Positions 1 through 64,000 of a stretch of DNA of 64,000 nucleotides are shown here, one piece after another. Position numbers and translations under genes: made by a program. The DNA lies in NCBI GenBank assembly GCA_945877135.1, contig CAMCQY010000003.1, forward strand, positions 6,506 through 70,505. The letters run 5' to 3'. The notes beneath the pieces were generated by a model. It had not been told where the DNA came from and made no database searches. It saw nothing but the letters and a program-made list of their open reading frames with translations. The DNA comes from Candidatus Kuenenia stuttgartensis (GTDB lineage Bacteria; Planctomycetota; Planctomycetia; Pirellulales; UBA1268). The stretch's first letter is position 1. Every line of letters starts with the position of its first letter.

Positions 1-1277
1 GCCTTGGTCTGCAGCGTGGCAAGCGGCCCCTTCATCGCGCCCGAGTACGGCTGGAACACGACCGTGTTCGTCACGTATTCGAGCATTTCGAGCGGCATGT
101 AATAGAGACGGGCCGCGAGATCGGCGATGCTCGTCGCCACCTCGGGCCGGTCGGGAGCGACATCGACGTCGATCGCCCTGCCCTTGAGCGATGCCAGCGC
201 TGTCCGCGGGCTGCCGGTGAGCAACGGATTGCCGTGCACGAGGAGCGTCGCCAGCCTGGGCAGCTGCGCGACGCCCGCGGGCACCGTCGCGATCGAGTTG
301 GACCGCACGTCGAGCCTCGTCAGCCCGGCGAGCGCGGGAAGCGTGGCGAGGGCGGCGTCGGTGAGTCCGACATGCACCACCGACAACGACGTGAGGCTGG
401 TGAGGCCGGTCAGCGGCTGGAGCGACGCGAGGCCCTGCGGCACGACGGCATGGTCTCCCGGAACCAGTTCAAGCGACTGAAGCGACGCGAGATTCGCGAT
501 GCCGGTGAGATCGCCTACGGTATTTCCATCCACGGTGAGCGACGTGAGTGGCGGCGACTGGGCGAGCACCGCCGGCGTGAGCCACGTATCGCGGTCGAGT
601 GCCAACGACTCGCGGACGGCTGCGGCCAATTCGGGGTCGTAGAACATCACCCCTTGCACGTCGCCGCTCACGCGTCTCACGTGGCTCTGAATCGTGCCAC
701 GGACATCAAGCAGCCCGGCCGACACAAGGGTCTCGCCCGTGTAGGTATTGAGGGGAGCGCCCAGCGTGAGCGAGGCGGCCCCCGCCTTGGCGACGCCTCC
801 GCCGCCCGCGATCGGCGTGTCGAACCGGGCAGCAACGACCGTGGTGAACGTCGTGCCCGTGGCCTGCGTCGAGAAGGTGCCGCCTGTCACGGTGGAGGCG
901 CCGCCGCGAAACTCGATCGCGCGGCCGCTGACGACACCCGAGATGGTGACGGTTCCACCGGCAGGGCCGGCGAAGACGGCGGTATCGCCCCGGCTACTGT
1001 TCCAGCTGACGTAGCCGCCGGTGCCGCCACTGAGCGACGGGTCGAACCAGACCGCAGCTCCCCCTTCGGTCCACGTGCCAGATCCTCCGAGCCCCGCGCC
1101 GGTCGTGACGACGTTGTTCTTCGCCACGAGATCGGGATCCCAGTAGAGGACCGCCAGGAGTCGCCGCTCCTCCAGTCGCTCTATCCCGCCGAGGGGCGCA
1201 GATGCCTTCGCGAGCGAACGCGATTCTCTTCGAGCCACGTTCCGGGAACGCAAGCCACGGCGACCACTCGAGGCCAT
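1..1277 (-). CDS. Secreted repeat protein, 3'-truncated by the window edge (N-terminal LEERRLL motif, beta-strand repeats, leucine-rich repeats)
   Basis: The minus-strand frame is open to the left edge, so it is absent from the ORF track. ATG at 1277. Hand translation gives MASSGRRGLRSRNVARR..IERLEERRLLAV, then G/T-rich segments (GGTVTISGVVSG, LTLGAPLNTYTGETLVSAG), then LRR-like units (LTSLTVDGN, LQSLELV, LTRLDVRSNSI, LATLLVHGNPL). Confidence 0.7.
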   Translation of the reverse strand, partial: MASSGRRGLRSRNVARRESRSLAKASAPLGGIERLEERRLLAVLYWDPDLVAKNNVVTTGAGLGGSGTWTEGGAAVWFDPSLSGGTGGYVSWNSSRGDTAVFAGPAGGTVTISGVVSGRAIEFRGGASTVTGGTFSTQATGTTFTTVVAARFDTPIAGGGGVAKAGAASLTLGAPLNTYTGETLVSAGLLDVRGTIQSHVRRVSGDVQGVMFYDPELAAAVRESLALDRDTWLTPAVLAQSPPLTSLTVDGNTVGDLTGIANLASLQSLELVPGDHAVVPQGLASLQPLTGLTSLTSLSVVHVGLTDAALATLPALAGLTRLDVRSNSIATVPAGVAQLPRLATLLVHGNPLLTGSPRTALASLKGRAIDVDVAPDRPEVATSIADLAARLYYMPLEMLEYVTNTVVFQPYSGAMKGPLATLQTK

Positions 1278-1435
1278 GAGAACCTCCGCGTCTTTTTGAG
1301 TGCCGAATGACGGAGCGAGCGATTTCTCGGGGGGGCGACCCCCGCGCTCGGGCGATCTCTTAAAAAACGGAGGCCAGCCGGGTCAATGCCATTTCAAAAC
1401 GGGAATACGCCCCACCACGGCCCCGCCTCTCCAAC

Positions 1436-1465
1436 CAAGCCCGCAGCGCAAGCACGGAAATACGG
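1436..1465. repeat. Single copy of the dispersed CAAGCCCGCAGCGCAAGC repeat family
   Basis: caagcccgcagcgcaagcacggaaatacgg matches the core of the copies at 6506, 12128, 55756-55905 and 60034-60321. It lies in a divergent intergenic region. Confidence 0.6.
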
Positions 1466-1531
1466 ATCGCCCGAACGTCGCGTGTCGCCTCCTGCTGCAC
1501 GGATGGCTTTTCCCACATCCAGATAGAATGG

Positions 1532-3130
1532 GTGGACCTCGCGCGGCCAGGCCGCCTCACTGGCACCCACCCCATGCATGCACCTTCAGGCACCCACGAC
1601 GCTTCCGATCCGCGGCACTGGATCGCTCGCCGCTGGTTCACGGCGTCGGGGGCTCTCGTCGCTGAACTCCCCGCAGATGCCGAACCGTTCGCCATCTTCG
1701 AGCGGCTAGCGCGGCAGCGTCACTGCCTGTTTCTCTACAGCGCGGTCCTCGACGGTGCCAGCCACGCCGCTCCCAGCCCCGACCAGGCGTCCACCGAGGG
1801 CCAGGTGACGCCCCGCCTCGGCCGCTTCTCATACATCGCCGCCGATCCGATCCATTCCCTCCACGTGGAAGCGGCAAACGACGGCCTTGCTGCGGAGCGT
1901 GTCAACGAGGCTTTCGCACGGCTGCGGTCGCTGCTGGCCGACCTCGCCTGCGCGACGATTCCCGGCCTGCCACCATTCCAAGGCGGCGTCGCGGGACTCG
2001 TGTCGTATGACTGCGGCCTCGCGCGACTGGGGCTCGAGTCCGCCGGCAGCAGCGATGTGCCGCTGCTTTCGCTGCATATCTACGACCTGGTCTTCGCGTT
2101 CGACCACGATGCCCGCCGTGGCTGGATCATCTCGCAGGGCGTGCCCGCGAAGGGACCGACCGCCCGACGTGCACGGGCAACAGAACGACTAGAAGGATTG
2201 CTCACGGCACTCGCCGCGCCCGTCTCGGCAGGCCACTCGCCCACCATGCCGGGCCACGGAGAGATCGTCTCGACTCAGTCGCGGGCGACCCACCTCGAGA
2301 TGGTGCAGGCCGGCATCGAACTGGTCCGTGCCGGCGACATCTTTCAGGTCAACCTCGCGCAGCAGTTCTCCCTTGCCGCGACGATCGATCCGGTGGAACT
2401 CCACCGCCGCAGCCGCACCTTGAATCCCGCTCCATTCGCGGCGTTCTTCGATGCCGGCACCGCCACCATCGTGAGCATGTCGCCCGAGCGTCTGCTTCAG
2501 GTCGAACGCGGCACCGTGCGGATGCACCCGATCAAAGGCACCCGCCGCATCCTCGCGAGCCCCGAAGCCGATCTCTACGCCGGCAAAGAACTCGGCGAGA
2601 GCGAAAAGGACAGGGCCGAGAACGTGATGATCGTGGACCTCGTGCGGAACGATCTCTCCCGTGTCTGCACGCCGGAGAGCGTCCGCGTGGAGGCGCTCTG
2701 CCGACTGGAGCGGTATCGCTACGTCCAGCATCTTGTGTCGATCGTGGCCGGCCGGCTGCGGCCCGGACTCAACTCCCTCGACGCTCTCGACGCCGCCATC
2801 CCCGGCGGCAGCGTGACCGGCGCGCCCAAACATCGCGCCTGCCAGATCATCGGTCAACTGGAGGGGTTCACGCGCGGGGCGTACTGCGGCTCGCTCGGCT
2901 TCATCGGCTTTGATGGCTCAGCCGACTGGAACCTGCTGATCCGCACGTTCGTGGTCGCCCCCGATTCGATCAGCTTCGCCGTCGGCGGCGGCATCACCGC
3001 GCGGAGCGACCCCGCCGCCGAATATGCGGAGACATTTCACAAGGCAGAGGGGATGCTCCGCGTGCTCGCCTCGTTTGGCATCGACACCGCGTCGGCTGCC
3101 GCGGGCAAACCGGCGGAGGCCGCCCGATGA
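1532..3130 (+). CDS. pabB: Aminodeoxychorismate synthase component I (chorismate-binding enzyme)
   Basis: Motifs seen: VNLAQQF, ERLLQV, HPIKGTRR (Lys as in the PabB PIKGT motif, versus PIAGT in TrpE), ENVMIVDLVRNDLSRV, GGSVTGAPK, RGAYCGSLG. The stop overlaps the next start (ATGA at 3127-3130). The exact start is uncertain; an alternative Met lies at 1574. Confidence 0.85.
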   Translation: MDLARPGRLTGTHPMHAPSGTHDASDPRHWIARRWFTASGALVAELPADAEPFAIFERLARQRHCLFLYSAVLDGASHAAPSPDQASTEGQVTPRLGRFSYIAADPIHSLHVEAANDGLAAERVNEAFARLRSLLADLACATIPGLPPFQGGVAGLVSYDCGLARLGLESAGSSDVPLLSLHIYDLVFAFDHDARRGWIISQGVPAKGPTARRARATERLEGLLTALAAPVSAGHSPTMPGHGEIVSTQSRATHLEMVQAGIELVRAGDIFQVNLAQQFSLAATIDPVELHRRSRTLNPAPFAAFFDAGTATIVSMSPERLLQVERGTVRMHPIKGTRRILASPEADLYAGKELGESEKDRAENVMIVDLVRNDLSRVCTPESVRVEALCRLERYRYVQHLVSIVAGRLRPGLNSLDALDAAIPGGSVTGAPKHRACQIIGQLEGFTRGAYCGSLGFIGFDGSADWNLLIRTFVVAPDSISFAVGGGITARSDPAAEYAETFHKAEGMLRVLASFGIDTASAAAGKPAEAAR

Positions 3131-3804
3131 TTGTCGTTCTCGACAACCGCGACAGCTTTGTCTTCAACCTCGCCCGCCACTTTCACCTGCTCGGCGCGGC
3201 CGCGGTGGTGGTGCCGAGCCACGCGATCGACACCGCTGGTCTGATGCGACTCAAGCCGCAGGCGGTCGTGATCTCCCCCGGCCCCTGCACTCCGGCAGAG
3301 GCGGGCTGCTCCGTGGCCGCGATTGCCGCCTGCAGGGGCCGCGTGCCGGTGCTTGGAGTCTGCCTTGGGCATCAGGCGATCGCGGCGGCACTCGGCGGAC
3401 AGATCGTGCGGGCGCGAGAGCCCGTGCATGGCCGCACGAGCGGCGTGCACCACGACGGCATCAATCTCTTCGCGGGCATCCCTAGCCCGATGACCGCCTG
3501 CCGCTATCACTCGCTCGTCGTTGCCGGAGACAGACTCCCGGCGGGGCTCACGGTGACCGCCCGGGACGACGAGGGCACGATCATGGCGATCGCCCACGAG
3601 GCCGACCGGCTCTACGGCGTGCAGTTCCACCCGGAGTCGATCCTCACGCGGCACGGCTTCCGACTCTTGGCGAATTTCCTTGTCGCCGCTGGGATTCCCC
3701 ACCACGCCGATCGCGTGGCCGACCTCGACGCGAACGTGGAAGAGCAGGCCGTCGCCCGTCCAGAACGCCGCCACGACGACGACACCAGAGTCGTAACGTT
3801 TTGA
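3127..3804 (+). CDS. pabA: Glutamine amidotransferase component II (PabA/TrpG type) with a roughly 40-aa C-terminal extension
   Basis: Motifs seen: MIVVLDNRDSFVFNL, VISPGPCTP, LGVCLGHQAI (catalytic Cys), YGVQFHPES (catalytic His/Glu). Translationally coupled to pabB. Confidence 0.85.
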   Translation: MIVVLDNRDSFVFNLARHFHLLGAAAVVVPSHAIDTAGLMRLKPQAVVISPGPCTPAEAGCSVAAIAACRGRVPVLGVCLGHQAIAAALGGQIVRAREPVHGRTSGVHHDGINLFAGIPSPMTACRYHSLVVAGDRLPAGLTVTARDDEGTIMAIAHEADRLYGVQFHPESILTRHGFRLLANFLVAAGIPHHADRVADLDANVEEQAVARPERRHDDDTRVVTF

Positions 3805-3972
3805 CGAGGTTGTTGACGCCTCGATGCATCCGTGAGGGGCTGCCCATGTCCCGTGAGCCGGCGTTGCTGACCAGCGTAGGCAGGATGCCGGAGCGCAGTC
3901 AGCATCGAGTGAGCGAAGGGCAGGATTCCAGTAGCGAACGTCCGGCGACGGGGCATGGGCAGCCCCGAACCG

Positions 3973-4728
3973 TCACGCCGGCCGGAAGCCGCCGTTGACG
4001 GGGAGCACCTGCCCCGTGACAAACGCCGCCTGCGGCGAGACGAGCCAGTGCACCGCGCCAGCGATGTCGGCCGGCGTGCCCCAACGGCCGAGCATGCTCT
4101 CGCGAATCGCCCGCGCCTGCCAAACGTCGCTTGCCCCCTCGCCCCACGACGTGCGAATCCAGCCGGGCGCGACACAGTTGACCCGCACCTGCGGTGCCAG
4201 CGACTTCGCGAGACTCTTGGTGAAGGCCATCACCGCCCCCTTCGTGGCTGCGAACAGTTCGCCGCTATCCCCTTCCATGCCGGTGGCCGCCTGATCCCAG
4301 CCGATCGTCACGATTGAGCCCCCCTCGCGGTCCCGCATCCATCTGCCGATGCCCCGCGCGAGGAGCATCGTGGAGGCAACGTCCACACGCAGGAGCTGAT
4401 CGAGCTTCTGCTCGAAGCTCCACTTCGCCGGCGGCCCGGTGAGCACGTCGACCCCGGCCACGAGCACCAGCGTGTCGATGTTCGGCAGCCGTAGGGCGAC
4501 TTCGGCGATCAGCTGCTCGACGGCAGCTACTTCGGCAAGATCGGCAAGGAACGTGCCGGCATGGCGATTATCCCGGGCCAGTACCGCGGCCAGTTCGTCA
4601 GCTGCGTCTCGCGAGCGGCCATGCACGGCCACCGTGGCCCCCGCCGCCGCCAACGTCACTGCCACCTCGCGGCCGATGCCGTGGGTCGAACCGGTGACGA
4701 GCGCTGTGCGTCCAGCCAGTTCGGTCAC
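3973..4728 (-). CDS. Short-chain dehydrogenase/reductase family protein (FabG-like fold; catalytic Tyr position is Phe)
   Basis: Carries TALVTGSTHGIGREVA (TGxxxGIG) and LVLVAGV. The expected YxxxK reads FAATK. A 4-nt overlap with the upstream PQQ-propeller gene (4725-4728) suggests an operon. Confidence 0.8.
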   Translation of the reverse strand: MTELAGRTALVTGSTHGIGREVAVTLAAAGATVAVHGRSRDAADELAAVLARDNRHAGTFLADLAEVAAVEQLIAEVALRLPNIDTLVLVAGVDVLTGPPAKWSFEQKLDQLLRVDVASTMLLARGIGRWMRDREGGSIVTIGWDQAATGMEGDSGELFAATKGAVMAFTKSLAKSLAPQVRVNCVAPGWIRTSWGEGASDVWQARAIRESMLGRWGTPADIAGAVHWLVSPQAAFVTGQVLPVNGGFRPA

Positions 4729-6473
4729 GGCGTCGTTCCCGTGGCAGTCGCGGCCGGCACATCAGGCTCGCTCGCCTTCCTCGCGACAGGCAGCTCATAA
4801 GCGGCAGCCTCTTCCGCATTCCGCACGAGCAGCCGGCTGCCCGAGAGGCAGAGGTTGTTCCAGGTCTGGCCGTCGATCGCGGCCAGACGGCCCCGCACGA
4901 CATGCTTCTCGGGCGACGCGTCGACGAGCACCACTTCGCCCGGCTCCGCCTGGACGAGCAACAGCGACCCGACGCGGAGCAGCTGTCCCTGGCCATAGCG
5001 ACCGGCCTTCCAACGCCGCGTGCCATCGTCAAGCCGCACGCATTCCAGAATGCCATCGGAGAGGCCGTATGCATGCCCCTCGTGGATGGCGACATTCGTG
5101 AACTTCGTCTTCATCAGGCCGGCATTCCGCCAGACCTCGCGGAGTGTCCAGGGCTCGACGTCGCTCTTCTCGATCTCGAAGACCGCCGCCCCGATGCCGT
5201 AGCCCTTCGACAGAAAGAGCCGACGATCGCCGACCGGCACCGCCTGCGAGCAGCTGGCATCGGAATTGGAGTGGCCCGGCCAGGGATGCTCAAAGATCTC
5301 ATGCCCGTCGGCCACGTCGTACCCCGCCACGTGCCCCTCGTTGACACAAAGGATCAGCTCGCGGCCACCAAACGCGACCACCTGCGGCGACACATAGCTG
5401 ATCTGCTCATCGCCGGTGATCCAACGACGATCTCCCGTCACGCGGTCGAAGGCCACGAGCGAGAGGAACTCCGGATCTTGGGCCGATCGCCGCGTCCGCG
5501 GGCCGCCAGCGGGCGCGATCACGAGATCGGCAGTGACCAGCGGCGAGCCCGCCCGGCCCCAGGCCACCATCGCAGCATGGGCCACGGGATCGATGCCCAA
5601 CTCGTCGAGCACGTTCTTCTTCCAGAGCACGTTGCCGGTCGCTCCGTCGATCGCGTGAAGCCAGCCGGTTGCGCCGTGGGAATAGACGACCCCGTCACGA
5701 ATCGTCGGAGTGGACCGCGGCCCGACACCGCCGAGCACCGTCTCATGCCGTCCCTTCACAGCGACCGTCCACTCAGGCGTACCGGTGGTCACAGACCAGC
5801 ACGACACGATCTCGTCATCGCCGCGCTGCTCGAGCGTCACCGCATGATCGCCGTAAGTGGCAAAGCCGCTCCAGCCGGCGCCGATCGGCCGCCTCCAAAG
5901 CTGCCGCGGCGGCCGCGCGAGCCAGTCGGGATCGAGCGTGGGAGCATCGACGCCACCGCTCCCAGTCGGTCCGAGGAATCTTGGAAAATCGCCGGCCGTT
6001 GCCTGCCAGGGTGCGGCTGCGACGGCCTCGCCCTGCGGCGTAGGCGGCCCACCCCGATGCTGCGGCAGCAGTCGGTCGCGGGAAGGACTCCAGCGAAAAG
6101 CGAACTCGGGCACGAGATCCCCCGACACCCGCTCGATCCGCAGCACCGCAGCACCGAGCGCTACCGCACCGAGCAGGCAGCCGAGCACGGCCCGCTTCAC
6201 CGTCGGTGCATAGCCGCTTTCGCGAAGAAACCAGACCACCAGCGACATCAGCGCTGAGAAGCAGAGGATCAGCGAGATGATGTTCCGCACGGCCTGATCG
6301 ACGACGGCCCCCACGATTGGCTCGAGCCAGCCGCCCTGGACGAGCGCCACCGCCGTGAGCAACGAGGCGACCCCAATCCACACGCGACGGGGCGGCGTGA
6401 GCGGCCGCGGACCGGCGGGACTTCCCGCCGCAGGTACGGACTCAAGGGCACGATCGTTTCGCTTGGTCTTCAT
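4725..6473 (-). CDS. Membrane-anchored PQQ-like beta-propeller repeat protein
   Basis: The N-terminus has about 3 hydrophobic helices (VASLLTAVALV, IISLILCFSALMSLVVWF, LGCLLGAVALGAAVL). Repeated propeller-like units follow (GVVYSHGATGWLHAIDGATGNVLWK, VAGYDVADGHEIFE, LECVRLDDGTRRWK). Confidence 0.8.
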   Translation of the reverse strand: MKTKRNDRALESVPAAGSPAGPRPLTPPRRVWIGVASLLTAVALVQGGWLEPIVGAVVDQAVRNIISLILCFSALMSLVVWFLRESGYAPTVKRAVLGCLLGAVALGAAVLRIERVSGDLVPEFAFRWSPSRDRLLPQHRGGPPTPQGEAVAAAPWQATAGDFPRFLGPTGSGGVDAPTLDPDWLARPPRQLWRRPIGAGWSGFATYGDHAVTLEQRGDDEIVSCWSVTTGTPEWTVAVKGRHETVLGGVGPRSTPTIRDGVVYSHGATGWLHAIDGATGNVLWKKNVLDELGIDPVAHAAMVAWGRAGSPLVTADLVIAPAGGPRTRRSAQDPEFLSLVAFDRVTGDRRWITGDEQISYVSPQVVAFGGRELILCVNEGHVAGYDVADGHEIFEHPWPGHSNSDASCSQAVPVGDRRLFLSKGYGIGAAVFEIEKSDVEPWTLREVWRNAGLMKTKFTNVAIHEGHAYGLSDGILECVRLDDGTRRWKAGRYGQGQLLRVGSLLLVQAEPGEVVLVDASPEKHVVRGRLAAIDGQTWNNLCLSGSRLLVRNAEEAAAYELPVARKASEPDVPAATATGTTP

Positions 6474-6505
6474 GGGCGATGAGTGTACTGATCAGGGCGG
6501 TTTTC

Positions 6506-6597
6506 CATGCAAGCCCGAAGCGCAAGCGAGAGGAATCCGCGTTCCGTCGCCTCTGGAGCCACCCGCATTCCCTTGCTTGCGCTGCAGGCTTGGATGG
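6506..6597. repeat. Inverted pair of the dispersed repeat (REP/BIME-like)
   Basis: catgcaagcccgaagcgcaagcgagaggaatccgcg (6506-6541) and, about 22 nt later, cgcattcccttgcttgcgctgcaggcttggatgg (6564-6597). These are near reverse complements and could form a long hairpin. Confidence 0.8.
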
Positions 6598-6832
6598 AAG
6601 GGGAGCCGGGATGAAGGGGGAGCCGGGATCGGCGAAGGTGGAGGAGACGAGGAGGATGTCCGACTTGTTGTGCGTGCCATTCCAACCGGGGTGACAAGTC
6701 GGAATCTCCGAGCGACGGAACCTTTGCCGTCCCGGCGGTGCGACGCCATTTGACGCCACCGCGGTGTGTTCCTTGTCGGTCTCCCGAGGCTCAACTAGAC
6801 TCAACTCCACCTTTTTTCCCGTAGGATTCGGC

Positions 6833-8044
6833 ATGCTCACCCCCGACGTCACCGGCTCAGCCGCACCCGCCCTCGGCCCTTCCACGACGGCCGTGCACGC
6901 CGGCGAGGCCCGGCAGAAGCCGGGCTTCTCGATCACCGACCCGATCTTCGCGTCGAGCACCTACACCTTCCGCGACACGCAGTCGATCATCGACTTCATC
7001 GAGGAAAAGCAGCCCCGCGAGGAGTACGGTCGCTATGGCAATCCCAGCGAGCGGGTCGTCGAAGACAAACTGGCAGCGATCGAGGGGGGTGAGGCAGCCG
7101 TGCTCTACTCCAGCGGCATGGCGGCATTGGTCGGCCTACTGATGGCCCATCTGAATGCCGGCGAGGAGATTATCTTCTTCGACGAGTGCTACCACCGCAG
7201 CCGGGAGTTCTGCCGCAAGCATCTCACCCGATTTGGCGTGGTATTCCGCGAAGTGCCGACCTGCGACTACGCGGCGATGGAGGCGGCGATCACGCCCCGG
7301 ACCAAGTTCATCGTCAGCGAATCCCCCACCAATCCGCATCTGAGCGTCGTAGACATCGCGCGGTTCGCCGACATCGGCCGCCGCCACGGCGTGCTCTCGC
7401 TCATCGATGCCACGCTCTGCACGCCCTACAACCTGCGGCCCCTGGAACTGGGCGTGGACTTCGTGCTGCACTCAGCGACGAAATATCTCGGCGGGCACAA
7501 CGACCTACTGGCGGGCGTTGTCATCGGTGGGCAGGAGAAGCTGGAGCCTGTTCGCCACCTCCGCGGCATCATGGGTGGCGTAAACTCCCCCCACAACGCC
7601 TATCTTCTCGAGCGTGGCCTCAAGACGCTCGCCCTGCGGATGGAACGGCACAACACCAACGGTCTGGCGGTGGCCCGCTTCTTGGAAGGGCATCCGCGGG
7701 TGGAGCGGGTGCTCTATCCCGGCCTCGAGAGCCATCCGTATCACGCCCTGGCCGCCCGGACGATGCGGGGCTTCGGCGGTCTGGTGACCTTTTTCGTGAA
7801 AAACGCCGACTGGCGGCAGACGGCACGAGTGATCGATGCCGTGAAAATCCCACGGATCGGCCCCAGCCTGGGCGGTGTGGAATCGCTCATCGAGCAGCCG
7901 CTGGTGATGAGCTACTGGAACTATTCGCCGGCCGAACGGGCGACGTTCCGCATCTCTGACAACATGATTCGTCTCGCCTGTGGCATCGAAGACTCGGCCG
8001 ACCTGATCGCCGACCTCTCCGCCGCGCTCGACTGCGCAAGCTAG
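6833..8044 (+). CDS. Cys/Met-metabolism PLP-dependent enzyme (cystathionine gamma-synthase / beta-lyase family)
   Basis: Motifs seen: YTFRDTQ, YGRYGNPS, LYSSGMAA, SPTNP, and SATKYLGGHNDLLAGVV (PLP lysine motif). The ATG at 6833 is chosen over the upstream 6764 start, which runs back toward the repeat region. Confidence 0.85.
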   Translation: MLTPDVTGSAAPALGPSTTAVHAGEARQKPGFSITDPIFASSTYTFRDTQSIIDFIEEKQPREEYGRYGNPSERVVEDKLAAIEGGEAAVLYSSGMAALVGLLMAHLNAGEEIIFFDECYHRSREFCRKHLTRFGVVFREVPTCDYAAMEAAITPRTKFIVSESPTNPHLSVVDIARFADIGRRHGVLSLIDATLCTPYNLRPLELGVDFVLHSATKYLGGHNDLLAGVVIGGQEKLEPVRHLRGIMGGVNSPHNAYLLERGLKTLALRMERHNTNGLAVARFLEGHPRVERVLYPGLESHPYHALAARTMRGFGGLVTFFVKNADWRQTARVIDAVKIPRIGPSLGGVESLIEQPLVMSYWNYSPAERATFRISDNMIRLACGIEDSADLIADLSAALDCAS

Positions 8045-8209
8045 AACTCGACTGCGCAAGCTACAGATAGGCTGCGCAAGCTGGGAAAAGCCTGCTGGTC
8101 GCGTCGATTTTGGCGGAAGTTTTGGTTGTGTGGATGACGATACCTATTCCGATTACCGAATAGCGGCCGGGCCATTCCCGCCGTATCGCCGGATCGGAAG
8201 GAGTCTGTC

Positions 8210-10171
8210 ATGCACGTTTCGCACGGTTTGCGACACCTCGTTGGCCTGTCACTGGCGTTTGCCCTGCTGGGCAATGGCCTCGCCTGGTCACAGCAGCCAG
8301 GCACCGCTGCCGCAGGCGGGCAGGGCGAACTGCGATGGACGCCCCATCGTGCAGCCACCTCAAGCCAGCCGGGCAGCACAGACGCGGCTCCGGCCAGCGC
8401 CCCATCCACGGCCAAGCCGGCCCCCCAGGCGACAGTCACGCCTTCCGGCGGCATGCCCGCCACAGTCGCCGCCACCACGCAGCCCGTGGCCACTGCTCCC
8501 TCCCCTGTCACGGCTCCCTCCCCTATCACGGCTCCGCCAGCCTCGGTGGGCCTGCCCGCCGGCGTGCCAGCCGTAGCCGTCGCACCGCGCCGGCGACCTG
8601 TGCAGAACCAGTCGTCCGCACCGCCGCGTTCCCGGCCAGCAGCCCAGATGGGCGACTGGAGGAGCGACAATCGCTTGCCCGGGCGTTTCGGCTCGAACTT
8701 CACGAACAATGGCCAACTGACCCTGCCCAGCATGGGCGATGTGAGTCTGTTCCGGACTCCTCAAGGCGATGCCGGCCGACCGGTGCTTGCCGTTGAAGGG
8801 AGTCCTCGGCGTCCGAACACGGTCGCTGCCGCGCCGCTTGGCGGTGGCCTGGCGCCGCGGTTCAACGCGACAGCCAGCCGGCCGACCAGCCAGCGGACCG
8901 ACCGCCTCGCGATGAACACCGACGGCCTGCCTTCGGTGATGGCCCGGGCGCCGCAGGCCGCTGCGATCGACGGTGGCTCAATGCCCGGCCAGCTGCCGGC
9001 CGCTGGCCTGCCGAATCAGATGCTGCCTACACCGATCGAATCCCAATCGATCCCGACGGCCGAGGAGCCGTCGATCATCATCAACACCACGCCGTCGGAG
9101 ATGATGGAGATGGGCCCCGATGCCATGGGTGGCCAGGGCTATGGCGGTGAGTACACCGATGGGACGATGTCGCCGGCGGACGGTGGCATGTGGATGGGCG
9201 AGTACCCCACCCAACTGCATGTGGAATCGTTTTACGACGATCCGTTCGCCTGCGAGGAGTCGCCTGGCTTCCTCACCTGCTGGCCGCATGACGGCCGCGT
9301 TTGCGCCTGGCTGCGGCAGTTCGGCAAGCCCTACTACGGCTGGAGATGGTATCGCGATTTCAGCGCGGGTGCCGGCATCACGGCCTTCCAAAACCAGTCC
9401 AACTTCGGCCTCCTCGGCAACTACGGCACCAACGAATACGTGAACTGGGCGATGCCCTTCTGGAACGCGTTCGGCCTCGGCTGGCAGATTGGTGCGCGGG
9501 GCGTGCAGAGCAACTTCCAGCAGCCCACCATCAGCGACGGCCTGGGAACGCTGCGTGGCAATTCGCGCGACCAGGTCTTCGTCACCACCGGCTTCTTCAC
9601 GCGGGCCTTCGAGGGACGCGGTCTGCAGGGCGGTGCGGTGTATGACTACTTGAGCGACAGCTACTTCGAGAACGTCGATGTGGCCCAGATCCGTGGCGAA
9701 CTGAGCTATGTCTGGGGCTATCACGAACTCGGCTTCTGGGGCGCCTTCAACGCCACCGAGCAGAAGGGATCGTACTCGCCAACCGGCGTGTCACCCGGCG
9801 TGGCCAGCACGGTTGACCTCTACACCGCCTTCTACCGACTCCACTTCGGCGACGCCAACGAAGCGCGGGTCTGGGGCGGTGCATCGGGCAACGGGCAAGG
9901 CGTGGTCGGCTCGACGATTCGCGCCCCGATGTCGCGATCGCTCGCCCTCGAGGGCACGTTCACCTACCTGCTGCCCGACAAGTCGCAGACGGTCCAACTC
10001 GGCACGACCAGCGTGACCTTCACGCCCTCGGCCTGGAACCTCTCGGCCAACCTCGTCTGGTACCCAGCGGGCCGCGCCCGCCGGGGACTGGCCAGCCCCT
10101 ATCGTCCGCTGTTCGACGTGGCCGACAACGGCAGCATGATCCGGGCGCTGTCCCGTCTCCCGACGCCGTAA
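8210..10171 (+). CDS. Secreted protein with a Pro/Ala-rich N-terminal half and an aromatic-rich C-terminal half (possible outer-membrane beta-barrel)
   Basis: GGAAGGAG lies 8 nt upstream of the ATG at 8210. Signal-like N-terminus LVGLSLAFALLGNGLAWSQQ. The C-terminal 300 aa shows alternating aromatic/Gly patterns (YGWRWYRDFSAGAG, FWGAFNAT, LYTAFYRLHFG, NLSANLVWYP). The barrel call is inference. Confidence 0.7.
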   Translation: MHVSHGLRHLVGLSLAFALLGNGLAWSQQPGTAAAGGQGELRWTPHRAATSSQPGSTDAAPASAPSTAKPAPQATVTPSGGMPATVAATTQPVATAPSPVTAPSPITAPPASVGLPAGVPAVAVAPRRRPVQNQSSAPPRSRPAAQMGDWRSDNRLPGRFGSNFTNNGQLTLPSMGDVSLFRTPQGDAGRPVLAVEGSPRRPNTVAAAPLGGGLAPRFNATASRPTSQRTDRLAMNTDGLPSVMARAPQAAAIDGGSMPGQLPAAGLPNQMLPTPIESQSIPTAEEPSIIINTTPSEMMEMGPDAMGGQGYGGEYTDGTMSPADGGMWMGEYPTQLHVESFYDDPFACEESPGFLTCWPHDGRVCAWLRQFGKPYYGWRWYRDFSAGAGITAFQNQSNFGLLGNYGTNEYVNWAMPFWNAFGLGWQIGARGVQSNFQQPTISDGLGTLRGNSRDQVFVTTGFFTRAFEGRGLQGGAVYDYLSDSYFENVDVAQIRGELSYVWGYHELGFWGAFNATEQKGSYSPTGVSPGVASTVDLYTAFYRLHFGDANEARVWGGASGNGQGVVGSTIRAPMSRSLALEGTFTYLLPDKSQTVQLGTTSVTFTPSAWNLSANLVWYPAGRARRGLASPYRPLFDVADNGSMIRALSRLPTP

Positions 10172-10344
10172 CCAGTAGGGCGAAAAGCATGGCCTTGCCG
10201 GCGGCGATCGCAGGGCGGCTGCCACGTTGGCGGGATTTGTAGTATCTTGCGGACTTGGACCGAGGTCAGCACCGCCCCCGTGCGGCATTTCGCCGGGGTC
10301 TCCGCCCTCCGTAAGCCCCCACACAACAATCCCCTCTGGAATGC

Positions 10345-12084
10345 ATGATGTCGGAACACGAGCAGAAGCCCGAACAGAAGAATGATCCTTGGGCCAATCT
10401 GGCCGAGTCCCTCGGCGCGAAGCCGGCCGCCCCCCCCGCCGCCGAGCCAGTGTCACGGCCGGCTGCCGCGGCCCCGGCGACACCTGCCCGCCCGCTGCAG
10501 AAACCTCGCGAAGACCGGCCGGCAGCAGCCGTCCGCTCCGACTGGGGTGGGCTGGCCTCGTCGCTGGGGCTCGAGCCAACCGCCGAGTCTGCGCCGCCGA
10601 CCAGCCGGCCCCAGCCGCCAGTGCCACAGCCGCCGGCCTCGCCCGCACCGCGGGCAACGAACGAACCGCAGCCTCGTCGCAGCGAGCGGGAGCAGGAAGA
10701 ATTCTCCTTTGGCTTTGGTCGTCGTCGACCGCCCGCAGAGCCTGTCCAGCAACAAAGCCGACCGCCGGCGGGTTCAACCAGGCGTGACGGAGGCGATCGC
10801 GACGGGGGGGAAGAAGCCAGCCGTCAGCGTCCCATCGTTGATCGCCCCGAGGGCGATTCTCGTGACCGCACCGAACCCGGGGCCGCAACGCGGGCCGACC
10901 GTGAAGACGAGCAGGGCGAGGGCCGTGGCCGACGCCGCCGTGGCCGACGCGGTGGCCGTGGCCGTGGTCGCCGAGAGGACGGACGGGAGGAGGGCCGCGA
11001 CCGTCCGCTTCCCGGTCGTGCCGACGACGAACCATCGACCAGTCGCAGGCCCATTGCGGCGCGGGAACACGATGGTTTTGGCGAGCCCAGGGATGAGCGG
11101 CTGGAAGAACCGGCAACACGCGTAGGCCAGCCTCTTGCAGATTCTGGCGACGACGACGACCGCGATCGTCAGGCACCGGCCGGAGAGGGTGACCGCGATG
11201 CAGACGGGGCTCCGCGACGTCGCCGCCGACGTGGCCGGAGGGGCGGCCGCCGCCGCGGACGTGGCGATCGTGACGGTGATGTCGGCACCCGGCCGCAGGC
11301 AGACCGTGAAAACGGTGAACCGGCCCTCGATGCCAGCGATAGCTCGCCCCGCTTTGCCGACCACGATTCTGACGACGAACCGTTGCCCGCTGGTTATGGC
11401 ATGCGACAGCCCGCCAGACCGGGAGCCGACTCGGGTCGGCCCGATGCGTCTCGGCATGACGGCGGTGAGCCGTCCGGCACGGCCCGCAGTGATGACCGCG
11501 AGTCTGGTGAATCGGGCGGCCGTCGCCGCCGCCGCCGCCGCCGCGGCGGCGAAGGCCGGAGTCGCGATGCCCGCGGCACCACCGCACCTGCAGAGGGCAG
11601 CCGCGAGGGGTCCCCATCACGCCGTTCGAGCGAAGGGCGTTCGAGCGAAGAAGGCGGCCGGCGTGGACGGCGTGGCCGCAGGACCACGGGTGACGAGCGT
11701 CGTTCCGCGTCCACCTTCGATCGCGGTCGCCGTGATGAATTTGCCCCCGTGGCAGGCGGACGCGAGGAGGATGACGAGGGCCTGGAGTTCCTCGGCATCG
11801 AGGACGCCAGCCATGACGGCCGTGGCCGAGACGAGCGTCATCCAGCGGACGACGATGACAGCATCATTGAGAGCGGCCTCAACGAGGTGCTCGACGTGCC
11901 GAGCTGGGTGGAGGCAATTGGCATCGTCATTGCCGGCAATCTCGACGCCCGCAGCCGATCCCCGCGCGGGGGAGACGCCGGTGGTCGCGGAGGAGAGCCG
12001 CGGAGTGACTCCCCGCCGCGCGGCGGCTCATCAGACAGGCCTCGCGACTCGAGGCGTGGCGGCCGTTCGGGCAACCAGCGATAG
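10345..12084 (+). CDS. Highly charged Arg/Asp/Glu/Gly/Pro-rich, probably disordered protein
   Basis: The frame has repeated RGG/RRR boxes (RGRRRRGRRGGRGRGRRE, RRRRRRGRRGGRRRGRGD, GGRRRRRRRRGGEGR, GGRRGRRGRR). The N-terminus carries a repeated W..LA.SLG motif. The only ordered-looking patch is near the C-terminus (IIESGLNEVLDVPSWVEAIGIVIAGNL). The frame was chosen because of these non-random motifs. Two other frames are also open here. Confidence 0.6.
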   Translation: MMSEHEQKPEQKNDPWANLAESLGAKPAAPPAAEPVSRPAAAAPATPARPLQKPREDRPAAAVRSDWGGLASSLGLEPTAESAPPTSRPQPPVPQPPASPAPRATNEPQPRRSEREQEEFSFGFGRRRPPAEPVQQQSRPPAGSTRRDGGDRDGGEEASRQRPIVDRPEGDSRDRTEPGAATRADREDEQGEGRGRRRRGRRGGRGRGRREDGREEGRDRPLPGRADDEPSTSRRPIAAREHDGFGEPRDERLEEPATRVGQPLADSGDDDDRDRQAPAGEGDRDADGAPRRRRRRGRRGGRRRGRGDRDGDVGTRPQADRENGEPALDASDSSPRFADHDSDDEPLPAGYGMRQPARPGADSGRPDASRHDGGEPSGTARSDDRESGESGGRRRRRRRRGGEGRSRDARGTTAPAEGSREGSPSRRSSEGRSSEEGGRRGRRGRRTTGDERRSASTFDRGRRDEFAPVAGGREEDDEGLEFLGIEDASHDGRGRDERHPADDDDSIIESGLNEVLDVPSWVEAIGIVIAGNLDARSRSPRGGDAGGRGGEPRSDSPPRGGSSDRPRDSRRGGRSGNQR

Positions 12085-12127
12085 CGGTGTGGGTGGCAAC
12101 CGCGTTGCTTCACCGCAACGGCCACCT

Positions 12128-12160
12128 GCATTCCCTTGCTTGCGCCGCGGGCTTGCATGG
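12128..12160. repeat. Single reverse-orientation copy of the dispersed repeat
   Basis: gcattcccttgcttgcgccgcgggcttgcatgg. Two copies of a second short motif follow, atggctt(c/g)tccgcgatac, at about 12172 and 12232. Confidence 0.7.
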
Positions 12161-12249
12161 ACGCCGTCAGGCATGGCTTCTCCGCGATACGGCGAACAGG
12201 ATGTTCGCCACCTCGAGCGGACAAGGCCAGGGATGGCTTGTCCGCGATA

Positions 12250-12993
12250 CTACTTGAGCGAGATCGTGCGGGCGAGCGGCCGCAGGATCTGATCGACCAC
12301 GCACGTGTCAACGACCTCGCGGGCCAGCGTGGCCAGCCTGTCCATCGCCTCCACGTAGGTGGTGCCCGGCTCGAGACTTCCATACTGCCGGGCCGTGACG
12401 TAAACGCTCAGCTGCTCCTCGGTAAAGTCACCGGTGCGGACCTGAAACGCATTTGTCCTGGTCTCCGTGCTGACTCGAACCTGGACACGGCAGTCTTCGT
12501 CGAGCGAGATCGTCAGCGACGGCTCGTAATTGATGACACGCCCCCCGGGCAGTTCGGCCGCACGGTCAAATGCGGGCCCTACGCCGAGGGCTTCCGCCAG
12601 CAGCGCGTTGTGATTTCCGCGGAAGGCGAAATCGAAGCCGAACAGCACGTCGAGTGCCTCACAGTCGAGCGGGCTGATCGACAGGAACGTCGGCGCTAAA
12701 TCGAGCACCAGACGGTGCTGATCGAGCACTGCATCGAGCGACGACGGATTTACCTGACCGGAGCAAAGACGCTTGGACTCGACCGCCGCCCAGCGATAAC
12801 GCCCCTGATCCTTTTCCTCCTCCAGAACGAAATCCCGCTTGTCGCGACAGTAGAACTTCCTCATCGTGGGAAAGCGTTTCTGCACCCGTTCGAAGAAGTG
12901 CAGAATCGTCTCCCGCTGGCCCGGAAGTTCCATCTCCGTGGCCAGATTCATGTTGACGTAGAAATCGTCGGCGAGCGACGCGTACTGCGTCAT
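12250..12993 (-). CDS. Hypothetical protein
   Basis: ATG at 12993 (MTQYASLADDFYVNMNLATEMEL...). Composition is non-repetitive and balanced, and third positions are G/C-rich. I recognise no motif. Confidence 0.6.
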   Translation of the reverse strand: MTQYASLADDFYVNMNLATEMELPGQRETILHFFERVQKRFPTMRKFYCRDKRDFVLEEEKDQGRYRWAAVESKRLCSGQVNPSSLDAVLDQHRLVLDLAPTFLSISPLDCEALDVLFGFDFAFRGNHNALLAEALGVGPAFDRAAELPGGRVINYEPSLTISLDEDCRVQVRVSTETRTNAFQVRTGDFTEEQLSVYVTARQYGSLEPGTTYVEAMDRLATLAREVVDTCVVDQILRPLARTISLK

Positions 12994-13202
12994 ACGTGTG
13001 AACTCCAGGGGAGATCGGCGCGAAGACCAAGTATAGGAATGCCGTGCGCGGAGTGTCAAAAAAAGGTCGGCCTGCAACCGTCTCGATTCCCCCGGCTGGA
13101 TTCCGTCCGCGAAGCGCGGCATACTTCGAAGCCAGACGCTGCGGGCGCTCAGCCAACTGAACCCCCGCCCTCCGAACGCTGGCCCTCCAAAAGCTGGTCA
13201 TC

Positions 13203-13409
13203 ATGCCACCGCCGCCGGAAACACCGCGGATTCCCGATCATCGGGTGACGATCGAAAAGCGCAGCGACGGCGCGATCGTCGTCCGGGTCCGTTCGGAGGG
13301 ACCGGACGAATCGAGGCTGCCCGATGCCGTGTTTTCCTTCCGCAACGGCGACCCACAATACGCCTACTGGCTCGGCCGACTCGGGACCGCACATCCTGAA
13401 AAGACCTGA
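13203..13409 (+). CDS. Possible small hypothetical protein (68 aa)
   Basis: ATG start, non-repetitive sequence (VTIEKRSDGAIVVRVRSEGPDESRLPDAVFSFRNGDPQYAYWL) and mostly G/C third positions. No recognisable family. Confidence 0.35.
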   Translation: MPPPPETPRIPDHRVTIEKRSDGAIVVRVRSEGPDESRLPDAVFSFRNGDPQYAYWLGRLGTAHPEKT

Positions 13410-13461
13410 GAAGAAAGATCCCGAGCAGGAAAACCTCAGCCGGTAGGGCTTGAGCGGCTGG

Positions 13462-14886
13462 TCAATCGTCGGCACGCGAACTGGCAATCAGCGTAATGAA
13501 TTCGCGATTGCTCTTGAACTTGGCGAGTTGCTTCGTGAGTTGCTCCATGGCATCGACATGGTGCATCGTGGAGAGCGTCCGCCTCAGCATGCCGACCGCG
13601 TGCAGCGTATTGGCATCGAGCAGTTTCTCCTCACGCCTTGTCCCCGACTGCGAGATGTCGATCGCGGGCCAGACCCGCCTGTCCGAAAGCTTGCGGTCGA
13701 GCACCAATTCCATGTTTCCCGTGCCCTTGAACTCCTGGAAGATGAGCTCGTCCATCCGGCTGCCGGTGTCAATCAGGGCCGTCGCCACGATCGTCAGCGA
13801 GCCCCCTTCTTCGAACACGCGGGCCGAGGCGAACAGCTTCTTGGGGATGTCGAGCGCCTTGATATCGACACCACCCGACATCGTGCGGCCCGTGTTGCCG
13901 ACCCACTTATTGAAGGCCCTGGCCATGCGGGTGATCGAGTCCATCAGCAAGAACACGTCCTTGCCCGACTCGGCCATCCGCTTGCAGCGCTCAATCACCA
14001 GTTGTGACAGCCGTACGTGGCTCTCCACGTCACAGTCGAGGCTGCTGGCCATCACCTCTCCCTTGACGGTCCGGCGCATGTCCGTGACCTCCTCGGGACG
14101 CTCGTCAACGAGCAGCATCACGAGTTGAACATCGGGGTGATTGGTCGAGATCGCCTGCGATACCTGCTGCAGGAGCACGGTCTTGCCGGTACGCGGCGGT
14201 GCCACGATCAACGCCCGCTGCCCCTTGCCAAGCGGCGTCAGCAGATCCATCACGCGGGTCGTGATCGGCTGCTGGCCGGTTTCAAGACGCAGCCACGTCT
14301 CCGGATTGATCGGCGTGAGCTGATCGAAGGTCTTGACGCTGGAATACTGGTCGGGCGACAGCCCCTCCACTTCCTGAATTTCACGGACCCGCGGCCCCTG
14401 CTGCCGTCTTCCTGGCTGCACGAGGGCCTTGATCGACACGCCTTCGCGCAGCCGATACCGCTCGATCATCGTGGCGGGAACGAACGGATCGGTCCGCTCA
14501 CGCTGGTAGTTGGTTTCAGGGCTCCGCAGGAACCCGTATCCGTTGGGGTGCATCTCCAGGATGCCGTTGCCAGGCTCGAGGGGAATCGGTTCACCCGTTT
14601 CAGTGACCTCCGGCTCAAGGTCCGGCGGCCGCATTCCGTCCCCCTCCATATCAACCGCGCCGGCACCTGCCGGCACCGGGCCGCCGCCACCACCACCGCC
14701 GCCGCGACGAAACCGCCGACGACGCCCACCGTAGCCTCCCCCGCCGCCACCATGGGCCTGCCCCTGACCGGCGCCTGCGTAACCGCCCGGCGCGTGCCCG
14801 CCCTGCCCACCTGGGCCACCCTGTCCGCCTTGTCCGCCTTGTCCGCCAAACCCACCGCGGCCCCGCGATCGCCTCCGCTTCGACAT
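13462..14886 (-). CDS. rho: Transcription termination factor Rho with a Gly/Arg-rich N-terminal extension
   Basis: Motifs seen: GILEMHPNGYGFLR (RNA-binding domain), GKGQRALIVAPPRTGKT (Walker A), LLVDERPEEVT, FLLMDSITRMARA, ALIDTGSRMDE. N-terminus from the ATG at 14886: MSKRRRSRGRGGFGGQGGQGGQGGPGGQGG... Confidence 0.95.
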   Translation of the reverse strand: MSKRRRSRGRGGFGGQGGQGGQGGPGGQGGHAPGGYAGAGQGQAHGGGGGGYGGRRRRFRRGGGGGGGGPVPAGAGAVDMEGDGMRPPDLEPEVTETGEPIPLEPGNGILEMHPNGYGFLRSPETNYQRERTDPFVPATMIERYRLREGVSIKALVQPGRRQQGPRVREIQEVEGLSPDQYSSVKTFDQLTPINPETWLRLETGQQPITTRVMDLLTPLGKGQRALIVAPPRTGKTVLLQQVSQAISTNHPDVQLVMLLVDERPEEVTDMRRTVKGEVMASSLDCDVESHVRLSQLVIERCKRMAESGKDVFLLMDSITRMARAFNKWVGNTGRTMSGGVDIKALDIPKKLFASARVFEEGGSLTIVATALIDTGSRMDELIFQEFKGTGNMELVLDRKLSDRRVWPAIDISQSGTRREEKLLDANTLHAVGMLRRTLSTMHHVDAMEQLTKQLAKFKSNREFITLIASSRADD

Positions 14887-15629
14887 GGATACAGTACACC
14901 CTTGGATGAAAGGATCGGACAACACTCGCTTGAACCGTCGAAGGAACCCGCAACCAAACCGCCCGCAGAACGCGACCAGTCAGGGTCGGACCATCGAACC
15001 GAACGAACGAACGAGACCCACAAAAACCAGATCCTGAAACCAGTCCCAGAAGCCAGACCCTGGGGTTTTTACCCCGTCAGGATCCCACTCGAGGATCAGC
15101 GCAAGGATGTAGTTCGGAGGCCCAGACTTCAGAGCCCACACGATCCAGTACCCATACATTCCACGTGAATGGTTGGGACACCGGAATCAGATCCCGGGTG
15201 GGCCAAGGAAAGGCCCCCTATCTCGAAAGATTCGAATAGCTCGAAAAATCTTTCGGAGATTCCTCGGGAGTGACACGGCGGCTGTGCCGCTGTTGAAAAA
15301 CCCCGTCTCAACGTGTCAGCCGGAAGTATCTTCTCCCTCCGCCAAAATGTCAAGCGGCGGTGAACCCGCATCCGTGGCCCACAGAGACTTCTGGCAAGAT
15401 GGGGCAAATAGAGCGGCCGCACAACTGCTTTTGGCTCACAAATCCGATCTTACAGCGTTTTCTGTCTGATTCCTGCGACTGATTCGACCGATACATCTTC
15501 CGGGTCTCAAGACGGTCGATCCCACGGCTCGGCGATACGTCGCCCGGACTGAGGGTCGCCCCCTTCGGATTCACGTGTTCGTTGGTGCCAGTTGTTCCCA
15601 GAGGCCTATGCGGCCCAGAGGCTGGAGTG

Positions 15630-17489
15630 ATGTCTTCCACCTGCATGGTGATTCCAATGCCAATCCCCTCCCGTACCTGCCGCCTGCTGGCCACTCTGGC
15701 CGTGCTCGCGCTGTCGCCCGTGTGGACGGCGGTCGCCTCTGCTGCCGTGCCATGGCATCAGGATCTCGCGACCGCCCGGCGTGCATCCGAGGCCAGCCAT
15801 CGCCCTGTGCTGGCGATCTTCACGGCGAGTTGGAGCTCGGCGAGTACGACCCTCGACCGCACAACGCTGGCCAGCGACGAAGCCGTTGCCCTCATCACGG
15901 CCTGCTTCGAACCGGTCTGCGTGGACGTTGACACGAACCCCGAAGCGACACGTCGCCTGGGCATCACAAAGGTGCCCACCGCCTGCATTGTCACAGCCGA
16001 CGACAGGCTGCTCTCGAAATTTGAACTCCCCGAAACGCCGGCCGGATTCGTGGCCGCGGCTGCCCACGCGGCGCAGGAGGCGGCCTTCGCCTCGGCAGCC
16101 CGCTCGTCGGAGCAGGGCTCACCGTCAGAGACGGCCGTCAGCCTCCGCGAAATAGCCGATATGCCCGCAAGCGGTTCGGGAGCACTACCGTCTTTTGGGA
16201 GCGGCGGCACCAGAGTCGCGCGGGCGGTCACGTCAACCGACAATCACGGCACCGTGCCGCCAGGCGGCAAGGCAATCAATGCCGTCGCAGCCAAGGTCCG
16301 CATGCTCTCCGACTTCGCCAGTGATGATGCCGCCCCGGCCAGCGGACCGGAATCAGCCATCGCCGCATCGTTTCGCGACACCACGATTCGTGAAGCCACG
16401 ATTCGGGATACGGCGATCACCACGCCGCAGGCACCGTCGGTCGCGTCGTCGGTCGCGCCGACTATGTTGACGCCCGCTGCTGCGTCTCCGGCCACGGTGG
16501 CAACGGTAGCAATTCCCGATGCCGCAGCCACCACCCCAGCCATGCCGGCCGCTGCTCCGACCACAGTGGACGTGGCCCCGCACGCGGCTCCCGCTGCCCT
16601 CGCCGCCGACTCCGCGCTCGGCCGCACCGCCGCGCAGTCGCCACTCGCCATCGACCCCGCCCCCACCTCGCCTGCGGCCTCCTCTCACGCGGCAGCCAGA
16701 TCGGCGCCGTGGCTGGGACTGCCGCCGCAGAACCAGACGGCCACGGCCGCGAAGTCGGAGGCTGCCGTGGCGGCGATACCCGCTGGCAGTGCATCCGGCA
16801 TCGCCACGGCATCAGGCACACAGTCGCTCGCAGACGGACGGGCCGTCGCCGCACAGCCGGCCCCGACAGACCCCCGGCCCGCCACCCCGGAGCAGCCGAC
16901 TGCCGGTGGCTCGGCCACGCCCCTCGCCGAGACCAAGCCGCAGAAGCCGTCTGCCACCTCGTCGCTGCTCGCGGCCCTCCAGAAGCCGTTGAGTCTGTTC
17001 TCGAAGCCTGCGGCAGCGAAGCCGACCCCGAGCAGCACGAACTCCGCGGCCAGCGCATCCACGCAAACCGCTGCCGCTCCGGCCGCCCCGACTGAGCCCG
17101 ACACCTACGGTTCCATGCCGGTCGGTCTGGAGGGCTACTGCCCGGTCACGCTCGCCGAACGCGGAGCATGGGTCGAGGGTCGTGCCCAGTGGGGAGCGCG
17201 GCATCGCGGCCGAACCTATCTCTTTGCGAGCGCCGAACAGCAGAAGGCTTTTCTGGCCGATCCTGACCGCTACGCTCCCGCCCTCTCGGGCGACGATCCC
17301 GTCCTGGCATTCGACGCGGGGAAAAGCACGCCGGGCCAGCGTCGCTACGGGGTCACCTATCAGTCGCGGACCTACCTCTTCTCCTCCACCGAAACCCGCG
17401 ACGCTTTCGCTGCGAATCCACAGCGGTATACGTCCGGCGCGATGGTCGCTGAGAATCGTCGGCCGGCCAACGGCCCGGTCGTTCGCTGA
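15630..17489 (+). CDS. Secreted thioredoxin-fold (no CxxC) protein with a long Ala/Pro/Thr/Ser-rich linker and two C-terminal YHS-like repeats
   Basis: ATG at 15630 preceded by GGAG. Signal-like LLATLAVLALSPVWTAVASA. Trx-like segment PVLAIFTASWSSAS...KVPTACIV. C-terminus: GYCPVTLAERGAWVEG..RGRTYLFASAEQQKAFLADPDRYAP and a second unit YQSRTYLFSSTETRDAFAANPQRY. Confidence 0.7.
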   Translation: MSSTCMVIPMPIPSRTCRLLATLAVLALSPVWTAVASAAVPWHQDLATARRASEASHRPVLAIFTASWSSASTTLDRTTLASDEAVALITACFEPVCVDVDTNPEATRRLGITKVPTACIVTADDRLLSKFELPETPAGFVAAAAHAAQEAAFASAARSSEQGSPSETAVSLREIADMPASGSGALPSFGSGGTRVARAVTSTDNHGTVPPGGKAINAVAAKVRMLSDFASDDAAPASGPESAIAASFRDTTIREATIRDTAITTPQAPSVASSVAPTMLTPAAASPATVATVAIPDAAATTPAMPAAAPTTVDVAPHAAPAALAADSALGRTAAQSPLAIDPAPTSPAASSHAAARSAPWLGLPPQNQTATAAKSEAAVAAIPAGSASGIATASGTQSLADGRAVAAQPAPTDPRPATPEQPTAGGSATPLAETKPQKPSATSSLLAALQKPLSLFSKPAAAKPTPSSTNSAASASTQTAAAPAAPTEPDTYGSMPVGLEGYCPVTLAERGAWVEGRAQWGARHRGRTYLFASAEQQKAFLADPDRYAPALSGDDPVLAFDAGKSTPGQRRYGVTYQSRTYLFSSTETRDAFAANPQRYTSGAMVAENRRPANGPVVR

Positions 17490-17492
17490 CAA

Positions 17493-19070
17493 TCATCCCG
17501 GTTGAGCCCACCCGCGAGACCGCTCGACGGCATTCCTCCAGCGGGCGAGCAGCCGCGTCCGGGCGTCTTCGGCCATCTGCGGCTCGAAGACCCGGTCCAC
17601 ACGTTGCGCCTCCGCAACAGCGGCATGATCGGGAAAGAACCCCGTTGCCAGGCCGGCCAGGAGTGCCGCCCCCAGGCTCGTCGTCTCGAGCACGGCCGGT
17701 CGTTCCACAGGCAGGCCGAGCACATCCGCCTGCAGCTGCATGAGCAGATCATTGCTGCTCGCACCGCCATCGACCCGCAGGCGTCCCAGACGCACACCCG
17801 CATCCTGCTGCATGCAGTCGACGACGTCGGCCACCGACAGGGCGATCGACTCGAGCGCCGCGCGGGCGATGTGGCCCCTGCCAGTGGCCCGCGAGATCCC
17901 GATCATGAGCCCCCGTGCAAAGGGATCCCAGTGGGGCGCGCCGAGCCCCGTGAGGGCGGGCACGAGCATCACGCCGCCGCTGTCGGCCACGCTCCGCGCC
18001 AGCGGCTCGATCTCTCTGGCCTGCCCGATCATCCCCAGTCCGTCGCGGAGCCAGCCGACGAGACTTCCCGCCACGAACACCGATCCCTCCAAAAAAAAGT
18101 CGGCGGCGGCAGCGGTCGGTGCCCGGCCGTCCGCGAACGTGCAGCCCGGCGTGGTGAGCAGGCCGTGGCGGCTGACCACCGGCTCGTGCCCGGTTGAGAA
18201 CATCAGAAACGCCCCGGTACCGTACGTGGTTTTCGCATCGCCCGGCCGCAGGCAGCCCTGCCCAAACGCCGCCGCCTGCTGATCGCCAGCGCATCCCGCG
18301 ATCGGGATTGACGCGCCCAGCCACTCGGCATCGGTCTCGCCGAACGAGCCGCTCGACGCCCGCACCTCAGGCAGGATCGCCCGCGGCACGTCGAAGAGGC
18401 GGCAGAGTTCGTCGCTCCAGTCGAGCCGGTGGATGTCGAACAGGAGCGTGCGGCTGGCATTGGTGACATCCGTGGCATGCACACGGCCACCGGTGAGCCG
18501 CCAGATCAGGAACGTATCGACCGTGCCAAAGAGGATCTCACCGGCTTCGCACCGCGACCGCAGCCCCGGCATCGTCTCCAGCAGGTGCATGATCTTCGTG
18601 GCCGAAAAATACGGGTCGAGCAGCAGGCCGGTGCGACGGCGGACGTCGTCCTCGATGCCCTCTGCCCGCAGGCGGCCGCAGATGGACGCCGACACTCGAC
18701 TCTGCCAGACGATCGCCGGCGCAACGGGCCGACCGGTGATGCGATCCCAAAGGATCGTCGTCTCCCGCTGGTTGGTGATGCCGATGGCGGTCACCCGATC
18801 AGCGGACGTGCCGCTCGACTCAAGCACACGTCGGGCACAGGAGAGCTGCGTCCGCCAGATGTCTTCCGGGTCGTGTTCGACAATCGCCACGTCTTCAGTG
18901 GCGGCACCGGCAGGCTGGATGCCGGCGGGCTGTGTTCGCGTGAGTTGAGGGAACTCCTCCTGCGCCGTCGCCAGCGGAACCCCACGGCGGTCGAACAGGA
19001 TCGCCCGGCTCGACGTGGTGCCCTGATCGAGTGCCAGGATGCATGTCTTGGCTGATTCGATGGCGGTCAT
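17493..19070 (-). CDS. glpK: Glycerol kinase
   Basis: Motifs seen: ILALDQGTTSSRAILFD, IGITNQRETTILWD, DPYFSATKI, FGTVDTFLIWRLTGG, TNASRTLLF, GCAGDQQAA, NTYGTGAF-like, GLGAPHWDP, LRVDGGAS. ATG at 19070 overlaps the glpD stop (ATGA). Confidence 0.95.
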   Translation of the reverse strand: MTAIESAKTCILALDQGTTSSRAILFDRRGVPLATAQEEFPQLTRTQPAGIQPAGAATEDVAIVEHDPEDIWRTQLSCARRVLESSGTSADRVTAIGITNQRETTILWDRITGRPVAPAIVWQSRVSASICGRLRAEGIEDDVRRRTGLLLDPYFSATKIMHLLETMPGLRSRCEAGEILFGTVDTFLIWRLTGGRVHATDVTNASRTLLFDIHRLDWSDELCRLFDVPRAILPEVRASSGSFGETDAEWLGASIPIAGCAGDQQAAAFGQGCLRPGDAKTTYGTGAFLMFSTGHEPVVSRHGLLTTPGCTFADGRAPTAAAADFFLEGSVFVAGSLVGWLRDGLGMIGQAREIEPLARSVADSGGVMLVPALTGLGAPHWDPFARGLMIGISRATGRGHIARAALESIALSVADVVDCMQQDAGVRLGRLRVDGGASSNDLLMQLQADVLGLPVERPAVLETTSLGAALLAGLATGFFPDHAAVAEAQRVDRVFEPQMAEDARTRLLARWRNAVERSRGWAQPG

Positions 19071-20842
19071 CGTCCCCCTCCTTGATTCGTTCCACCGGCA
19101 GAGCCCGGCCCATCGCTCGCGCGGGGCACACGCCGGCCATACCGTTCTTCGAGTCTCGCCACGCATCCATCCACAGCCGCGGCCACTCGATCCGATGGCA
19201 GGACACCGGCGGCGGCCAGCGACTCCGCCACGTCGGCGATCGACTCGCGACTGAGGCGTTCGTGAAACGACAGCATCAGTCGCCGCTCCATGAGATCATC
19301 GAGTGAAGTGGCCCACTCCTCACGGACGCAGAATCCCACCGCTGCCCGTGGCAGGCCAACCCCGCGAATCAGATCGCCAAGCGCAGCCGGATCGCGGCCG
19401 CCCTGCCAGATCGCCGCCGCCCGTGATCCAAACAGGCCGACGGTCTGCTCCGCGACCGTGCCGGCATCGGCCCGCGGTACGCCCGCCTGCTCCGCGAGGT
19501 TGCGGCATGCTGACACGACCGTGTCTCGCGAGGCCCCCGCGCACGCCCCCGGCAGCGGCCGCTCTCGCGATGTGCCCCGCACAGGCAGGCCGACCGCCGT
19601 GAGCACCGTGGCGGCGACCGTCTCGGCCAGGCTGCGGCAGGTGGTGAGCTTGCCGCCCACGATCGACCACAGCGGCAGCGATGCATCGTCATGACGGACG
19701 AGCAGATGCCGACGGGTAACTCCCGCCGGTGACCGCGTATCGCCAGACACAAACGGCAGCGGCCGCACGCCGCAGTAATGCTGCTGCACGTGATCGCGAC
19801 GGAGTGCCACCGTCGGAAAGAGTCGCGTCACCGCCGCGAGCAGGTAGCCGATCTCCGCCTCGTCGGTGCGGGCCTCCGCCGGATCACCGCTGAAGGGAAT
19901 GTCGGTCGTGCCCACGAGCACGAGTTCGGATCCGAAGGGAAGCACGAAGACGGGCCGGCCGTCTGCGGCTTCGGCGTAGACGCCGTAGTCGGCGAGCGCG
20001 GCCCGCAGCGAAGGGCACCGCACGACGAGGTGGCTGCCCTTCGTGCCGCCCATCAGTCGGCGGCCGGAGGCGGCCGCGTCGCCCCGAAACAACGCGGCGA
20101 GCGTGCGGTCCACCCAGGCGCCGGTGGCGTTGATGATCGCGTCGGGCCTGACCTCGAACGGGCCGCTGGCCGCCGATGGGCCAACCCGGAGCACGCCGTC
20201 GTGGCCGAACTGCACCTCGCGGTGCGTGGCCACCTCGAACCGCGTGCCCGCGGCCGCGGCGATCTCGCGGGCGTCCACGAGCAGTTCCACCGTGAACCGT
20301 TCGGGAAAAAGCAGCTGCGCATCGTCATAGAGCCCGGCGAAGGGAAAGGCGCGGTCGTCGATCCGCGGCATGCCGGCGCGGCCAGCCCGCACCATCCGAT
20401 GACGCGGCCAGCCTGCGCCGGCCGCCAGCAGGTCGTAAAGCGAGAGCCCGATTCCGACCGTCCAACTTCCCCGCCCATGCCGCCCCTGCCATGCGCGGGC
20501 CAGCGACTCGCAGCCGACCAGCCGCGCCGCGGCTGCCCACAGTCCGCCCCAGCGACCCTGCACAGGAAGATAGAAGGGGAGCCGGCGCACCAGATGCGGG
20601 GCCAGTCGCACGAGCCGATTGCGTTCGGCAAGGCTTTCGCCGACCAGTCCGATCTCGCCATATTCCAGATACCGCAGGCCGCCATGGATCAGTCGGGTGG
20701 ACCAGGCGGTGGCGCCGGCAGCGATGTCGTCGCCATCGACCACGATCACTCCCACGCCCGAGAGCGTGAGCTCTCGGGCAATGGCGGCGCCATTGATTCC
20801 CGCTCCGAGCACGACGATCGTTGTTTCAGCTGCCATGGTCAT
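19067..20842 (-). CDS. glpD: FAD-dependent glycerol-3-phosphate dehydrogenase
   Basis: Carries VVLGAGINGAAIARE (FAD GxGxxG), LIHGGLRYLE, TKGSHLVV and a C-terminal alpha-helical GlpD-type region. Upstream of and coupled to glpK. Confidence 0.9.
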   Translation of the reverse strand: MTMAAETTIVVLGAGINGAAIARELTLSGVGVIVVDGDDIAAGATAWSTRLIHGGLRYLEYGEIGLVGESLAERNRLVRLAPHLVRRLPFYLPVQGRWGGLWAAAARLVGCESLARAWQGRHGRGSWTVGIGLSLYDLLAAGAGWPRHRMVRAGRAGMPRIDDRAFPFAGLYDDAQLLFPERFTVELLVDAREIAAAAGTRFEVATHREVQFGHDGVLRVGPSAASGPFEVRPDAIINATGAWVDRTLAALFRGDAAASGRRLMGGTKGSHLVVRCPSLRAALADYGVYAEAADGRPVFVLPFGSELVLVGTTDIPFSGDPAEARTDEAEIGYLLAAVTRLFPTVALRRDHVQQHYCGVRPLPFVSGDTRSPAGVTRRHLLVRHDDASLPLWSIVGGKLTTCRSLAETVAATVLTAVGLPVRGTSRERPLPGACAGASRDTVVSACRNLAEQAGVPRADAGTVAEQTVGLFGSRAAAIWQGGRDPAALGDLIRGVGLPRAAVGFCVREEWATSLDDLMERRLMLSFHERLSRESIADVAESLAAAGVLPSDRVAAAVDGCVARLEERYGRRVPRASDGPGSAGGTNQGGGR

Positions 20843-20910
20843 CTGTCGTCGTTGCCGCCGCCGGCGGTATGCTCCGGTGGGTTCCCCGAATCAAAGTGCT
20901 GGAGTCTGTC

Positions 20911-22033
20911 CGTGCCTGTGCCCGCGTCATCCCAGCGCTCGGCTGAGCCTACTGCACAAGACGCATTGCCGTCTGCCTGGGCTACGACCTCGGTCAACAG
21001 CACCGCTCTGCTTGCGATCGGTGCCGCCCTCCTCTGGGTCTTCGTAGGGTGGGGTATCATCGGGGCCGCGTGCCTGGCAGCCCCGGTCGATCTCGATGCC
21101 CCCATCACCGCGACCTGGAGCGGCATCGCCCTGCGGGAGTGGGCCGGCCGGGTCGGCCACACCGCCGGGATCCCCGTGCTGGTGGATCGCCGACTCAATC
21201 CCAGCACCGCGATCCGGCTCGAGTGCCATGAGGAACCGCTCCACGAGGTGATCGCTCGCGGCGCCGCGTTCGCCGGCGGCGAGGTGGCGACGCTCGATTC
21301 GTCGATCCGGATCGTGCCACGCGGCATGGGCAGTCTTACCAGCCGGGCGGAGGCGGCCCGCAAGACCCGGCTGGCCTCGCTGCCATCGCACCAACGGTCT
21401 GTGCTCGACACGCCGATGGCGTGGCAGTGGGCCGCGGGAGCCCGGCCCCGCGACCTCGTGGCAGCCGCTGCCACGAAGGCCGGCATCACGCTCGAGGATG
21501 TCGTGCTCATACCGCACGATCACCTGCCGGCGATGTCGCTTCCCGGACTGACGCTCGCCGAAGGGCTCGACCTGCTGCTCAGCCCGTTCGATCTGCGGAT
21601 CGATTGGCGGGCCGCTCCGGCGCCTGCAAGAATGCCTACCGGCAGGATCATCGCCATCGACGCCGGGCTGCCGCCCCCGGCAGCCACCGCGAAACTGATG
21701 AAGCCCACCGCAGGCAAGCCCACCCCAGGCAAGCCGCCCGGTCGCCGTCCAGGTTCTCAGCCGAAAGGGCCGCCGACCGAGCACACCTACTCACTGCAGG
21801 TCGCGGCACCACTGGAGGAACTGCTCGCAGCCATCGCCACCCGACTGGGACTGACGCTCGACCTCGATCGCGAGTCACTCACCCGCCGCGGCATCGCCCC
21901 GAGAGAAATCGTGCGGGCTACCGTCAAGGATGCATCCCGCGACGAACTGCTCGCGGCGATCCTCGGACCGCTCGATCTCACGTGGACGGTCAAGGACGAC
22001 ACGCTGCAGGTGTTTGCCCGCGCTCGGGATTGA
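20911..22033 (+). CDS. Hypothetical membrane-anchored protein (start uncertain)
   Basis: This is the 3' third of track ORF 19778-22033; the 5' part of that ORF is antisense to glpD. An in-frame GTG at about 20911 precedes a hydrophobic helix (ALLAIGAALLWVFVGWGIIGAACLAA). The remainder is non-repetitive. No in-frame ATG precedes the helix. Confidence 0.5.
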
Positions 22034-22049
22034 CGCACGTTTGAAAAAG

Positions 22050-22069
22050 CCCCGGACGGAAGTCCGGGG
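22050..22069. terminator. GC-rich hairpin between convergent genes (possible bidirectional terminator)
   Basis: ccccggac-ggaa-gtccgggg is a perfect 8-bp stem with a 4-nt loop, preceded by aaaaag. It lies between the stops at 22033 (+) and 22105 (-). There is no clear U-tract on the plus side. Confidence 0.4.
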
Positions 22070-22104
22070 ACTCCGGCTTCCGCCGGGGGCTTCTCGATTC
22101 GCGA

Positions 22105-23247
22105 TTACTCCCGGCGGATCATCCGGCGGGCAGCTTCGAGATTCTGCCGCACGGCCTTGTCGTTTGGGCTGATCTTCAGCGCGGTCTCATAGGATTCGAC
22201 CGCCTCGCGATACCGTCCCTGCCTTGCCTGGGCGACACCGCGATTGGCCCATGCACGATGATCTTTCGGCTTCTGGCGAATCGCCTGATTGAAATCGAAC
22301 TCCGCCTTGTGGGGCTCGTTGGTGGCCAGATAGGCGAGCCCGCGGTTCAGGTAGCCAAGCATGAAGGTCCGATCCCGACGGATGGCCGAGGCATACGCAT
22401 TGATCGCCTCCAGTGGCCGGTCGATTTCGATGAGCGTGAGCCCCCGCCAGAGTTCGGGCCGCGGATCGTCGTAGGACAGGCCCGCCGCCTCCTCGAAGTC
22501 TTCCAGCGCAATGCCGTAGAGCCCGAGGTAAAACCAGGAGATACCACGCCGCAGAAAGAGTTCCGGCTCCTGCGGATCGAGTTCGATCCCCTTCGAGCAA
22601 GCCTCCACCGAGCCTCTGAAATCACCCAGCCGCCGCAGCACCACGCCCAGCGCCAGGTGTCCGATCGTCAGGGTGGGCTCGAGCTTGATCGCCTCCAGAA
22701 GCAGGTCGCGGGACTCCTCGAGCTTGCCCTCCTTTTCGAGCCGCTCCGCCTCGACGAGCTTTTTCTCCGACTCCGTCGGCTCGCGCTGTTCCGGTTCCTC
22801 GTCTTCGGATTCGTCAAAGCCGAACATGCGGCGGCGGGGCGGCGCATCGAGGGCAGTTCCGCCCCGACCACCCAGTTCGCTGTCGCGATCCGCGTCGCGA
22901 TCCCTGTCACGGGAAAACGGCCTGGCCTCGCGGCCAATCGTGCGATCTCGACGTGCGGCTGGCTCCCCCGGCACCGTGGCCTCCGGGAACGGCAGTGGCA
23001 GTTTGATCGCTGACTTGGGGGCAGGACGCGATGGCGGCGCCGGCGTCGGGGCTGCGGCTGGTGGACGCGAAGGCGTCTTGCCGGTACCGAACGGGTTGAG
23101 TTCGTCGGCGAAGGGGTCGTCGGGCTGCAGACGGGCCGCGACCGCGGGCGGACCGATGGCGGCCACCAGGGCCATCGCCCAGGCGATACCCCAAGCCATA
23201 CCCCAAGCTCTACTCAAGAGGCACCGCGCTGGAGGTATGGAGTGCAT
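22105..23247 (-). CDS. Secreted tetratricopeptide-repeat (TPR) protein
   Basis: ATG at 23247. Signal-like AWGIAWAMALVAAIGPPAVAA. Multiple TPR-like units (GHLALGVVLRRLGDFRGSVEACSKGIELDP, LNRGLAYLATNEPHKAEFDFNQAIRQKP, ANRGVAQARQGRYREAVESYETALKISP). Confidence 0.8.
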   Translation of the reverse strand: MHSIPPARCLLSRAWGMAWGIAWAMALVAAIGPPAVAARLQPDDPFADELNPFGTGKTPSRPPAAAPTPAPPSRPAPKSAIKLPLPFPEATVPGEPAARRDRTIGREARPFSRDRDRDADRDSELGGRGGTALDAPPRRRMFGFDESEDEEPEQREPTESEKKLVEAERLEKEGKLEESRDLLLEAIKLEPTLTIGHLALGVVLRRLGDFRGSVEACSKGIELDPQEPELFLRRGISWFYLGLYGIALEDFEEAAGLSYDDPRPELWRGLTLIEIDRPLEAINAYASAIRRDRTFMLGYLNRGLAYLATNEPHKAEFDFNQAIRQKPKDHRAWANRGVAQARQGRYREAVESYETALKISPNDKAVRQNLEAARRMIRRE

Positions 23248-23319
23248 GGAGTTCACCCGAAAGCAATCGACCACCGCTGCCAGTCCCGGCGAGCCACCGC
23301 CGCAGGGGCTGTTTGAGCC

Positions 23320-23637
23320 CTACACCTGCTGCGACCCGATCAATCCTCCCAGACGCTCCTCGATGCCATCGCGGATGCGGCGGGTGAAGAGGGCGGCCAT
23401 GCCCGGAACCTGCAGGGCCACAATGAGTTCTTCGACCATGATGTCAACCGTTCCGTCGAACTTCATGCCGCTGACGGTCAGCAGCACGCGGAGGCGGTCG
23501 TCTCCCTCCCACGCAGCCTCGATGTCGCCGACGACCGCGGCATATTCATCCCGAGCCTTCACAAGTGCGGTGTCCAGCCGGCGGCGGACCTCGTCTCGCT
23601 CAAGGGTGTGCGGCACCCGTACTTCGATCGATTTCAC
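23320..23637 (-). CDS. Small protein resembling the putative polyhydroxyalkanoic-acid system family (PHA_gran_rgn-like)
   Basis: In-frame GTG at 23637 gives VKSIEVRVPHTLERDEVRRRLDTALVKARDEY..IEAAWEGDDRLRVLLTVSGMKFDGTVDI. Size (about 105 aa) and pattern match my recollection of that family. The longer track ORF (to 23808) overlaps the next gene. Confidence 0.5.
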   Translation of the reverse strand: MKSIEVRVPHTLERDEVRRRLDTALVKARDEYAAVVGDIEAAWEGDDRLRVLLTVSGMKFDGTVDIMVEELIVALQVPGMAALFTRRIRDGIEERLGGLIGSQQV

Positions 23638-23683
23638 GGCCGTTCTCCTGTCTGCACAAAAAAGTGGGTTGGGGGTTGGAAGG

Positions 23684-24499
23684 CTAGCCTGCAGGCTGTC
23701 GCGAGCAGGCATCGTCGTGGCCCAGGCTGACGGCACGGCGGACAAGGCCGGCCTGCACCGCGCCATCCCTGCCATTGAAGCATACGGCTGACCGCAACGC
23801 GACAACATTGGGTCGGAGGGCCCAGGCCACCGGGATTTCCGCCTGGGTGATGCGACCGGCCACTGCCACCTGCAGCCCTGCGGCCCGCGCAGCCGTCACC
23901 CACGCTGCCGGCATCCCAGACGGACAGCAGTCGAAAAGTCCCCCCCCCGCCTTGTCGAACGTGTCGAGCAGCAGCACCGAACAGCCGAGGCCGGCAGCAG
24001 CCGCGATGACATCCGTCGGAGAGGGCGCTACGGCCCGCTGCCAGTCGGCGTAGGCCACCGCCACGCGGTCGCTGCCAGATGGCAGGAACTCAAACACTGC
24101 CCGCAGCCGGTGTTGCCAGTCTGTCCCCGCGGCGCCGGCCAGGCCGATCTTCACGGCCGCGGGGGGCACGGCGGAGTGCGACAGAAGCGACAGCATGCGG
24201 TCGAGCCGACTCCGGACCGCAGTGACCGAGGCATCGAGCGGTCTGTTGTGAACCGTGCCCTGCCCGCCGTCAGAGGTGCCGCCCACGTCGCCGGAACCGC
24301 CACCCAGTTCACCGCAGGCCATCGTCCAGGGCCGGCGAGTGCCCACCACATGGGCCACGGCAGCAATCGCCTCCGGATTCGCCGCGCCGAGCGGACCATG
24401 CCGCGGCTCTTTGACGTCGATGATCGCGGCGCCGCCCTCCAGTGCAGCGGCCGCCTCAGCGACGTCCCGCACGCTCACGAGCAGTCCTCGCCAGTTCAC
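23684..24499 (-). CDS. MfnB-like (5-formylfuran-3-yl)methyl phosphate synthase family protein (DUF556)
   Basis: LLVSVRDVAEAAAALEGGAAIIDVKEPRHGPLGAA closely parallels the archaeal MfnB N-terminus (LLVSPKDVAEA..GGADIIDVKNP..GSLGA, from memory). A GTG start at 24499 overlaps the upstream stop (GTGA). Confidence 0.65.
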   Translation of the reverse strand: MNWRGLLVSVRDVAEAAAALEGGAAIIDVKEPRHGPLGAANPEAIAAVAHVVGTRRPWTMACGELGGGSGDVGGTSDGGQGTVHNRPLDASVTAVRSRLDRMLSLLSHSAVPPAAVKIGLAGAAGTDWQHRLRAVFEFLPSGSDRVAVAYADWQRAVAPSPTDVIAAAAGLGCSVLLLDTFDKAGGGLFDCCPSGMPAAWVTAARAAGLQVAVAGRITQAEIPVAWALRPNVVALRSAVCFNGRDGAVQAGLVRRAVSLGHDDACSRQPAG

Positions 24500-25110
24500 G
24501 GCCCGACTCCCGCACTCTGGTCCGCAGAAGACACGCCCTTGGACACTTGTTCCTCGGACAGCGACCGCTTGGCGTCGATGAGCCTTCGACTGAGCTGCTT
24601 GGCGAGGTCCGCCGAGAGCGGCTCGCACCAGCGGCCGTCGAACACGACATAGCCGTCATCCCATGTGCCCCAGGGCGTGAAAGTCGGTCGCTTGGCATAG
24701 TCGGCGAAACGTTCCGCCAGCCGCATCACCAGCGTGTTCACCCGAAAGGCCGCATGGTCGCCACAGGTGGGCTCACCGCTGCGGGCGATTGGATTGGAAC
24801 CCTGAAAAAAGCACTCGACAGCCTCGAGCGGCACGTCCTCGACGGTGGTCGGCGACAGTCTGACTCGCAGGCAGTTGTCCACCCATTCGAGCCGCGGCCG
24901 CGCTGCGGCGTATGCCAGCGTGCCGATAACAGCCCCGGCGATGCCCGAGAACGTCGCCACCAGCAAGGAATACGACAGCGACGCCGCGGCCACGGCCACC
25001 GTCACACCGAGAACGGCCGCTATGACCGCTGCCAAAGCCGCCAGCCACGCCACGGGGCGGAGATTGCCCCGCAGCCAGATCTCTCCCGATTGGCGACGCT
25101 CGTTCGTCAT
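24496..25110 (-). CDS. Hypothetical membrane protein (two TM helices plus a soluble C-terminal domain)
   Basis: ATG at 25110 (MTNERRQSGEIWLRG). Two adjacent helices (VAWLAALAAVIAAVLGVTVAVAAA, LLVATFSGIAGAVIGTLAYAA). Coupled to the MfnB-like gene. An alternative start at 25182 is possible. Confidence 0.55.
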   Translation of the reverse strand: MTNERRQSGEIWLRGNLRPVAWLAALAAVIAAVLGVTVAVAAASLSYSLLVATFSGIAGAVIGTLAYAAARPRLEWVDNCLRVRLSPTTVEDVPLEAVECFFQGSNPIARSGEPTCGDHAAFRVNTLVMRLAERFADYAKRPTFTPWGTWDDGYVVFDGRWCEPLSADLAKQLSRRLIDAKRSLSEEQVSKGVSSADQSAGVGP

Positions 25111-25180
25111 TGTGCTTTCGCGATTCCGACCAGTTTCATACCATTCCCGCGGCGGAACCCGCTGGAACCTATTCTCCATC

Positions 25181-26776
25181 ATGCACGACGCACCACCCTT
25201 GCACCGGACCGCCCCGGAATCCGCCACCATTGCGGGGTCTTCCCGGACGCTCGCCGGCATCGCCGCCCTGCTCGTGGCCTATGCCGCCGCGGTCGCCTGC
25301 GGCTGGCCACAATATGGTCGTGATTTGCTGGTACAGGCACAAGCCGCCCACGAGACGGGAGCCCACGGAGAAGCCCACGGGCCAGACGCTGCGGCCCACG
25401 GCGGCGTCAGCACCTCTCCGCCACCGGCCACGGTGCTGCCCTTCGCGGTGTTGCTGGCGGCCATCGCGATCCTGCCCCTGACGCCGCAACTGTCGCACTG
25501 GTGGGAGCACAACTCGAGCAAACTGCTCGTGTCGGGCTGTCTCGCGCTGGTCACGCTCGGCTACTACGCGTTTATGCACCGACATCCGGTCGATCTCCAC
25601 TTTCCGACGCACGGGGTCGTCGCGCCGGCCGCGGTCGGGCCGTCGTGGGGCATGGCCGGCGCCATCCTCACCAACGCGATGCTGGCGGAATACGTGCCGT
25701 TCATCGTGCTCCTCTTCTCGCTCTATTGCATCACCGGTGGCGTGCGGATCGAAGGCGACCTCCAGGCCACGCCCACGGTCAACGCGACGTTTCTCGGAGT
25801 GGGAGCCCTCGCTGCCAGCTTCATCGGCACGACCGGCGCCGCCATGCTGCTGGTGCGGCCGCTGTTGGAAACCAACCGCGAACGGCGGATCGTCGCCCAC
25901 ACGCTGGTTTTTTTCATCTTCATCGTCTGCAACTGCGGCGGCTGCCTGCTGCCGATCGGCGATCCGCCGCTGTTCCTCGGCTATCTCGAAGGGGTCGATT
26001 TCCTCTGGACGTTTTCGCTTTGGAAGCCTTGGCTCGTAACCAACGGCCTGCTGTTGGCGATCTACTGGCTCTGGGACACGTTCTACGCCCACCCCCACGA
26101 ACGCCCCAGCGACATTCAGCACGACGTCCGCACGGCCGGCCCGCTGAAGATCAGCGGGCTGTGGCCCAACGCCCTGCTGATGGCTGGCGTGATCGCGGCG
26201 GTGGCTCTCCTCGACCCTGCCAAGCCCTTCCCGGGCACCACAGGACACCCCTGGATCTTTCTCCGCGAGGCGGTGCTGCTGACGCTCGTTGGCCTGTCGC
26301 TGGCACTCGGCTCAAGCGAGATTCGCACGCGCAACAGCTTCACGTATGGTGCCATTCTGGAGGTGGCCGCGTTGTTCCTCGGCATCTTCATCTGCATGCA
26401 GCCGGCTCTGGCCCTGCTGCACGAGCATGGTGCGGATCTCGGAATTGATTCGCCGCGCGAATTCTTCTGGGCGACGGGCGGCCTCTCGAGCGTTCTCGAC
26501 AACGCGCCGACCTATCTCGTCTTCTTCAAGGCGGCACAGTCGCTGCCGGCAACCGGCGCCACCATGGCGGGCGTGGAGGTCGGGCGGCTGACGGCTGTCA
26601 GCCTCGGTGCCGTCTTCCTGGGGGCGATGACCTACATCGGCAACGGCCCCAACTTCATGGTGAAGGCGATCGCCGAGCAATCTGGTGTGAAGATGCCGAG
26701 CTTCTTCGGCTATTGTGTATACAGTTTCGGCGTGCTCCTGCCGGTCTTCATTCTCGTCTCCCTGCTCTTTCTCTGA
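25181..26776 (+). CDS. ArsB/NhaD-superfamily ion transporter (often annotated sodium:proton antiporter / citrate-transporter-like)
   Basis: ATG at 25181. About 11-12 hydrophobic segments. Motifs: VLLFSLYCITGG, GTTGAAMLLVRPLL, FFIFIVCNCGGCLLPIGDPPLFLGY, LSSVLDNAPTYLVF, GAMTYIGNGPNFMVK. Confidence 0.75.
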   Translation: MHDAPPLHRTAPESATIAGSSRTLAGIAALLVAYAAAVACGWPQYGRDLLVQAQAAHETGAHGEAHGPDAAAHGGVSTSPPPATVLPFAVLLAAIAILPLTPQLSHWWEHNSSKLLVSGCLALVTLGYYAFMHRHPVDLHFPTHGVVAPAAVGPSWGMAGAILTNAMLAEYVPFIVLLFSLYCITGGVRIEGDLQATPTVNATFLGVGALAASFIGTTGAAMLLVRPLLETNRERRIVAHTLVFFIFIVCNCGGCLLPIGDPPLFLGYLEGVDFLWTFSLWKPWLVTNGLLLAIYWLWDTFYAHPHERPSDIQHDVRTAGPLKISGLWPNALLMAGVIAAVALLDPAKPFPGTTGHPWIFLREAVLLTLVGLSLALGSSEIRTRNSFTYGAILEVAALFLGIFICMQPALALLHEHGADLGIDSPREFFWATGGLSSVLDNAPTYLVFFKAAQSLPATGATMAGVEVGRLTAVSLGAVFLGAMTYIGNGPNFMVKAIAEQSGVKMPSFFGYCVYSFGVLLPVFILVSLLFL

Positions 26777-26820
26777 CACCCGCTGACACCTCGGCCTCTG
26801 ACACCCCGGCATCCACCCGC

Positions 26821-28032
26821 GTGACTCCCCCCCACTCTTCTGCCGATGGCTACGATCTGGTCACGACCGAGTCGCAACTCGGGGCCCTCGTCGATCGGCT
26901 CGCCGCCCACTCTCACGTCGCCTTCGACACGGAATTCGTGTCGGAACACACCTATCGCAGCCAGCTCTGCCTGATCCAGGTTGCTGCCCCCGACACGCTC
27001 GCGGTGATCGACACGCTCAAGGTGCGGGAGCTGGATCCGTTCTGGCGGCTGCTCACCGAGCCCGGCCGCACCACCGTCGTGCATGCCGGCCGCGAGGAGA
27101 TGGGGTTTATCCTGCAGGCGATCAAGGCCCGGCCATCGTCGCTCTTCGACGTCCAGGTGGCCGCGGGCCTCGTCGATCACGACTATCCCGCCGGCTATGC
27201 CTCAATCGTGCGGCGTTTCCTGAATCTGCCGACCAACAAGGGGGAGACCCGCACCGACTGGCGGCAGCGGCCGCTCACGCCTGCGCAGCTCGAATACGCC
27301 CTCGACGACGTCCGCCATCTGGAAAAGCTCTGGCGAAAGCTGGAGGACAAGCTCACATCGTCGGGACGCACCGCCTGGATGCAGGACGAGATGCAGTCCT
27401 GGCAGGCCGAGGTGGAGGAGTCGTTCATCCGGAAGCGGTGGCGGAGGGTGTCGGGCCTCTCCGGCCTGTCGCGCCGCGAACTGGCGATGGCTCGCGAACT
27501 CTGGCACTGGCGGGACAGCGTGGCGGAATCCCGCGACATGCCGCCCAAGCGGGTGCTTCGCGACGACCTGCTCGTGGAGCTCTGCAAGCGGAAGAGTGCC
27601 GACGAGCGACAGATCTCGGCGATCCGCGGCATGCAGCGATCGGACCTGCGGCACATCCTTCGCGGACTTTCCGAGGCGATTCAGCGCGGCCTCGACCTGC
27701 CCGACGAGGAGTGCCCGGGTGGAGAAAAGCATCGGGCCCCACCGCCGCAACTGGCGGTGCTGGGGCAGTTTCTGGCCACCGCGGTGGCGGGCGTCTGCCG
27801 GCAGATGCACCTCGCACCGGCACTCGTCGGCACGTCCTCCGACATGCGCGACCTGCTCGCCTACAAGCTCGGCTACTGGGATGCCGATGACGAACGCGTC
27901 CCGCTGCTGGCGTCGGGCTGGCGGGCGGACGTGGTCGGATCGCTCGTGGACGATCTGCTCTCCGGGAAGGCCTCCCTGCGGATCGGCGATGTCCGGTCGC
28001 ACGACCCGCTGGTCATCGACCGGCGAGGCTGA
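26821..28032 (+). CDS. rnd: Ribonuclease D (DEDDy 3'-5' exonuclease plus HRDC)
   Basis: Carries VAFDTEFVSEHTYRSQLCLIQVA (ExoI), VVHAGREEMGFI (ExoII), YALDDVRHL (ExoIII, Y-x3-D) and an HRDC-like LAMARELWHWRDSVAESRDMPPKRVLRDDLLVELC. The in-frame GTG at 26821 avoids overlap with the transporter. Confidence 0.85.
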   Translation: MTPPHSSADGYDLVTTESQLGALVDRLAAHSHVAFDTEFVSEHTYRSQLCLIQVAAPDTLAVIDTLKVRELDPFWRLLTEPGRTTVVHAGREEMGFILQAIKARPSSLFDVQVAAGLVDHDYPAGYASIVRRFLNLPTNKGETRTDWRQRPLTPAQLEYALDDVRHLEKLWRKLEDKLTSSGRTAWMQDEMQSWQAEVEESFIRKRWRRVSGLSGLSRRELAMARELWHWRDSVAESRDMPPKRVLRDDLLVELCKRKSADERQISAIRGMQRSDLRHILRGLSEAIQRGLDLPDEECPGGEKHRAPPPQLAVLGQFLATAVAGVCRQMHLAPALVGTSSDMRDLLAYKLGYWDADDERVPLLASGWRADVVGSLVDDLLSGKASLRIGDVRSHDPLVIDRRG

Positions 28033-28140
28033 TCGGGCGGGGATCGGCGTCTGTTTGAATCGTGCAATGGGGCGAAGTAGCGTTGTCGAGTCGGGTGCCG
28101 ACCCGATCTACACGCAGTTCGTCAGCCATGTTCATCCGCC

Positions 28141-29259
28141 ATGTTCGTCCATAAGGAACAACTCGAGTACGTCCTCGGGCCGGACGACTACCTCTCTCCG
28201 GAAATCCATCGGAGCGAGGTCGAGCGGCTGTTTCTGTCCGCCTGGCACCCCGTGGCGGTCGCCTCCGACCTGTCACGCGAGGGCGATTTTGCGACGCTCG
28301 AAATCCTCGGCCGGCCCATCCAACTACGCAGGATCGACGGTGTTCTTCGCGCCTACCTGAATGTCTGCTCGCACCGCCACTGCCTGCTGACGGACCTTTC
28401 CCGCGGGAATGCCCCGCGGATCGTCTGCCAGTATCACGGCTGGGAGTATGCCGCAGACGGCAAGGTCGCGAAGGTGCCCGATGGCGGCTGTTTCAAGCCC
28501 TTCGACAGGGAGAATGCGCGGCTCCAGACGTTTTCGGTGGAGACGTGCGGCGAACTGGTCTTCGTGCGGATCGCAGCGGATGGCCCCACGCTCCGTGATC
28601 ATCTGGGAGAGTGGTTCGACCGTGTCGCGGCAGCATTCGCCGCCCCCTACAAGTGCAACTGGCGGTACGCGAGCAATTTCACGTGTAACTGGAAGATCCC
28701 GGTCGAGAACACGGTCGAGACCTACCACCTGCCCTACATCCATCCGACCACGCTCGGTGGCTTCGGACTGATTCCGGAAGAGGCGCAGAAGCACTATTTG
28801 GAGAACCGTTCCACGACGCTCGTCTACGACCTTGGCCACGACAGCGAGCCGGTGAAGAAGCAGCGGCAGGTGGTGGGCTGGCTCGGCGGCGGCACGACGA
28901 CCGACCAATACGTCCACCACCATATCTTCCCAAACCTCGTGTTCACGTTCTCCGACCTGTTCACCTATGCGCAGGTCTATCTGCCGACCAGCCCTACGAC
29001 CTCCTCAACCCTGGCGTGGATGTTCAGCCTCGACGGCACGAAGCGAAACCCGTTCGCCCGCGTGATCGCCCGGCTGGCCGCGAGGCATGGCGTGCAGGCC
29101 AACTCCGCCATCCAGCGGGAGGATGCGAGTGTCTTCGCGGCCCAGCAGCGGGGCCTTGCCGCCACGCCCTTCAAGGGCTGCATCGGCACCCGCGAGGAGC
29201 GGATCTGGTGCTTTCACCAGTACCTGCGATCGTCATGCGGCGATTCGCCAGCCGACTAG
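28141..29259 (+). CDS. Rieske [2Fe-2S] non-heme-iron oxygenase, alpha-subunit type
   Basis: CSHRHCLL...CQYHGWEY is the Rieske CxH...CxxH pattern. The catalytic domain carries NWKIPVENTVETYHLPYIHP (iron His pair). No reductase or ferredoxin partner is adjacent. Confidence 0.9.
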   Translation: MFVHKEQLEYVLGPDDYLSPEIHRSEVERLFLSAWHPVAVASDLSREGDFATLEILGRPIQLRRIDGVLRAYLNVCSHRHCLLTDLSRGNAPRIVCQYHGWEYAADGKVAKVPDGGCFKPFDRENARLQTFSVETCGELVFVRIAADGPTLRDHLGEWFDRVAAAFAAPYKCNWRYASNFTCNWKIPVENTVETYHLPYIHPTTLGGFGLIPEEAQKHYLENRSTTLVYDLGHDSEPVKKQRQVVGWLGGGTTTDQYVHHHIFPNLVFTFSDLFTYAQVYLPTSPTTSSTLAWMFSLDGTKRNPFARVIARLAARHGVQANSAIQREDASVFAAQQRGLAATPFKGCIGTREERIWCFHQYLRSSCGDSPAD

Positions 29260-29272
29260 TCGGAGAAGCACG

Positions 29273-30802
29273 CTAGGCGTTGGCGAGAGACACCGGCCGC
29301 GAGGCGAGCCAGCTGATCATGTCGACCGCCAGACGACGGCCCGCAGGGTCGTCCGCCTCGATGGCGAGTTCGCCACGGCCACACAGCTCGGCGGCCGCAA
29401 CCCTGCCTGCGAGAAGCCGCTCCAACGATTCCGCAGCCAGCCAGACCGTCGGAACCGACGGCGCGGGCAGGCCGACGTGAAGCGACACAGGCAGGCCATG
29501 TTCTAGGGCGACCGTCCACTGTCCGCCGCCGGCTCCGCTGGCCGCGAGGCCGACCGTGGAGGCCGATCGCGGCGCCGACCAGGTAGCCGGCCCGAGCACC
29601 CCTTCGATCGCGGCCCTCGGAGTCGACTGCCCCGCTTCGCGGCCCGGCGGCGGCCAGCGGAAGTTGTTGCCGATCGCGAACCGGCAGAGGCGGCGAATCG
29701 TCTCCTCGTCGAGGGCTGGCGCCGGCAGACCCGGCACGGCGCGGTGCGTGTTCGTGGTGTCAAACCGCGGGTCATCACGCCAATAGGCCTTGTAGACATG
29801 CATCTGGTCGAGGAACAGCTTGCCGAGCGTGAGCGGGTCGAAGGCGGCCGCGGGCTTCGGACCGGGGGATCCAGGAACCGCGAGTGCCTCCCGCTTCCGC
29901 TTCAGTTCGGCGGCCATCTCCACGACCAGGCCCTCGAACACACGGCAGAGCGTGCCGACGCTCGTGGGCGCATCGGATGTCAGGTGGTACGTCCGACCGT
30001 GGAGCGACTCGTCGAGGATGATCCGCGTCATCACGGCCGACACCCAATCGACCGGGACAAGGTTCTTGCATTCCGTCCCGGTCATGCCAAGCACGTCGAG
30101 GAGCGAGCCGGGCTCCATTTCCGCGCCGACGAAAGCCTGCACGAAGGGCTGCACGATCCGCAGCGGCTTATAAAAGCCGTGGAACGTGTTCGTGAAGCCG
30201 TTGACGAGGTCGCCGACGATGATGCTGGGGCGGTGGACGGTGCAGACCTCGAGCCATTCGGCCCCCGTGGCCTCCGCCTCCGAAGTGATCTTGCTGCGTT
30301 CGTAGTCATTGCCGGGGGTCTGGCCGACGTCGAGCTCGCTCTCCAAGATTTGCCCCTGCCGCAGGCCGCAGACATACGCGCTCGACACATGGTGCAGCCG
30401 GCGGATGCCGGTGTCGCGACAGAGCGCCAGCATGTTCCGGGTGCCCGTGACATTGCTCGTGTAGGGCTCGCCGTCCGACTCGCGGAGCTGGAACGACAGG
30501 CTGGCGGCCGAGTGGATCACCTCGCAGACATTCCCCGCGACCCACGACCGCTGTTCGGCCGTGAGCCCGAGCCCGTCCGCGGACAGGTCACCCTCGAGCA
30601 CCACCGGAGACGGCACGTCGACGCTGGCCACCTCACGCCAGTCGGCAAGCAGTTCGTCGACACGTTCCGCGGCACCGGCGGTCTTCGAACCGCGAACGAT
30701 CACGGCTATGCGGCGGCCGGCTGCGGCGAGATCGCGGAGCAGCGACCGGCCGAGCAGGCCGGTCGCACCAGTGAGAAGGATATAGGAATCGTGACTTGGC
30801 AT
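29273..30802 (-). CDS. Stand-alone thioester/acyl reductase (terminal R-domain type SDR) with an SCP2-like C-terminal domain
   Basis: Carries ILLTGATGLLGRSLLRDL (NAD(P) site), EVIHSAASLSF and YERSK (YxxxK). The C-terminal 130 aa includes LLAGRVAAAELCGRGELAIEADD, which resembles the SCP2 pattern. Last gene of the PKS operon, 5 nt after the previous stop. Confidence 0.85.
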   Translation of the reverse strand: MPSHDSYILLTGATGLLGRSLLRDLAAAGRRIAVIVRGSKTAGAAERVDELLADWREVASVDVPSPVVLEGDLSADGLGLTAEQRSWVAGNVCEVIHSAASLSFQLRESDGEPYTSNVTGTRNMLALCRDTGIRRLHHVSSAYVCGLRQGQILESELDVGQTPGNDYERSKITSEAEATGAEWLEVCTVHRPSIIVGDLVNGFTNTFHGFYKPLRIVQPFVQAFVGAEMEPGSLLDVLGMTGTECKNLVPVDWVSAVMTRIILDESLHGRTYHLTSDAPTSVGTLCRVFEGLVVEMAAELKRKREALAVPGSPGPKPAAAFDPLTLGKLFLDQMHVYKAYWRDDPRFDTTNTHRAVPGLPAPALDEETIRRLCRFAIGNNFRWPPPGREAGQSTPRAAIEGVLGPATWSAPRSASTVGLAASGAGGGQWTVALEHGLPVSLHVGLPAPSVPTVWLAAESLERLLAGRVAAAELCGRGELAIEADDPAGRRLAVDMISWLASRPVSLANA

Positions 30803-30807
30803 ACGTG

Positions 30808-31572
30808 TCAGACGTGGATGGCGGCTCCTCCATCGACGACGAGCGTCTGTCCCTGCACAAGATCAGAGAGCGGGCTGGAGAGAAAGAGCACGGCATCGGC
30901 CACGTCGGCCGCCTCGAGCATCCGTTCGCCCATCATCGTCTTGTATTGGCGTCCGGCGAACATCTCGGCGGCGCCGGGGAGCCGCTTGGTCGAGTCGGTC
31001 TCCACGAGCCCCGCCTCGACGACGTTGACATTCACACCGCGATCGCCCAGCTCAAGCGCCCAGTGTCTGGCCAAGGCTGTCAGCGCCGCCTTCGAGCCGC
31101 CGATGAGGCCATACATCGGCAGCGCCATGTGCGTGCCATGACTGGAGAGCACAACGGCCTTGCCCCGACCCGGGGCCGACTCGAGCAACGGCGCTGCGGC
31201 CTTCAGCAGATAGACGAACGACAGAACGTTCGTGTGCATCGCCGCGTCGAAATGCCGTTGTGTGGTGGCGGCCAGCGGACGGAACCCGCCAGTGGCCGCG
31301 TTGTGGACGAGGATGTCGAGCCGGCCGAATTCCTGTTTGATGAAGCCGACCATGTCGTCGACATCTTCCTCCTGACCGACGTCGGCCCGCACGCAGGCGA
31401 CGTGCCGCCCCATGGCGGCGATCTGTGCGGCGACTTCATCGGCTTCGCGGCCGCTGGTGACGTAGTTGACGACGATGTCGGCGCCCGCTTCGGCGAGGCG
31501 AAGGGCACAGGCCCGGCCGATGCCGCGGCTGGAGCCGGTGACAAGGGCGACCTTTCCGGTGAGATCGATCAT
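30808..31572 (-). CDS. FabL-like enoyl-[ACP] reductase (SDR family)
   Basis: [30 protein letters not shown] and [13 protein letters not shown] parallel B. subtilis FabL ([41 protein letters not shown], from memory). The active site spacing is Y-x6-K (YGLIGGSK), the enoyl-reductase type. ATG at 31572 overlaps the PPTase stop. Confidence 0.8.
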   Translation of the reverse strand: [254 protein letters not shown]

Positions 31573-32261
31573 GGGCGATAAGCCTCCGGGAAACGTGTTT
31601 GAGACTGGAGAAGGGCACGCCGGGCAGGGGTGGCCGCGACGGCGACGATGTGCCTGTTGATGCCGATGAAACACCCCGTGCCACGGACATCGGCGAAACG
31701 ATCCTGCGCGATCCATGCGAAGCCCGCGGCCGACAGGTCGCGAATGGTCACCGTCCTGGGCCGAAACTCGCTATCGAGATGGGCCGCCTTGTAGGCGGCC
31801 TCCTTGGCGGCCCAGAGCAGCGCCCGCAAGAGACCATGCTCGTCAGGCATCAGCGACAGTTCGTCGGGCGTGAACCACGCATCGAGACCACGTCCAGCCT
31901 CAGCAGGATCGACGATGTCGAGTCCCACCCCCGCGCTGTCGCAGAGGGCAGCGCCAACCAGACCCTGCAGGTGCGAAATCGAGACCGACACCCGCGTCGG
32001 GATTCCGTCGACGAGCACGATGGGCCGACCCGACGGCATGACTGTCGCAAGACGCACGGCATCGAGGTCGCGATCGAGGTGTGCGGCCGCGAGTTCCTCG
32101 GCCAGGCAAGCAGCCTGCCGGGACAACGACATTTCTGAATCCCGGGGTGGCGTCACAAACACGGCGTCGACGCTCCACGGCCCCACCCCCACCCGGCGGC
32201 TGATCGGCTCCTTCGCAAGGCTACGTCCGGCGGCGACCGGCTCCACTGTCTCGCTGATCAT
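31569..32261 (-). CDS. 4'-phosphopantetheinyl transferase
   Basis: Carries VGLDIV (first PPTase motif region) and LLWAAKEAAYKA (W/F-x3-KE-A/S-x2-K). About 230 aa, Sfp-type size. Start overlaps the PKS stop (ATGA, 32258-32261). Confidence 0.8.
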   Translation of the reverse strand: MISETVEPVAAGRSLAKEPISRRVGVGPWSVDAVFVTPPRDSEMSLSRQAACLAEELAAAHLDRDLDAVRLATVMPSGRPIVLVDGIPTRVSVSISHLQGLVGAALCDSAGVGLDIVDPAEAGRGLDAWFTPDELSLMPDEHGLLRALLWAAKEAAYKAAHLDSEFRPRTVTIRDLSAAGFAWIAQDRFADVRGTGCFIGINRHIVAVAATPARRALLQSQTRFPEAYRP

Positions 32262-35200
32262 GACGACCGACTCCGTTCGGCAGCCATGACGGCCAGGTGC
32301 AACCCGTCGAGGGCGAGAACAGCACGACCGTCATCGCCATACAGCACGAGGTCATAGATGCTTTCCCGCGAGTCCTGCGACCGGAAGCGAAGCCGTGCGA
32401 CGCACTTCTCGCCGCCCCGCGGCGGCGACACGATCCGCAACCGCTCGAACGCCACGGGCACCTCGACGCGACGGCCGCAGAGAATATAGGAGTAGACCGC
32501 ACACGCTACGACGCAGCCGTCGAGGAGCGCAACGGGCACCGTCCAGCCCATCGGACCACGAGGCAGGGTCACGCCATCTCCGTGCTGCGACACAAGCCGC
32601 CCCCAGCCGCCGCTGCGGTCGAGGAACAGGCCATCGAGCGTGCGGAAGGAAGGGCCGTGCCGCAGCGGTGCATCTTCCTGGTAAACCATCGGATTGAACG
32701 GGAATGGCGACTCATCCAGCGTCGCGGCGACCGGCTCCACGAGCCCAGCGAACACCTTGCATCGAAGATGCACCCGCTCCTCCCCGGCAGTGCGGCCTTC
32801 GGCGTTGAGCACCGCCGCCCAGCCTTGGGCGACAATCGTGTCACCGTCGCGTTCGCCGATTTCCACGCGAACATCCCGTGGAGCATCGACGGGGAATCCG
32901 ATCGGCCGCTCGACGGCAAAATCGCGAATCTCCTGCACGTGGCCACACGCCCCGGCGGCGACCACGGCCTGCGCTAGGAGTTCAGCCCCCATGACGGCAG
33001 GCAGAAGCGGCCGCCCGTACTGCAGGTGGTCGATCAGAAACCGGTCGCTCGTTGGATCAAGCCGGAACGACACCCATGTGCTGGCTCCCTGCCGCTCAAC
33101 CCCGCCCACGAGGCTCCCCACATCGCCTCTCGGCCGTGGCACGTGACCGGCTGCCCCCGCGGCAGCCGTGCTCTTTGAGACGGTGGTCGCGGGGGCGGCG
33201 TCGCGATTGACGTCGGCGGACGAGACCGCGTCTGGGCACATCGCTGGCTCGGTGACAAGCACCTCCGCATCCGGCAGCCCCGCCTCGATCTCGTCCATGA
33301 ACCGTCGCACCCCCTCGGCAAGCGGCATGAACTTGAGGCCGAACTGCTCCAGCACGAACCGGCTCTCCGGTCGGCTCGCCATGCCGACCTCGTCCCAGGC
33401 ATGCCAGTGGAACACCGTCGCACGCAGCCCGCGCCGCTGCCGAAGCTGCCCAAGCATTTTGGCGAGCATGTCGTTGGCAAGCGAATAGTCGGCTTGGCCA
33501 TGGCCGCCGAGGCGACCGCTCGTTGAGCCGAAGCCGACGATGGCCTCGAGCGTGGCCGGATCGACCGCCGCCACCAGGTGCTCGAGGCCAGCACACTTGG
33601 GGCCGAGCGTCGCCTCCAGGCCGTCGACGGTCTTCTTTTCGAACCGGCACGCCGCCTCGAACCCGGCACCGTGCACGATGCCGCGAACCGGCCCGACATC
33701 CCGGGCGATCGCGTGGACGAGCGTCCTCACAGCAGCCGCGTCTGAAAGATTGCAGGCGAAATACTTCGCATCCACTCCCGCCGTCTTGAACTTGGCCAGT
33801 GACTTCCCAATTTCGATCGACTTCTCGACCATTCTCCAGGCTGTCCGTGGATCGCTCCCGCGGGCCTTCGCGTCGAGCATCATGCGGCCCTTGAGATCGC
33901 GGAGTCCGGCTTCGTCGAGTGACAGCCATGCCTGCTCCACGGCGACCGGTGCCGTCGAGCCAACCAGCGCGAGCTTCAGCCCGAACCTTCTACCCAGTTC
34001 CCGCGCGCATTCGGCCGTCACGCCTCGTGCGCCACCGGTCACGACCCATGCACTCCCATGCCGCAGTGACTCAAGCGCCGTGCTCGCGGCCGGTCTGGTC
34101 TCGCAGGCTGCGATCGTGACACGCCGCCCGTCGACGAGGCCAACTTCCACTGGCCCGACTCCGTCCTGCATCTCGGCCACGATGCCAGCCGCGAGTGCTG
34201 TCTCTGCCAACGCCGCCGCCGCATCCACCACGCGGACATGCAGGCTGGAAAACTCGCGGGCGATCCCTTTGAAGAGTCCCGCCATCGCACCACCCACCAC
34301 CGAGTCGATGGCACCTGAGAGCCCAAAATCACCGCCGAGGTGTGCAACCGTCGTCAGGGTCGCGGAGCCGATGTCGTTGGCCTTGCCGCGCAGCACGAGC
34401 CACCGCTGGCAGGCGAAGAACGGCGCAACAACCGTCGCCGACCGCCTCGAGAGCCAGTCGCCGGCGGTCTGCTGTCGAGGCGTGGCCACGACAAGGTGCC
34501 GCACGGGCCCGCCCGCCTCTGCTCGCTCGACGGCTGCGATCGCCTCCTCGGCAGAACTGCATTCCAAGACAAACGGCTTCGCGCCCCGAGCGGTGAGCGT
34601 GGCAGCGAGTGCACCGGCCAGGCTGCCACTCCCCAGGATCAGCACACGTTCGCCACTGAGGCTGCGTGCCGATCGAGCCGAACCAGCATCGCGGAGAGCG
34701 AGGCGATAGCGGCGAGTGATCTGTTCCACCCTTCCATGGCTCTTGCCGGCCGCCAGCGAAGCGTCCCGCGGGACGGTCAGCCACGCCTCACCAACAGGAT
34801 CAGTGGCCACGGCCGCAAGCCAGTCGCGACCGGCCGGTCCACCCGCGCGAAGAGCGGGTTTCCCTGCGGCTGAGCCGACGGCCATCCACGCGCACGTCGC
34901 CGAGAGCGATGCTCCGGTTCCAGCGGGGTCCAGCAGCAGCGACGAAAGGGCCTGCTCCGGTACGACCGTGCCGTCGGCCAGTGCCACGCGGGCCAGGGCC
35001 GCACGTGGATCACACTGCTGAAAGACCTGGGGAAGTGCCACGATCTTTCCGGTAGCCGATACCTCTATCCCACCGCCACGGACGTTGGCCACGATGAGGC
35101 CGTAAGGCCGCGTCGCCATCCGCGCGATCATCGCATCCGCCTCCGCCATCGACCGGCACTCCGTCACCACCCGTTCGACCGCGCCAGCCACCGAGGCATT

Positions 35201-38200
35201 CCTCACGTTCTCGCGGCTGATCGTCGCGACGAGGCCCGAGTCATTCCAGCCGACGATCGCTCCCGGCAACCCCTTCACGCTCACCAGCGTGCCGCGCAGC
35301 TCATGGGTCTCGAAGCGTTTCGCGGCGGGATCGGCGTTGCGGCCGAAGCAGACGAGCAGTCCGCGGGCGATGGCACCGGCATCAGTCGGCGCCACGATCA
35401 CCGCGTCGCAGCCGCCAACCGCCGCCGCCGGATCGGTGTACGCGGCCCGAACGATGTCAACTTCAATGCCTGCCCCCTCGGCAATGCCGGCGAGCTCCTT
35501 GTCGATAGCTGGATCGATCACGACTGGCCTGGTAGACGCCCCCTCGGCCGCGATCTGCCTCGCCCAGAGCCTGATGGCCGCGGCGTGTTCTCGGCCGTTT
35601 CGGAGGCCTCGCTCGAAGTCCTCGCTACGGGTTCCATGCGACCCAGTCAGCACCGCCGGCCCCGATGCCGACTTCGCGCTCACGCGGGGCACCATATAAC
35701 CGAGCAGGTGGCGCAGCGTTGGGAACTCGTCGAGCGACACGCTGTCATCAGCAGTCAGCCCGTACTTCTGCCCGATCTCACCGAAGAGCTGCGCCTTGCG
35801 GATGCTGTCGATCCCAAGGTCCGCCTCCAGATCCGCATCGAGTTCCACGATCTCCCGCGGGTATCCCGTCTGCTCCACCACGAAGTCGGTCAGGAACGTT
35901 TCCAGTTCCGTCGCCAGACCGTCGTCGGCTGCAGTTGGAGACACTGGTTTCGGAGCAGCCGCTGCCGTTCGCGGGGCGTGATCGTTGCTGGCGTGTCCGT
36001 TGGTACCGTGACCACTCGCTGGCACAGCAGACGACTTGGCCGCCGTGGCTGCCGGCGACACAGACTTCCCGCCCACACGGGGCAGCATGTAATCGAGCAG
36101 GTGACGCAGCGTAGGAAACTCGTCGAGCGACACGCTGTCGTCGGCTGTCAGCCCATACTTCTGACCAATCTCGCCGAAGAGTTGCGCCTTGCGGATGCTA
36201 TCGATCCCGAGATCCGCCTCCAAGTCCGCATGGAGTTCAACGATCTCACGCGGATAGCCTGTCTGCTCCACCACGAATTCGATCAGAAACGCTTCCAGTT
36301 CCGTTGCCAGGCCGGAATCGTCTGCCACCGGAGCGGCGGGCGCCCCTGATTGAGCATGGCCGTTCTGAGCATGGCCGTTCACCTGAATGGCAGACGGCTG
36401 GGCCAACGCGGCCGCAGGTGGAGCAGACTTTCCGCCGACGCGGGGCAGCATATAGCCGAGCAGGTGGCGCAGCGTTGGGAACTCGTCGAGCGACACGCTG
36501 TCATCAGCGGTCAGCCCGTACTTCTGCCCGATCTCACCAAAGAGCTGCGCCTTGCGGATGCTGTCGATCCCAAGGTCCGCCTCCAGATCCGCATCGATTT
36601 CCACGATCTCTCGCGGATACCCCGTCTGCTCCACGACGAAGTCGATCAGAAAGGTCTCGACCTCGGCGGCTGCAGGCCCCTCCTCCTTCGACCGCCGCGA
36701 CAGCCATCTCGCCTTGCCGCCCGAACGTGCCAGCACATCAGCGATGGCATCACGCGATGCTGCCGAAAGGATGGCCGCATGATCGCCCGCGGTGATTTCA
36801 AACAGGTGCGTCGCGCTGTCAAGGAATGCCTGCACGCCTCGGCTCGCCGCTCCTGCCCGCATAAGTGGTGGTTCGACGCCCGCTTCAGCGAGTAGTTCGG
36901 AAACTACGTCTTCCAGACACCCGACATCTGCCTCCGCGGTCGTCTGCTCCTTCGCGATGGCTGTCAGCCGATGCGTCGGCTTTGCCTCCAGTTCCAGCAA
37001 CTGCGTCGTGGCCGCGGCAGGCTGCAACGTCGGAGACTTACGATGCTCATGCCCACTGCTGTGACCGTTGCTTTGCCCATTCCCGTTGTGCCCGACCTCT
37101 TCATGTGTCGCCAACTCGACTGGTCTCGCAGTGCCACGATGGGCGGCTCCTCCCGACCGGTTGCGTTCCCGTCGGCGTGCCGTCGCATCGAACGACACGA
37201 TCCGTCCTGGCTGCACTGGCTGCACTGGCCGTTCTGGCTGTCGTGGCTTCGACGGCACCTCGACACTCTGCCCCGACTCACCACTGCCGAGCGCGCCCGC
37301 CGCCGCGAGTTGCTCTCGCAGTCGAGCGAGATGCTCCAGCGGCGAACGGCCGCGTTGATCGAATTGCAGGAAGGTGACGCCCTCGCGGCCCTCCAGAATT
37401 CGCCGTGTGAGGCCAGTGAGCACTCCCGACGGCCCCACTTCCACGAATGTCCTCGCGCCCGACTCATAGAGCTTCTCGACGACGCCCACCCAGCGGACCG
37501 TCTCGGTCATCTGACGAATCAGGCTTTCCTGGATGTCGGCCGGACCGCCCAGAGCAGAGGTCGTGGTGCTGCTAAACGTCGTGATCTGCGGTGCCGCGAT
37601 CGACAGCGAGTGAATCGTGGCCGAGAGGCGCTCTGCCGCCGATGCCAACAGAGGCGTATGGAACGGGCTTGGCACGGCGAGCCGTTTCGATTTGACCCGG
37701 CGCGAGTCGAGAATCACCTCGACGGCATCGACAATCCGCGCCGTGCCACCCACCACGAACTGCTCAGGGGCGTTTTCCGCGCAGATCCACACCTGCCCGA
37801 CAAAGGGTTCGATCGCCGCCATCACCGTCGCCCGATCCGCGATCACCGAGAGCATGGCGCCGTTCCGCGGACCATGCCGCTCCACGGCGTCGGCACGGGC
37901 GATCGTGGCTCGCGCGCCGTCACCAATGCTCCAGGCCCCAACCGCAGCCAGCGCGGGAAACTCCCCGAAACTGTGACTGGCGACGATGTCGGGCACGAAC
38001 CCCATCCCCTGCAGCACACCCCACGCGAGCAGGTCGCCCAGATACATCGCCCACTGCGTATCCCAGATCCTCGTGCCCAGTCCATTTGCGGGCTGCCAGG
38101 CGATGTCGGAGAGTGTCTCCCGACCCTGGGTTCGCGCCAGACGATCGAGTCGGGTAAGCACGCTCCGCGCCTCACCCGATTCCTCGACGAGTTCGCGAAA

Positions 38201-41185
38201 CATGTCGGTGTATTGGGACCCCTGCCCGGGGAAGATCGCGGCTACGAGCGGCTTGCGGCTGGCGTGTGCCCCTGATCCCGCTGGCTGCGGCGCACGGATG
38301 GCCTCGACCGCCGATGCCGACCGTGCGGTCTGAGGCGGAGCCGCCTGGGGCACCGGCAGGCCGTTATCGAGCACCAGATGTCCCGCCTGACGCCCATGGA
38401 TCACCGTCACGCAACCCGCCCGGTAGCCGGCCGCATCCACGGCGCCGAGTGGACAGGCTGAGGCCGACGCTGCGAGCCACTGCACGTTCGACCGAACATC
38501 GTTCACAGCAACCGACCCTGGCATGATCCCGGTGGCCAAGGCATGCGTGAGCTTCAGGATTGCAGCCGCACCGGCCGCAGCGCCCGCATGGCCGATTTGG
38601 CCATCAAGCGAGCCCGCCACGGTCGACCGCGATACCGACTGCTTCGCTGCGGCAGGCTGCTTCACGTAGTGTCCGCCGAGAATCGTAAGCTCTTCACCGC
38701 TGTTCTTGTGCCCCGCGGCAACCGCCACTTCGAACGCCTTCACGGCGGCAGGATCGATCGCCGCCTTCTCGCAGGCGTCGCGGACGACCCGTCTGGTCGC
38801 CTCCGGGCCAGTCCGGCCCGAGCCCACAGCCACACCGCGGATCACGCCGCGAATCCTGTTTCCTGCCGCGCGGGCGTCGGCGAGTCGCTTGAGGACAATG
38901 ACCACGGCGCCTTCGCCCGGCACGTCGCCTCCCTGTGGCTGGCCATTCAACACGGAAGTCGGCCGGTTCGCCAGAAAGCCGCCGAGCGAACGGCCCTCAT
39001 AGGCCATCAGGTCCATGCAGCGTTCCCCCGCCGCGCAGAGCACGGCATCGCAGGCCCGCTCGCGGAGCATGTCGATGGCCGCCGAGATCGCCGAGAGGCT
39101 TGAACAGTCGCCCGAATCGAGCGAGAGCGCCCCGCCCATGAGGTCAAACGTCTTCGTCAGCCGGCTTGCGAGCGTGCTGCTGGTGAAACTGCCCGTCTCA
39201 TCGACCAGCGCCGGCAACCGTTCGAGAAGCTTCTTTTCATACGACGCGACAATGCGATCGATGTCGGTCGGTGCTACGCCGCGGCGAGCCAGCGACGCCC
39301 GTAGATAAACACCCGTTTCAGGAAGCCGGAGCCCCTGCTGCAGTTGGTTGGCGAAGTCGCCGCCAAAGAGCGTGCCCACGACGACGCCCGTGCGGGTGCG
39401 GTCGAGGCCGGCCTGAGCGCCACCCGCGTCGGCAATCGCCGCGTCGGCTGCCTCCAGCAGCATGAACTGCAGCGGATTCGCCGCGGCGATCTGCTTGGGT
39501 GGCACCTTGTGCCGACGCCAGTCGTAGTTGAAGTCGCGGACGAATCCGCCGATATTCGACATCGTGTGCCAGGGCTGCGGACGCGATGGATCCAACACCC
39601 GCTCGGCATTCCAGCGGTCTGCGGGCACCGGCCCGATGGCGGTCTCGCCGCGGCCGAGCAGATCGAAGAACGAGTCGAGCGTAAGCGCACCGGGCAGCAC
39701 ACAGCCTGAACCGATGATGGCGATCGCGTCGGCGTCGTCATCGATGGGGAGCGTCACCGACGACCGCGTCTCGAGCCGCTTCGCTGAGGCATATTCGGCG
39801 AGAGAGACGTGCACATTGAGACCGCCGATGCCAAATGCGTTCACGGCCGCGCACCGCGGCGAGCCATCGGCATGGGCAGGCCACGGAAGCGGTGCCTTCG
39901 GCACTGAGAAGGGGCCATTTTTCCAGTCGAATTCGCTGTTCAATTCATCGCAAGTCGAGCCGGGCGGAATCTGGCCGTGCTCCATCGCAAGCACCACCTT
40001 CACAAGGCTGGCGATGCCTGCCGTCTCCAGCGTGTGGCCGATGTTGGCTTTCACGCTACCGATCGGGATCTGCCTGCCGGCAGGCAGGTGCTTCGCCATC
40101 AGCCCCGACAGCGCGCCAAGCTCGGTGGCATCCCCCACCTGCGTACTCGTGGCGTGGGCCTCGATGTATTCAATCCGACCGATGTCGGCCGCATCTGGAT
40201 AGGCTCGCTCGATCGCCAGAACCTGCCCCTCCTGCCGGGGCGCCCAGAGGCTCTTTCCCTTGCCATCGCTGGCCACCCCGAGTCCTCGAATCACCGCGCG
40301 AATGCGATCGCCATCGGCGATCGCCCGGGAGAGCGTCTTGATGACGAGCGCCACGTAGCCCTCGGCTGTGATCAGGCCGTCGGCGGCCTCGCCAAATGGG
40401 CAGGAACCGGCGTTGCTCACCGACTGGGCCGCCGAGAAGAGCACAAGGCTGTCCGACTTGCAGTAGGAGGCTCCCCCGACGATCGCCTGATCGATGCCCC
40501 CCTGGAGGAGCGCCCGGGCGCCGATCGCCATGGCCTGCAGCGACGAGGCGCAGGCGGCATCCACCACAAGATAGGGACCGTCGAGTTTGAGCGCCTCCTG
40601 CACGATCTTCGCAGCGCCGATCGCCCCGAGGTCGAGCGTGTCGCCCGGCTTCCGCCCGGGATACCGCTTTCTGACGGCCGCAGTCACCTCGGCACTGACA
40701 GCGTCCACTTCCTCACCAAGAATCGCCCGGGCCGCGTCCACCTCGGAAAGCAGTGCCGCCGTCTCGTCGATGCCGGTCGCATAGACGATGTCGCCGATCT
40801 TGGTGCTGCCGCCGGTGTGGCCGACGTAGACACCGGTCCTGCGATCGTCAGGCATCGCGAAGGGATCCATGCCGGCATCGCGGCATGCCAGCGACGCCAC
40901 TTCGAGAAAGATATGGTGGGCGACGTCGTAGTCCCGGAACATCTCAGGAGTGATCGGGCAGACCGCCGGATCCACTGGCCGGTCGGAAACGACGGCACCC
41001 ATCTCGGAATAGCTCTTGCCGACCCGACTCTTCTCCGGGTGGAAATAGAGGTCACGGGAAAAACGTGACTCAGGCAGGGGGCCCCAGGCCGTCCGGCCCT
41101 CCGCCACCAGCCGCCAAAATGCATCGAGACCATCAGCGCCCGGGAGTCGGCATGCCATGCCGACAATTGCCAGCGAGTCCTTCAA
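32258..41185 (-). CDS. PfaA-like type I polyketide / secondary-lipid synthase: KS, KS-like, AT, ACP x3, Ntn(C45)-like segment, KR, DH
   Basis: Residue numbers are computed from the nucleotide positions. KS1: DAACASS (Cys212, 40550-40552), EAHATST, NIGHT. KS2: DSGDCSSL (Cys694, 39104-39106), QIGHAGAAAG. AT: FPGQGSQ, SHSFGE (Ser1072, 37970-37972). ACPs: LGIDSIRK x3 (Ser1542, 1663, 1794). KR: VVTGGARGVT (about residue 2383). DH: HLQYGRPLLP (His2720, the HxxxGxxxxP motif). Confidence 0.97.
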   Translation of the reverse strand: MKDSLAIVGMACRLPGADGLDAFWRLVAEGRTAWGPLPESRFSRDLYFHPEKSRVGKSYSEMGAVVSDRPVDPAVCPITPEMFRDYDVAHHIFLEVASLACRDAGMDPFAMPDDRRTGVYVGHTGGSTKIGDIVYATGIDETAALLSEVDAARAILGEEVDAVSAEVTAAVRKRYPGRKPGDTLDLGAIGAAKIVQEALKLDGPYLVVDAACASSLQAMAIGARALLQGGIDQAIVGGASYCKSDSLVLFSAAQSVSNAGSCPFGEAADGLITAEGYVALVIKTLSRAIADGDRIRAVIRGLGVASDGKGKSLWAPRQEGQVLAIERAYPDAADIGRIEYIEAHATSTQVGDATELGALSGLMAKHLPAGRQIPIGSVKANIGHTLETAGIASLVKVVLAMEHGQIPPGSTCDELNSEFDWKNGPFSVPKAPLPWPAHADGSPRCAAVNAFGIGGLNVHVSLAEYASAKRLETRSSVTLPIDDDADAIAIIGSGCVLPGALTLDSFFDLLGRGETAIGPVPADRWNAERVLDPSRPQPWHTMSNIGGFVRDFNYDWRRHKVPPKQIAAANPLQFMLLEAADAAIADAGGAQAGLDRTRTGVVVGTLFGGDFANQLQQGLRLPETGVYLRASLARRGVAPTDIDRIVASYEKKLLERLPALVDETGSFTSSTLASRLTKTFDLMGGALSLDSGDCSSLSAISAAIDMLRERACDAVLCAAGERCMDLMAYEGRSLGGFLANRPTSVLNGQPQGGDVPGEGAVVIVLKRLADARAAGNRIRGVIRGVAVGSGRTGPEATRRVVRDACEKAAIDPAAVKAFEVAVAAGHKNSGEELTILGGHYVKQPAAAKQSVSRSTVAGSLDGQIGHAGAAAGAAAILKLTHALATGIMPGSVAVNDVRSNVQWLAASASACPLGAVDAAGYRAGCVTVIHGRQAGHLVLDNGLPVPQAAPPQTARSASAVEAIRAPQPAGSGAHASRKPLVAAIFPGQGSQYTDMFRELVEESGEARSVLTRLDRLARTQGRETLSDIAWQPANGLGTRIWDTQWAMYLGDLLAWGVLQGMGFVPDIVASHSFGEFPALAAVGAWSIGDGARATIARADAVERHGPRNGAMLSVIADRATVMAAIEPFVGQVWICAENAPEQFVVGGTARIVDAVEVILDSRRVKSKRLAVPSPFHTPLLASAAERLSATIHSLSIAAPQITTFSSTTTSALGGPADIQESLIRQMTETVRWVGVVEKLYESGARTFVEVGPSGVLTGLTRRILEGREGVTFLQFDQRGRSPLEHLARLREQLAAAGALGSGESGQSVEVPSKPRQPERPVQPVQPGRIVSFDATARRRERNRSGGAAHRGTARPVELATHEEVGHNGNGQSNGHSSGHEHRKSPTLQPAAATTQLLELEAKPTHRLTAIAKEQTTAEADVGCLEDVVSELLAEAGVEPPLMRAGAASRGVQAFLDSATHLFEITAGDHAAILSAASRDAIADVLARSGGKARWLSRRSKEEGPAAAEVETFLIDFVVEQTGYPREIVEIDADLEADLGIDSIRKAQLFGEIGQKYGLTADDSVSLDEFPTLRHLLGYMLPRVGGKSAPPAAALAQPSAIQVNGHAQNGHAQSGAPAAPVADDSGLATELEAFLIEFVVEQTGYPREIVELHADLEADLGIDSIRKAQLFGEIGQKYGLTADDSVSLDEFPTLRHLLDYMLPRVGGKSVSPAATAAKSSAVPASGHGTNGHASNDHAPRTAAAAPKPVSPTAADDGLATELETFLTDFVVEQTGYPREIVELDADLEADLGIDSIRKAQLFGEIGQKYGLTADDSVSLDEFPTLRHLLGYMVPRVSAKSASGPAVLTGSHGTRSEDFERGLRNGREHAAAIRLWARQIAAEGASTRPVVIDPAIDKELAGIAEGAGIEVDIVRAAYTDPAAAVGGCDAVIVAPTDAGAIARGLLVCFGRNADPAAKRFETHELRGTLVSVKGLPGAIVGWNDSGLVATISRENVRNASVAGAVERVVTECRSMAEADAMIARMATRPYGLIVANVRGGGIEVSATGKIVALPQVFQQCDPRAALARVALADGTVVPEQALSSLLLDPAGTGASLSATCAWMAVGSAAGKPALRAGGPAGRDWLAAVATDPVGEAWLTVPRDASLAAGKSHGRVEQITRRYRLALRDAGSARSARSLSGERVLILGSGSLAGALAATLTARGAKPFVLECSSAEEAIAAVERAEAGGPVRHLVVATPRQQTAGDWLSRRSATVVAPFFACQRWLVLRGKANDIGSATLTTVAHLGGDFGLSGAIDSVVGGAMAGLFKGIAREFSSLHVRVVDAAAALAETALAAGIVAEMQDGVGPVEVGLVDGRRVTIAACETRPAASTALESLRHGSAWVVTGGARGVTAECARELGRRFGLKLALVGSTAPVAVEQAWLSLDEAGLRDLKGRMMLDAKARGSDPRTAWRMVEKSIEIGKSLAKFKTAGVDAKYFACNLSDAAAVRTLVHAIARDVGPVRGIVHGAGFEAACRFEKKTVDGLEATLGPKCAGLEHLVAAVDPATLEAIVGFGSTSGRLGGHGQADYSLANDMLAKMLGQLRQRRGLRATVFHWHAWDEVGMASRPESRFVLEQFGLKFMPLAEGVRRFMDEIEAGLPDAEVLVTEPAMCPDAVSSADVNRDAAPATTVSKSTAAAGAAGHVPRPRGDVGSLVGGVERQGASTWVSFRLDPTSDRFLIDHLQYGRPLLPAVMGAELLAQAVVAAGACGHVQEIRDFAVERPIGFPVDAPRDVRVEIGERDGDTIVAQGWAAVLNAEGRTAGEERVHLRCKVFAGLVEPVAATLDESPFPFNPMVYQEDAPLRHGPSFRTLDGLFLDRSGGWGRLVSQHGDGVTLPRGPMGWTVPVALLDGCVVACAVYSYILCGRRVEVPVAFERLRIVSPPRGGEKCVARLRFRSQDSRESIYDLVLYGDDGRAVLALDGLHLAVMAAERSRSS
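35665..36675 (-). repeat. Three tandem near-identical ACP-coding repeats inside the PKS gene
   Basis: Repeat periods are 363 and 393 nt (Ser codons at 36560, 36197 and 35804). Core peptide: GYPREIVE..ADLEADLGIDSIRKAQLFGEIGQKYGLTADDSVSLDEFPTLRHLL. By eye, copies 1 and 3 are more alike at the DNA level than either is to copy 2. Confidence 0.9.
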
Positions 41186-41518
41186 AGTCGTCGTCCTTGT
41201 CGTCTGCTAGGTGTGCCAGCGACTCCCCCACGAACAACGCGTGAAAACGCGTCGACGGCGCGGCCTGCACCGGGGGCGAGTCGCATATCAAGAAAAGGGA
41301 TGGGGTTATACGAGTCAGTTCGCCTTGGCGAAAAACGACCCATCCTTGGGAGATGCCGGGCGACGGGCGTGAGCCCAACCGCCGGCTGCCGACGCTCGCA
41401 GTATGCTCGCGCGAACGCGAGTGTCAACAATTTTGGCCGGACGGGGCCAAGAGTCTTTGGTGGCAATTGCTGGGTAGATTCGCGGTTCCGGGATGGCGAA
41501 GGTATCTTCGAAGCCGCC

Positions 41519-42919
41519 ATGGACGCCCCTTCCGGACACCCCCCTGCCGCCAAGCCGGCCAATTCCGCGGCCGGATGCCCATTGACGCCGTTCGAACAGC
41601 TGATGCTCATCGACGACCGGCCTGGTCACCCGATGTGCTTCTTCTTGGAATGTATGGTCGACGGTCCACTCCAGGAAAACCGCCTGCGGGAGGCGGTTGA
41701 GACGGCGTCCCGACGGCACCCGCTCCTCTGTAGCCGGGTAGCCTTCCACGGGTCCCGGCCAGTTTGGCTCGATGCCGACGTGCTGCCGACGGTGATCTGG
41801 AACCCCCCCGAACAAGGCGGCGACACATGGCGGCCTTTCGACCTGCGTCGCGAGAGCGGCATGAGGATCGTGGTGCTCGGCGACGGAGAAAACCGGCATC
41901 GGGTGGTCTTCCAGGTGCATCATGCGACCTGCGACGGCGTGGCTGGCTGCGAGTTTGCCGGAGACATCTGGGCGGTGTATGCCGGCATCGAGCCGAGAGC
42001 GTTTTCTCAGCCACCGGTTGCGCGGATCAAACCAACCGCACAAAACACTCCGGAGTCACCAGCGGCCAGCGATGGCCAGGGCGCGGCGACGGAGGCTCGG
42101 AAGTTTGTCAGCTTTTGGCCCACGCCCCTCGCTGGCATGACAACCAGCGGGCCTGGGCAGGGGGCAGGAGATGCGGGCGTCACGTGCGATCCACGGTCGC
42201 CCCCCTACATGTGGATCGAGTTCACCCCCGCTTCCACGGAGCGCCTGCGGACGGCTGCGTCAGCGGACGGCGTTTCGCTCAATGACTGCATTGTTGCCGC
42301 GGTGATGCGGGCGGTACTCGCGTGGAACGCCCGCGCCGGCCGCCCGGCGGCCAATGTGCGGGTCACCATGCCCGTCAACCTCCGTCAGCCCGGGCAGCGG
42401 GAGCCTGCGAACAACAACCTCGGGTATGCATTTCTCGATCGCACCGCGGCACAGTGCACCGATCCAAAGTCGTTGACGGCATCGATTGCATCTGCGACTC
42501 GCTGGATCCTCGACCACAACGCCGCGGCTTTTTTTCTCCGTGCCATCCACTCCCTCACCCGCTGGCCCTGGCTGCTCACACTCGCGACCCGGCTGCCGCT
42601 CTGTGTCTCGACCGTCGTCGTGAGCAATATCGGTGACCCCAGCCGACGGATGCGGTCCGGGGTTGGCAAGTTCGACGGCCGCGATGCACCGGGCGATCTT
42701 GTGATTCAAGGCTTTCTCGGCGTGCCGCCCCTGCGGCCACGAACGCGGGCGACAATTGGTGTCACCACGTATGCGGGCCGACTGTCGCTCTGTTGCCTCT
42801 GCTCCGCCCACCCAAGCCCGCACGAGGCCGCCCGGTTGTTTCTCGATCTCGTCCGGCAGGAACTCGAGGAGATCATGGCCGGCAGCACGGCAACTTCCCC
42901 CGCCCTGCCCACGCCGTGA
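41519..42919 (+). CDS. Condensation-domain / WS-DGAT-like acyltransferase (HHxxxDG)
   Basis: The ATG at 41519 (MDAPSGHPPAAKP) is chosen because upstream codons overlap the promoter region. Carries VFQVHHATCDGVAG (HHxxxDG catalytic motif) and NNLGYAF in the C-terminal half. Divergent from the PKS, with a 333-nt spacer. Confidence 0.7.
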   Translation: MDAPSGHPPAAKPANSAAGCPLTPFEQLMLIDDRPGHPMCFFLECMVDGPLQENRLREAVETASRRHPLLCSRVAFHGSRPVWLDADVLPTVIWNPPEQGGDTWRPFDLRRESGMRIVVLGDGENRHRVVFQVHHATCDGVAGCEFAGDIWAVYAGIEPRAFSQPPVARIKPTAQNTPESPAASDGQGAATEARKFVSFWPTPLAGMTTSGPGQGAGDAGVTCDPRSPPYMWIEFTPASTERLRTAASADGVSLNDCIVAAVMRAVLAWNARAGRPAANVRVTMPVNLRQPGQREPANNNLGYAFLDRTAAQCTDPKSLTASIASATRWILDHNAAAFFLRAIHSLTRWPWLLTLATRLPLCVSTVVVSNIGDPSRRMRSGVGKFDGRDAPGDLVIQGFLGVPPLRPRTRATIGVTTYAGRLSLCCLCSAHPSPHEAARLFLDLVRQELEEIMAGSTATSPALPTP

Positions 42920-43063
42920 CCGCCAGCGGCAGGCCCACCGGAGCAAAAAGAGCGGGCTGAATTGCGCGTTTGCCCGAATAATTGACTCGGCCCGAGCGGC
43001 CGCATAGCTTGCCTGCAAATCTTGCGCATTCATCCCAGATTCAACATCTGACAAGGATTTCTC

Positions 43064-44557
43064 ATGTCGAGCAGTTCGATGTTTTCTCGAGTCTTTTGCG
43101 GCCGCGGCAACCGTCGTCAGAAAGTTTCCAATGGCTCCCGGGCAACCACTCGGAATCGCCGCCTGCAGTCGATCGCCCCTCAGGCCGAGCAACTCGAACC
43201 CCGACTGGCATTGGCGAAGACCGTTGGACTGCTCGTCAACGAGACTGCCAGCGTCTCCGCGGGCTACACGCTCTTCGGCAACTCTTTCAGTCGCTCGACC
43301 CACCTGATTGACACCGCGGGCAAGGTCGTCCAGACATGGACCGGCAGCGGCGGGCAGACCTCCTCCTACCTCCTTCCCAACGGCAATCTGCTTCGCAACA
43401 CGAACACACCGGCGGGCCGTGTGTTTGGCAGCAATGGCGCAACAGGCCGCATCGAGGAACTGGCATGGGACAGTTCCGTCGTCTGGACATTCGACATGCA
43501 GACCGAGAAATATCAGCTGCACCACGACGCTATACCTATGCCCAACGGCAATGTTCTGGCGATCGCCTGGGAGCGACACACCTACGCCGAGGCGGTCGCC
43601 ATGGGCCGCAATCCGGCTCTCACCAATCCTGCCACGAACCGCGAGGTCTGGTCGGAGGCGATCTTCGAAATCAAACCCGATCGCACCGATGGCATTGGCG
43701 GCGACATCGTCTGGGAGTGGCACCTCAGTGACCACCTCATCCAAAACCTGTATCGCGGCAAGCCGGACTTTGGCGCCGTTCGCCTCCATCCGGAGCGGGT
43801 GAATCTCAACTACGTGCCGACCGGCATCGGGGCCGACACCCACATCGCCGCCTGGGCCCATTTCAATGCCATCGCCTACAACCCCAAGACCGACCAGATC
43901 ATGGTCTCGTCGCGCGAATTCAGCGAAGTCTGGATGATCGACCACAGCACCACGAGCGAGCAAGCCGCCGGCCAGACCGGTGGCCGGTACGGCAAGGGAG
44001 GCGATCTCCTCTGGCGGTACGGCAACACCGCGAGTTGGAACCTCGGCACGCGGGCGAACCAGCAGCTCTACTTCCAACACAACGTCCAGTGGATCGCCGA
44101 AGGACTGCCCGGCGCCGGCAATGTCCTGCTGTTCAACAACGGATGGAACCGGGCCTCGGGTGGCTCGTTCTCCTCCGTGATGGAACTCAAGCCGATCCGC
44201 TACGGCGTTGGCCAACTCGTCTGGAACTACGCGGCCAATCCCCCGTCGCGATTCTTCGCGGCCATCGTGTCGGGAGCGCAGCGGCTCCCGAACGGCAACA
44301 CGTTGATCGACGAGGGAACGACGGGCCGCATCTTCGAAGTGACTCGTACCCGCAGGATCGTCTGGCAGTACGTCAACCCCGACACGTTGACCGGACCGGT
44401 CAAGCAGGGCGTCACGCTGCCGACCGTGCAGATCACCGGGCTCGGCGGCACCCCTAACGTGCGCACGAACCTGACCTTCCGGGCTCTCCGCTACGCCCCG
44501 TCCTACGCTGGACTCACCGACAAGACGTTGACTCCGCAGGGCACGATCGAGAAGTAA
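43064..44557 (+). CDS. Aryl-sulfate sulfotransferase (ASST) family protein, secreted
   Basis: N-terminal QAEQLEPRLALA motif, LLPNGNLLRN, HHDAIPMPNGNVLAIAWE, FSEVWMIDHST, VLLFNNG, RLPNGNTLIDEG. These are beta-propeller ASST-type motifs. Confidence 0.8.
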   Translation: MSSSSMFSRVFCGRGNRRQKVSNGSRATTRNRRLQSIAPQAEQLEPRLALAKTVGLLVNETASVSAGYTLFGNSFSRSTHLIDTAGKVVQTWTGSGGQTSSYLLPNGNLLRNTNTPAGRVFGSNGATGRIEELAWDSSVVWTFDMQTEKYQLHHDAIPMPNGNVLAIAWERHTYAEAVAMGRNPALTNPATNREVWSEAIFEIKPDRTDGIGGDIVWEWHLSDHLIQNLYRGKPDFGAVRLHPERVNLNYVPTGIGADTHIAAWAHFNAIAYNPKTDQIMVSSREFSEVWMIDHSTTSEQAAGQTGGRYGKGGDLLWRYGNTASWNLGTRANQQLYFQHNVQWIAEGLPGAGNVLLFNNGWNRASGGSFSSVMELKPIRYGVGQLVWNYAANPPSRFFAAIVSGAQRLPNGNTLIDEGTTGRIFEVTRTRRIVWQYVNPDTLTGPVKQGVTLPTVQITGLGGTPNVRTNLTFRALRYAPSYAGLTDKTLTPQGTIEK

Positions 44558-44596
44558 CCGATCTTCCGCTCGCCGCCGGCTCCACCAGCTTCGTTC

Positions 44597-44920
44597 AGGA
44601 ACGGCGTGCTGCGGCGTGGGCAACGACGCATCCAGGGCGATGTTCTTGGGAAACAGGTCGAGCGTCGACTCCTTCGTCAGGAATTCCCACGAGACCTTCT
44701 GGCCGGTGCAGGCGGCCACCCGCCCGAGGATGGCCGCCATGGAACTGTCGGCGGTCTGCCTGAGCTCCACGATCGGCTTGCCGGCCCGGATCGAATCGAT
44801 CAGATCCCTGTGCTCCTGCTTGTAGGCGGCAGCGATCGACGAATGCACCATCAGCCAGCGGCAACGCAGGCGACAACGGTTCTGTCCGACAACGACTTCA
44901 TACCCCCGCTCCACCGACCA
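44597..44920 (-). pseudogene. C-terminal remnant of a Gfo/Idh/MocA-type oxidoreductase (no N-terminal Rossmann part, no proper stop)
   Basis: YKQEHRDLIDSIRAGKPIVELRQTADSSMAAILGRVAACTGQKVSWEFLTKESTLDLFPKNIAL..PTPQHAVP matches the conserved C-terminal tail of planctomycetal oxidoreductases as I recall it (NPY.QEH.DL..SIR.GKPLNE...MGR.A.YTG..V.W). The frame then runs on antisense through the ASST gene to 42260, and the roughly 300 N-terminal residues are absent. Confidence 0.5.
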
Positions 44921-45497
44921 CGACTCAGGCCGCCTGACGACGAGCAGGAACGACACGTGCATACACCTGCATTGCCGTGCCGATGGCGGCCACGGCATCG
45001 AACGCGCTGATCTCTCCCAGATCGAAGGCCTCGGTCGCGGCCTTGACTTCGGCCATCGTCATGATCGCACACGTCGCCAGCGACACAGTCTCGTTCGGTA
45101 CCACGGCACACTCCTTCATAAGAACCATCCCCGATCTCAATACCAAGCTCGCTGCCTGGCGTGGGGGACTGATACAGAACTGTCGTCGCTCGGGTATTTC
45201 ACGATGCGATCACCGGAGTGCCCGTCTCTTCCGTGTACGACATCCTCTCACCACCACTCCGACGCTCCGACAGCCTGATTTTCATCTGTCACGACACGAT
45301 CACGAAAGCTCATCTCAGCCGTGACGGCGACTCGTCACCACTTCACAGGCGACCAAGGGTGCCGAGTTGAAGCCGACGGGGGGCGACTTTTTTGACTCAA
45401 TCGGTCACGCTCTACGGATGCATCGTTCCGTTCAGGGTCGATCTTGAGGGGGCCGCCCGCTGGAACGAGTGTGCCTGCCCCCATTCCGGAGCACGCC

Positions 45498-47442
<1,945 letters not shown>

Positions 47443-47462
47443 ACAGAGGCAACGCTGCTCCC

Positions 47463-50400
47463 CTACTGCCACCAGCGGCGAACGCGGTCGAACATGCTGC
47501 CCGACCGCTCGGCCGACGGGGCGGGCGACTGGGTCGGGCCGCCCGTGGCTCTGACGGTGTCTTCGCGTACCGCCGCCACGGCGTCGTCGGAGATGAACGT
47601 GCCGAGGAACCGCGGCCAATAGGTGTCGAGCTCAACCAGACATGAGCCCAGGTCGTCTGCCGCCAACCGCTGCTCCATCACCGACAGCTGACGCGACAAC
47701 TGCACCCGCTGCGATTCGTCGAACGCCAGGTCGAACACCCGCACGCCATCGATCTCGATGCTGCCGGGCCCGAGCAGGTCGAACCGCACCCGCAACGATT
47801 CAAGCCCGCGGGCCGGTAGGTCGTCAACCTGGAGCACGAACTGCGACCAGTTGCCCGTCAGCGGCTTGCCTCCGGTCAGCCCGCCCACCGGCGCAAAGCG
47901 GTAATACTCGCGGCCGTCCTGCATCCCCTCGACCGCCAGTCGCAGTGGCGGCTGCGGATCACCTTCAGGAATCCGCAGCCACACGGCCACGCTCACCCGT
48001 CCGGTCGCGGGCGGCGGAAACGGATTGCTGCGCACCGTGGAGAGCCCATTGACCGACGAGAAGCCGATGCCACGGCCCGCCGTGGCATTGACGCCCGGCA
48101 CGAATACGACTGCGCCACGACTGGCCTCCACCAGTTCCCAGCCACCCACACCGCCTCCCGCCGCGCGACCATCCACGTCGGCATCGCCGGCACCGGCCAG
48201 TTCAAATCCCGGGTTGTCAAGCACATCCAGCGGCCGGGGTGCCTCGAGCACGGTCCGCCGCCGGGTGAGATCTGCCAACCGCGAGGCGATCGCTCCTCGC
48301 ACCTCGTCGGCGTAGGCGACCCGGGCCCCTTGTACGGCCACGCCGCCATCGAGCATGAGTGTGCGAACCTCCCACGGTTCGAGCGGCACGGCCGCGCCGC
48401 CGGCCGGCTCGAGCGGCAGTCGCGTGCCATTGACGGCGTCGATCACGGCCGACGGCGAGCCCGCCAGAGCGAGCCCGGCGCGACATGGCGCTGGCCCGGC
48501 ATTGGCAATGCTCACCACCGTCAGGCCTCTGTCTCGTCGGCTGCGGACCACCAGCGGCGCCGCCAACGGATCGGCCAACTCGAACCCGCCACCAGGGAGC
48601 GCCGCGAACGCCTGCAGGCATCGCTCATACGCCGGCTCGACGCGGCTGAACAAGAGACCCATGTCAAACACCACCTCGACGTCCGACGCCACGAGCGACT
48701 CCGCGAGCAGCCTGCCGCGGGCCGGCCCCTCGGCCACCGCGTGAATCGGCACGAACTCGGACTCCGCCGCCGCGTTGCCGAACGGCGCATGCGGCACGAT
48801 GCCGCCGATGGGCATCGACCGCGGCTGTTCGATCGCGATCACGCCCCGCCGGGCCGCACCCGCCACGCCGCGGGCCACTCCGAGCGAGCGGTTGGCATTG
48901 TCCACGATGCAGCGGTCGAGCAGCGAGTCGGCTGAGGCATGCACATGCGGCGTAACAAACACGACCCGCGGATCGGCGGTGATCCGAGCCGGATCGAGGC
49001 CGATCTCCCGAAGCACGTCGGTGTCGGCGGGCTGCACCGCCAGGGTTGGTCGAAAGCGGGTCGCGAGTTCGCCCGTGGCGAAGAGCGATGTCGGCACCAC
49101 ATGCAAGCTCAAGCCCCGGCCCTGTTCCACCAGCACGTCGGCCAGTCGCGAATGGAAGCGGGCCATCGCCGCAGCCCGCCACTCCAGCCACTGCTCCCGC
49201 AGCGGCCCCTCCACGAGCATCGCCCGGTGGGCAAACCGTTCACCCCCCGTCGCAGGCTCCTGACCGCCGACGTCCGCGAGAAACCGCGCGAAGGTGACGT
49301 CGTCGAGCCCCCAGGCGGTGCCGGGCAGATGCATCCAGCCGTCGTGAGGCAGCAGCAGCGCCATGCCATCGACGGCCTCGGCGCCACGGAGCCGATCAGC
49401 CAGTTCCCGCACGACGTCCTCGACGGCCTGCTGGACTCGTGGATCGAGGATGTTGTAGTGGCAGCCGCGGCCGCCATCGATCTGTTTCGGCTTGCCATCA
49501 CGGCCCACGCAGACAATGCCCACAGCTTCGGCCGTAGCGTTGGCGAGCAGCGTCTCGACTGCCGGCAGCGGCGCATCGAACGAGACCGCCGGCACGAGCC
49601 GCAGGCCCTCGCGGGCATGGATGCGGCAGAGCATGCCGAGCAGGTCCTTGCGAACCGGATCAAGGCCCGCATCCGACGTGGCCCCGCTGTCCCACCGTGG
49701 TGCGCCCCGTGTCAGCCGCGATGGCCAGATCGCTGCACCATCGCGGTAGACGACGACCATCGCCCCGGCAGCCCCCTGCGCCGAAAACCATTCCGCGGCG
49801 TGCGACGCTCCAGAGAGAAACGTCCTCCAGTCGGCAAACGGTCGGCCTGAACCACTGGCCGGCCGCTCCGCCGCACCAAACTGCGAGTAGTCGGGGGCCG
49901 GCACATAGGCATGCACGCGACGGCCGGGCCCGGTGGACGCCGCGAGGCTGCGGCCCGCGGCACCGGTCGCCTTGGCTGGCGGCCGCAGCGGCCCTGCCGA
50001 GACCCGCACCCGTCCAAAGATCGCCGCGGCCCGGAGCGACGGATTGGCAATCACAATCAGAGGATGGCGGGTGGTGGGCCAGAAGACAAAGGCATGACGG
50101 CCGAGCCGCGGCCCTCTGCCTGCGGAACCGGAGGCCTCGTCCGCGGCCGCTGGCGGAGTCACATCGAAGCCACCACTCGCCCGAACCTCGACCGTTGTTC
50201 CCGCCGCATCGGCCTCCAGCACGCTCACGCCGACGACCGCCTGCTGGTCGAGCGGAAACTCCACCTCCACCAGGTGTGGCAGCCCCGGCTGCGCTCCGAC
50301 GATCGCGATCCCCTCCCAAGCAGGCTCGTTGGCCGATCGCGCCGGCGGCAGTCTCAGCATCGGTCCGAGCGGATGGGCCTCGACGGTGGAGTGCCCCGCC

Positions 50401-51557
50401 GCCAACAAGCCGCTCAGCTTGGGCACCATCGACGAGACGCTCGGCAGCGACACCGACGGCAGCTTGGGCATCGGCACATTTGGCATCGGCACGTTGGGCA
50501 TGCTCATACTCGGCAACGCCATCGATGGCATCGGCATCGCCGGCATCGGGACATACGACATGCCGACACTGGGCAGACGACGGAGCCGCTCGTGCAGGCG
50601 TGGGCTGCCAGGATCGAGTTCGTGGATCACCTTCCAAGCATCTCCGTTCTCCACAGCCGGAGCGGCCGCGACGTCGGCGACCGCCACCACCTGCACCGTC
50701 CGCGACGCCAGAGGCCGCGACCACCGCAGACCGCCACGCTCGACCGCCTCCAGTTCGATGTCATACGCCCCTTCGCGGGCCGGCAGTGGCACGTCGAACT
50801 GCACCCGCTGATAGGCCTGAAGCCGTGGTTCGGCCGTCCTGGCCGCGGTTTCCGCAAGGAGCAGCGACTGGACGACCAGCGGCTCGGCTTCGGCCGTCGC
50901 CTTCAGCCGCATCCGCAGTTCGACCGCGCCCGCCCCTGGCGACCGCCTGGGCAGAAGCGGGTCGACCGCCATGCGAACGACCTCTCCCGGACGATACACC
51001 GACGACGAGCCACCGAATTCCACACGCAGTCCATCACCGGGAGCGGCCTTCAACGTCAGCCGGTTGCCATCCCGATCGAGCACCTGTTGTTTGGCGTCCA
51101 GCACAAGATCGGCGACGGCGGCCTCGAAGGTCGAGTCGGTTCGCTCATCGCCGTCGGCACGGAGCTGCACGGCGATCCGCGCACCGCGCCACCGCGGAAT
51201 CACCAGTTCGACGCCATCTCCGCCCCGTCGGCTCGGCTCATGGACCATGATCGTGCTGCCAGCCGCGTGGGCGGTGGCGGCCGCGTCGGCATCGTTGCAG
51301 AGCGTCTGCCACTGGAGGTCTTCGGGAGGATCCACCTCACCCTCGGCGGGCACCAGTCGGATCAACCCCGACCAGGCACGGGCCTTCCCGCCGCCCCAGG
51401 TCACGCGAATGGTGACGGGCCGCTCGGACGACGCGGCTTCCTGCGCATCCGACCGCGGCACCCCGCCGGCCACCAGCGCGACTACAGCGAGGAGCAGACA
51501 GCCCACCTGACGGAAGGAAGCGGGGAACTGAAGCGGTTGTGGCAGCAGGCGCACCAT
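47463..51557 (-). CDS. Very large secreted hypothetical protein (about 1364 aa) with a Met/Pro-rich segment
   Basis: Start at 51557 (MVRLLPQ...) or 51593. Signal-like GCLLLAVVALVAGGVPRSDAQEA. The frame is continuous and non-repetitive except for residues 343-393 (PMPAMPMPSMALPSMSMPNVPMPNVPMPKLPS). The central part loosely resembles a glycoside-hydrolase-like TIM barrel (NILDPRVQQAVEDVVRELADR...VDGMALLLPHDGW); that is a weak inference. Confidence 0.8.
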   Translation of the reverse strand: MVRLLPQPLQFPASFRQVGCLLLAVVALVAGGVPRSDAQEAASSERPVTIRVTWGGGKARAWSGLIRLVPAEGEVDPPEDLQWQTLCNDADAAATAHAAGSTIMVHEPSRRGGDGVELVIPRWRGARIAVQLRADGDERTDSTFEAAVADLVLDAKQQVLDRDGNRLTLKAAPGDGLRVEFGGSSSVYRPGEVVRMAVDPLLPRRSPGAGAVELRMRLKATAEAEPLVVQSLLLAETAARTAEPRLQAYQRVQFDVPLPAREGAYDIELEAVERGGLRWSRPLASRTVQVVAVADVAAAPAVENGDAWKVIHELDPGSPRLHERLRRLPSVGMSYVPMPAMPMPSMALPSMSMPNVPMPNVPMPKLPSVSLPSVSSMVPKLSGLLAAGHSTVEAHPLGPMLRLPPARSANEPAWEGIAIVGAQPGLPHLVEVEFPLDQQAVVGVSVLEADAAGTTVEVRASGGFDVTPPAAADEASGSAGRGPRLGRHAFVFWPTTRHPLIVIANPSLRAAAIFGRVRVSAGPLRPPAKATGAAGRSLAASTGPGRRVHAYVPAPDYSQFGAAERPASGSGRPFADWRTFLSGASHAAEWFSAQGAAGAMVVVYRDGAAIWPSRLTRGAPRWDSGATSDAGLDPVRKDLLGMLCRIHAREGLRLVPAVSFDAPLPAVETLLANATAEAVGIVCVGRDGKPKQIDGGRGCHYNILDPRVQQAVEDVVRELADRLRGAEAVDGMALLLPHDGWMHLPGTAWGLDDVTFARFLADVGGQEPATGGERFAHRAMLVEGPLREQWLEWRAAAMARFHSRLADVLVEQGRGLSLHVVPTSLFATGELATRFRPTLAVQPADTDVLREIGLDPARITADPRVVFVTPHVHASADSLLDRCIVDNANRSLGVARGVAGAARRGVIAIEQPRSMPIGGIVPHAPFGNAAAESEFVPIHAVAEGPARGRLLAESLVASDVEVVFDMGLLFSRVEPAYERCLQAFAALPGGGFELADPLAAPLVVRSRRDRGLTVVSIANAGPAPCRAGLALAGSPSAVIDAVNGTRLPLEPAGGAAVPLEPWEVRTLMLDGGVAVQGARVAYADEVRGAIASRLADLTRRRTVLEAPRPLDVLDNPGFELAGAGDADVDGRAAGGGVGGWELVEASRGAVVFVPGVNATAGRGIGFSSVNGLSTVRSNPFPPPATGRVSVAVWLRIPEGDPQPPLRLAVEGMQDGREYYRFAPVGGLTGGKPLTGNWSQFVLQVDDLPARGLESLRVRFDLLGPGSIEIDGVRVFDLAFDESQRVQLSRQLSVMEQRLAADDLGSCLVELDTYWPRFLGTFISDDAVAAVREDTVRATGGPTQSPAPSAERSGSMFDRVRRWWQ

Positions 51558-51631
51558 CCGGGGATGGTAGCGGGGGCCAACCCGTGGCACCAAGCGTGTT
51601 TTGCAGCCGAAAAACGACGGTTTCCAGCCTC

Positions 51632-52975
51632 TTATCCGCTCGTTGCCTCTGGCAACGGCGTCTGCCAGGCGGTCCGACCGTTGTCCACGCCGGCCTGTTC
51701 CAGAAGGGCCTCCAGTGCCCCGGCAACATTGCCGCAGCGGTTGGCGACGTCGGCCAACTCGAAGAAGTCATCCGGCTTGGCAAAGAGGCGGATGCGTTGG
51801 TCGCGAGCGGGCTTCGCCTCCGCAGGTGCGGGCGCGACGCTCAGCAGTCCATGCCAATCGGGCGTGACGATGGCGGCGGCATCGGGCCCCGTCACGATCA
51901 CCCGGTCCCGCAACGCCGCCTTCCAGTGCTCGAAGAGCGTGGCAAGACTCACTCCCCGCCAAGGGGCTCCAGCGTCGAGAGCGGGATCTCGTGCACGATC
52001 GACTGCCGATGTCTGCGGCTGCGGCTCCGGCTCCGACTCCGGCCCTTGGGCCAACAGATCCGCGAGCGTTGCGCCCAGGTCGGCCGGCACGACCAGCCCG
52101 CCATACCGCTGGGCCGCCATCCGCCCTGCCGCATCGGCAAAGATCGCCGGCACGTGAACGAGTTCTCCATATGGAAGCTCCGGTCCACCGACGCCGACCC
52201 AGCCATGCAGCCCCAGCGGCAGACCGCGCACCCCGACGACGAGCACCGACCAGTCGCCAGCCGCCTTGGCCTTGTCCTTCCGCACCGCAGCAAAGAGTCT
52301 GCCGAGTTGGCTGTCGAGGAGCGTGACCTGTCCGGCAAATACCTGGCGGATTCCCACGACCAGATCGGGGTCGGTGTCGGCATCCACCGCAAACCCCGGC
52401 ACACATGCTCCGCTCGGCGGCGGCGGATCCTCCGGATCGATGTAGCGGTCGCGATACCGTTCCGGCGCATCCCACGCCACGCCGAGGCTGCCGACATGGC
52501 ACCACACCAGCCGGTGCTCGCCCGATGCGATGACCTCGAGGGCGGCGTCGACGAGCCTGGCGATGCTGGTCTGCGTGTCATCGTTCGCGACCGTCTCCTT
52601 CGCCACCGCCTCGACAAGCCGAACGCCGACCGCAGGCCCCGCGGCATCGGCAGTCACGCCCGCCGCCACGGCGGCATCGTCGCTGACGACCACCGGCTGC
52701 CAGCCACCGGCCACCGCCGCGGCCAGGAGCGACTGGCCTGTGGGCGATCCAGCGGCAAGCAGATCGTGGAGCGTATCGCGGGCCGCGACCGACGGCGTGA
52801 TCACGCGATCAAACACAATGCCTTGCGCCGCGAGGCCGTCGATCGCCGGCGTCGCCACCCATGTGGCGCCATACGCCGCCAGCATCCAGGCGGGCAGCCG
52901 ATCGACGGTGACGACGAGCAACCTCGGCGGCTGGGCCGATGCGGGGACGTCGTTGGGGTGCTGATTCGGATCCAT
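51632..52975 (-). CDS. Sulfatase / alkaline-phosphatase-superfamily-like protein with a degenerate formylglycine motif
   Basis: ATG at 52975. [49 protein letters not shown] aligns by eye with the sulfatase N-terminus (P.N....D.L......YG...TP..D.LA..G..F......C/SxPxR), but reads S-V-A-A-R. Lies 38 nt upstream of the giant gene on the same strand. Confidence 0.6.
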
Positions 52976-53066
52976 ACCTCCGCATTGTCCGCTGCCGATG
53001 TGGTTTGCACCATACGTGTCATGTGTGCCACATTCTCGGAAGCCTTTCCCTCCCCGCGAGACCGCC

Positions 53067-54716
53067 ATGCCACCCACGCCTTCCGCGCCATCGACGACCA
53101 CCAATCGGCACGGCTTCGCCACCCACCCGTCGGCCACCACCGGCATGCCGCCGGGGATTCCCTATATCGTCGGCAACGAGGCCGCGGAACGGTTTTCGTT
53201 CTACGGCATGAAGACGATCCTCGTCGTGTTCATGACGCAGTTTCTCCACTCCACAGCGGGCGGCCCCGACTTCATGACGGAACCAGAGTCGCGGGAGTGG
53301 ATGCACCTCTTCGTGGCCAGCGCCTACTTCTTTCCGATCATCGGCGGCATCGTGGCCGACGCCTTCCTCGGCAAGTATCTGACAATCCTGCTCTTGTCGA
53401 TCGTCTACTGTCTCGGCCATCTCTGCCTGGCGCTGATGGACCTGCCGCAGCCGCTGCTGGCGGCCACGCTCGCGCCCCGGGGCTGGCTGCTGGCCGGCCT
53501 GGCCCTCGTCGCCATCGGCTCCGGCGGCATCAAGCCCTGCGTGTCGGCCCACGTGGGTGACCAGTTCGGCCACTCGAATCGTCACCTGCTCGAGCGGGTG
53601 TTCGGCTGGTTTTATTTCGCGATCAACTTCGGCTCGTTCTTTTCCACACTGCTCACGCCCTGGCTGCTTCGCACCTACGGCGCGGGCTGGGCCTTCGGCG
53701 TGCCCGGCGTTCTCATGGCGTTTGCCACGTTCGTGTTCTGGCTTGGTCGGCACCGTTTCATCCACGTGCCCCCGCGGGGCCCGCGATACTTCGCCGAGAC
53801 GTTCGGCCCGGAGGGCCTGGCCGCCATCTTCAAGCTCGTGCCGCTCTACCTGCTCGTGGCCGTGTTCTGGTCGCTTTACGATCAGTCGGGCGGCGCGTGG
53901 GTGCAGCAGGCGCAGCAGATGGACCGGCGGTTCCTCGGCGTCGAATGGCTGGAGAGCCAGGTTCAGGCGATCAATCCGCTGCTCGTGCTGCTGTTCATCC
54001 CGCTCTTCAGCCTTGTGGTCTATCCCGCCATCGAAAGGTTCTTGCCGCTGACACCGCTTCGCAAGATTCTCGCCGGCTTCCTACTGACGATCCTCGCGTT
54101 TGCCATCACGGCCCATGCGCAGCGGCTGATCGACACGGAGACAGAGCGCTTTCGGGGCGTTGTCGCACCGGTCGCAGCCGCCGCCGGCGTGGATCAAGAG
54201 GCGACGGAGGCCGCCATGCGAAAAGCCGGCCTCAATGCACTGGCTGACACGTTGAAGACAGGAAAGGGTCGCGAGCACGGCGACACTTCAGCCGGGCCGC
54301 AGGGGAAGGATGCCCGCGTCGAGGCGATGGTCAACGCCGGCATGGTGGTGCAGAAGGACGGCACGCAACTCACCGCCCGCTGGCCCTCCGTCGGCTGGCA
54401 GTTGCTGGCCTACGTGGTGATCACGGCCGCGGAAATCCTCGTGTCGATCACCTGCCTCGAATTCAGCTACACGCAGGCCCCGCCGCAGATGAAGTCGCTC
54501 GTCATGAGCCTCTATCTGCTGAGCGTGTCGCTGGGCAACCTGTTCACGGCGCTGGTCAATACGTTCTCCCAGGATGCAGCCGGCAATTCCCTGCTGGCCG
54601 GGTCCGCCTATTACTGGTTTTTCTGCGGCTGCATGGCCGTGGCCACAGTGCTCTTCCTGCCGCTCTTGTGGACCTACCGCCCCCGGGAATATCTCCAGGA
54701 TGAGGCCCCGACCTGA
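53067..54716 (+). CDS. Proton-dependent oligopeptide transporter (POT/PTR2, MFS)
   Basis: Carries [21 protein letters not shown] (ExxERFxYYG-type PTR2 motif), [29 protein letters not shown] and [10 protein letters not shown], with about 12-14 TM segments. ATG at 53067. Confidence 0.9.
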
Positions 54717-54806
54717 CCCCGACCTGACCCCGGCCTAACAGGGATCGCCCCACGGCATGGTGCGAGGGTGGCGGCGTCTGATAACCTTCCAAAGAAAAGG
54801 GCTGCT

Positions 54807-55721
54807 ATGGTTCCATCCACATCGATTGACCGCCGGGGTTTCCTGGCTGCTGCGGCAGCGGCAATCGCCTCGTCACAGGCTTGGGCAAGGGGTCGGGCCG
54901 CGGACGCCCCCGCCGCGATGCCCCTCTTCCGGATCTCGCTGGCAGAATGGTCGCTGCACCGCACCCTCTTCGCCGGCAAGCTCGACAATCTCGATTTCCC
55001 CCGCGCCGCCAAGCAGCAGTTTGGCATCGACGCGGTCGAATATGTCAACCAGTTTTTCAAGGACAAGGCCAAGGATGCGGCCTACCTGGCAGACCTTGCG
55101 AAGCGGGCGAAGGACGAGGGCGTGACGAACGTCTTGATCATGTGCGATGGCCTTGGCAATCTCGGTGATCCCGAGGGGGCCGCCCGCACCAAGGCGATAG
55201 AGAACCATTTCCCATGGGTCGAGGCGGCCAAGCGGCTCGACTGCCATTCGATCCGGGTGAACGCAGCGAGTAAGGGCTCGCCGCAAGAACAGCAGAAGCT
55301 TGCGGCCGATGGGCTCTCGCGGCTGTCCGATTATGCCGCCCAGATGGATATGGCCGTCATCGTGGAGAACCACGGCGGGCTCTCCAGCAACGGCGAGTGG
55401 CTGGCAGGGGTGATGAAACTCGTCAACAAGCCCAACTGCGGCACGCTGCCCGACTTCGGCAACTTCCACGATTACGACCGCTACCAGGGCGTGGAGGAAC
55501 TGCTTCCGTTTGCGAAGGGCGTCAGCGCCAAGAGCCACGAGTTCGACGCCGACGGCAACGAAGTGCGGACTGATTACCGCCGGATGCTGCGAATGGTCGT
55601 CGCCGCCGGCTACCGCGGCTGGGTGGGCGTCGAGTACGAGGGAAACGGGCTGCCGGAGCCGGAAGGAATCATGGCCACGAAGAAGCTGCTCGAGAAGGTA
55701 CGGTCAGAGTTGCAGGTGTAG
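54807..55721 (+). CDS. Xylose-isomerase-like TIM-barrel protein (sugar phosphate isomerase/epimerase family) with a Tat-type signal
   Basis: Carries [21 protein letters not shown] (twin-Arg signal), [30 protein letters not shown] and GWVGVEYEG. Confidence 0.8.
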
Positions 55722-55755
55722 CCGTGGGGCTTCACGCGCACAGCTGCGCCCTTCT

Positions 55756-55905
55756 CATGCAAGCCCGACGCGCGAGCGAGGGAAACCGCGTTGCGCCGTC
55801 CGCAGGTTGAAGCCGCCTGCATTTCCCTTGCTTGCGCTGCGGGCTTGGATGAAAAGCGGCGTGCATCTCTCCCATACAAGCCCGACGCGCAAGCGAGGGA
55901 ACGGG
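55756..55905. repeat. Three copies of the dispersed repeat (forward, reverse, forward)
   Basis: Copies: 55756-55790 catgcaagcccgacgcgcgagcgagggaaaccgcg; 55817-55850 ctgcatttcccttgcttgcgctgcgggcttggat; 55873-55905 catacaagcccgacgcgcaagcgagggaacggg. They lie between convergent genes. Confidence 0.8.
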
Positions 55906-55906
55906 C

Positions 55907-57118
55907 TCACTCGGCCGGCAGCTTGCCGAGGTCGAAATCGACGACGACCGGAAAATGATCCGAGATGTCGAGATCGATCGCATGGCAGACGTGGGCCCGC
56001 GTGATCGCCGGCACGAGATCGCGGTGCACGAGCACGTGGTCGATCATCGTAAACACGTCGTCGGCGTCGGCCGCACCGTTCTCGTTGAAATCCCAGTGCG
56101 AGGTGTAGCGGTCGGCTACCCGCGGGATGAACTGCGCCGCGTTGACCAGTTCATCGCCGGCCGAGGCCTCGTCGTAATCCTTGAGGTCGTGGAGCACGGT
56201 CGTCCGCGTGCGGCGATTGGGGTCGGCCATCGGGACGTCGGGGTCGTAGTCGTTGATGTCGCCAAGCACGATCGGCGTGTAGCCGCGGGCGACGAACTCG
56301 CGGCGGACGACCTCGCGAGCGATCGACGTCTCGGCCATCCGCTGCGCGTTGCTGCCGACATCGGAGGGATTGCTCTTGAGGTGCAGTCCCAACAGCGCGA
56401 TCTTCCGGCCGCAGACCGTGAAGTAGGCCGCTGCATGCCGCTGCAACACCGCCTGTTCGTTCCGAGTGATGCCAGCATTATCGACATGGCTGTAGCTGCG
56501 ACGCATCCACCCGTCGCCGCCCTCGGCCGCCGTTGCGCGGGCCTCGGCTGTCGGCACCTCGGCGGTGGCATCGCCGTCTCGGGGCCGCTTGGCCGACCGC
56601 TTGGTGACCGACGGCACGAAGATGTGGATCGGGCGACCATCCACCTCGTCGGGCGCGATCCGGGAGAGGATGGCGACGTCGAATCCGGAGAACTTGTCGC
56701 GTCCATCGACGTGATAGCCCCGGTAGTCCTTGAGCCCTTTGGCGTGGAGCAGGTCGACGACCGCATCGACGCCCTCGCGCGACACCACCTCTGGCATCAC
56801 CACGATATCGGGCGCGAGGGTTTCGATGACGGCGGCGACGTGCTCCAGGTGGCGGCGGCGGGCCGGCTCGAACCGGAAGCGGGTGAGCGTCGTCCGCTCA
56901 CCGGGGGCGGCAAGATTCTCGACATTGAAACAGGCCACTCGCAGAGGGCACGCCGGTCGCGTCACCAGCTCCTCGGCCCGCGCCGACATCCCCCACGGCA
57001 TCATCAGCGACACCACGAACGGAAGGAGGAACAGCCGCAGGTGGGTTGCGCACGCCGAGCGTGCCCTCGCCAACAGCAGAGCCTCGATACGCACCGACCG
57101 TTGACGAATGCTGTTCAT
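55907..57118 (-). CDS. Endonuclease/exonuclease/phosphatase (EEP) family protein, secreted
   Basis: ATG at 57118 with signal-like LFLLPFVVSLMMPWGMSARA. Carries RVACFNVENL, DIVVMPEV, LLGLHLKS, VLGDINDY and SDHFPVVVDF (EEP catalytic motifs). Confidence 0.8.
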   Translation of the reverse strand: MNSIRQRSVRIEALLLARARSACATHLRLFLLPFVVSLMMPWGMSARAEELVTRPACPLRVACFNVENLAAPGERTTLTRFRFEPARRRHLEHVAAVIETLAPDIVVMPEVVSREGVDAVVDLLHAKGLKDYRGYHVDGRDKFSGFDVAILSRIAPDEVDGRPIHIFVPSVTKRSAKRPRDGDATAEVPTAEARATAAEGGDGWMRRSYSHVDNAGITRNEQAVLQRHAAAYFTVCGRKIALLGLHLKSNPSDVGSNAQRMAETSIAREVVRREFVARGYTPIVLGDINDYDPDVPMADPNRRTRTTVLHDLKDYDEASAGDELVNAAQFIPRVADRYTSHWDFNENGAADADDVFTMIDHVLVHRDLVPAITRAHVCHAIDLDISDHFPVVVDFDLGKLPAE

Positions 57119-57185
57119 CACCGCTAGAGTTTTTCGATTGCAATCCACGAAAGACTCACCCGAGACACATCCGACGACCCAGGCC

Positions 57186-57743
57186 ATGACGCTTCAACAG
57201 GATACACATCTTCTGTCTGGCCCGCCTGCGGCACCGCAGACCCTGCGATCGAAAACCGCCCGCGCGGCGGCGGGCGACAAACTCAGCCAACTCGTGGAGG
57301 TCCACGAGACGCACGTCGGCCGGGGGGTATTCGCCCGGCGGAAGCTCAAGGCGGCCATGGTGCTCGGCGAAATCCTCGGCCAGATTTTTCCGGTGGAGCC
57401 TGAGGATCCGAGCTATTGCATGGAATTGCCCAGTGGTATGGTGCTGGAGCCGTCCGCTCCGCTGCGATTCCTAAACCACAGTTGCGATCCGAACTGCGAG
57501 CTTTTCTATTGGTTTGATGAAGAGGACGGAAGCCTTCAGGAAGACCGGCTGTGGCTGCAAACGATTCGTTCGATCAACGCGGGCGACGAGCTGCTGATCG
57601 ACTATTGCTGGCCGGCCGACGCGGCGATCCCGTGCCGCTGCGGGGTGCCGGACTGCCGGGGCTGGATCGTCGATCCGGAGGAGTTGCACCTCCTGCCGAA
57701 GACCGCTGGCGATTCTTCGCCGCAGTCGCCGTCGGCCTCCTGA
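57186..57743 (+). CDS. SET-domain protein (putative lysine methyltransferase)
   Basis: Carries GRGVFARRKL, RFLNHSCDPNCE (NHSC motif), ELLIDYCW (ELxxDY) and a C-terminal Cys cluster CRCGVPDCRGW (post-SET-like). ATG at 57186. Confidence 0.85.
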   Translation: MTLQQDTHLLSGPPAAPQTLRSKTARAAAGDKLSQLVEVHETHVGRGVFARRKLKAAMVLGEILGQIFPVEPEDPSYCMELPSGMVLEPSAPLRFLNHSCDPNCELFYWFDEEDGSLQEDRLWLQTIRSINAGDELLIDYCWPADAAIPCRCGVPDCRGWIVDPEELHLLPKTAGDSSPQSPSAS

Positions 57744-59998
57744 CGCTGCTGGCCGCATTCGGGCTGTCGCGACTGAAAATCGACGACGACCTGCGATCGC
57801 TGCTGCGAGACGCCGATGCCGACTTCCGGCTGGTCGATGAGGTGGCTGCCCGGTTCGGCGCCACCGACCGCGATTGCATCATCCGGGCCACCGCCCGCTC
57901 CGGCGACCTGTTCGACGGCCCATCGCTCGCGGCACTGCGTTCGCTCGCCGACAGCCTGGCCGCGATCGATGGCGTGGAGCAGGTGCGGTCGATGTACGAC
58001 ATCCGTCGGCAGGGCGTCGCCGGTGCGGTGCTGCCGGTGATCCCGCATGTCGATGGCCAGCTCACTCCGGAAGATGCTAAAGCCGCCAAGGCCCGCGCCG
58101 TCGGGCATCCCCTGATCGCAGGCCACCTGCTCTCCGCCGACGCCACCTCCAGCCTGCTCATCGCCCGCCTGTCGGCCGCCGCCGACAAGCCGCCCCGACA
58201 AGGCGAGGTGGTGGCCCGCATCGAGAAGCTTCTCGCCGAGGCGCAGGCAGACCGTGGCAACGGCGTGCTGAAGCTCGCCCTCACCGGCCTGCCGGCCCTC
58301 CGCGAGCAGGCGTCGCAGGCGCTTCGCCATGACATGCTGTTCTTCAACTCGCTCGGACTCGGTCTGGCCGTCGTGCTGTCGGCGGTCGTGGCGCGGAGTG
58401 TGCGATCGACGGTCGTCGCCTGCCTGCCGCCCTTCGTCGGTGCGGTGTGGGCGATGGGCATCCTCGGTCTTTTCGGTGTGCCGGTGAACCTGCTCACCAG
58501 CGTGGTGCCGTCGCTGGCGCTCGTGGTGGGCACCTGCGACTCGATTCACTTTATCGAGGACATGCGGCGAAGTGCACGGCGGGGTCTGTCTGGCGCGGCG
58601 GCATCGAGCGGGGCCATCCGACGGGTGGGCGTGGCCTGCGGCCTGACGAGCCTGGTAACGGCGATCGGCTTCGCCTCGCTTGCGGCGGCTCGCATCGATG
58701 CGGTGCGAAACTTTGGCCTGGCGGCCGCCGCCGGCGCCATAGCGAGCTTTCTGGCGGTCACGCTGCTCACCCCCCTGCTCGCCTCCTCACCGGCCTTCAG
58801 CGGCATGCGGCTGGGACGTTCCTCCCGGCATGCCGGCCGTCTGGCGAGCAGCCTCACGGCATTCTCCGTGCGGCATGCGTGGCCGATTGCCACGGTGGGC
58901 TGCATCGCCACGCTCCTGCTGGGGCTCGCAGCCGCGGGGCTCGACGCCGACAACCGCGTGGCCGACAGCCTGCCCCGGGGAGCTTCTGCCTCGCGGACGC
59001 TGGCCAGCGTGGATCGTGAGTTTGGTGGCGTGATGGGGGTCGATGTGGTGGTTCGTTGGCCGGAGGGATTCCGCTGGCTCGACGCCCCGGTGGTCGAGTC
59101 GCTCGGGAAGGTGCACGACGTGCTTGAAAAGTCGGGCGGTGTCACCAGGGCCATTTCGTTGGCGACAGTGGCCGGCACGCTGCCAGAGCGGGCCAAGCAG
59201 CGGCTTGATGCCTCGGAGTTTCGCGATCTGGTGGACGAGGAGGGCCGCATGGCGATCGTGCGGGCCCGCGTGAGCGATCTGGGCTCGCGAACGCTCGAGG
59301 GGGTCTACGACCGCATCGACGAGGGGCTGGCCGCGCTTGCGGCCGACCGACCCAGATGGACGTTTGAACTGGCCGGCATGTCGGTCGTCTCGGCACGCAA
59401 CATCCGGCAATTGGTCCGCGACCTCGGCTCCAGTCTTCTGCTGGAGGTGGCCGTCATCGGTGGCATCCTCGCGTTGGCCTTCCGCTCGCCGCTGGCGGGC
59501 ATCGTGAGCCTGATACCCAACGTCTTTCCGCTCGCGGTGATCGGGGCGCTGCTCGTGGCGCTCGGCAAGTCACTCGATCCAGCCACCGTGATCGTGTTCA
59601 ACGTCTGCCTCGGGCTCGCGGTGGACGACACGGTGCACGTGCTCTCGGCGCTCCAGCGGCAGCGTCGCGAGGGGCTGTCGATCGGCAGCGCCGTTCGCCG
59701 TGCCGTGGCGGAGACGGGCAATGCGGTCGTGCTCGGCGGGATCGTGTTGGTGATCGGGTTTGCGGCGGTGACGGTGAGTTCCGTGCCGGCGCTGGCGGGA
59801 TTCGGGATGCTCGCCTGCGCCGCCGTGGCCGCGGCCACGGTCGCGGAGCTCGTGTTTTTGCCGGCGCTGTTGGTCGTGACCGACGCCTTCGTGCGGCGGC
59901 GGCCGGCGAGACGGCACGACGGCATTTTTGGCAACGAGCCGCTGCCGTGGCCGGCAGTCAACGGCGGCCAGCCAGCCGCGGGCAAGCTAGCCGGCTAG
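57551..59998 (+). CDS. MMPL / RND-superfamily transporter (HpnN-like, 12 TM, two periplasmic loops); start uncertain
   Basis: Two six-helix bundles. The first includes SLGLGLAVVLSAVVA...VPSLALVVGTCDSIHF. The second includes GILALAFRSPLAGIVSLIPNVFPLAVIGAL...GLAVDDTVHV. The only in-frame canonical-type start before TM1 is the GTG at 57551, which overlaps the SET gene by 193 nt. Confidence 0.85.
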   Translation: MAANDSFDQRGRRAADRLLLAGRRGDPVPLRGAGLPGLDRRSGGVAPPAEDRWRFFAAVAVGLLTLLAAFGLSRLKIDDDLRSLLRDADADFRLVDEVAARFGATDRDCIIRATARSGDLFDGPSLAALRSLADSLAAIDGVEQVRSMYDIRRQGVAGAVLPVIPHVDGQLTPEDAKAAKARAVGHPLIAGHLLSADATSSLLIARLSAAADKPPRQGEVVARIEKLLAEAQADRGNGVLKLALTGLPALREQASQALRHDMLFFNSLGLGLAVVLSAVVARSVRSTVVACLPPFVGAVWAMGILGLFGVPVNLLTSVVPSLALVVGTCDSIHFIEDMRRSARRGLSGAAASSGAIRRVGVACGLTSLVTAIGFASLAAARIDAVRNFGLAAAAGAIASFLAVTLLTPLLASSPAFSGMRLGRSSRHAGRLASSLTAFSVRHAWPIATVGCIATLLLGLAAAGLDADNRVADSLPRGASASRTLASVDREFGGVMGVDVVVRWPEGFRWLDAPVVESLGKVHDVLEKSGGVTRAISLATVAGTLPERAKQRLDASEFRDLVDEEGRMAIVRARVSDLGSRTLEGVYDRIDEGLAALAADRPRWTFELAGMSVVSARNIRQLVRDLGSSLLLEVAVIGGILALAFRSPLAGIVSLIPNVFPLAVIGALLVALGKSLDPATVIVFNVCLGLAVDDTVHVLSALQRQRREGLSIGSAVRRAVAETGNAVVLGGIVLVIGFAAVTVSSVPALAGFGMLACAAVAAATVAELVFLPALLVVTDAFVRRRPARRHDGIFGNEPLPWPAVNGGQPAAGKLAG

Positions 59999-60033
59999 AC
60001 CGCATCCAAGATTTCCAGGGTTGAGGTCCGCAA

Positions 60034-60321
60034 CGCGGATTCCTCTCGCTTGCGCTTCGGGCTTGCATGGAAATGAGCCGCACCCGCTCCCATTCAAGCC
60101 CGCAGCGCAAGCAAGGGACCCCGCCATTCAAGCCCGCAGCGCAAGCAAGGGACCCCGCCCATTCAAGCCCGCAGCGCAAGCAAGGGACCCCGCCCATTCA
60201 AGCCCGCAGCGCAAGCAAGGGAATCCGCCCATTCAAGCCCGCAGCGCAAGCAAGGGAATGCGGGTTGCCGTCAGGGGGATGCCACGCGGATTCCTCTCGC
60301 TTGCGCTTCGGGCTTGCATGG
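60034..60321. repeat. Composite repeat array: five abutting 34-35-nt units flanked by two identical 37-nt opposite-orientation copies
   Basis: Flanks: cgcggattcctctcgcttgcgcttcgggcttgcatgg at 60034-60070 and 60285-60321. Units cattcaagcccgcagcgcaagcaaggga(c/a)(c/t)ccgcc start at 60091, 60125, 60160, 60195 and 60230. Confidence 0.95.
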
Positions 60322-60377
60322 GACAAGCCCGCGTCTTCCTGTTGAAAACCCATAATTACGGGAATATGCTTTCCCAT

Positions 60378-60626
60378 ATGAAAACGACCGTTGATATTCA
60401 CGATGAACTTTTCATCGCCGCCAAGAAGAGGGCGGCGGAACTGCGGCAGCCTCTGCGCGAGCTTTTCGAGCGGGGGCTGCGGGCCGAAATCAGCAGGCCA
60501 GCCACTGCGGCGGGCAGATCGAAAGCAGTCAAGCTGACCTGGGTGACGGTCGATGGTGGGCTGCCAGCCGGAGTGGATATCACCGATCGGGCCGCCATGC
60601 ATGACTGGCTGAGCGGGCAGCGATGA
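60378..60626 (+). CDS. vapB: Type II antitoxin, VapB-like (Rv0623/DUF2191-type)
   Basis: MKTTVDIHDELFIAAKKRAAELRQPLRELFERGLR is the typical MRTT.DIDDEL...A N-terminus of this antitoxin family. The stop overlaps the PIN gene start (ATGA at 60623). Local GC is visibly lower. Confidence 0.75.
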   Translation: MKTTVDIHDELFIAAKKRAAELRQPLRELFERGLRAEISRPATAAGRSKAVKLTWVTVDGGLPAGVDITDRAAMHDWLSGQR

Positions 60627-60814
60627 TCGCGATCGACACGAATCTTCTCATCTACGCCCACCGCTCGGGCACCAAAGAGCATCAGGCCGCCCGTGCAGCC
60701 ATCGAACAAGCCGCGAGCATGCGGGATGGGTTTGCAATCACGCTCCCAAGCGACACTGAGTTTTTCAGCATCGTCTGCGGAAAGGATGGATCTGCACTGC
60801 CCGGTGATGGATGA
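60623..60814 (+). pseudogene. vapC: PIN-domain toxin (VapC) truncated after about 50 residues
   Basis: MIAIDTNLLIYAHR (first PIN acidic motif) ..AITLPSDTEFFSIV, then unrelated residues and a stop at 63 aa. Full PIN toxins are about 130 aa and need two or three further acidic residues. Confidence 0.7.
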
Positions 60815-61163
60815 GAACGGCCTGCTCGAGCACGTCGGGAATCAAGCGTTCCCGGCCGCGGATGTCATCGCAGAGCTGGGCAAGGTGCTCTCCGATATGA
60901 GCTGGGTCGCTGCCGAGCGACAGATGAATGTCGCGAATCCTGCCCGCCCACGACCAGACATCGCCAAACATCTCTGCGTGGAGCCGCAGCAGCCATCCGA
61001 AATCGAAGGTCGCAACCTTTCGGGACGGTGCGGCCACGAGGTAACGGATGACCACCCGCCGGACATTCTCCGCCTCGGCTACGGCCAACTGGGTGCGTGT
61101 CCGGATAGACCGTTTCCGCAACCCGTCGAAATCAGCCAGCGGTGTTTCCCCGTCGGCGGTCAT
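60765..61163 (-). pseudogene. Fic/DOC-family toxin truncated inside the Fic motif
   Basis: GETPLADFDGL...LLRLHAEMFGDVWSWAGRIR...IHHRAVQIHPF, then RRRC-stop. The canonical HPFx(D/E)GNGR core is cut after HPF. The pattern resembles 'mobile mystery protein B' type Fic proteins (from memory). Confidence 0.7.
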
Positions 61164-61166
61164 GGG

Positions 61167-61373
61167 TCAGTCTGCCCAAAGGGTCTTGCCGCTCGCAGTC
61201 TGGAGTTCGCAATACGTGCGATCGATCATCGCGTTGATCTGGAGTTGAGAAAGACCCTGTCCCTCGAGCGCCGATGTCGCCTGCACGAGCGATAATGCCC
61301 GCCTGGCCTTCGCACGAGCGGCCCGACGGATCAGCGATTCGGCGAATACGCAACACGGAATACCGTTGCTCAC
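61167..61373 (-). CDS. VbhA/FicA-like antitoxin (inhibitory S-x-x-x-E-G motif)
   Basis: 68 aa. LVQATSALEGQGLS carries the (S/T)xxxE(G/N) inhibition motif of Fic antitoxins. Its stop lies 3 nt upstream of the fic start. Confidence 0.6.
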   Translation of the reverse strand: MSNGIPCCVFAESLIRRAARAKARRALSLVQATSALEGQGLSQLQINAMIDRTYCELQTASGKTLWAD

Positions 61374-61406
61374 GCTGCGGGATCGGATGACCGCCCTATG
61401 CCGGGC

Positions 61407-63029
61407 TTAGCCCTGCGTCGCGGCCATCACTTCGGCGACGGCCTCGACAGCCTGCACGATCTGCTCTTCGCTGTGCTCGCTCGTGATGAAGAACCGCACG
61501 CGGGCGGCACTTTCGCGGACGGCCGGATAAAGAATCGGCCGGGCGTTGATGCCCCGCTCCAAGAGCATCTGCGAGACGAGGATCGCCCGCGACGAACTGC
61601 CCACAATGACCGGAATCACGGGGGTGTCACTGCTCTCGCCAGTGTCGAGATCACAGTCGGCCGCGAGCTTCAGGAAAAGCTCCGACCGTTCCCGCAGCCT
61701 GGTCACCCGCCACGGCTCCCGCTGGATCACCCGCAGGCCCTCGAGCGCCGCAGCGGCGTTCGGCGGCGAACAGGCAGTCGAAAACACGAAGGCTGGCGTT
61801 GTGTAGCCGAGATAGCGAATCAGCCGCTCACCGCCGGCGAGGTAGCCGCCGCCGGCCCCGAGCGCCTTGCTGATCGTGCCCATCCAGAGGTCGCCATCGG
61901 CGGGATCGCAGCCAAAGAAGTCGCAGATGCCGCGGCCTTCGGGGCCCATGGTGCCGAGCGAATGTGCCTCGTCCACATAGAGCAACGCATCGTGACGCTT
62001 CTTCACCTCGATGAACTTCGGCAGGTCGGGGTAGTCGCCGTCCATGCTGTAGACGCCTTCGATCGCCACCACCACCCGCTTGTACTGCGACCGAAGGTCG
62101 CGGAGAAGGCCGTCGAGCTGTTCGGGGTCGTTGTGCCGGAACGAACGCTTGCCGGCCTTCGAGGCACCGGCCCCCTGCATGATGCTGTTGTGGGCCAGTT
62201 CGTCGTAGAGGATCAGGTCGCCGGCACCGAATAGGTGATTAAACAATGAGGCGTTGGTGCCGTAGCCGCAGGGAAACACCACGGCCCGCTCCGTGCCAAG
62301 AAACCTCGCCAGTTCGGCGTCGAGTTCGTCGAGGATCGTGTTGTTGCCACCGACCATGCGGCTGGCCGAGGCGCTGCAGCCAAAGCGGTCGATCGCCTCC
62401 TTGGCGGCCCTCGTCACGTCGGGATGACCGGCCAAACCGAGGTAATCGAAGCTCGTGAAGCTGACGACGTCGCGGCCGCCGACCCGCGCCGTGCGACCAT
62501 GCACCTGCTCGTTGGCCCGTAGGAATGGATTTTCGAGCCCAGCCGCCTCGAGCCCCGCGAGCCGCTCCTCGAGCGCCACGCACTCGGGAAATGCAAAGCG
62601 TTCATCGCCGGCTGCAGCTGCTTTGACAGCCGCGGGCCGGGCCGAGGTTCGTTCTGGAAGTGGTCGTGTCGAACGGCTTGGCAGAACGGTTGGCCCTGCC
62701 GCACGATCCGCCTCGTCGAACATGCGGGCGGCGATGCACTCGATCAGATCCGCGCAGGTGCGGATGCCGTGGAGCCACTCATCGCGAAACCGCATCTGAT
62801 AGCGGCCTTCGACGCGGGTGATGACGTCGAGAAACCGCGCGGTGTCGATGCCGCATCCCGCGAGCGACGATTCCGGAACAAGCGTGCGAATCGTGGCGGT
62901 CGGACTGACCCGGGCGACTTCCTCGAAGACGACCCGCTCGATCGACTCCCGAGAGTGCGACCGCGGACTCATCCGATCGGCGACGACCGCCTCGCCGTAT
63001 GCAACACCAACGCCAGTCATCGTGCCCAT
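61407..63029 (-). CDS. Alpha-oxoamine synthase (KBL/BioF/serine-palmitoyltransferase family) with an N-terminal ACP-like domain
   Basis: GGAGGAGG lies 5-12 nt upstream of the ATG at 63029. AOS motifs: FTSFDYLGL, ASASRMVGG, YVDEAHSLG, GTISKALGAGGGY (PLP Lys), FSTACSP. The N-terminal roughly 90 aa reads LAGCGIDTARFLDVITRVEGRYQMRF (carrier-protein helix II pattern). Confidence 0.9.
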   Translation of the reverse strand: MGTMTGVGVAYGEAVVADRMSPRSHSRESIERVVFEEVARVSPTATIRTLVPESSLAGCGIDTARFLDVITRVEGRYQMRFRDEWLHGIRTCADLIECIAARMFDEADRAAGPTVLPSRSTRPLPERTSARPAAVKAAAAGDERFAFPECVALEERLAGLEAAGLENPFLRANEQVHGRTARVGGRDVVSFTSFDYLGLAGHPDVTRAAKEAIDRFGCSASASRMVGGNNTILDELDAELARFLGTERAVVFPCGYGTNASLFNHLFGAGDLILYDELAHNSIMQGAGASKAGKRSFRHNDPEQLDGLLRDLRSQYKRVVVAIEGVYSMDGDYPDLPKFIEVKKRHDALLYVDEAHSLGTMGPEGRGICDFFGCDPADGDLWMGTISKALGAGGGYLAGGERLIRYLGYTTPAFVFSTACSPPNAAAALEGLRVIQREPWRVTRLRERSELFLKLAADCDLDTGESSDTPVIPVIVGSSSRAILVSQMLLERGINARPILYPAVRESAARVRFFITSEHSEEQIVQAVEAVAEVMAATQG

Positions 63030-63252
63030 GCTGCCTCCTCCCATCGAGTGCTCCCCTCCATGCGAGTAACCGCGAGAGCGACAACGAGTGCAGCGAGTCA
63101 CTGCTGCACGATTCACGAACGCATGCCGGGTTCAATCGGCGACGGCCGAAATTATACTATGCCGCTTTGCTTCTGCGAAACAAATCGAGACCTTGCGGCC
63201 TGCGCAGAGATTTCCAGCTGTTCTCGGCGTTGCCGCGGCCTGCCGGGGGCGG

Positions 63253-64000
63253 TCACACCGCCAGCAGCTTCCGCAGCACGAACGGCAGAATGCCACCCGA
63301 GCGGAACTGGTCAAGCTCGACTGGTGTGTCGATCCGCACCATGCAGGGAATCTCTTTGACTGTGCCGTCAGGCCGCGTGGCCTTCACGATCACAGTCGTC
63401 CGCGGCACGAGGTTCTCAAACGGGATGTCGAAGCTCTCCTCGCCCGTCAGCCCCAGCTGCTGCCACGGCTCCGGCAGCACGAGTGGGAGCACGCCCATGC
63501 CGACCAGGTTCGAGCGATGAATCCGCTCGAAGCTGGTCGCCAGCACCGCGCGGACACCCAGCAGCATCGTTCCCTTGGCCGCCCAGTCGCGTGAGCTGCC
63601 AGTGCCATATTCCGCGCCGGCCAGCACCACCAGCGGCGTGCCCGCCGCCTTGTATTTCACCGCCGCGTCATAGACCGGCATCACGTCCGTGCCGGGCAGG
63701 AGACGCGTCACGCCTCCCTCCGTGCCTGGCACGAGCAGGTTGCGGATGCGGATGTTGGCAAACGTGCCACGGGTCATCACGCGGTCGTTGCCGCGGCGGG
63801 CGCCGTAGCTGTTGAACTCGACCGGCTCGACGCCATGCTCGACCAGATAGTGCCCGGCCGGGCTCGCCTTGGCGATGCTGCCAGCGGGCGAGATGTGGTC
63901 GGTCGTCACGCTGTCACCCAAGGCCAGCAGCACGCGGGCCCCGCGGACGCTCTTGGGCGCGACGGCCTCGCGGGTGAGGTCGGCCAGAAACGGCGGTTCC
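63253..64000 (-). CDS. acnA: Aconitate hydratase A, C-terminal (swivel) domain; 5' part lies beyond the window
   Basis: Carries [61 protein letters not shown] and [17 protein letters not shown]. The frame remains open to position 64000. Confidence 0.9.

Follow-up and report, generated by a model that had tools for sequence, protein, structure and literature searches.

What would a PfaA-like megasynthase make when its gene lies in an operon with those of a dedicated enoyl reductase (ER), a 4'-phosphopantetheinyl transferase (PPTase) and a thioester reductase (TR)? This question is raised by a locus within a 64-kb stretch of DNA, hereafter called the window (Table 1). The answer that we favor, with a probability of about 0.6, is a self-contained 'secondary lipid' operon with an iterative, PUFA-synthase-like type I FAS/PKS at its center and a product that is released reductively. 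As machinery, the cassette is a variation on a known type rather than a novel one.

The open reading frames define a minus-strand operon of four genes, TR, ER, PPTase and PKS. Direct reading of the junctions bore out the tight packing claimed in a preliminary description of the locus. PKS and PPTase share an ATGA overlap in TCATGATC, as do PPTase and ER in CCATGATC, so that translation is coupled through two overlaps, and ER and TR are separated by 5 nt (TGAcacgtATG). The gene for the condensation-fold acyltransferase (CAT), with its VHHATCDG motif, was also found as described, starting at 41519 (+) and transcribed divergently across 333 nt from the PKS start. Pfam domain calling confirmed the gene set and the domain order of the synthase.

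Table 1. Features of the cassette and its neighbors, in window coordinates.
Feature	Position	Strand	Evidence
Rieske non-heme-iron oxygenase alpha subunit	28141..29259	+	Rieske 1.4e-18; Ring_hydroxyl_A 1.3e-24
TR, stand-alone thioester reductase (residues 1-390) with SCP2-like tail	29273..30802	-	PF07993 2.2e-36; TIGR01746 5.9e-29
TR SCP2-like C-terminal tail (residues about 395-500)	29303-29620	-	family-level SCP2_2 matches
ER, trans-acting FabL-like enoyl-ACP reductase (SDR family)	30808..31572	-	NF005975; 3OIC; Y-x6-K
PPTase, 4'-phosphopantetheinyl transferase	31569..32261	-	PF01648 ACPS 3.8e-8; ATGA overlap at each end
PKS megasynthase, 2975 aa: KS - CLF-like KS2 - AT - ACPx3 - C45/AAT-like X - psiKR/KR - PS-DH	32258..41185	-	Pfam domains
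PKS-type dehydratase, PS-DH (residues about 2700-2971)	32273..33088	-	PF21089, PF14765 (Pfam match residues 2704-2971); HxxxGxxxxP
Structural psiKR and catalytic KR (residues about 2156-2600)	33386..34720	-	PF08659 5.5e-27 at residues 2380-2599
Domain X, degenerate peptidase-C45/acyl-CoA:6-APA acyltransferase-like (Ntn-hydrolase family)	34736..35623	-	profile and PF03417 matches
Three tandem, nearly identical ACPs	35666..36643	-	PF00550 in 3 stretches; LGIDSIRKAQ x3
AT (residues 984-1264)	37394..38236	-	PF00698 1.3e-27; FabD TIGR00128 8.6e-46; active site SHSFGE
KS2, CLF-like (residues about 487-905)	38471..39727	-	collinear match to 6RIW
KS1 (residues 4-475)	39761..41176	-	active-site Cys/His/His; VVDAACASS, EAHATST, KANIGHT seen in sequence
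Control region, PKS/CAT intergenic	41186..41518	.	promoter, leader and RBS block
Leader motif CCCAnGGATGGG	41339-41350	-	14-nt match CTCCCAAGGATGGG at 41339-41352
Sigma70-like promoter (predicted)	41400-41427	-	TTGACA-16-CATACT
AAGGA ribosome-binding block	in PKS leader	-	sequence
CAT, stand-alone condensation-fold (PapA5/WS-DGAT-like) HHxxxDG acyltransferase	41519..42919	+	motif VHHATCDG; profile matches below cut-offs
ASST-like (arylsulfotransferase-family beta-propeller) secreted protein	43064..44557	+	PF05935 6.3e-22

The top NCBIfam family for the synthase was PfaA (TIGR02813, 754 bits, below the cut-off of 1010). Homologues were abundant (7327 at E<=1e-20 among 8000 candidates scored), and among the best 120 every organism-named one was planctomycetal. 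Residues 3-720 are collinear with the crystal structure of the PfaC KS-CLF, 6RIW (E of 3.8e-65 for the full sequence and 7.6e-59 for that stretch), so the synthase contains, as a fused part, the KS-CLF half of PfaC. Across loci, the KS1 active-site Cys is kept in 37/37. KS2, which scored 5.5e-40 in Pfam when scanned alone, retains the Cys and the second His and has Ala in place of the first His, with Cys in 42/43 loci, Ala in 19/20 and the second His in 35/35. The ACP motif LGIDSIRKAQ occurs at residues 1538, 1659 and 1790; tandem near-identical ACPs are a hallmark of PUFA-type iterative synthases. The His of the PS-DH is conserved in 58/58 loci. The PKS is a fusion of a PfaC-type KS-CLF with a PfaA-type AT-ACP3-KR-DH. 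The segment between ACPs and KR is a degenerate C45/AAT-like domain. A profile of 11 X segments matched PDB 3GVZ (7.9e-5) and the isopenicillin-N acyltransferase 2X1C (2e-4), and PF03417 was matched by 8/11 segments (best 1.2e-7; 0.0085 for the segment of the window). In this domain, a Cys occupies the candidate nucleophile column in just 21/52 loci.

The window had been described as lacking PfaB, PfaC and PfaD. Genes for PfaB, PfaD and FabA-type dehydratases are indeed absent from the 64 kb, but the description did not hold for the KS-CLF half of PfaC, given the match to 6RIW. The rank of PfaA among the families, the PfaC-like KS-CLF pair and the reported occurrence of pfa-like clusters and of ole genes in some planctomycetes (PMC3098273) would be in keeping with an incomplete canonical PUFA synthase, its PfaD and the FabA-type dehydratase/isomerase half of PfaC being encoded elsewhere in the genome and its product being a PUFA or a PUFA-derived hydrocarbon precursor. 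We regard this as very unlikely. The TIGR02813 score is below its cut-off, and no PfaD (NMO) or FabA-type gene is found in the window. Nor does precomputed Pfam annotation, available for four related loci, list one within +/-10 kb; three of these loci sit on contigs of 126 kb to 2.9 Mb, and the fourth belongs to a complete genome. Recurrent neighbor families in the 77 genome loci were otherwise accounted for. The sole dehydratase is of PKS type, without the isomerizing FabA-like domain of PfaC. In addition, the operon has its own FabL-like ER and reductive release enzyme, neither of which, to our knowledge, is used by PUFA synthases.

The assignment of the ER as a FabL-like enzyme was upheld by its top NCBIfam match (FabL NF005975, 2.3e-75, 253 bits, below the cut-off of 328), by its closest solved structure, 3OIC of Bacillus subtilis FabL (185 bits versus 130 for the next match), and by the motif Y-GLIGGS-K, which fits Y-x6-K. 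The PPTase was identified by its ACPS match in Pfam and had no match among PDB sequences; the 'Sfp-type' label given to it earlier derives from its size. For the TR, the reading as a stand-alone thioester reductase agreed with the PF07993 match and with an AlphaFold2 model (pLDDT 83.4, tail confidently modeled), whose best Foldseek matches were terminal reductase domains of PKS/NRPS and CAR as well as a plant fatty acyl reductase; they include the MxaA R domain, a PKS thioreductase of Streptomyces coelicolor, the R domain of CAR and DPW, a rice FAR. None of 36 TR orthologues departs from TGxxGxxG or Y167-x3-K171. The SCP2-like tail stands at family level, with SCP2_2 matched by 11/20 orthologous tails (best 1.7e-5), whereas the tail of the window sequence itself has no Pfam match. 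As the scores of PKS, ER, TR and CAT all lie below curated NCBIfam cut-offs, their functions are superfamily-level assignments.

A resemblance to heterocyst-glycolipid (hgl) synthesis had also been proposed, and it holds in logic: both systems combine a PUFA-like synthase with a thioester reductase, and the antiSMASH hglE-KS rule is known to fire on some Pirellulaceae loci. Nevertheless, an hgl-type pathway, in which a long-chain diol or keto-ol aglycone would be made and then glycosylated, is scarcely credible. No glycosyltransferase or DevBCA-type exporter gene adjoins the core genes, either in the window or in the four annotated loci, and the sole glycosyltransferase seen in related loci is a Kdo transferase (L041 and L049). 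Moreover, the TR stands alone, while the HglB reductase is fused to an ACP.

The PKS-(PPTase)-ER-TR arrangement is found again in some 77 genome loci of Planctomycetota, in most cases with a divergent CAT, and is kept wherever the contig reaches (ER in 37 loci, TR in 38). The PPTase follows the PKS in most loci and is absent in L080; the invariant core is PKS, ER and TR. The cassette is a real, clade-wide conserved unit of freshwater Pirellulales. More elaborate versions occur in cultured Pirellulales such as Bythopirellula; B. goksoeyrii holds the same five gene families (PKS 45%, TR 38% including the tail, ER 62% and CAT 29% identical) and also carries an AMP-binding (FAAL-like) gene and an MMPL gene. 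The architecture had been called uncharacterized. We found no characterized orthologue of the cassette in the searchable literature, and according to a 2025 review the products of planctomycete type I PKSs are still unknown, but the locus is not a one-off, being vertically conserved throughout a Pirellulales clade.

Such vertical conservation, together with broad synteny with housekeeping genes (RNase D, CitMHS, HIT protein and glutamate synthase) and a base composition close to that of the flanks, may speak for a dedicated type I FAS. Its task would be to supply (very) long-chain or hydroxy fatty acyl-ACP, destined for a core lipid of the envelope (lipid A or an amino-lipid, for example), with CAT or another acyltransferase moving the acyl group directly from ACP to that acceptor and TR in a side or salvage role. 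The ER is 84-100% identical over the orthologous loci L001-L074 and L076 (65% in the distant L075), as if under housekeeping-like constraint, and two of the CAT-less loci, L041 and L049, have a gene for a Kdo transferase immediately downstream. We consider this explanation unlikely. The TR gene lies beside PKS on every contig of sufficient length and is closely coupled to ER in translation, which argues that reductive release is central rather than incidental, and the Kdo-transferase link is confined to 2 loci. A point against the secondary-lipid reading is that the ER is far more conserved than the neighboring genes and might therefore have an additional role in housekeeping fatty acid synthesis.

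The CAT profiles all scored under cut-off (PapA_C 1.1e-8, Condensation 7e-6, WS/DGAT TIGR02946 5e-16, PapA5 NF006787 2e-11). All 37 homologues compared keep its H135, D139 and G140, and in Foldseek searches its AlphaFold2 model (pLDDT 87.8) retrieved C-fold enzymes that depend on carrier proteins, among them NRPS C domains, PapA5 1Q9J (TMt 0.69) and SgcC5. The family is small, with only 244 members at E<=1e-5. CAT is the usual partner of the cassette but not a universal one, as no CAT gene adjoins the synthase in the subclade of L041, L049 and L066; a wax ester is just one product option.

The core genes lie within the limits first proposed (29273-42919), but the cluster is probably wider, taking in the Rieske oxygenase and ASST-like genes. 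The Rieske gene is convergent with TR, with 13 nt between the stop codons. Its orthologues (70-97% identity) stay beside the cassette, after TR in L064, L042 and L076 and by CAT in L010, where other flanking genes differ; in many loci a paralogue of about 31% identity is inserted in the operon, with PPTase on one side and ER on the other. Orthologues of the ASST-like gene (56-68% identity) directly adjoin a core gene at one end of the cassette or the other: they follow CAT in the window and in L013, and TR in L012, L041 and L066. Both genes shift position yet still adjoin the core, which we count in favor of the secondary-lipid reading; they are probable accessory genes, the Rieske oxygenase in tailoring. 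Genes for an FkbM methyltransferase and a second TR likewise accompany the cassette at variable positions.

These neighbors bear on whether the product is a lipid at all. Loci of this type appear in genome papers as T1PKS or hglE-KS biosynthetic clusters. The in-operon Rieske paralogue and FkbM methyltransferase are typical of secondary metabolism, P0218 and P0239 carry CAT as a fusion with an LCM-type O-methyltransferase, the ASST-like protein is secreted, and an AraC-family regulator is encoded nearby (45444-46352). Neighbors of the ring-hydroxylating Rieske, ASST-like and O-methyltransferase types would be as compatible with a phenolic product as with a lipid. The locus might make a specialized non-membrane polyketide, a polyene or phenolic chain that is reduced in part, released as an aldehyde, then hydroxylated by the Rieske enzyme, O-methylated by FkbM/LCM enzymes and sulfated or otherwise changed outside the cytoplasm by the ASST-like protein to yield a secreted metabolite. 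This seems quite improbable to us, as the operon holds a dedicated, very conserved ER and no cyclase, thioesterase or aromatase, and the tailoring genes are variable, not core. A KS-CLF with tandem ACPs is, furthermore, the signature of fatty-chain (PUFA/hgl-type) synthases.

TR and CAT are most naturally read as enzymes of reductive release and of acyl transfer. The analysis shows the identities of genes and domains, the catalytic motifs, the packing of the operon and its co-conservation; from family knowledge we infer each step of the secondary-lipid pathway, including iterativity, chain length, the choice between 2- and 4-electron reduction, the CAT acceptor and the cellular role. The PPTase would convert the three ACPs into the holo form, and the AT would load malonyl units. 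The PfaC-type KS-CLF pair would elongate the chain and set its length, with KR and the PKS-type DH processing the beta-carbon in each round and the FabL-like ER saturating enoyl intermediates in trans, in place of PfaD. The NAD(P)H-dependent TR, its tail probably holding the lipid, would then free the ACP-bound long chain as an aldehyde or alcohol. In most genomes CAT may next acylate an alcohol or amine from an ACP-bound acyl donor, the simplest product being a wax-ester-like or PDIM-like ester. Tailoring would fall to the Rieske oxygenase and ASST-like protein, and elsewhere to FkbM/LCM methyltransferases and a second TR, yielding what is probably an envelope lipid. Against this reading we count the Cys-retaining CLF and the C45-like domain, to which the scheme assigns no role, and the lack of CAT in one subclade, of the TR tail in some orthologues and of the PPTase in L080.

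The predicted promoter between PKS and CAT matches at 10/12 positions (0.0 expected from shuffles) and would give a leader of roughly 210 nt up to the PKS start codon. The leader/control region has no Rfam match. In 31/40 loci the leader motif, invariant in sequence, precedes the PKS start by 146-237 nt. Promoter and leader are strongly conserved: alignment columns of the control region average 86% identity over loci in which the CAT proteins share 67-94% identity.

The genes for a thioester reductase (TR), a FabL-like enoyl reductase (ER), a PPTase and a large synthase (PKS) lie on the minus strand, and that for a condensation-fold HHxxxDG acyltransferase (CAT) is divergent. The tight packing of these genes had been noted in the preliminary description, and it is correct, since the ORFs, the junctions (two ATGA overlaps and one 5-nt gap) and the 333-nt spacing between PKS and CAT can be read directly from the sequence. 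The gene set is backed by an ORF listing and by third-position GC statistics. No compositional break was seen at the locus, the GC content of the window being about 0.62 to 0.71 per 2-kb block. A second SDR of the adh_short_C2 (FabG/FabI-like) family, encoded 25 kb upstream, is not linked to the cassette.

Positions of the cassette, its control region and other genes mentioned in the text (Kdo transferase positions are those of their own loci)
Feature	Source	Position	Strand	Description
TR	window	29273-30802	-	509 aa
ER	window	30808-31572	-	254 aa
PPTase	window	31569-32261	-	230 aa
PKS	window	32258-41185	-	2975 aa, TTG start
Domain X of PKS	window	34736-35623	-	residues about 1855-2150
KS2 of PKS	window	38471-39727	-	CLF-like
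Promoter and leader	window	41186-41427	-	also in L001, L004-L006, L008, L010-L013, L016, L017, L020, L022-L026, L028-L030, L032, L048, L051, L061, L064, L079, L080
Promoter-like site	window	41427-41400	-	TTGACA-16-CATACT
CAT	window	41519-42919	+	466 aa
Second SDR	window	3973-4728	-	adh_short_C2
ORF with C-terminal HIT domain	window	46501-47442		
1376-aa ORF	window	47463-51593	-	no Pfam domain
MMPL/RND-type transporter	window	57551-59998	+	sterol-sensing-like domain
Kdo transferase (WaaA-like)	L041	21049-22407		
Kdo transferase (WaaA-like)	L049	15217-16479		

Pfam assigned to PKS a KS, a second KS-like domain, an AT, three PP-binding domains, a KR and a PKS-type DH, and the first ketosynthase domain (KS1) has a Cys/His/His triad. 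Residues 3-720 gave a single collinear alignment to the Moritella PfaC KS-CLF didomain (crystal structure 6RIW), CLF being the chain-length factor, with E values of 3.8e-65 for the full sequence and 7.6e-59 for the stretch. Among NCBIfam families, PfaA (TIGR02813) scored highest over the entire synthase, with 754 bits over six separate stretches, below the cut-off of 1010. Because of these two matches, we classify PKS, at the sequence level, as a PfaC-type KS-CLF fused to a PfaA-type AT-ACPn-KR-DH part. PfaC had been described as absent. This stands for its FabA-type dehydratase/isomerase half, which was not found, and not for its KS-CLF half, which is present in PKS, fused to the PfaA-like part and with the cysteine of the CLF kept. 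The dehydratase domains of PKS are solely of the PS-DH type (PF14765 and PF21089), without FabA-type DH/isomerase domains, and no FabA-like gene was found in the window, nor is one listed for the flanks of four related loci (L078-L081). The absence of PfaB and of PfaD (the FMN/NMO-type ER) was confirmed for the 64-kb window, and neither was listed in those flanks. The flanks concerned are the 10 kb around the cassette in three relatives (contigs of 126 kb to 2.9 Mb) and in Bythopirellula, for which the precomputed Pfam calls listed no NMO or FabA-type hit. The recurrent flank families c16, c20 and c24, considered as PfaC or PfaD candidates, turned out to be glutamate synthase and a LysR regulator instead.

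The locus might be taken for an incomplete canonical PUFA synthase. With bacterial PUFA synthases (PfaA-D/E) it has in common the PfaA-like AT-ACPn-KR-DH order, the PfaC-like KS-CLF, tandem ACPs, a dedicated PPTase and, presumably, iterative chain building. Unlike in those systems, KS-CLF precedes AT-ACPs-KR-DH in a single polypeptide, a separate PfaA-type KS-AT is missing along with PfaB, PfaD and the FabA-type domains, and the cassette has an SDR FabL-like ER predicted to act in trans, an extra C45-like domain and a stand-alone TR for reductive release. Among secondary lipid synthases, the two planctomycete entries quoted from Shulse and Allen (2011; PMC3098273), type I from Gemmata and type J from Planctomyces limnophilus, differ in architecture from the synthase of the window.

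Two parts of PKS stand out. In KS2, the second, CLF-like ketosynthase domain, the cysteine is kept in GDCSS, the first histidine is replaced by alanine and the second is kept. This pattern recurs in related loci (Cys in 42 of 43, Ala in 19 of 20, second His in 35 of 35), and the cysteine is lost in three PKS homologues of 3.7 kaa (P0095, P0103 and P0104). The second part, domain X, had been left unnamed between the ACPs and KR; by profile similarity, it is probably a divergent peptidase-C45 / acyl-CoA:6-APA acyltransferase-like domain. The X segment of the window matched the C45 profile at an E value of 0.0085 only. PF03417 was matched by 8 of 11 homologous X segments (best 1.2e-7), and in the PDB, a profile of X segments found 3GVZ and isopenicillin-N acyltransferase with E values near 1e-4. 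Members of the C45 family have a conserved N-terminal nucleophile (Cys, Ser or Thr) created by autoproteolysis. Because the candidate Ntn nucleophile column of X holds Cys in 21 of 52 loci only, with Phe, Leu, Ile or Trp in 29, the domain is probably non-catalytic and structural, or works in another way. A search of 1.84 billion representative proteins with the X profile gave 533 proteins at E<=1e-10, many of them of 2 to 3.6 kaa with the domain in mid-chain and some stand-alone, of about 350 aa. The named proteins among them are Pirellulaceae 'type I polyketide synthases'. An unannotated C45-like domain is thus carried by many multi-kiloresidue proteins, and our literature search found no description of such a domain within a PKS.

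The ER had been described as FabL-like with a Y-x6-K dyad, and the dyad is indeed present in its sequence. FabL was both its best NCBIfam family, at 253 bits, below the cut-off of 328, and its closest solved structure (3OIC, 185 bits versus 130 for the next match). The ER proteins are 84-100% identical to that of the window across orthologous loci whose synthases share 50-75% only. So strong a constraint would be compatible with an additional, housekeeping role of the enzyme, as would be expected if the cassette supplied fatty acids to the envelope as a housekeeping function, a less likely reading under which TR would play a side role.

TR contains an NAD_binding_4 domain (PF07993, 2e-36), and its TGxxGxxG motif and catalytic Y-x3-K are invariant in 36 orthologues. 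Its match to TIGR01746 is at the superfamily level, since it scored 101 bits against a cut-off of 213. In an AlphaFold2 model (pLDDT 83), the closest Foldseek matches were the terminal reductase domains of myxalamid and Streptomyces coelicolor PKSs, carboxylic acid reductase and plant fatty acyl reductase; TR thus combines the Rossmann motif, Y-x3-K and, in the predicted model, an R-domain fold typical of thioester reductases. Its C-terminal 110 residues form a confidently modelled alpha/beta domain. This tail gave no Pfam match in the copy of the window, and 11 of 20 orthologous tails matched SCP2_2 (PF13530, best 1.7e-5) and five matched PF02036. A profile of the tails found no SCP2 match among PDB sequences, and Foldseek matches of the whole TR model were dominated by the Rossmann domain, so that the SCP2 resemblance of the tail is one of sequence profiles, at the family level. 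Some TR orthologues have no tail. A link to sterol demethylation was considered for a Rieske protein and for TR, and was rejected: their weak scores against SdmA and SdmB (27 and 47 bits in NCBIfam, with cut-offs of 600) reflect generic family resemblance. The PPTase gave a single ACPS match (3.8e-8, residues 111-178) and no match in NCBIfam or among PDB sequences; its length is compatible with the Sfp type.

The heterocyst glycolipid (Hgl) pathway of Nostocales uses PUFA-type KS/CLF chemistry, after which a thioester reductase releases a long-chain alcohol. Many separate proteins make up the Hgl system, among them a TR (HglB) with a fused ACP, a PfaD-type ER and a glycosyltransferase, and export is by DevBCA. 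The KS/CLF and TR-release logic would be common to both systems, and an hgl-type glycolipid is a rival, very unlikely reading of the product. The TR of the cassette is stand-alone, and neither an HglT glycosyltransferase nor a DevBCA-type exporter was found beside the core genes in the window and in four Pfam-annotated loci. The sole glycosyltransferase seen in related loci is a Kdo transferase, located just downstream of TR or of an ASST-like gene in L041 and L049, which belong to a subclade without an adjacent CAT. Its position is possibly a hint of a link with lipopolysaccharide, or a coincidence.

In CAT, residues H135, D139 and G140 of the HHxxxDG motif are invariant among homologues. The protein matches the PapA_C, Condensation and WS/DGAT profiles, all under their cut-offs, and with 43 bits against 396 for PapA5 and 58.6 bits against 310 for WS/DGAT, it falls in neither specific family. 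Its predicted model (pLDDT 88) shows both lobes of the condensation fold in full and resembles NRPS C domains, PapA5 and SgcC5, with a Foldseek probability of 1.0 for many C domains and for PapA5 (1Q9J, TMt 0.69). The motif and the predicted fold together place CAT in the PapA5 / WS-DGAT / NRPS-C condensation superfamily. NRPS C domains, PapA5 and SgcC5 use carrier-protein-bound acyl donors. Two CAT homologues are fused to an LCM-type O-methyltransferase. A free-standing condensation-fold acyltransferase beside a type I synthase is reminiscent of the mycobacterial Pks/PapA5/MmpL pathways (PDIM, sulfolipid), as are the AMP-binding (FAAL-like) and MMPL genes of Bythopirellula. However, the synthase of the window is PUFA-type rather than Mas/Pps-type, and CAT is far below the PapA5 cut-off. 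As in the wax-ester pathway of Marinobacter and Acinetobacter, an NAD_binding_4 reductase could provide a fatty alcohol for esterification by an HHxxxDG acyltransferase. Unlike in that pathway, the substrates of the cassette are probably ACP-bound and come from a dedicated megasynthase, and the predicted CAT structure lies among NRPS C domains.

By analogy, the locus would combine the logic of PUFA and heterocyst-glycolipid synthases with a PapA5-like or wax-synthase-like step, even though it fell outside the PUFA, heterocyst-glycolipid, PapA5 and wax-synthase families in the membership tests. The best-supported reading is that of an iterative PUFA-type lipid synthase, for which the FabL-type SDR would supply enoyl reduction in trans. 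The free TR would then release the product from the ACP as an aldehyde or an alcohol, and in most genomes CAT would move an ACP-bound acyl group onto an alcohol or an amine, with tailoring of a variable kind (oxidative, methyl or sulfo-type) to follow. The gene identities and their linkage are observed; iterativity, chain length, reduction level, the acceptor of CAT and the cellular role would follow from what is known of the families. A non-lipid specialised polyketide is an unlikely alternative product, at odds with the PUFA-type relation of KS-CLF. No characterised orthologue was found in the literature on PUFA and secondary lipids, thioester reductases, hglE-KS, C45 in PKS and planctomycete long-chain, wax or ether lipids. 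A 2025 review (PMC12673574) describes planctomycete type I PKSs without an assigned product, and recent genome papers likewise give none.

Homologues of PKS number in the thousands, and among the 120 best, every organism-named one is planctomycetal. The conservation of synteny across Planctomycetota was borne out by a scan of one genome per species, which yielded 77 loci, all in MAGs, nearly all labelled Planctomycetota or Pirellulales and many from lakes, with the recurring order CAT<-|->PKS-PPTase-[Rieske]-[FkbM methyltransferase]-ER-TR. Identities to the window in orthologous loci are about 50-94% for PKS, 61-95% for TR, 38-93% for PPTase and 36-94% for CAT, and in the distant locus L075 they are 65% for ER, 40% for TR and 45% for PKS. 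A subclade of three loci (L041, L049 and L066) has no CAT beside PKS, and PPTase is absent from L080; therefore, the invariant core consists of PKS, ER and TR. An ASST-like secreted beta-propeller gene adjoins a core gene at changing places, after CAT in the window and L013 and after TR in L012, L041 and L066, and a Rieske orthologue stays adjacent to the cassette though the remaining flanks differ. Since ordinary housekeeping genes, too, are widely syntenic in this clade, being a neighbour of the cassette says little by itself. The positional shuffling of the ASST-like and Rieske genes is a stronger argument that both may be cassette members. A second TR follows CAT in five loci.

Larger synthases of 3.6-3.9 kaa occur in cultured Pirellulales, and the locus examined was that of Bythopirellula goksoeyrii (CP042913). 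There, a 3731-aa PKS homologue (45% identity) lies between a tailed TR (38%) and PPTase plus ER (62%), surrounded by a C-fold enzyme (29%), an AMP-binding (FAAL-like) enzyme, an MMPL transporter and oxidoreductases. Homology to the window cassette extends over the full length of this TR(+tail)-PKS-PPTase-ER core and of the C-fold enzyme, and the extra genes are those for the AMP-binding and MMPL proteins, a luciferase-like/methyltransferase, an FAD oxidoreductase and an ECH. Similarly large synthases in Bremerella and Blastopirellula marina have the same embedded C45-like domain. Compared with the PKS of the window, the large synthases contain additional ACP and KR-like regions, and their CLF lacks the cysteine. 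The window cassette is the compact, freshwater-clade version. Lakes and algal surfaces are rich in Pirellulales, and the cassette is among the most conserved type I PKS loci of a freshwater clade. Given this conservation and the larger homologous version in culturable strains, its product is likely to be significant, possibly a diagnostic lipid. The overall logic is conventional and the predicted chemistry ordinary; unusual parts of this clade-wide cassette are the Cys-retaining CLF, the embedded C45-like domain and the SCP2-like, putatively lipid-binding tail of TR. For enzymology, the locus represents a minimal PUFA-type build, in which a single polypeptide bears KS-CLF, a FabL-type trans-ER would substitute for PfaD, and TR is free-standing and has that putative lipid-binding tail.

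Conservation is higher in the 333-nt intergenic region than in the surrounding genes, with a mean column identity of 86% across loci whose CAT proteins are 67-94% identical. A promoter-like (sigma70-like) site, with 0.0 expected by chance, is present on the PKS strand, followed by a leader some 210 nt long. Of the 40 loci with enough upstream sequence, 31 have a single copy of the invariant motif CCCAnGGATGGG, at 146-237 nt before the PKS start, and a CCATC(C) complement is found 24-35 nt downstream of it in most motif-bearing loci. The leader has a possible GGAUGGG/CCCAUCC stem enclosing a covarying small hairpin, as well as a conserved ribosome-binding block (GACGACAAGGACGACGAC, AAGGA) ahead of the PKS start codon. 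Nothing above noise was found for the control region in Rfam. A covariance model built from close relatives finds the element, which ends exactly at the PKS start, in 15 loci, with double changes at 33 of 55 pairs in an alignment fitted to the model itself. A structure-agnostic MAFFT alignment of the leader showed short hairpins only; the fuller fold rests on the model-fitted alignment. The single-sequence fold is only modestly stable (z = -1.75). The leader is a candidate for a new cis-regulatory RNA or operator. We consider it rather unlikely that the following applies as a whole: the Pirellulales cassette would make a so far undescribed envelope-lipid class through two parts unprecedented in PUFA- and hgl-type synthases, the Cys-keeping CLF and the C45/Ntn-like domain between the ACPs and KR, which could jointly bind or pass on a second acyl chain, as in an ACP-to-alcohol esterification by CAT, with a new conserved leader RNA or operator governing expression.

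An MMPL/RND-type transporter gene lies 16 kb from the synthase gene in the window. An MMPL gene is also found about 10 kb from the cassette in L079, and one adjoins TR in Bythopirellula. The transporter of the window was rejected as a cassette member, given its 24% identity to the MMPL of the Bythopirellula cluster and the general synteny in L079. The 1376-aa ORF on the CAT side has a coding-like composition and is 40-83% identical in 10 loci; it adjoins the ORF with the HIT domain in the window and a small HIT-family gene in L079, L080 and L081. Ten of the related contigs are labelled 'Candidatus Kuenenia' (L013, L017, L018, L023, L031, L045, L049, L050, L057 and L065) and two Chitinophagaceae or Chitinophaga (L066 and L070). 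These labels are at odds with the Pirellulales distribution and the MAG taxonomy is probably mislabelled; the contigs carry the cassette at 52-87% PKS identity, with the gene order unchanged.
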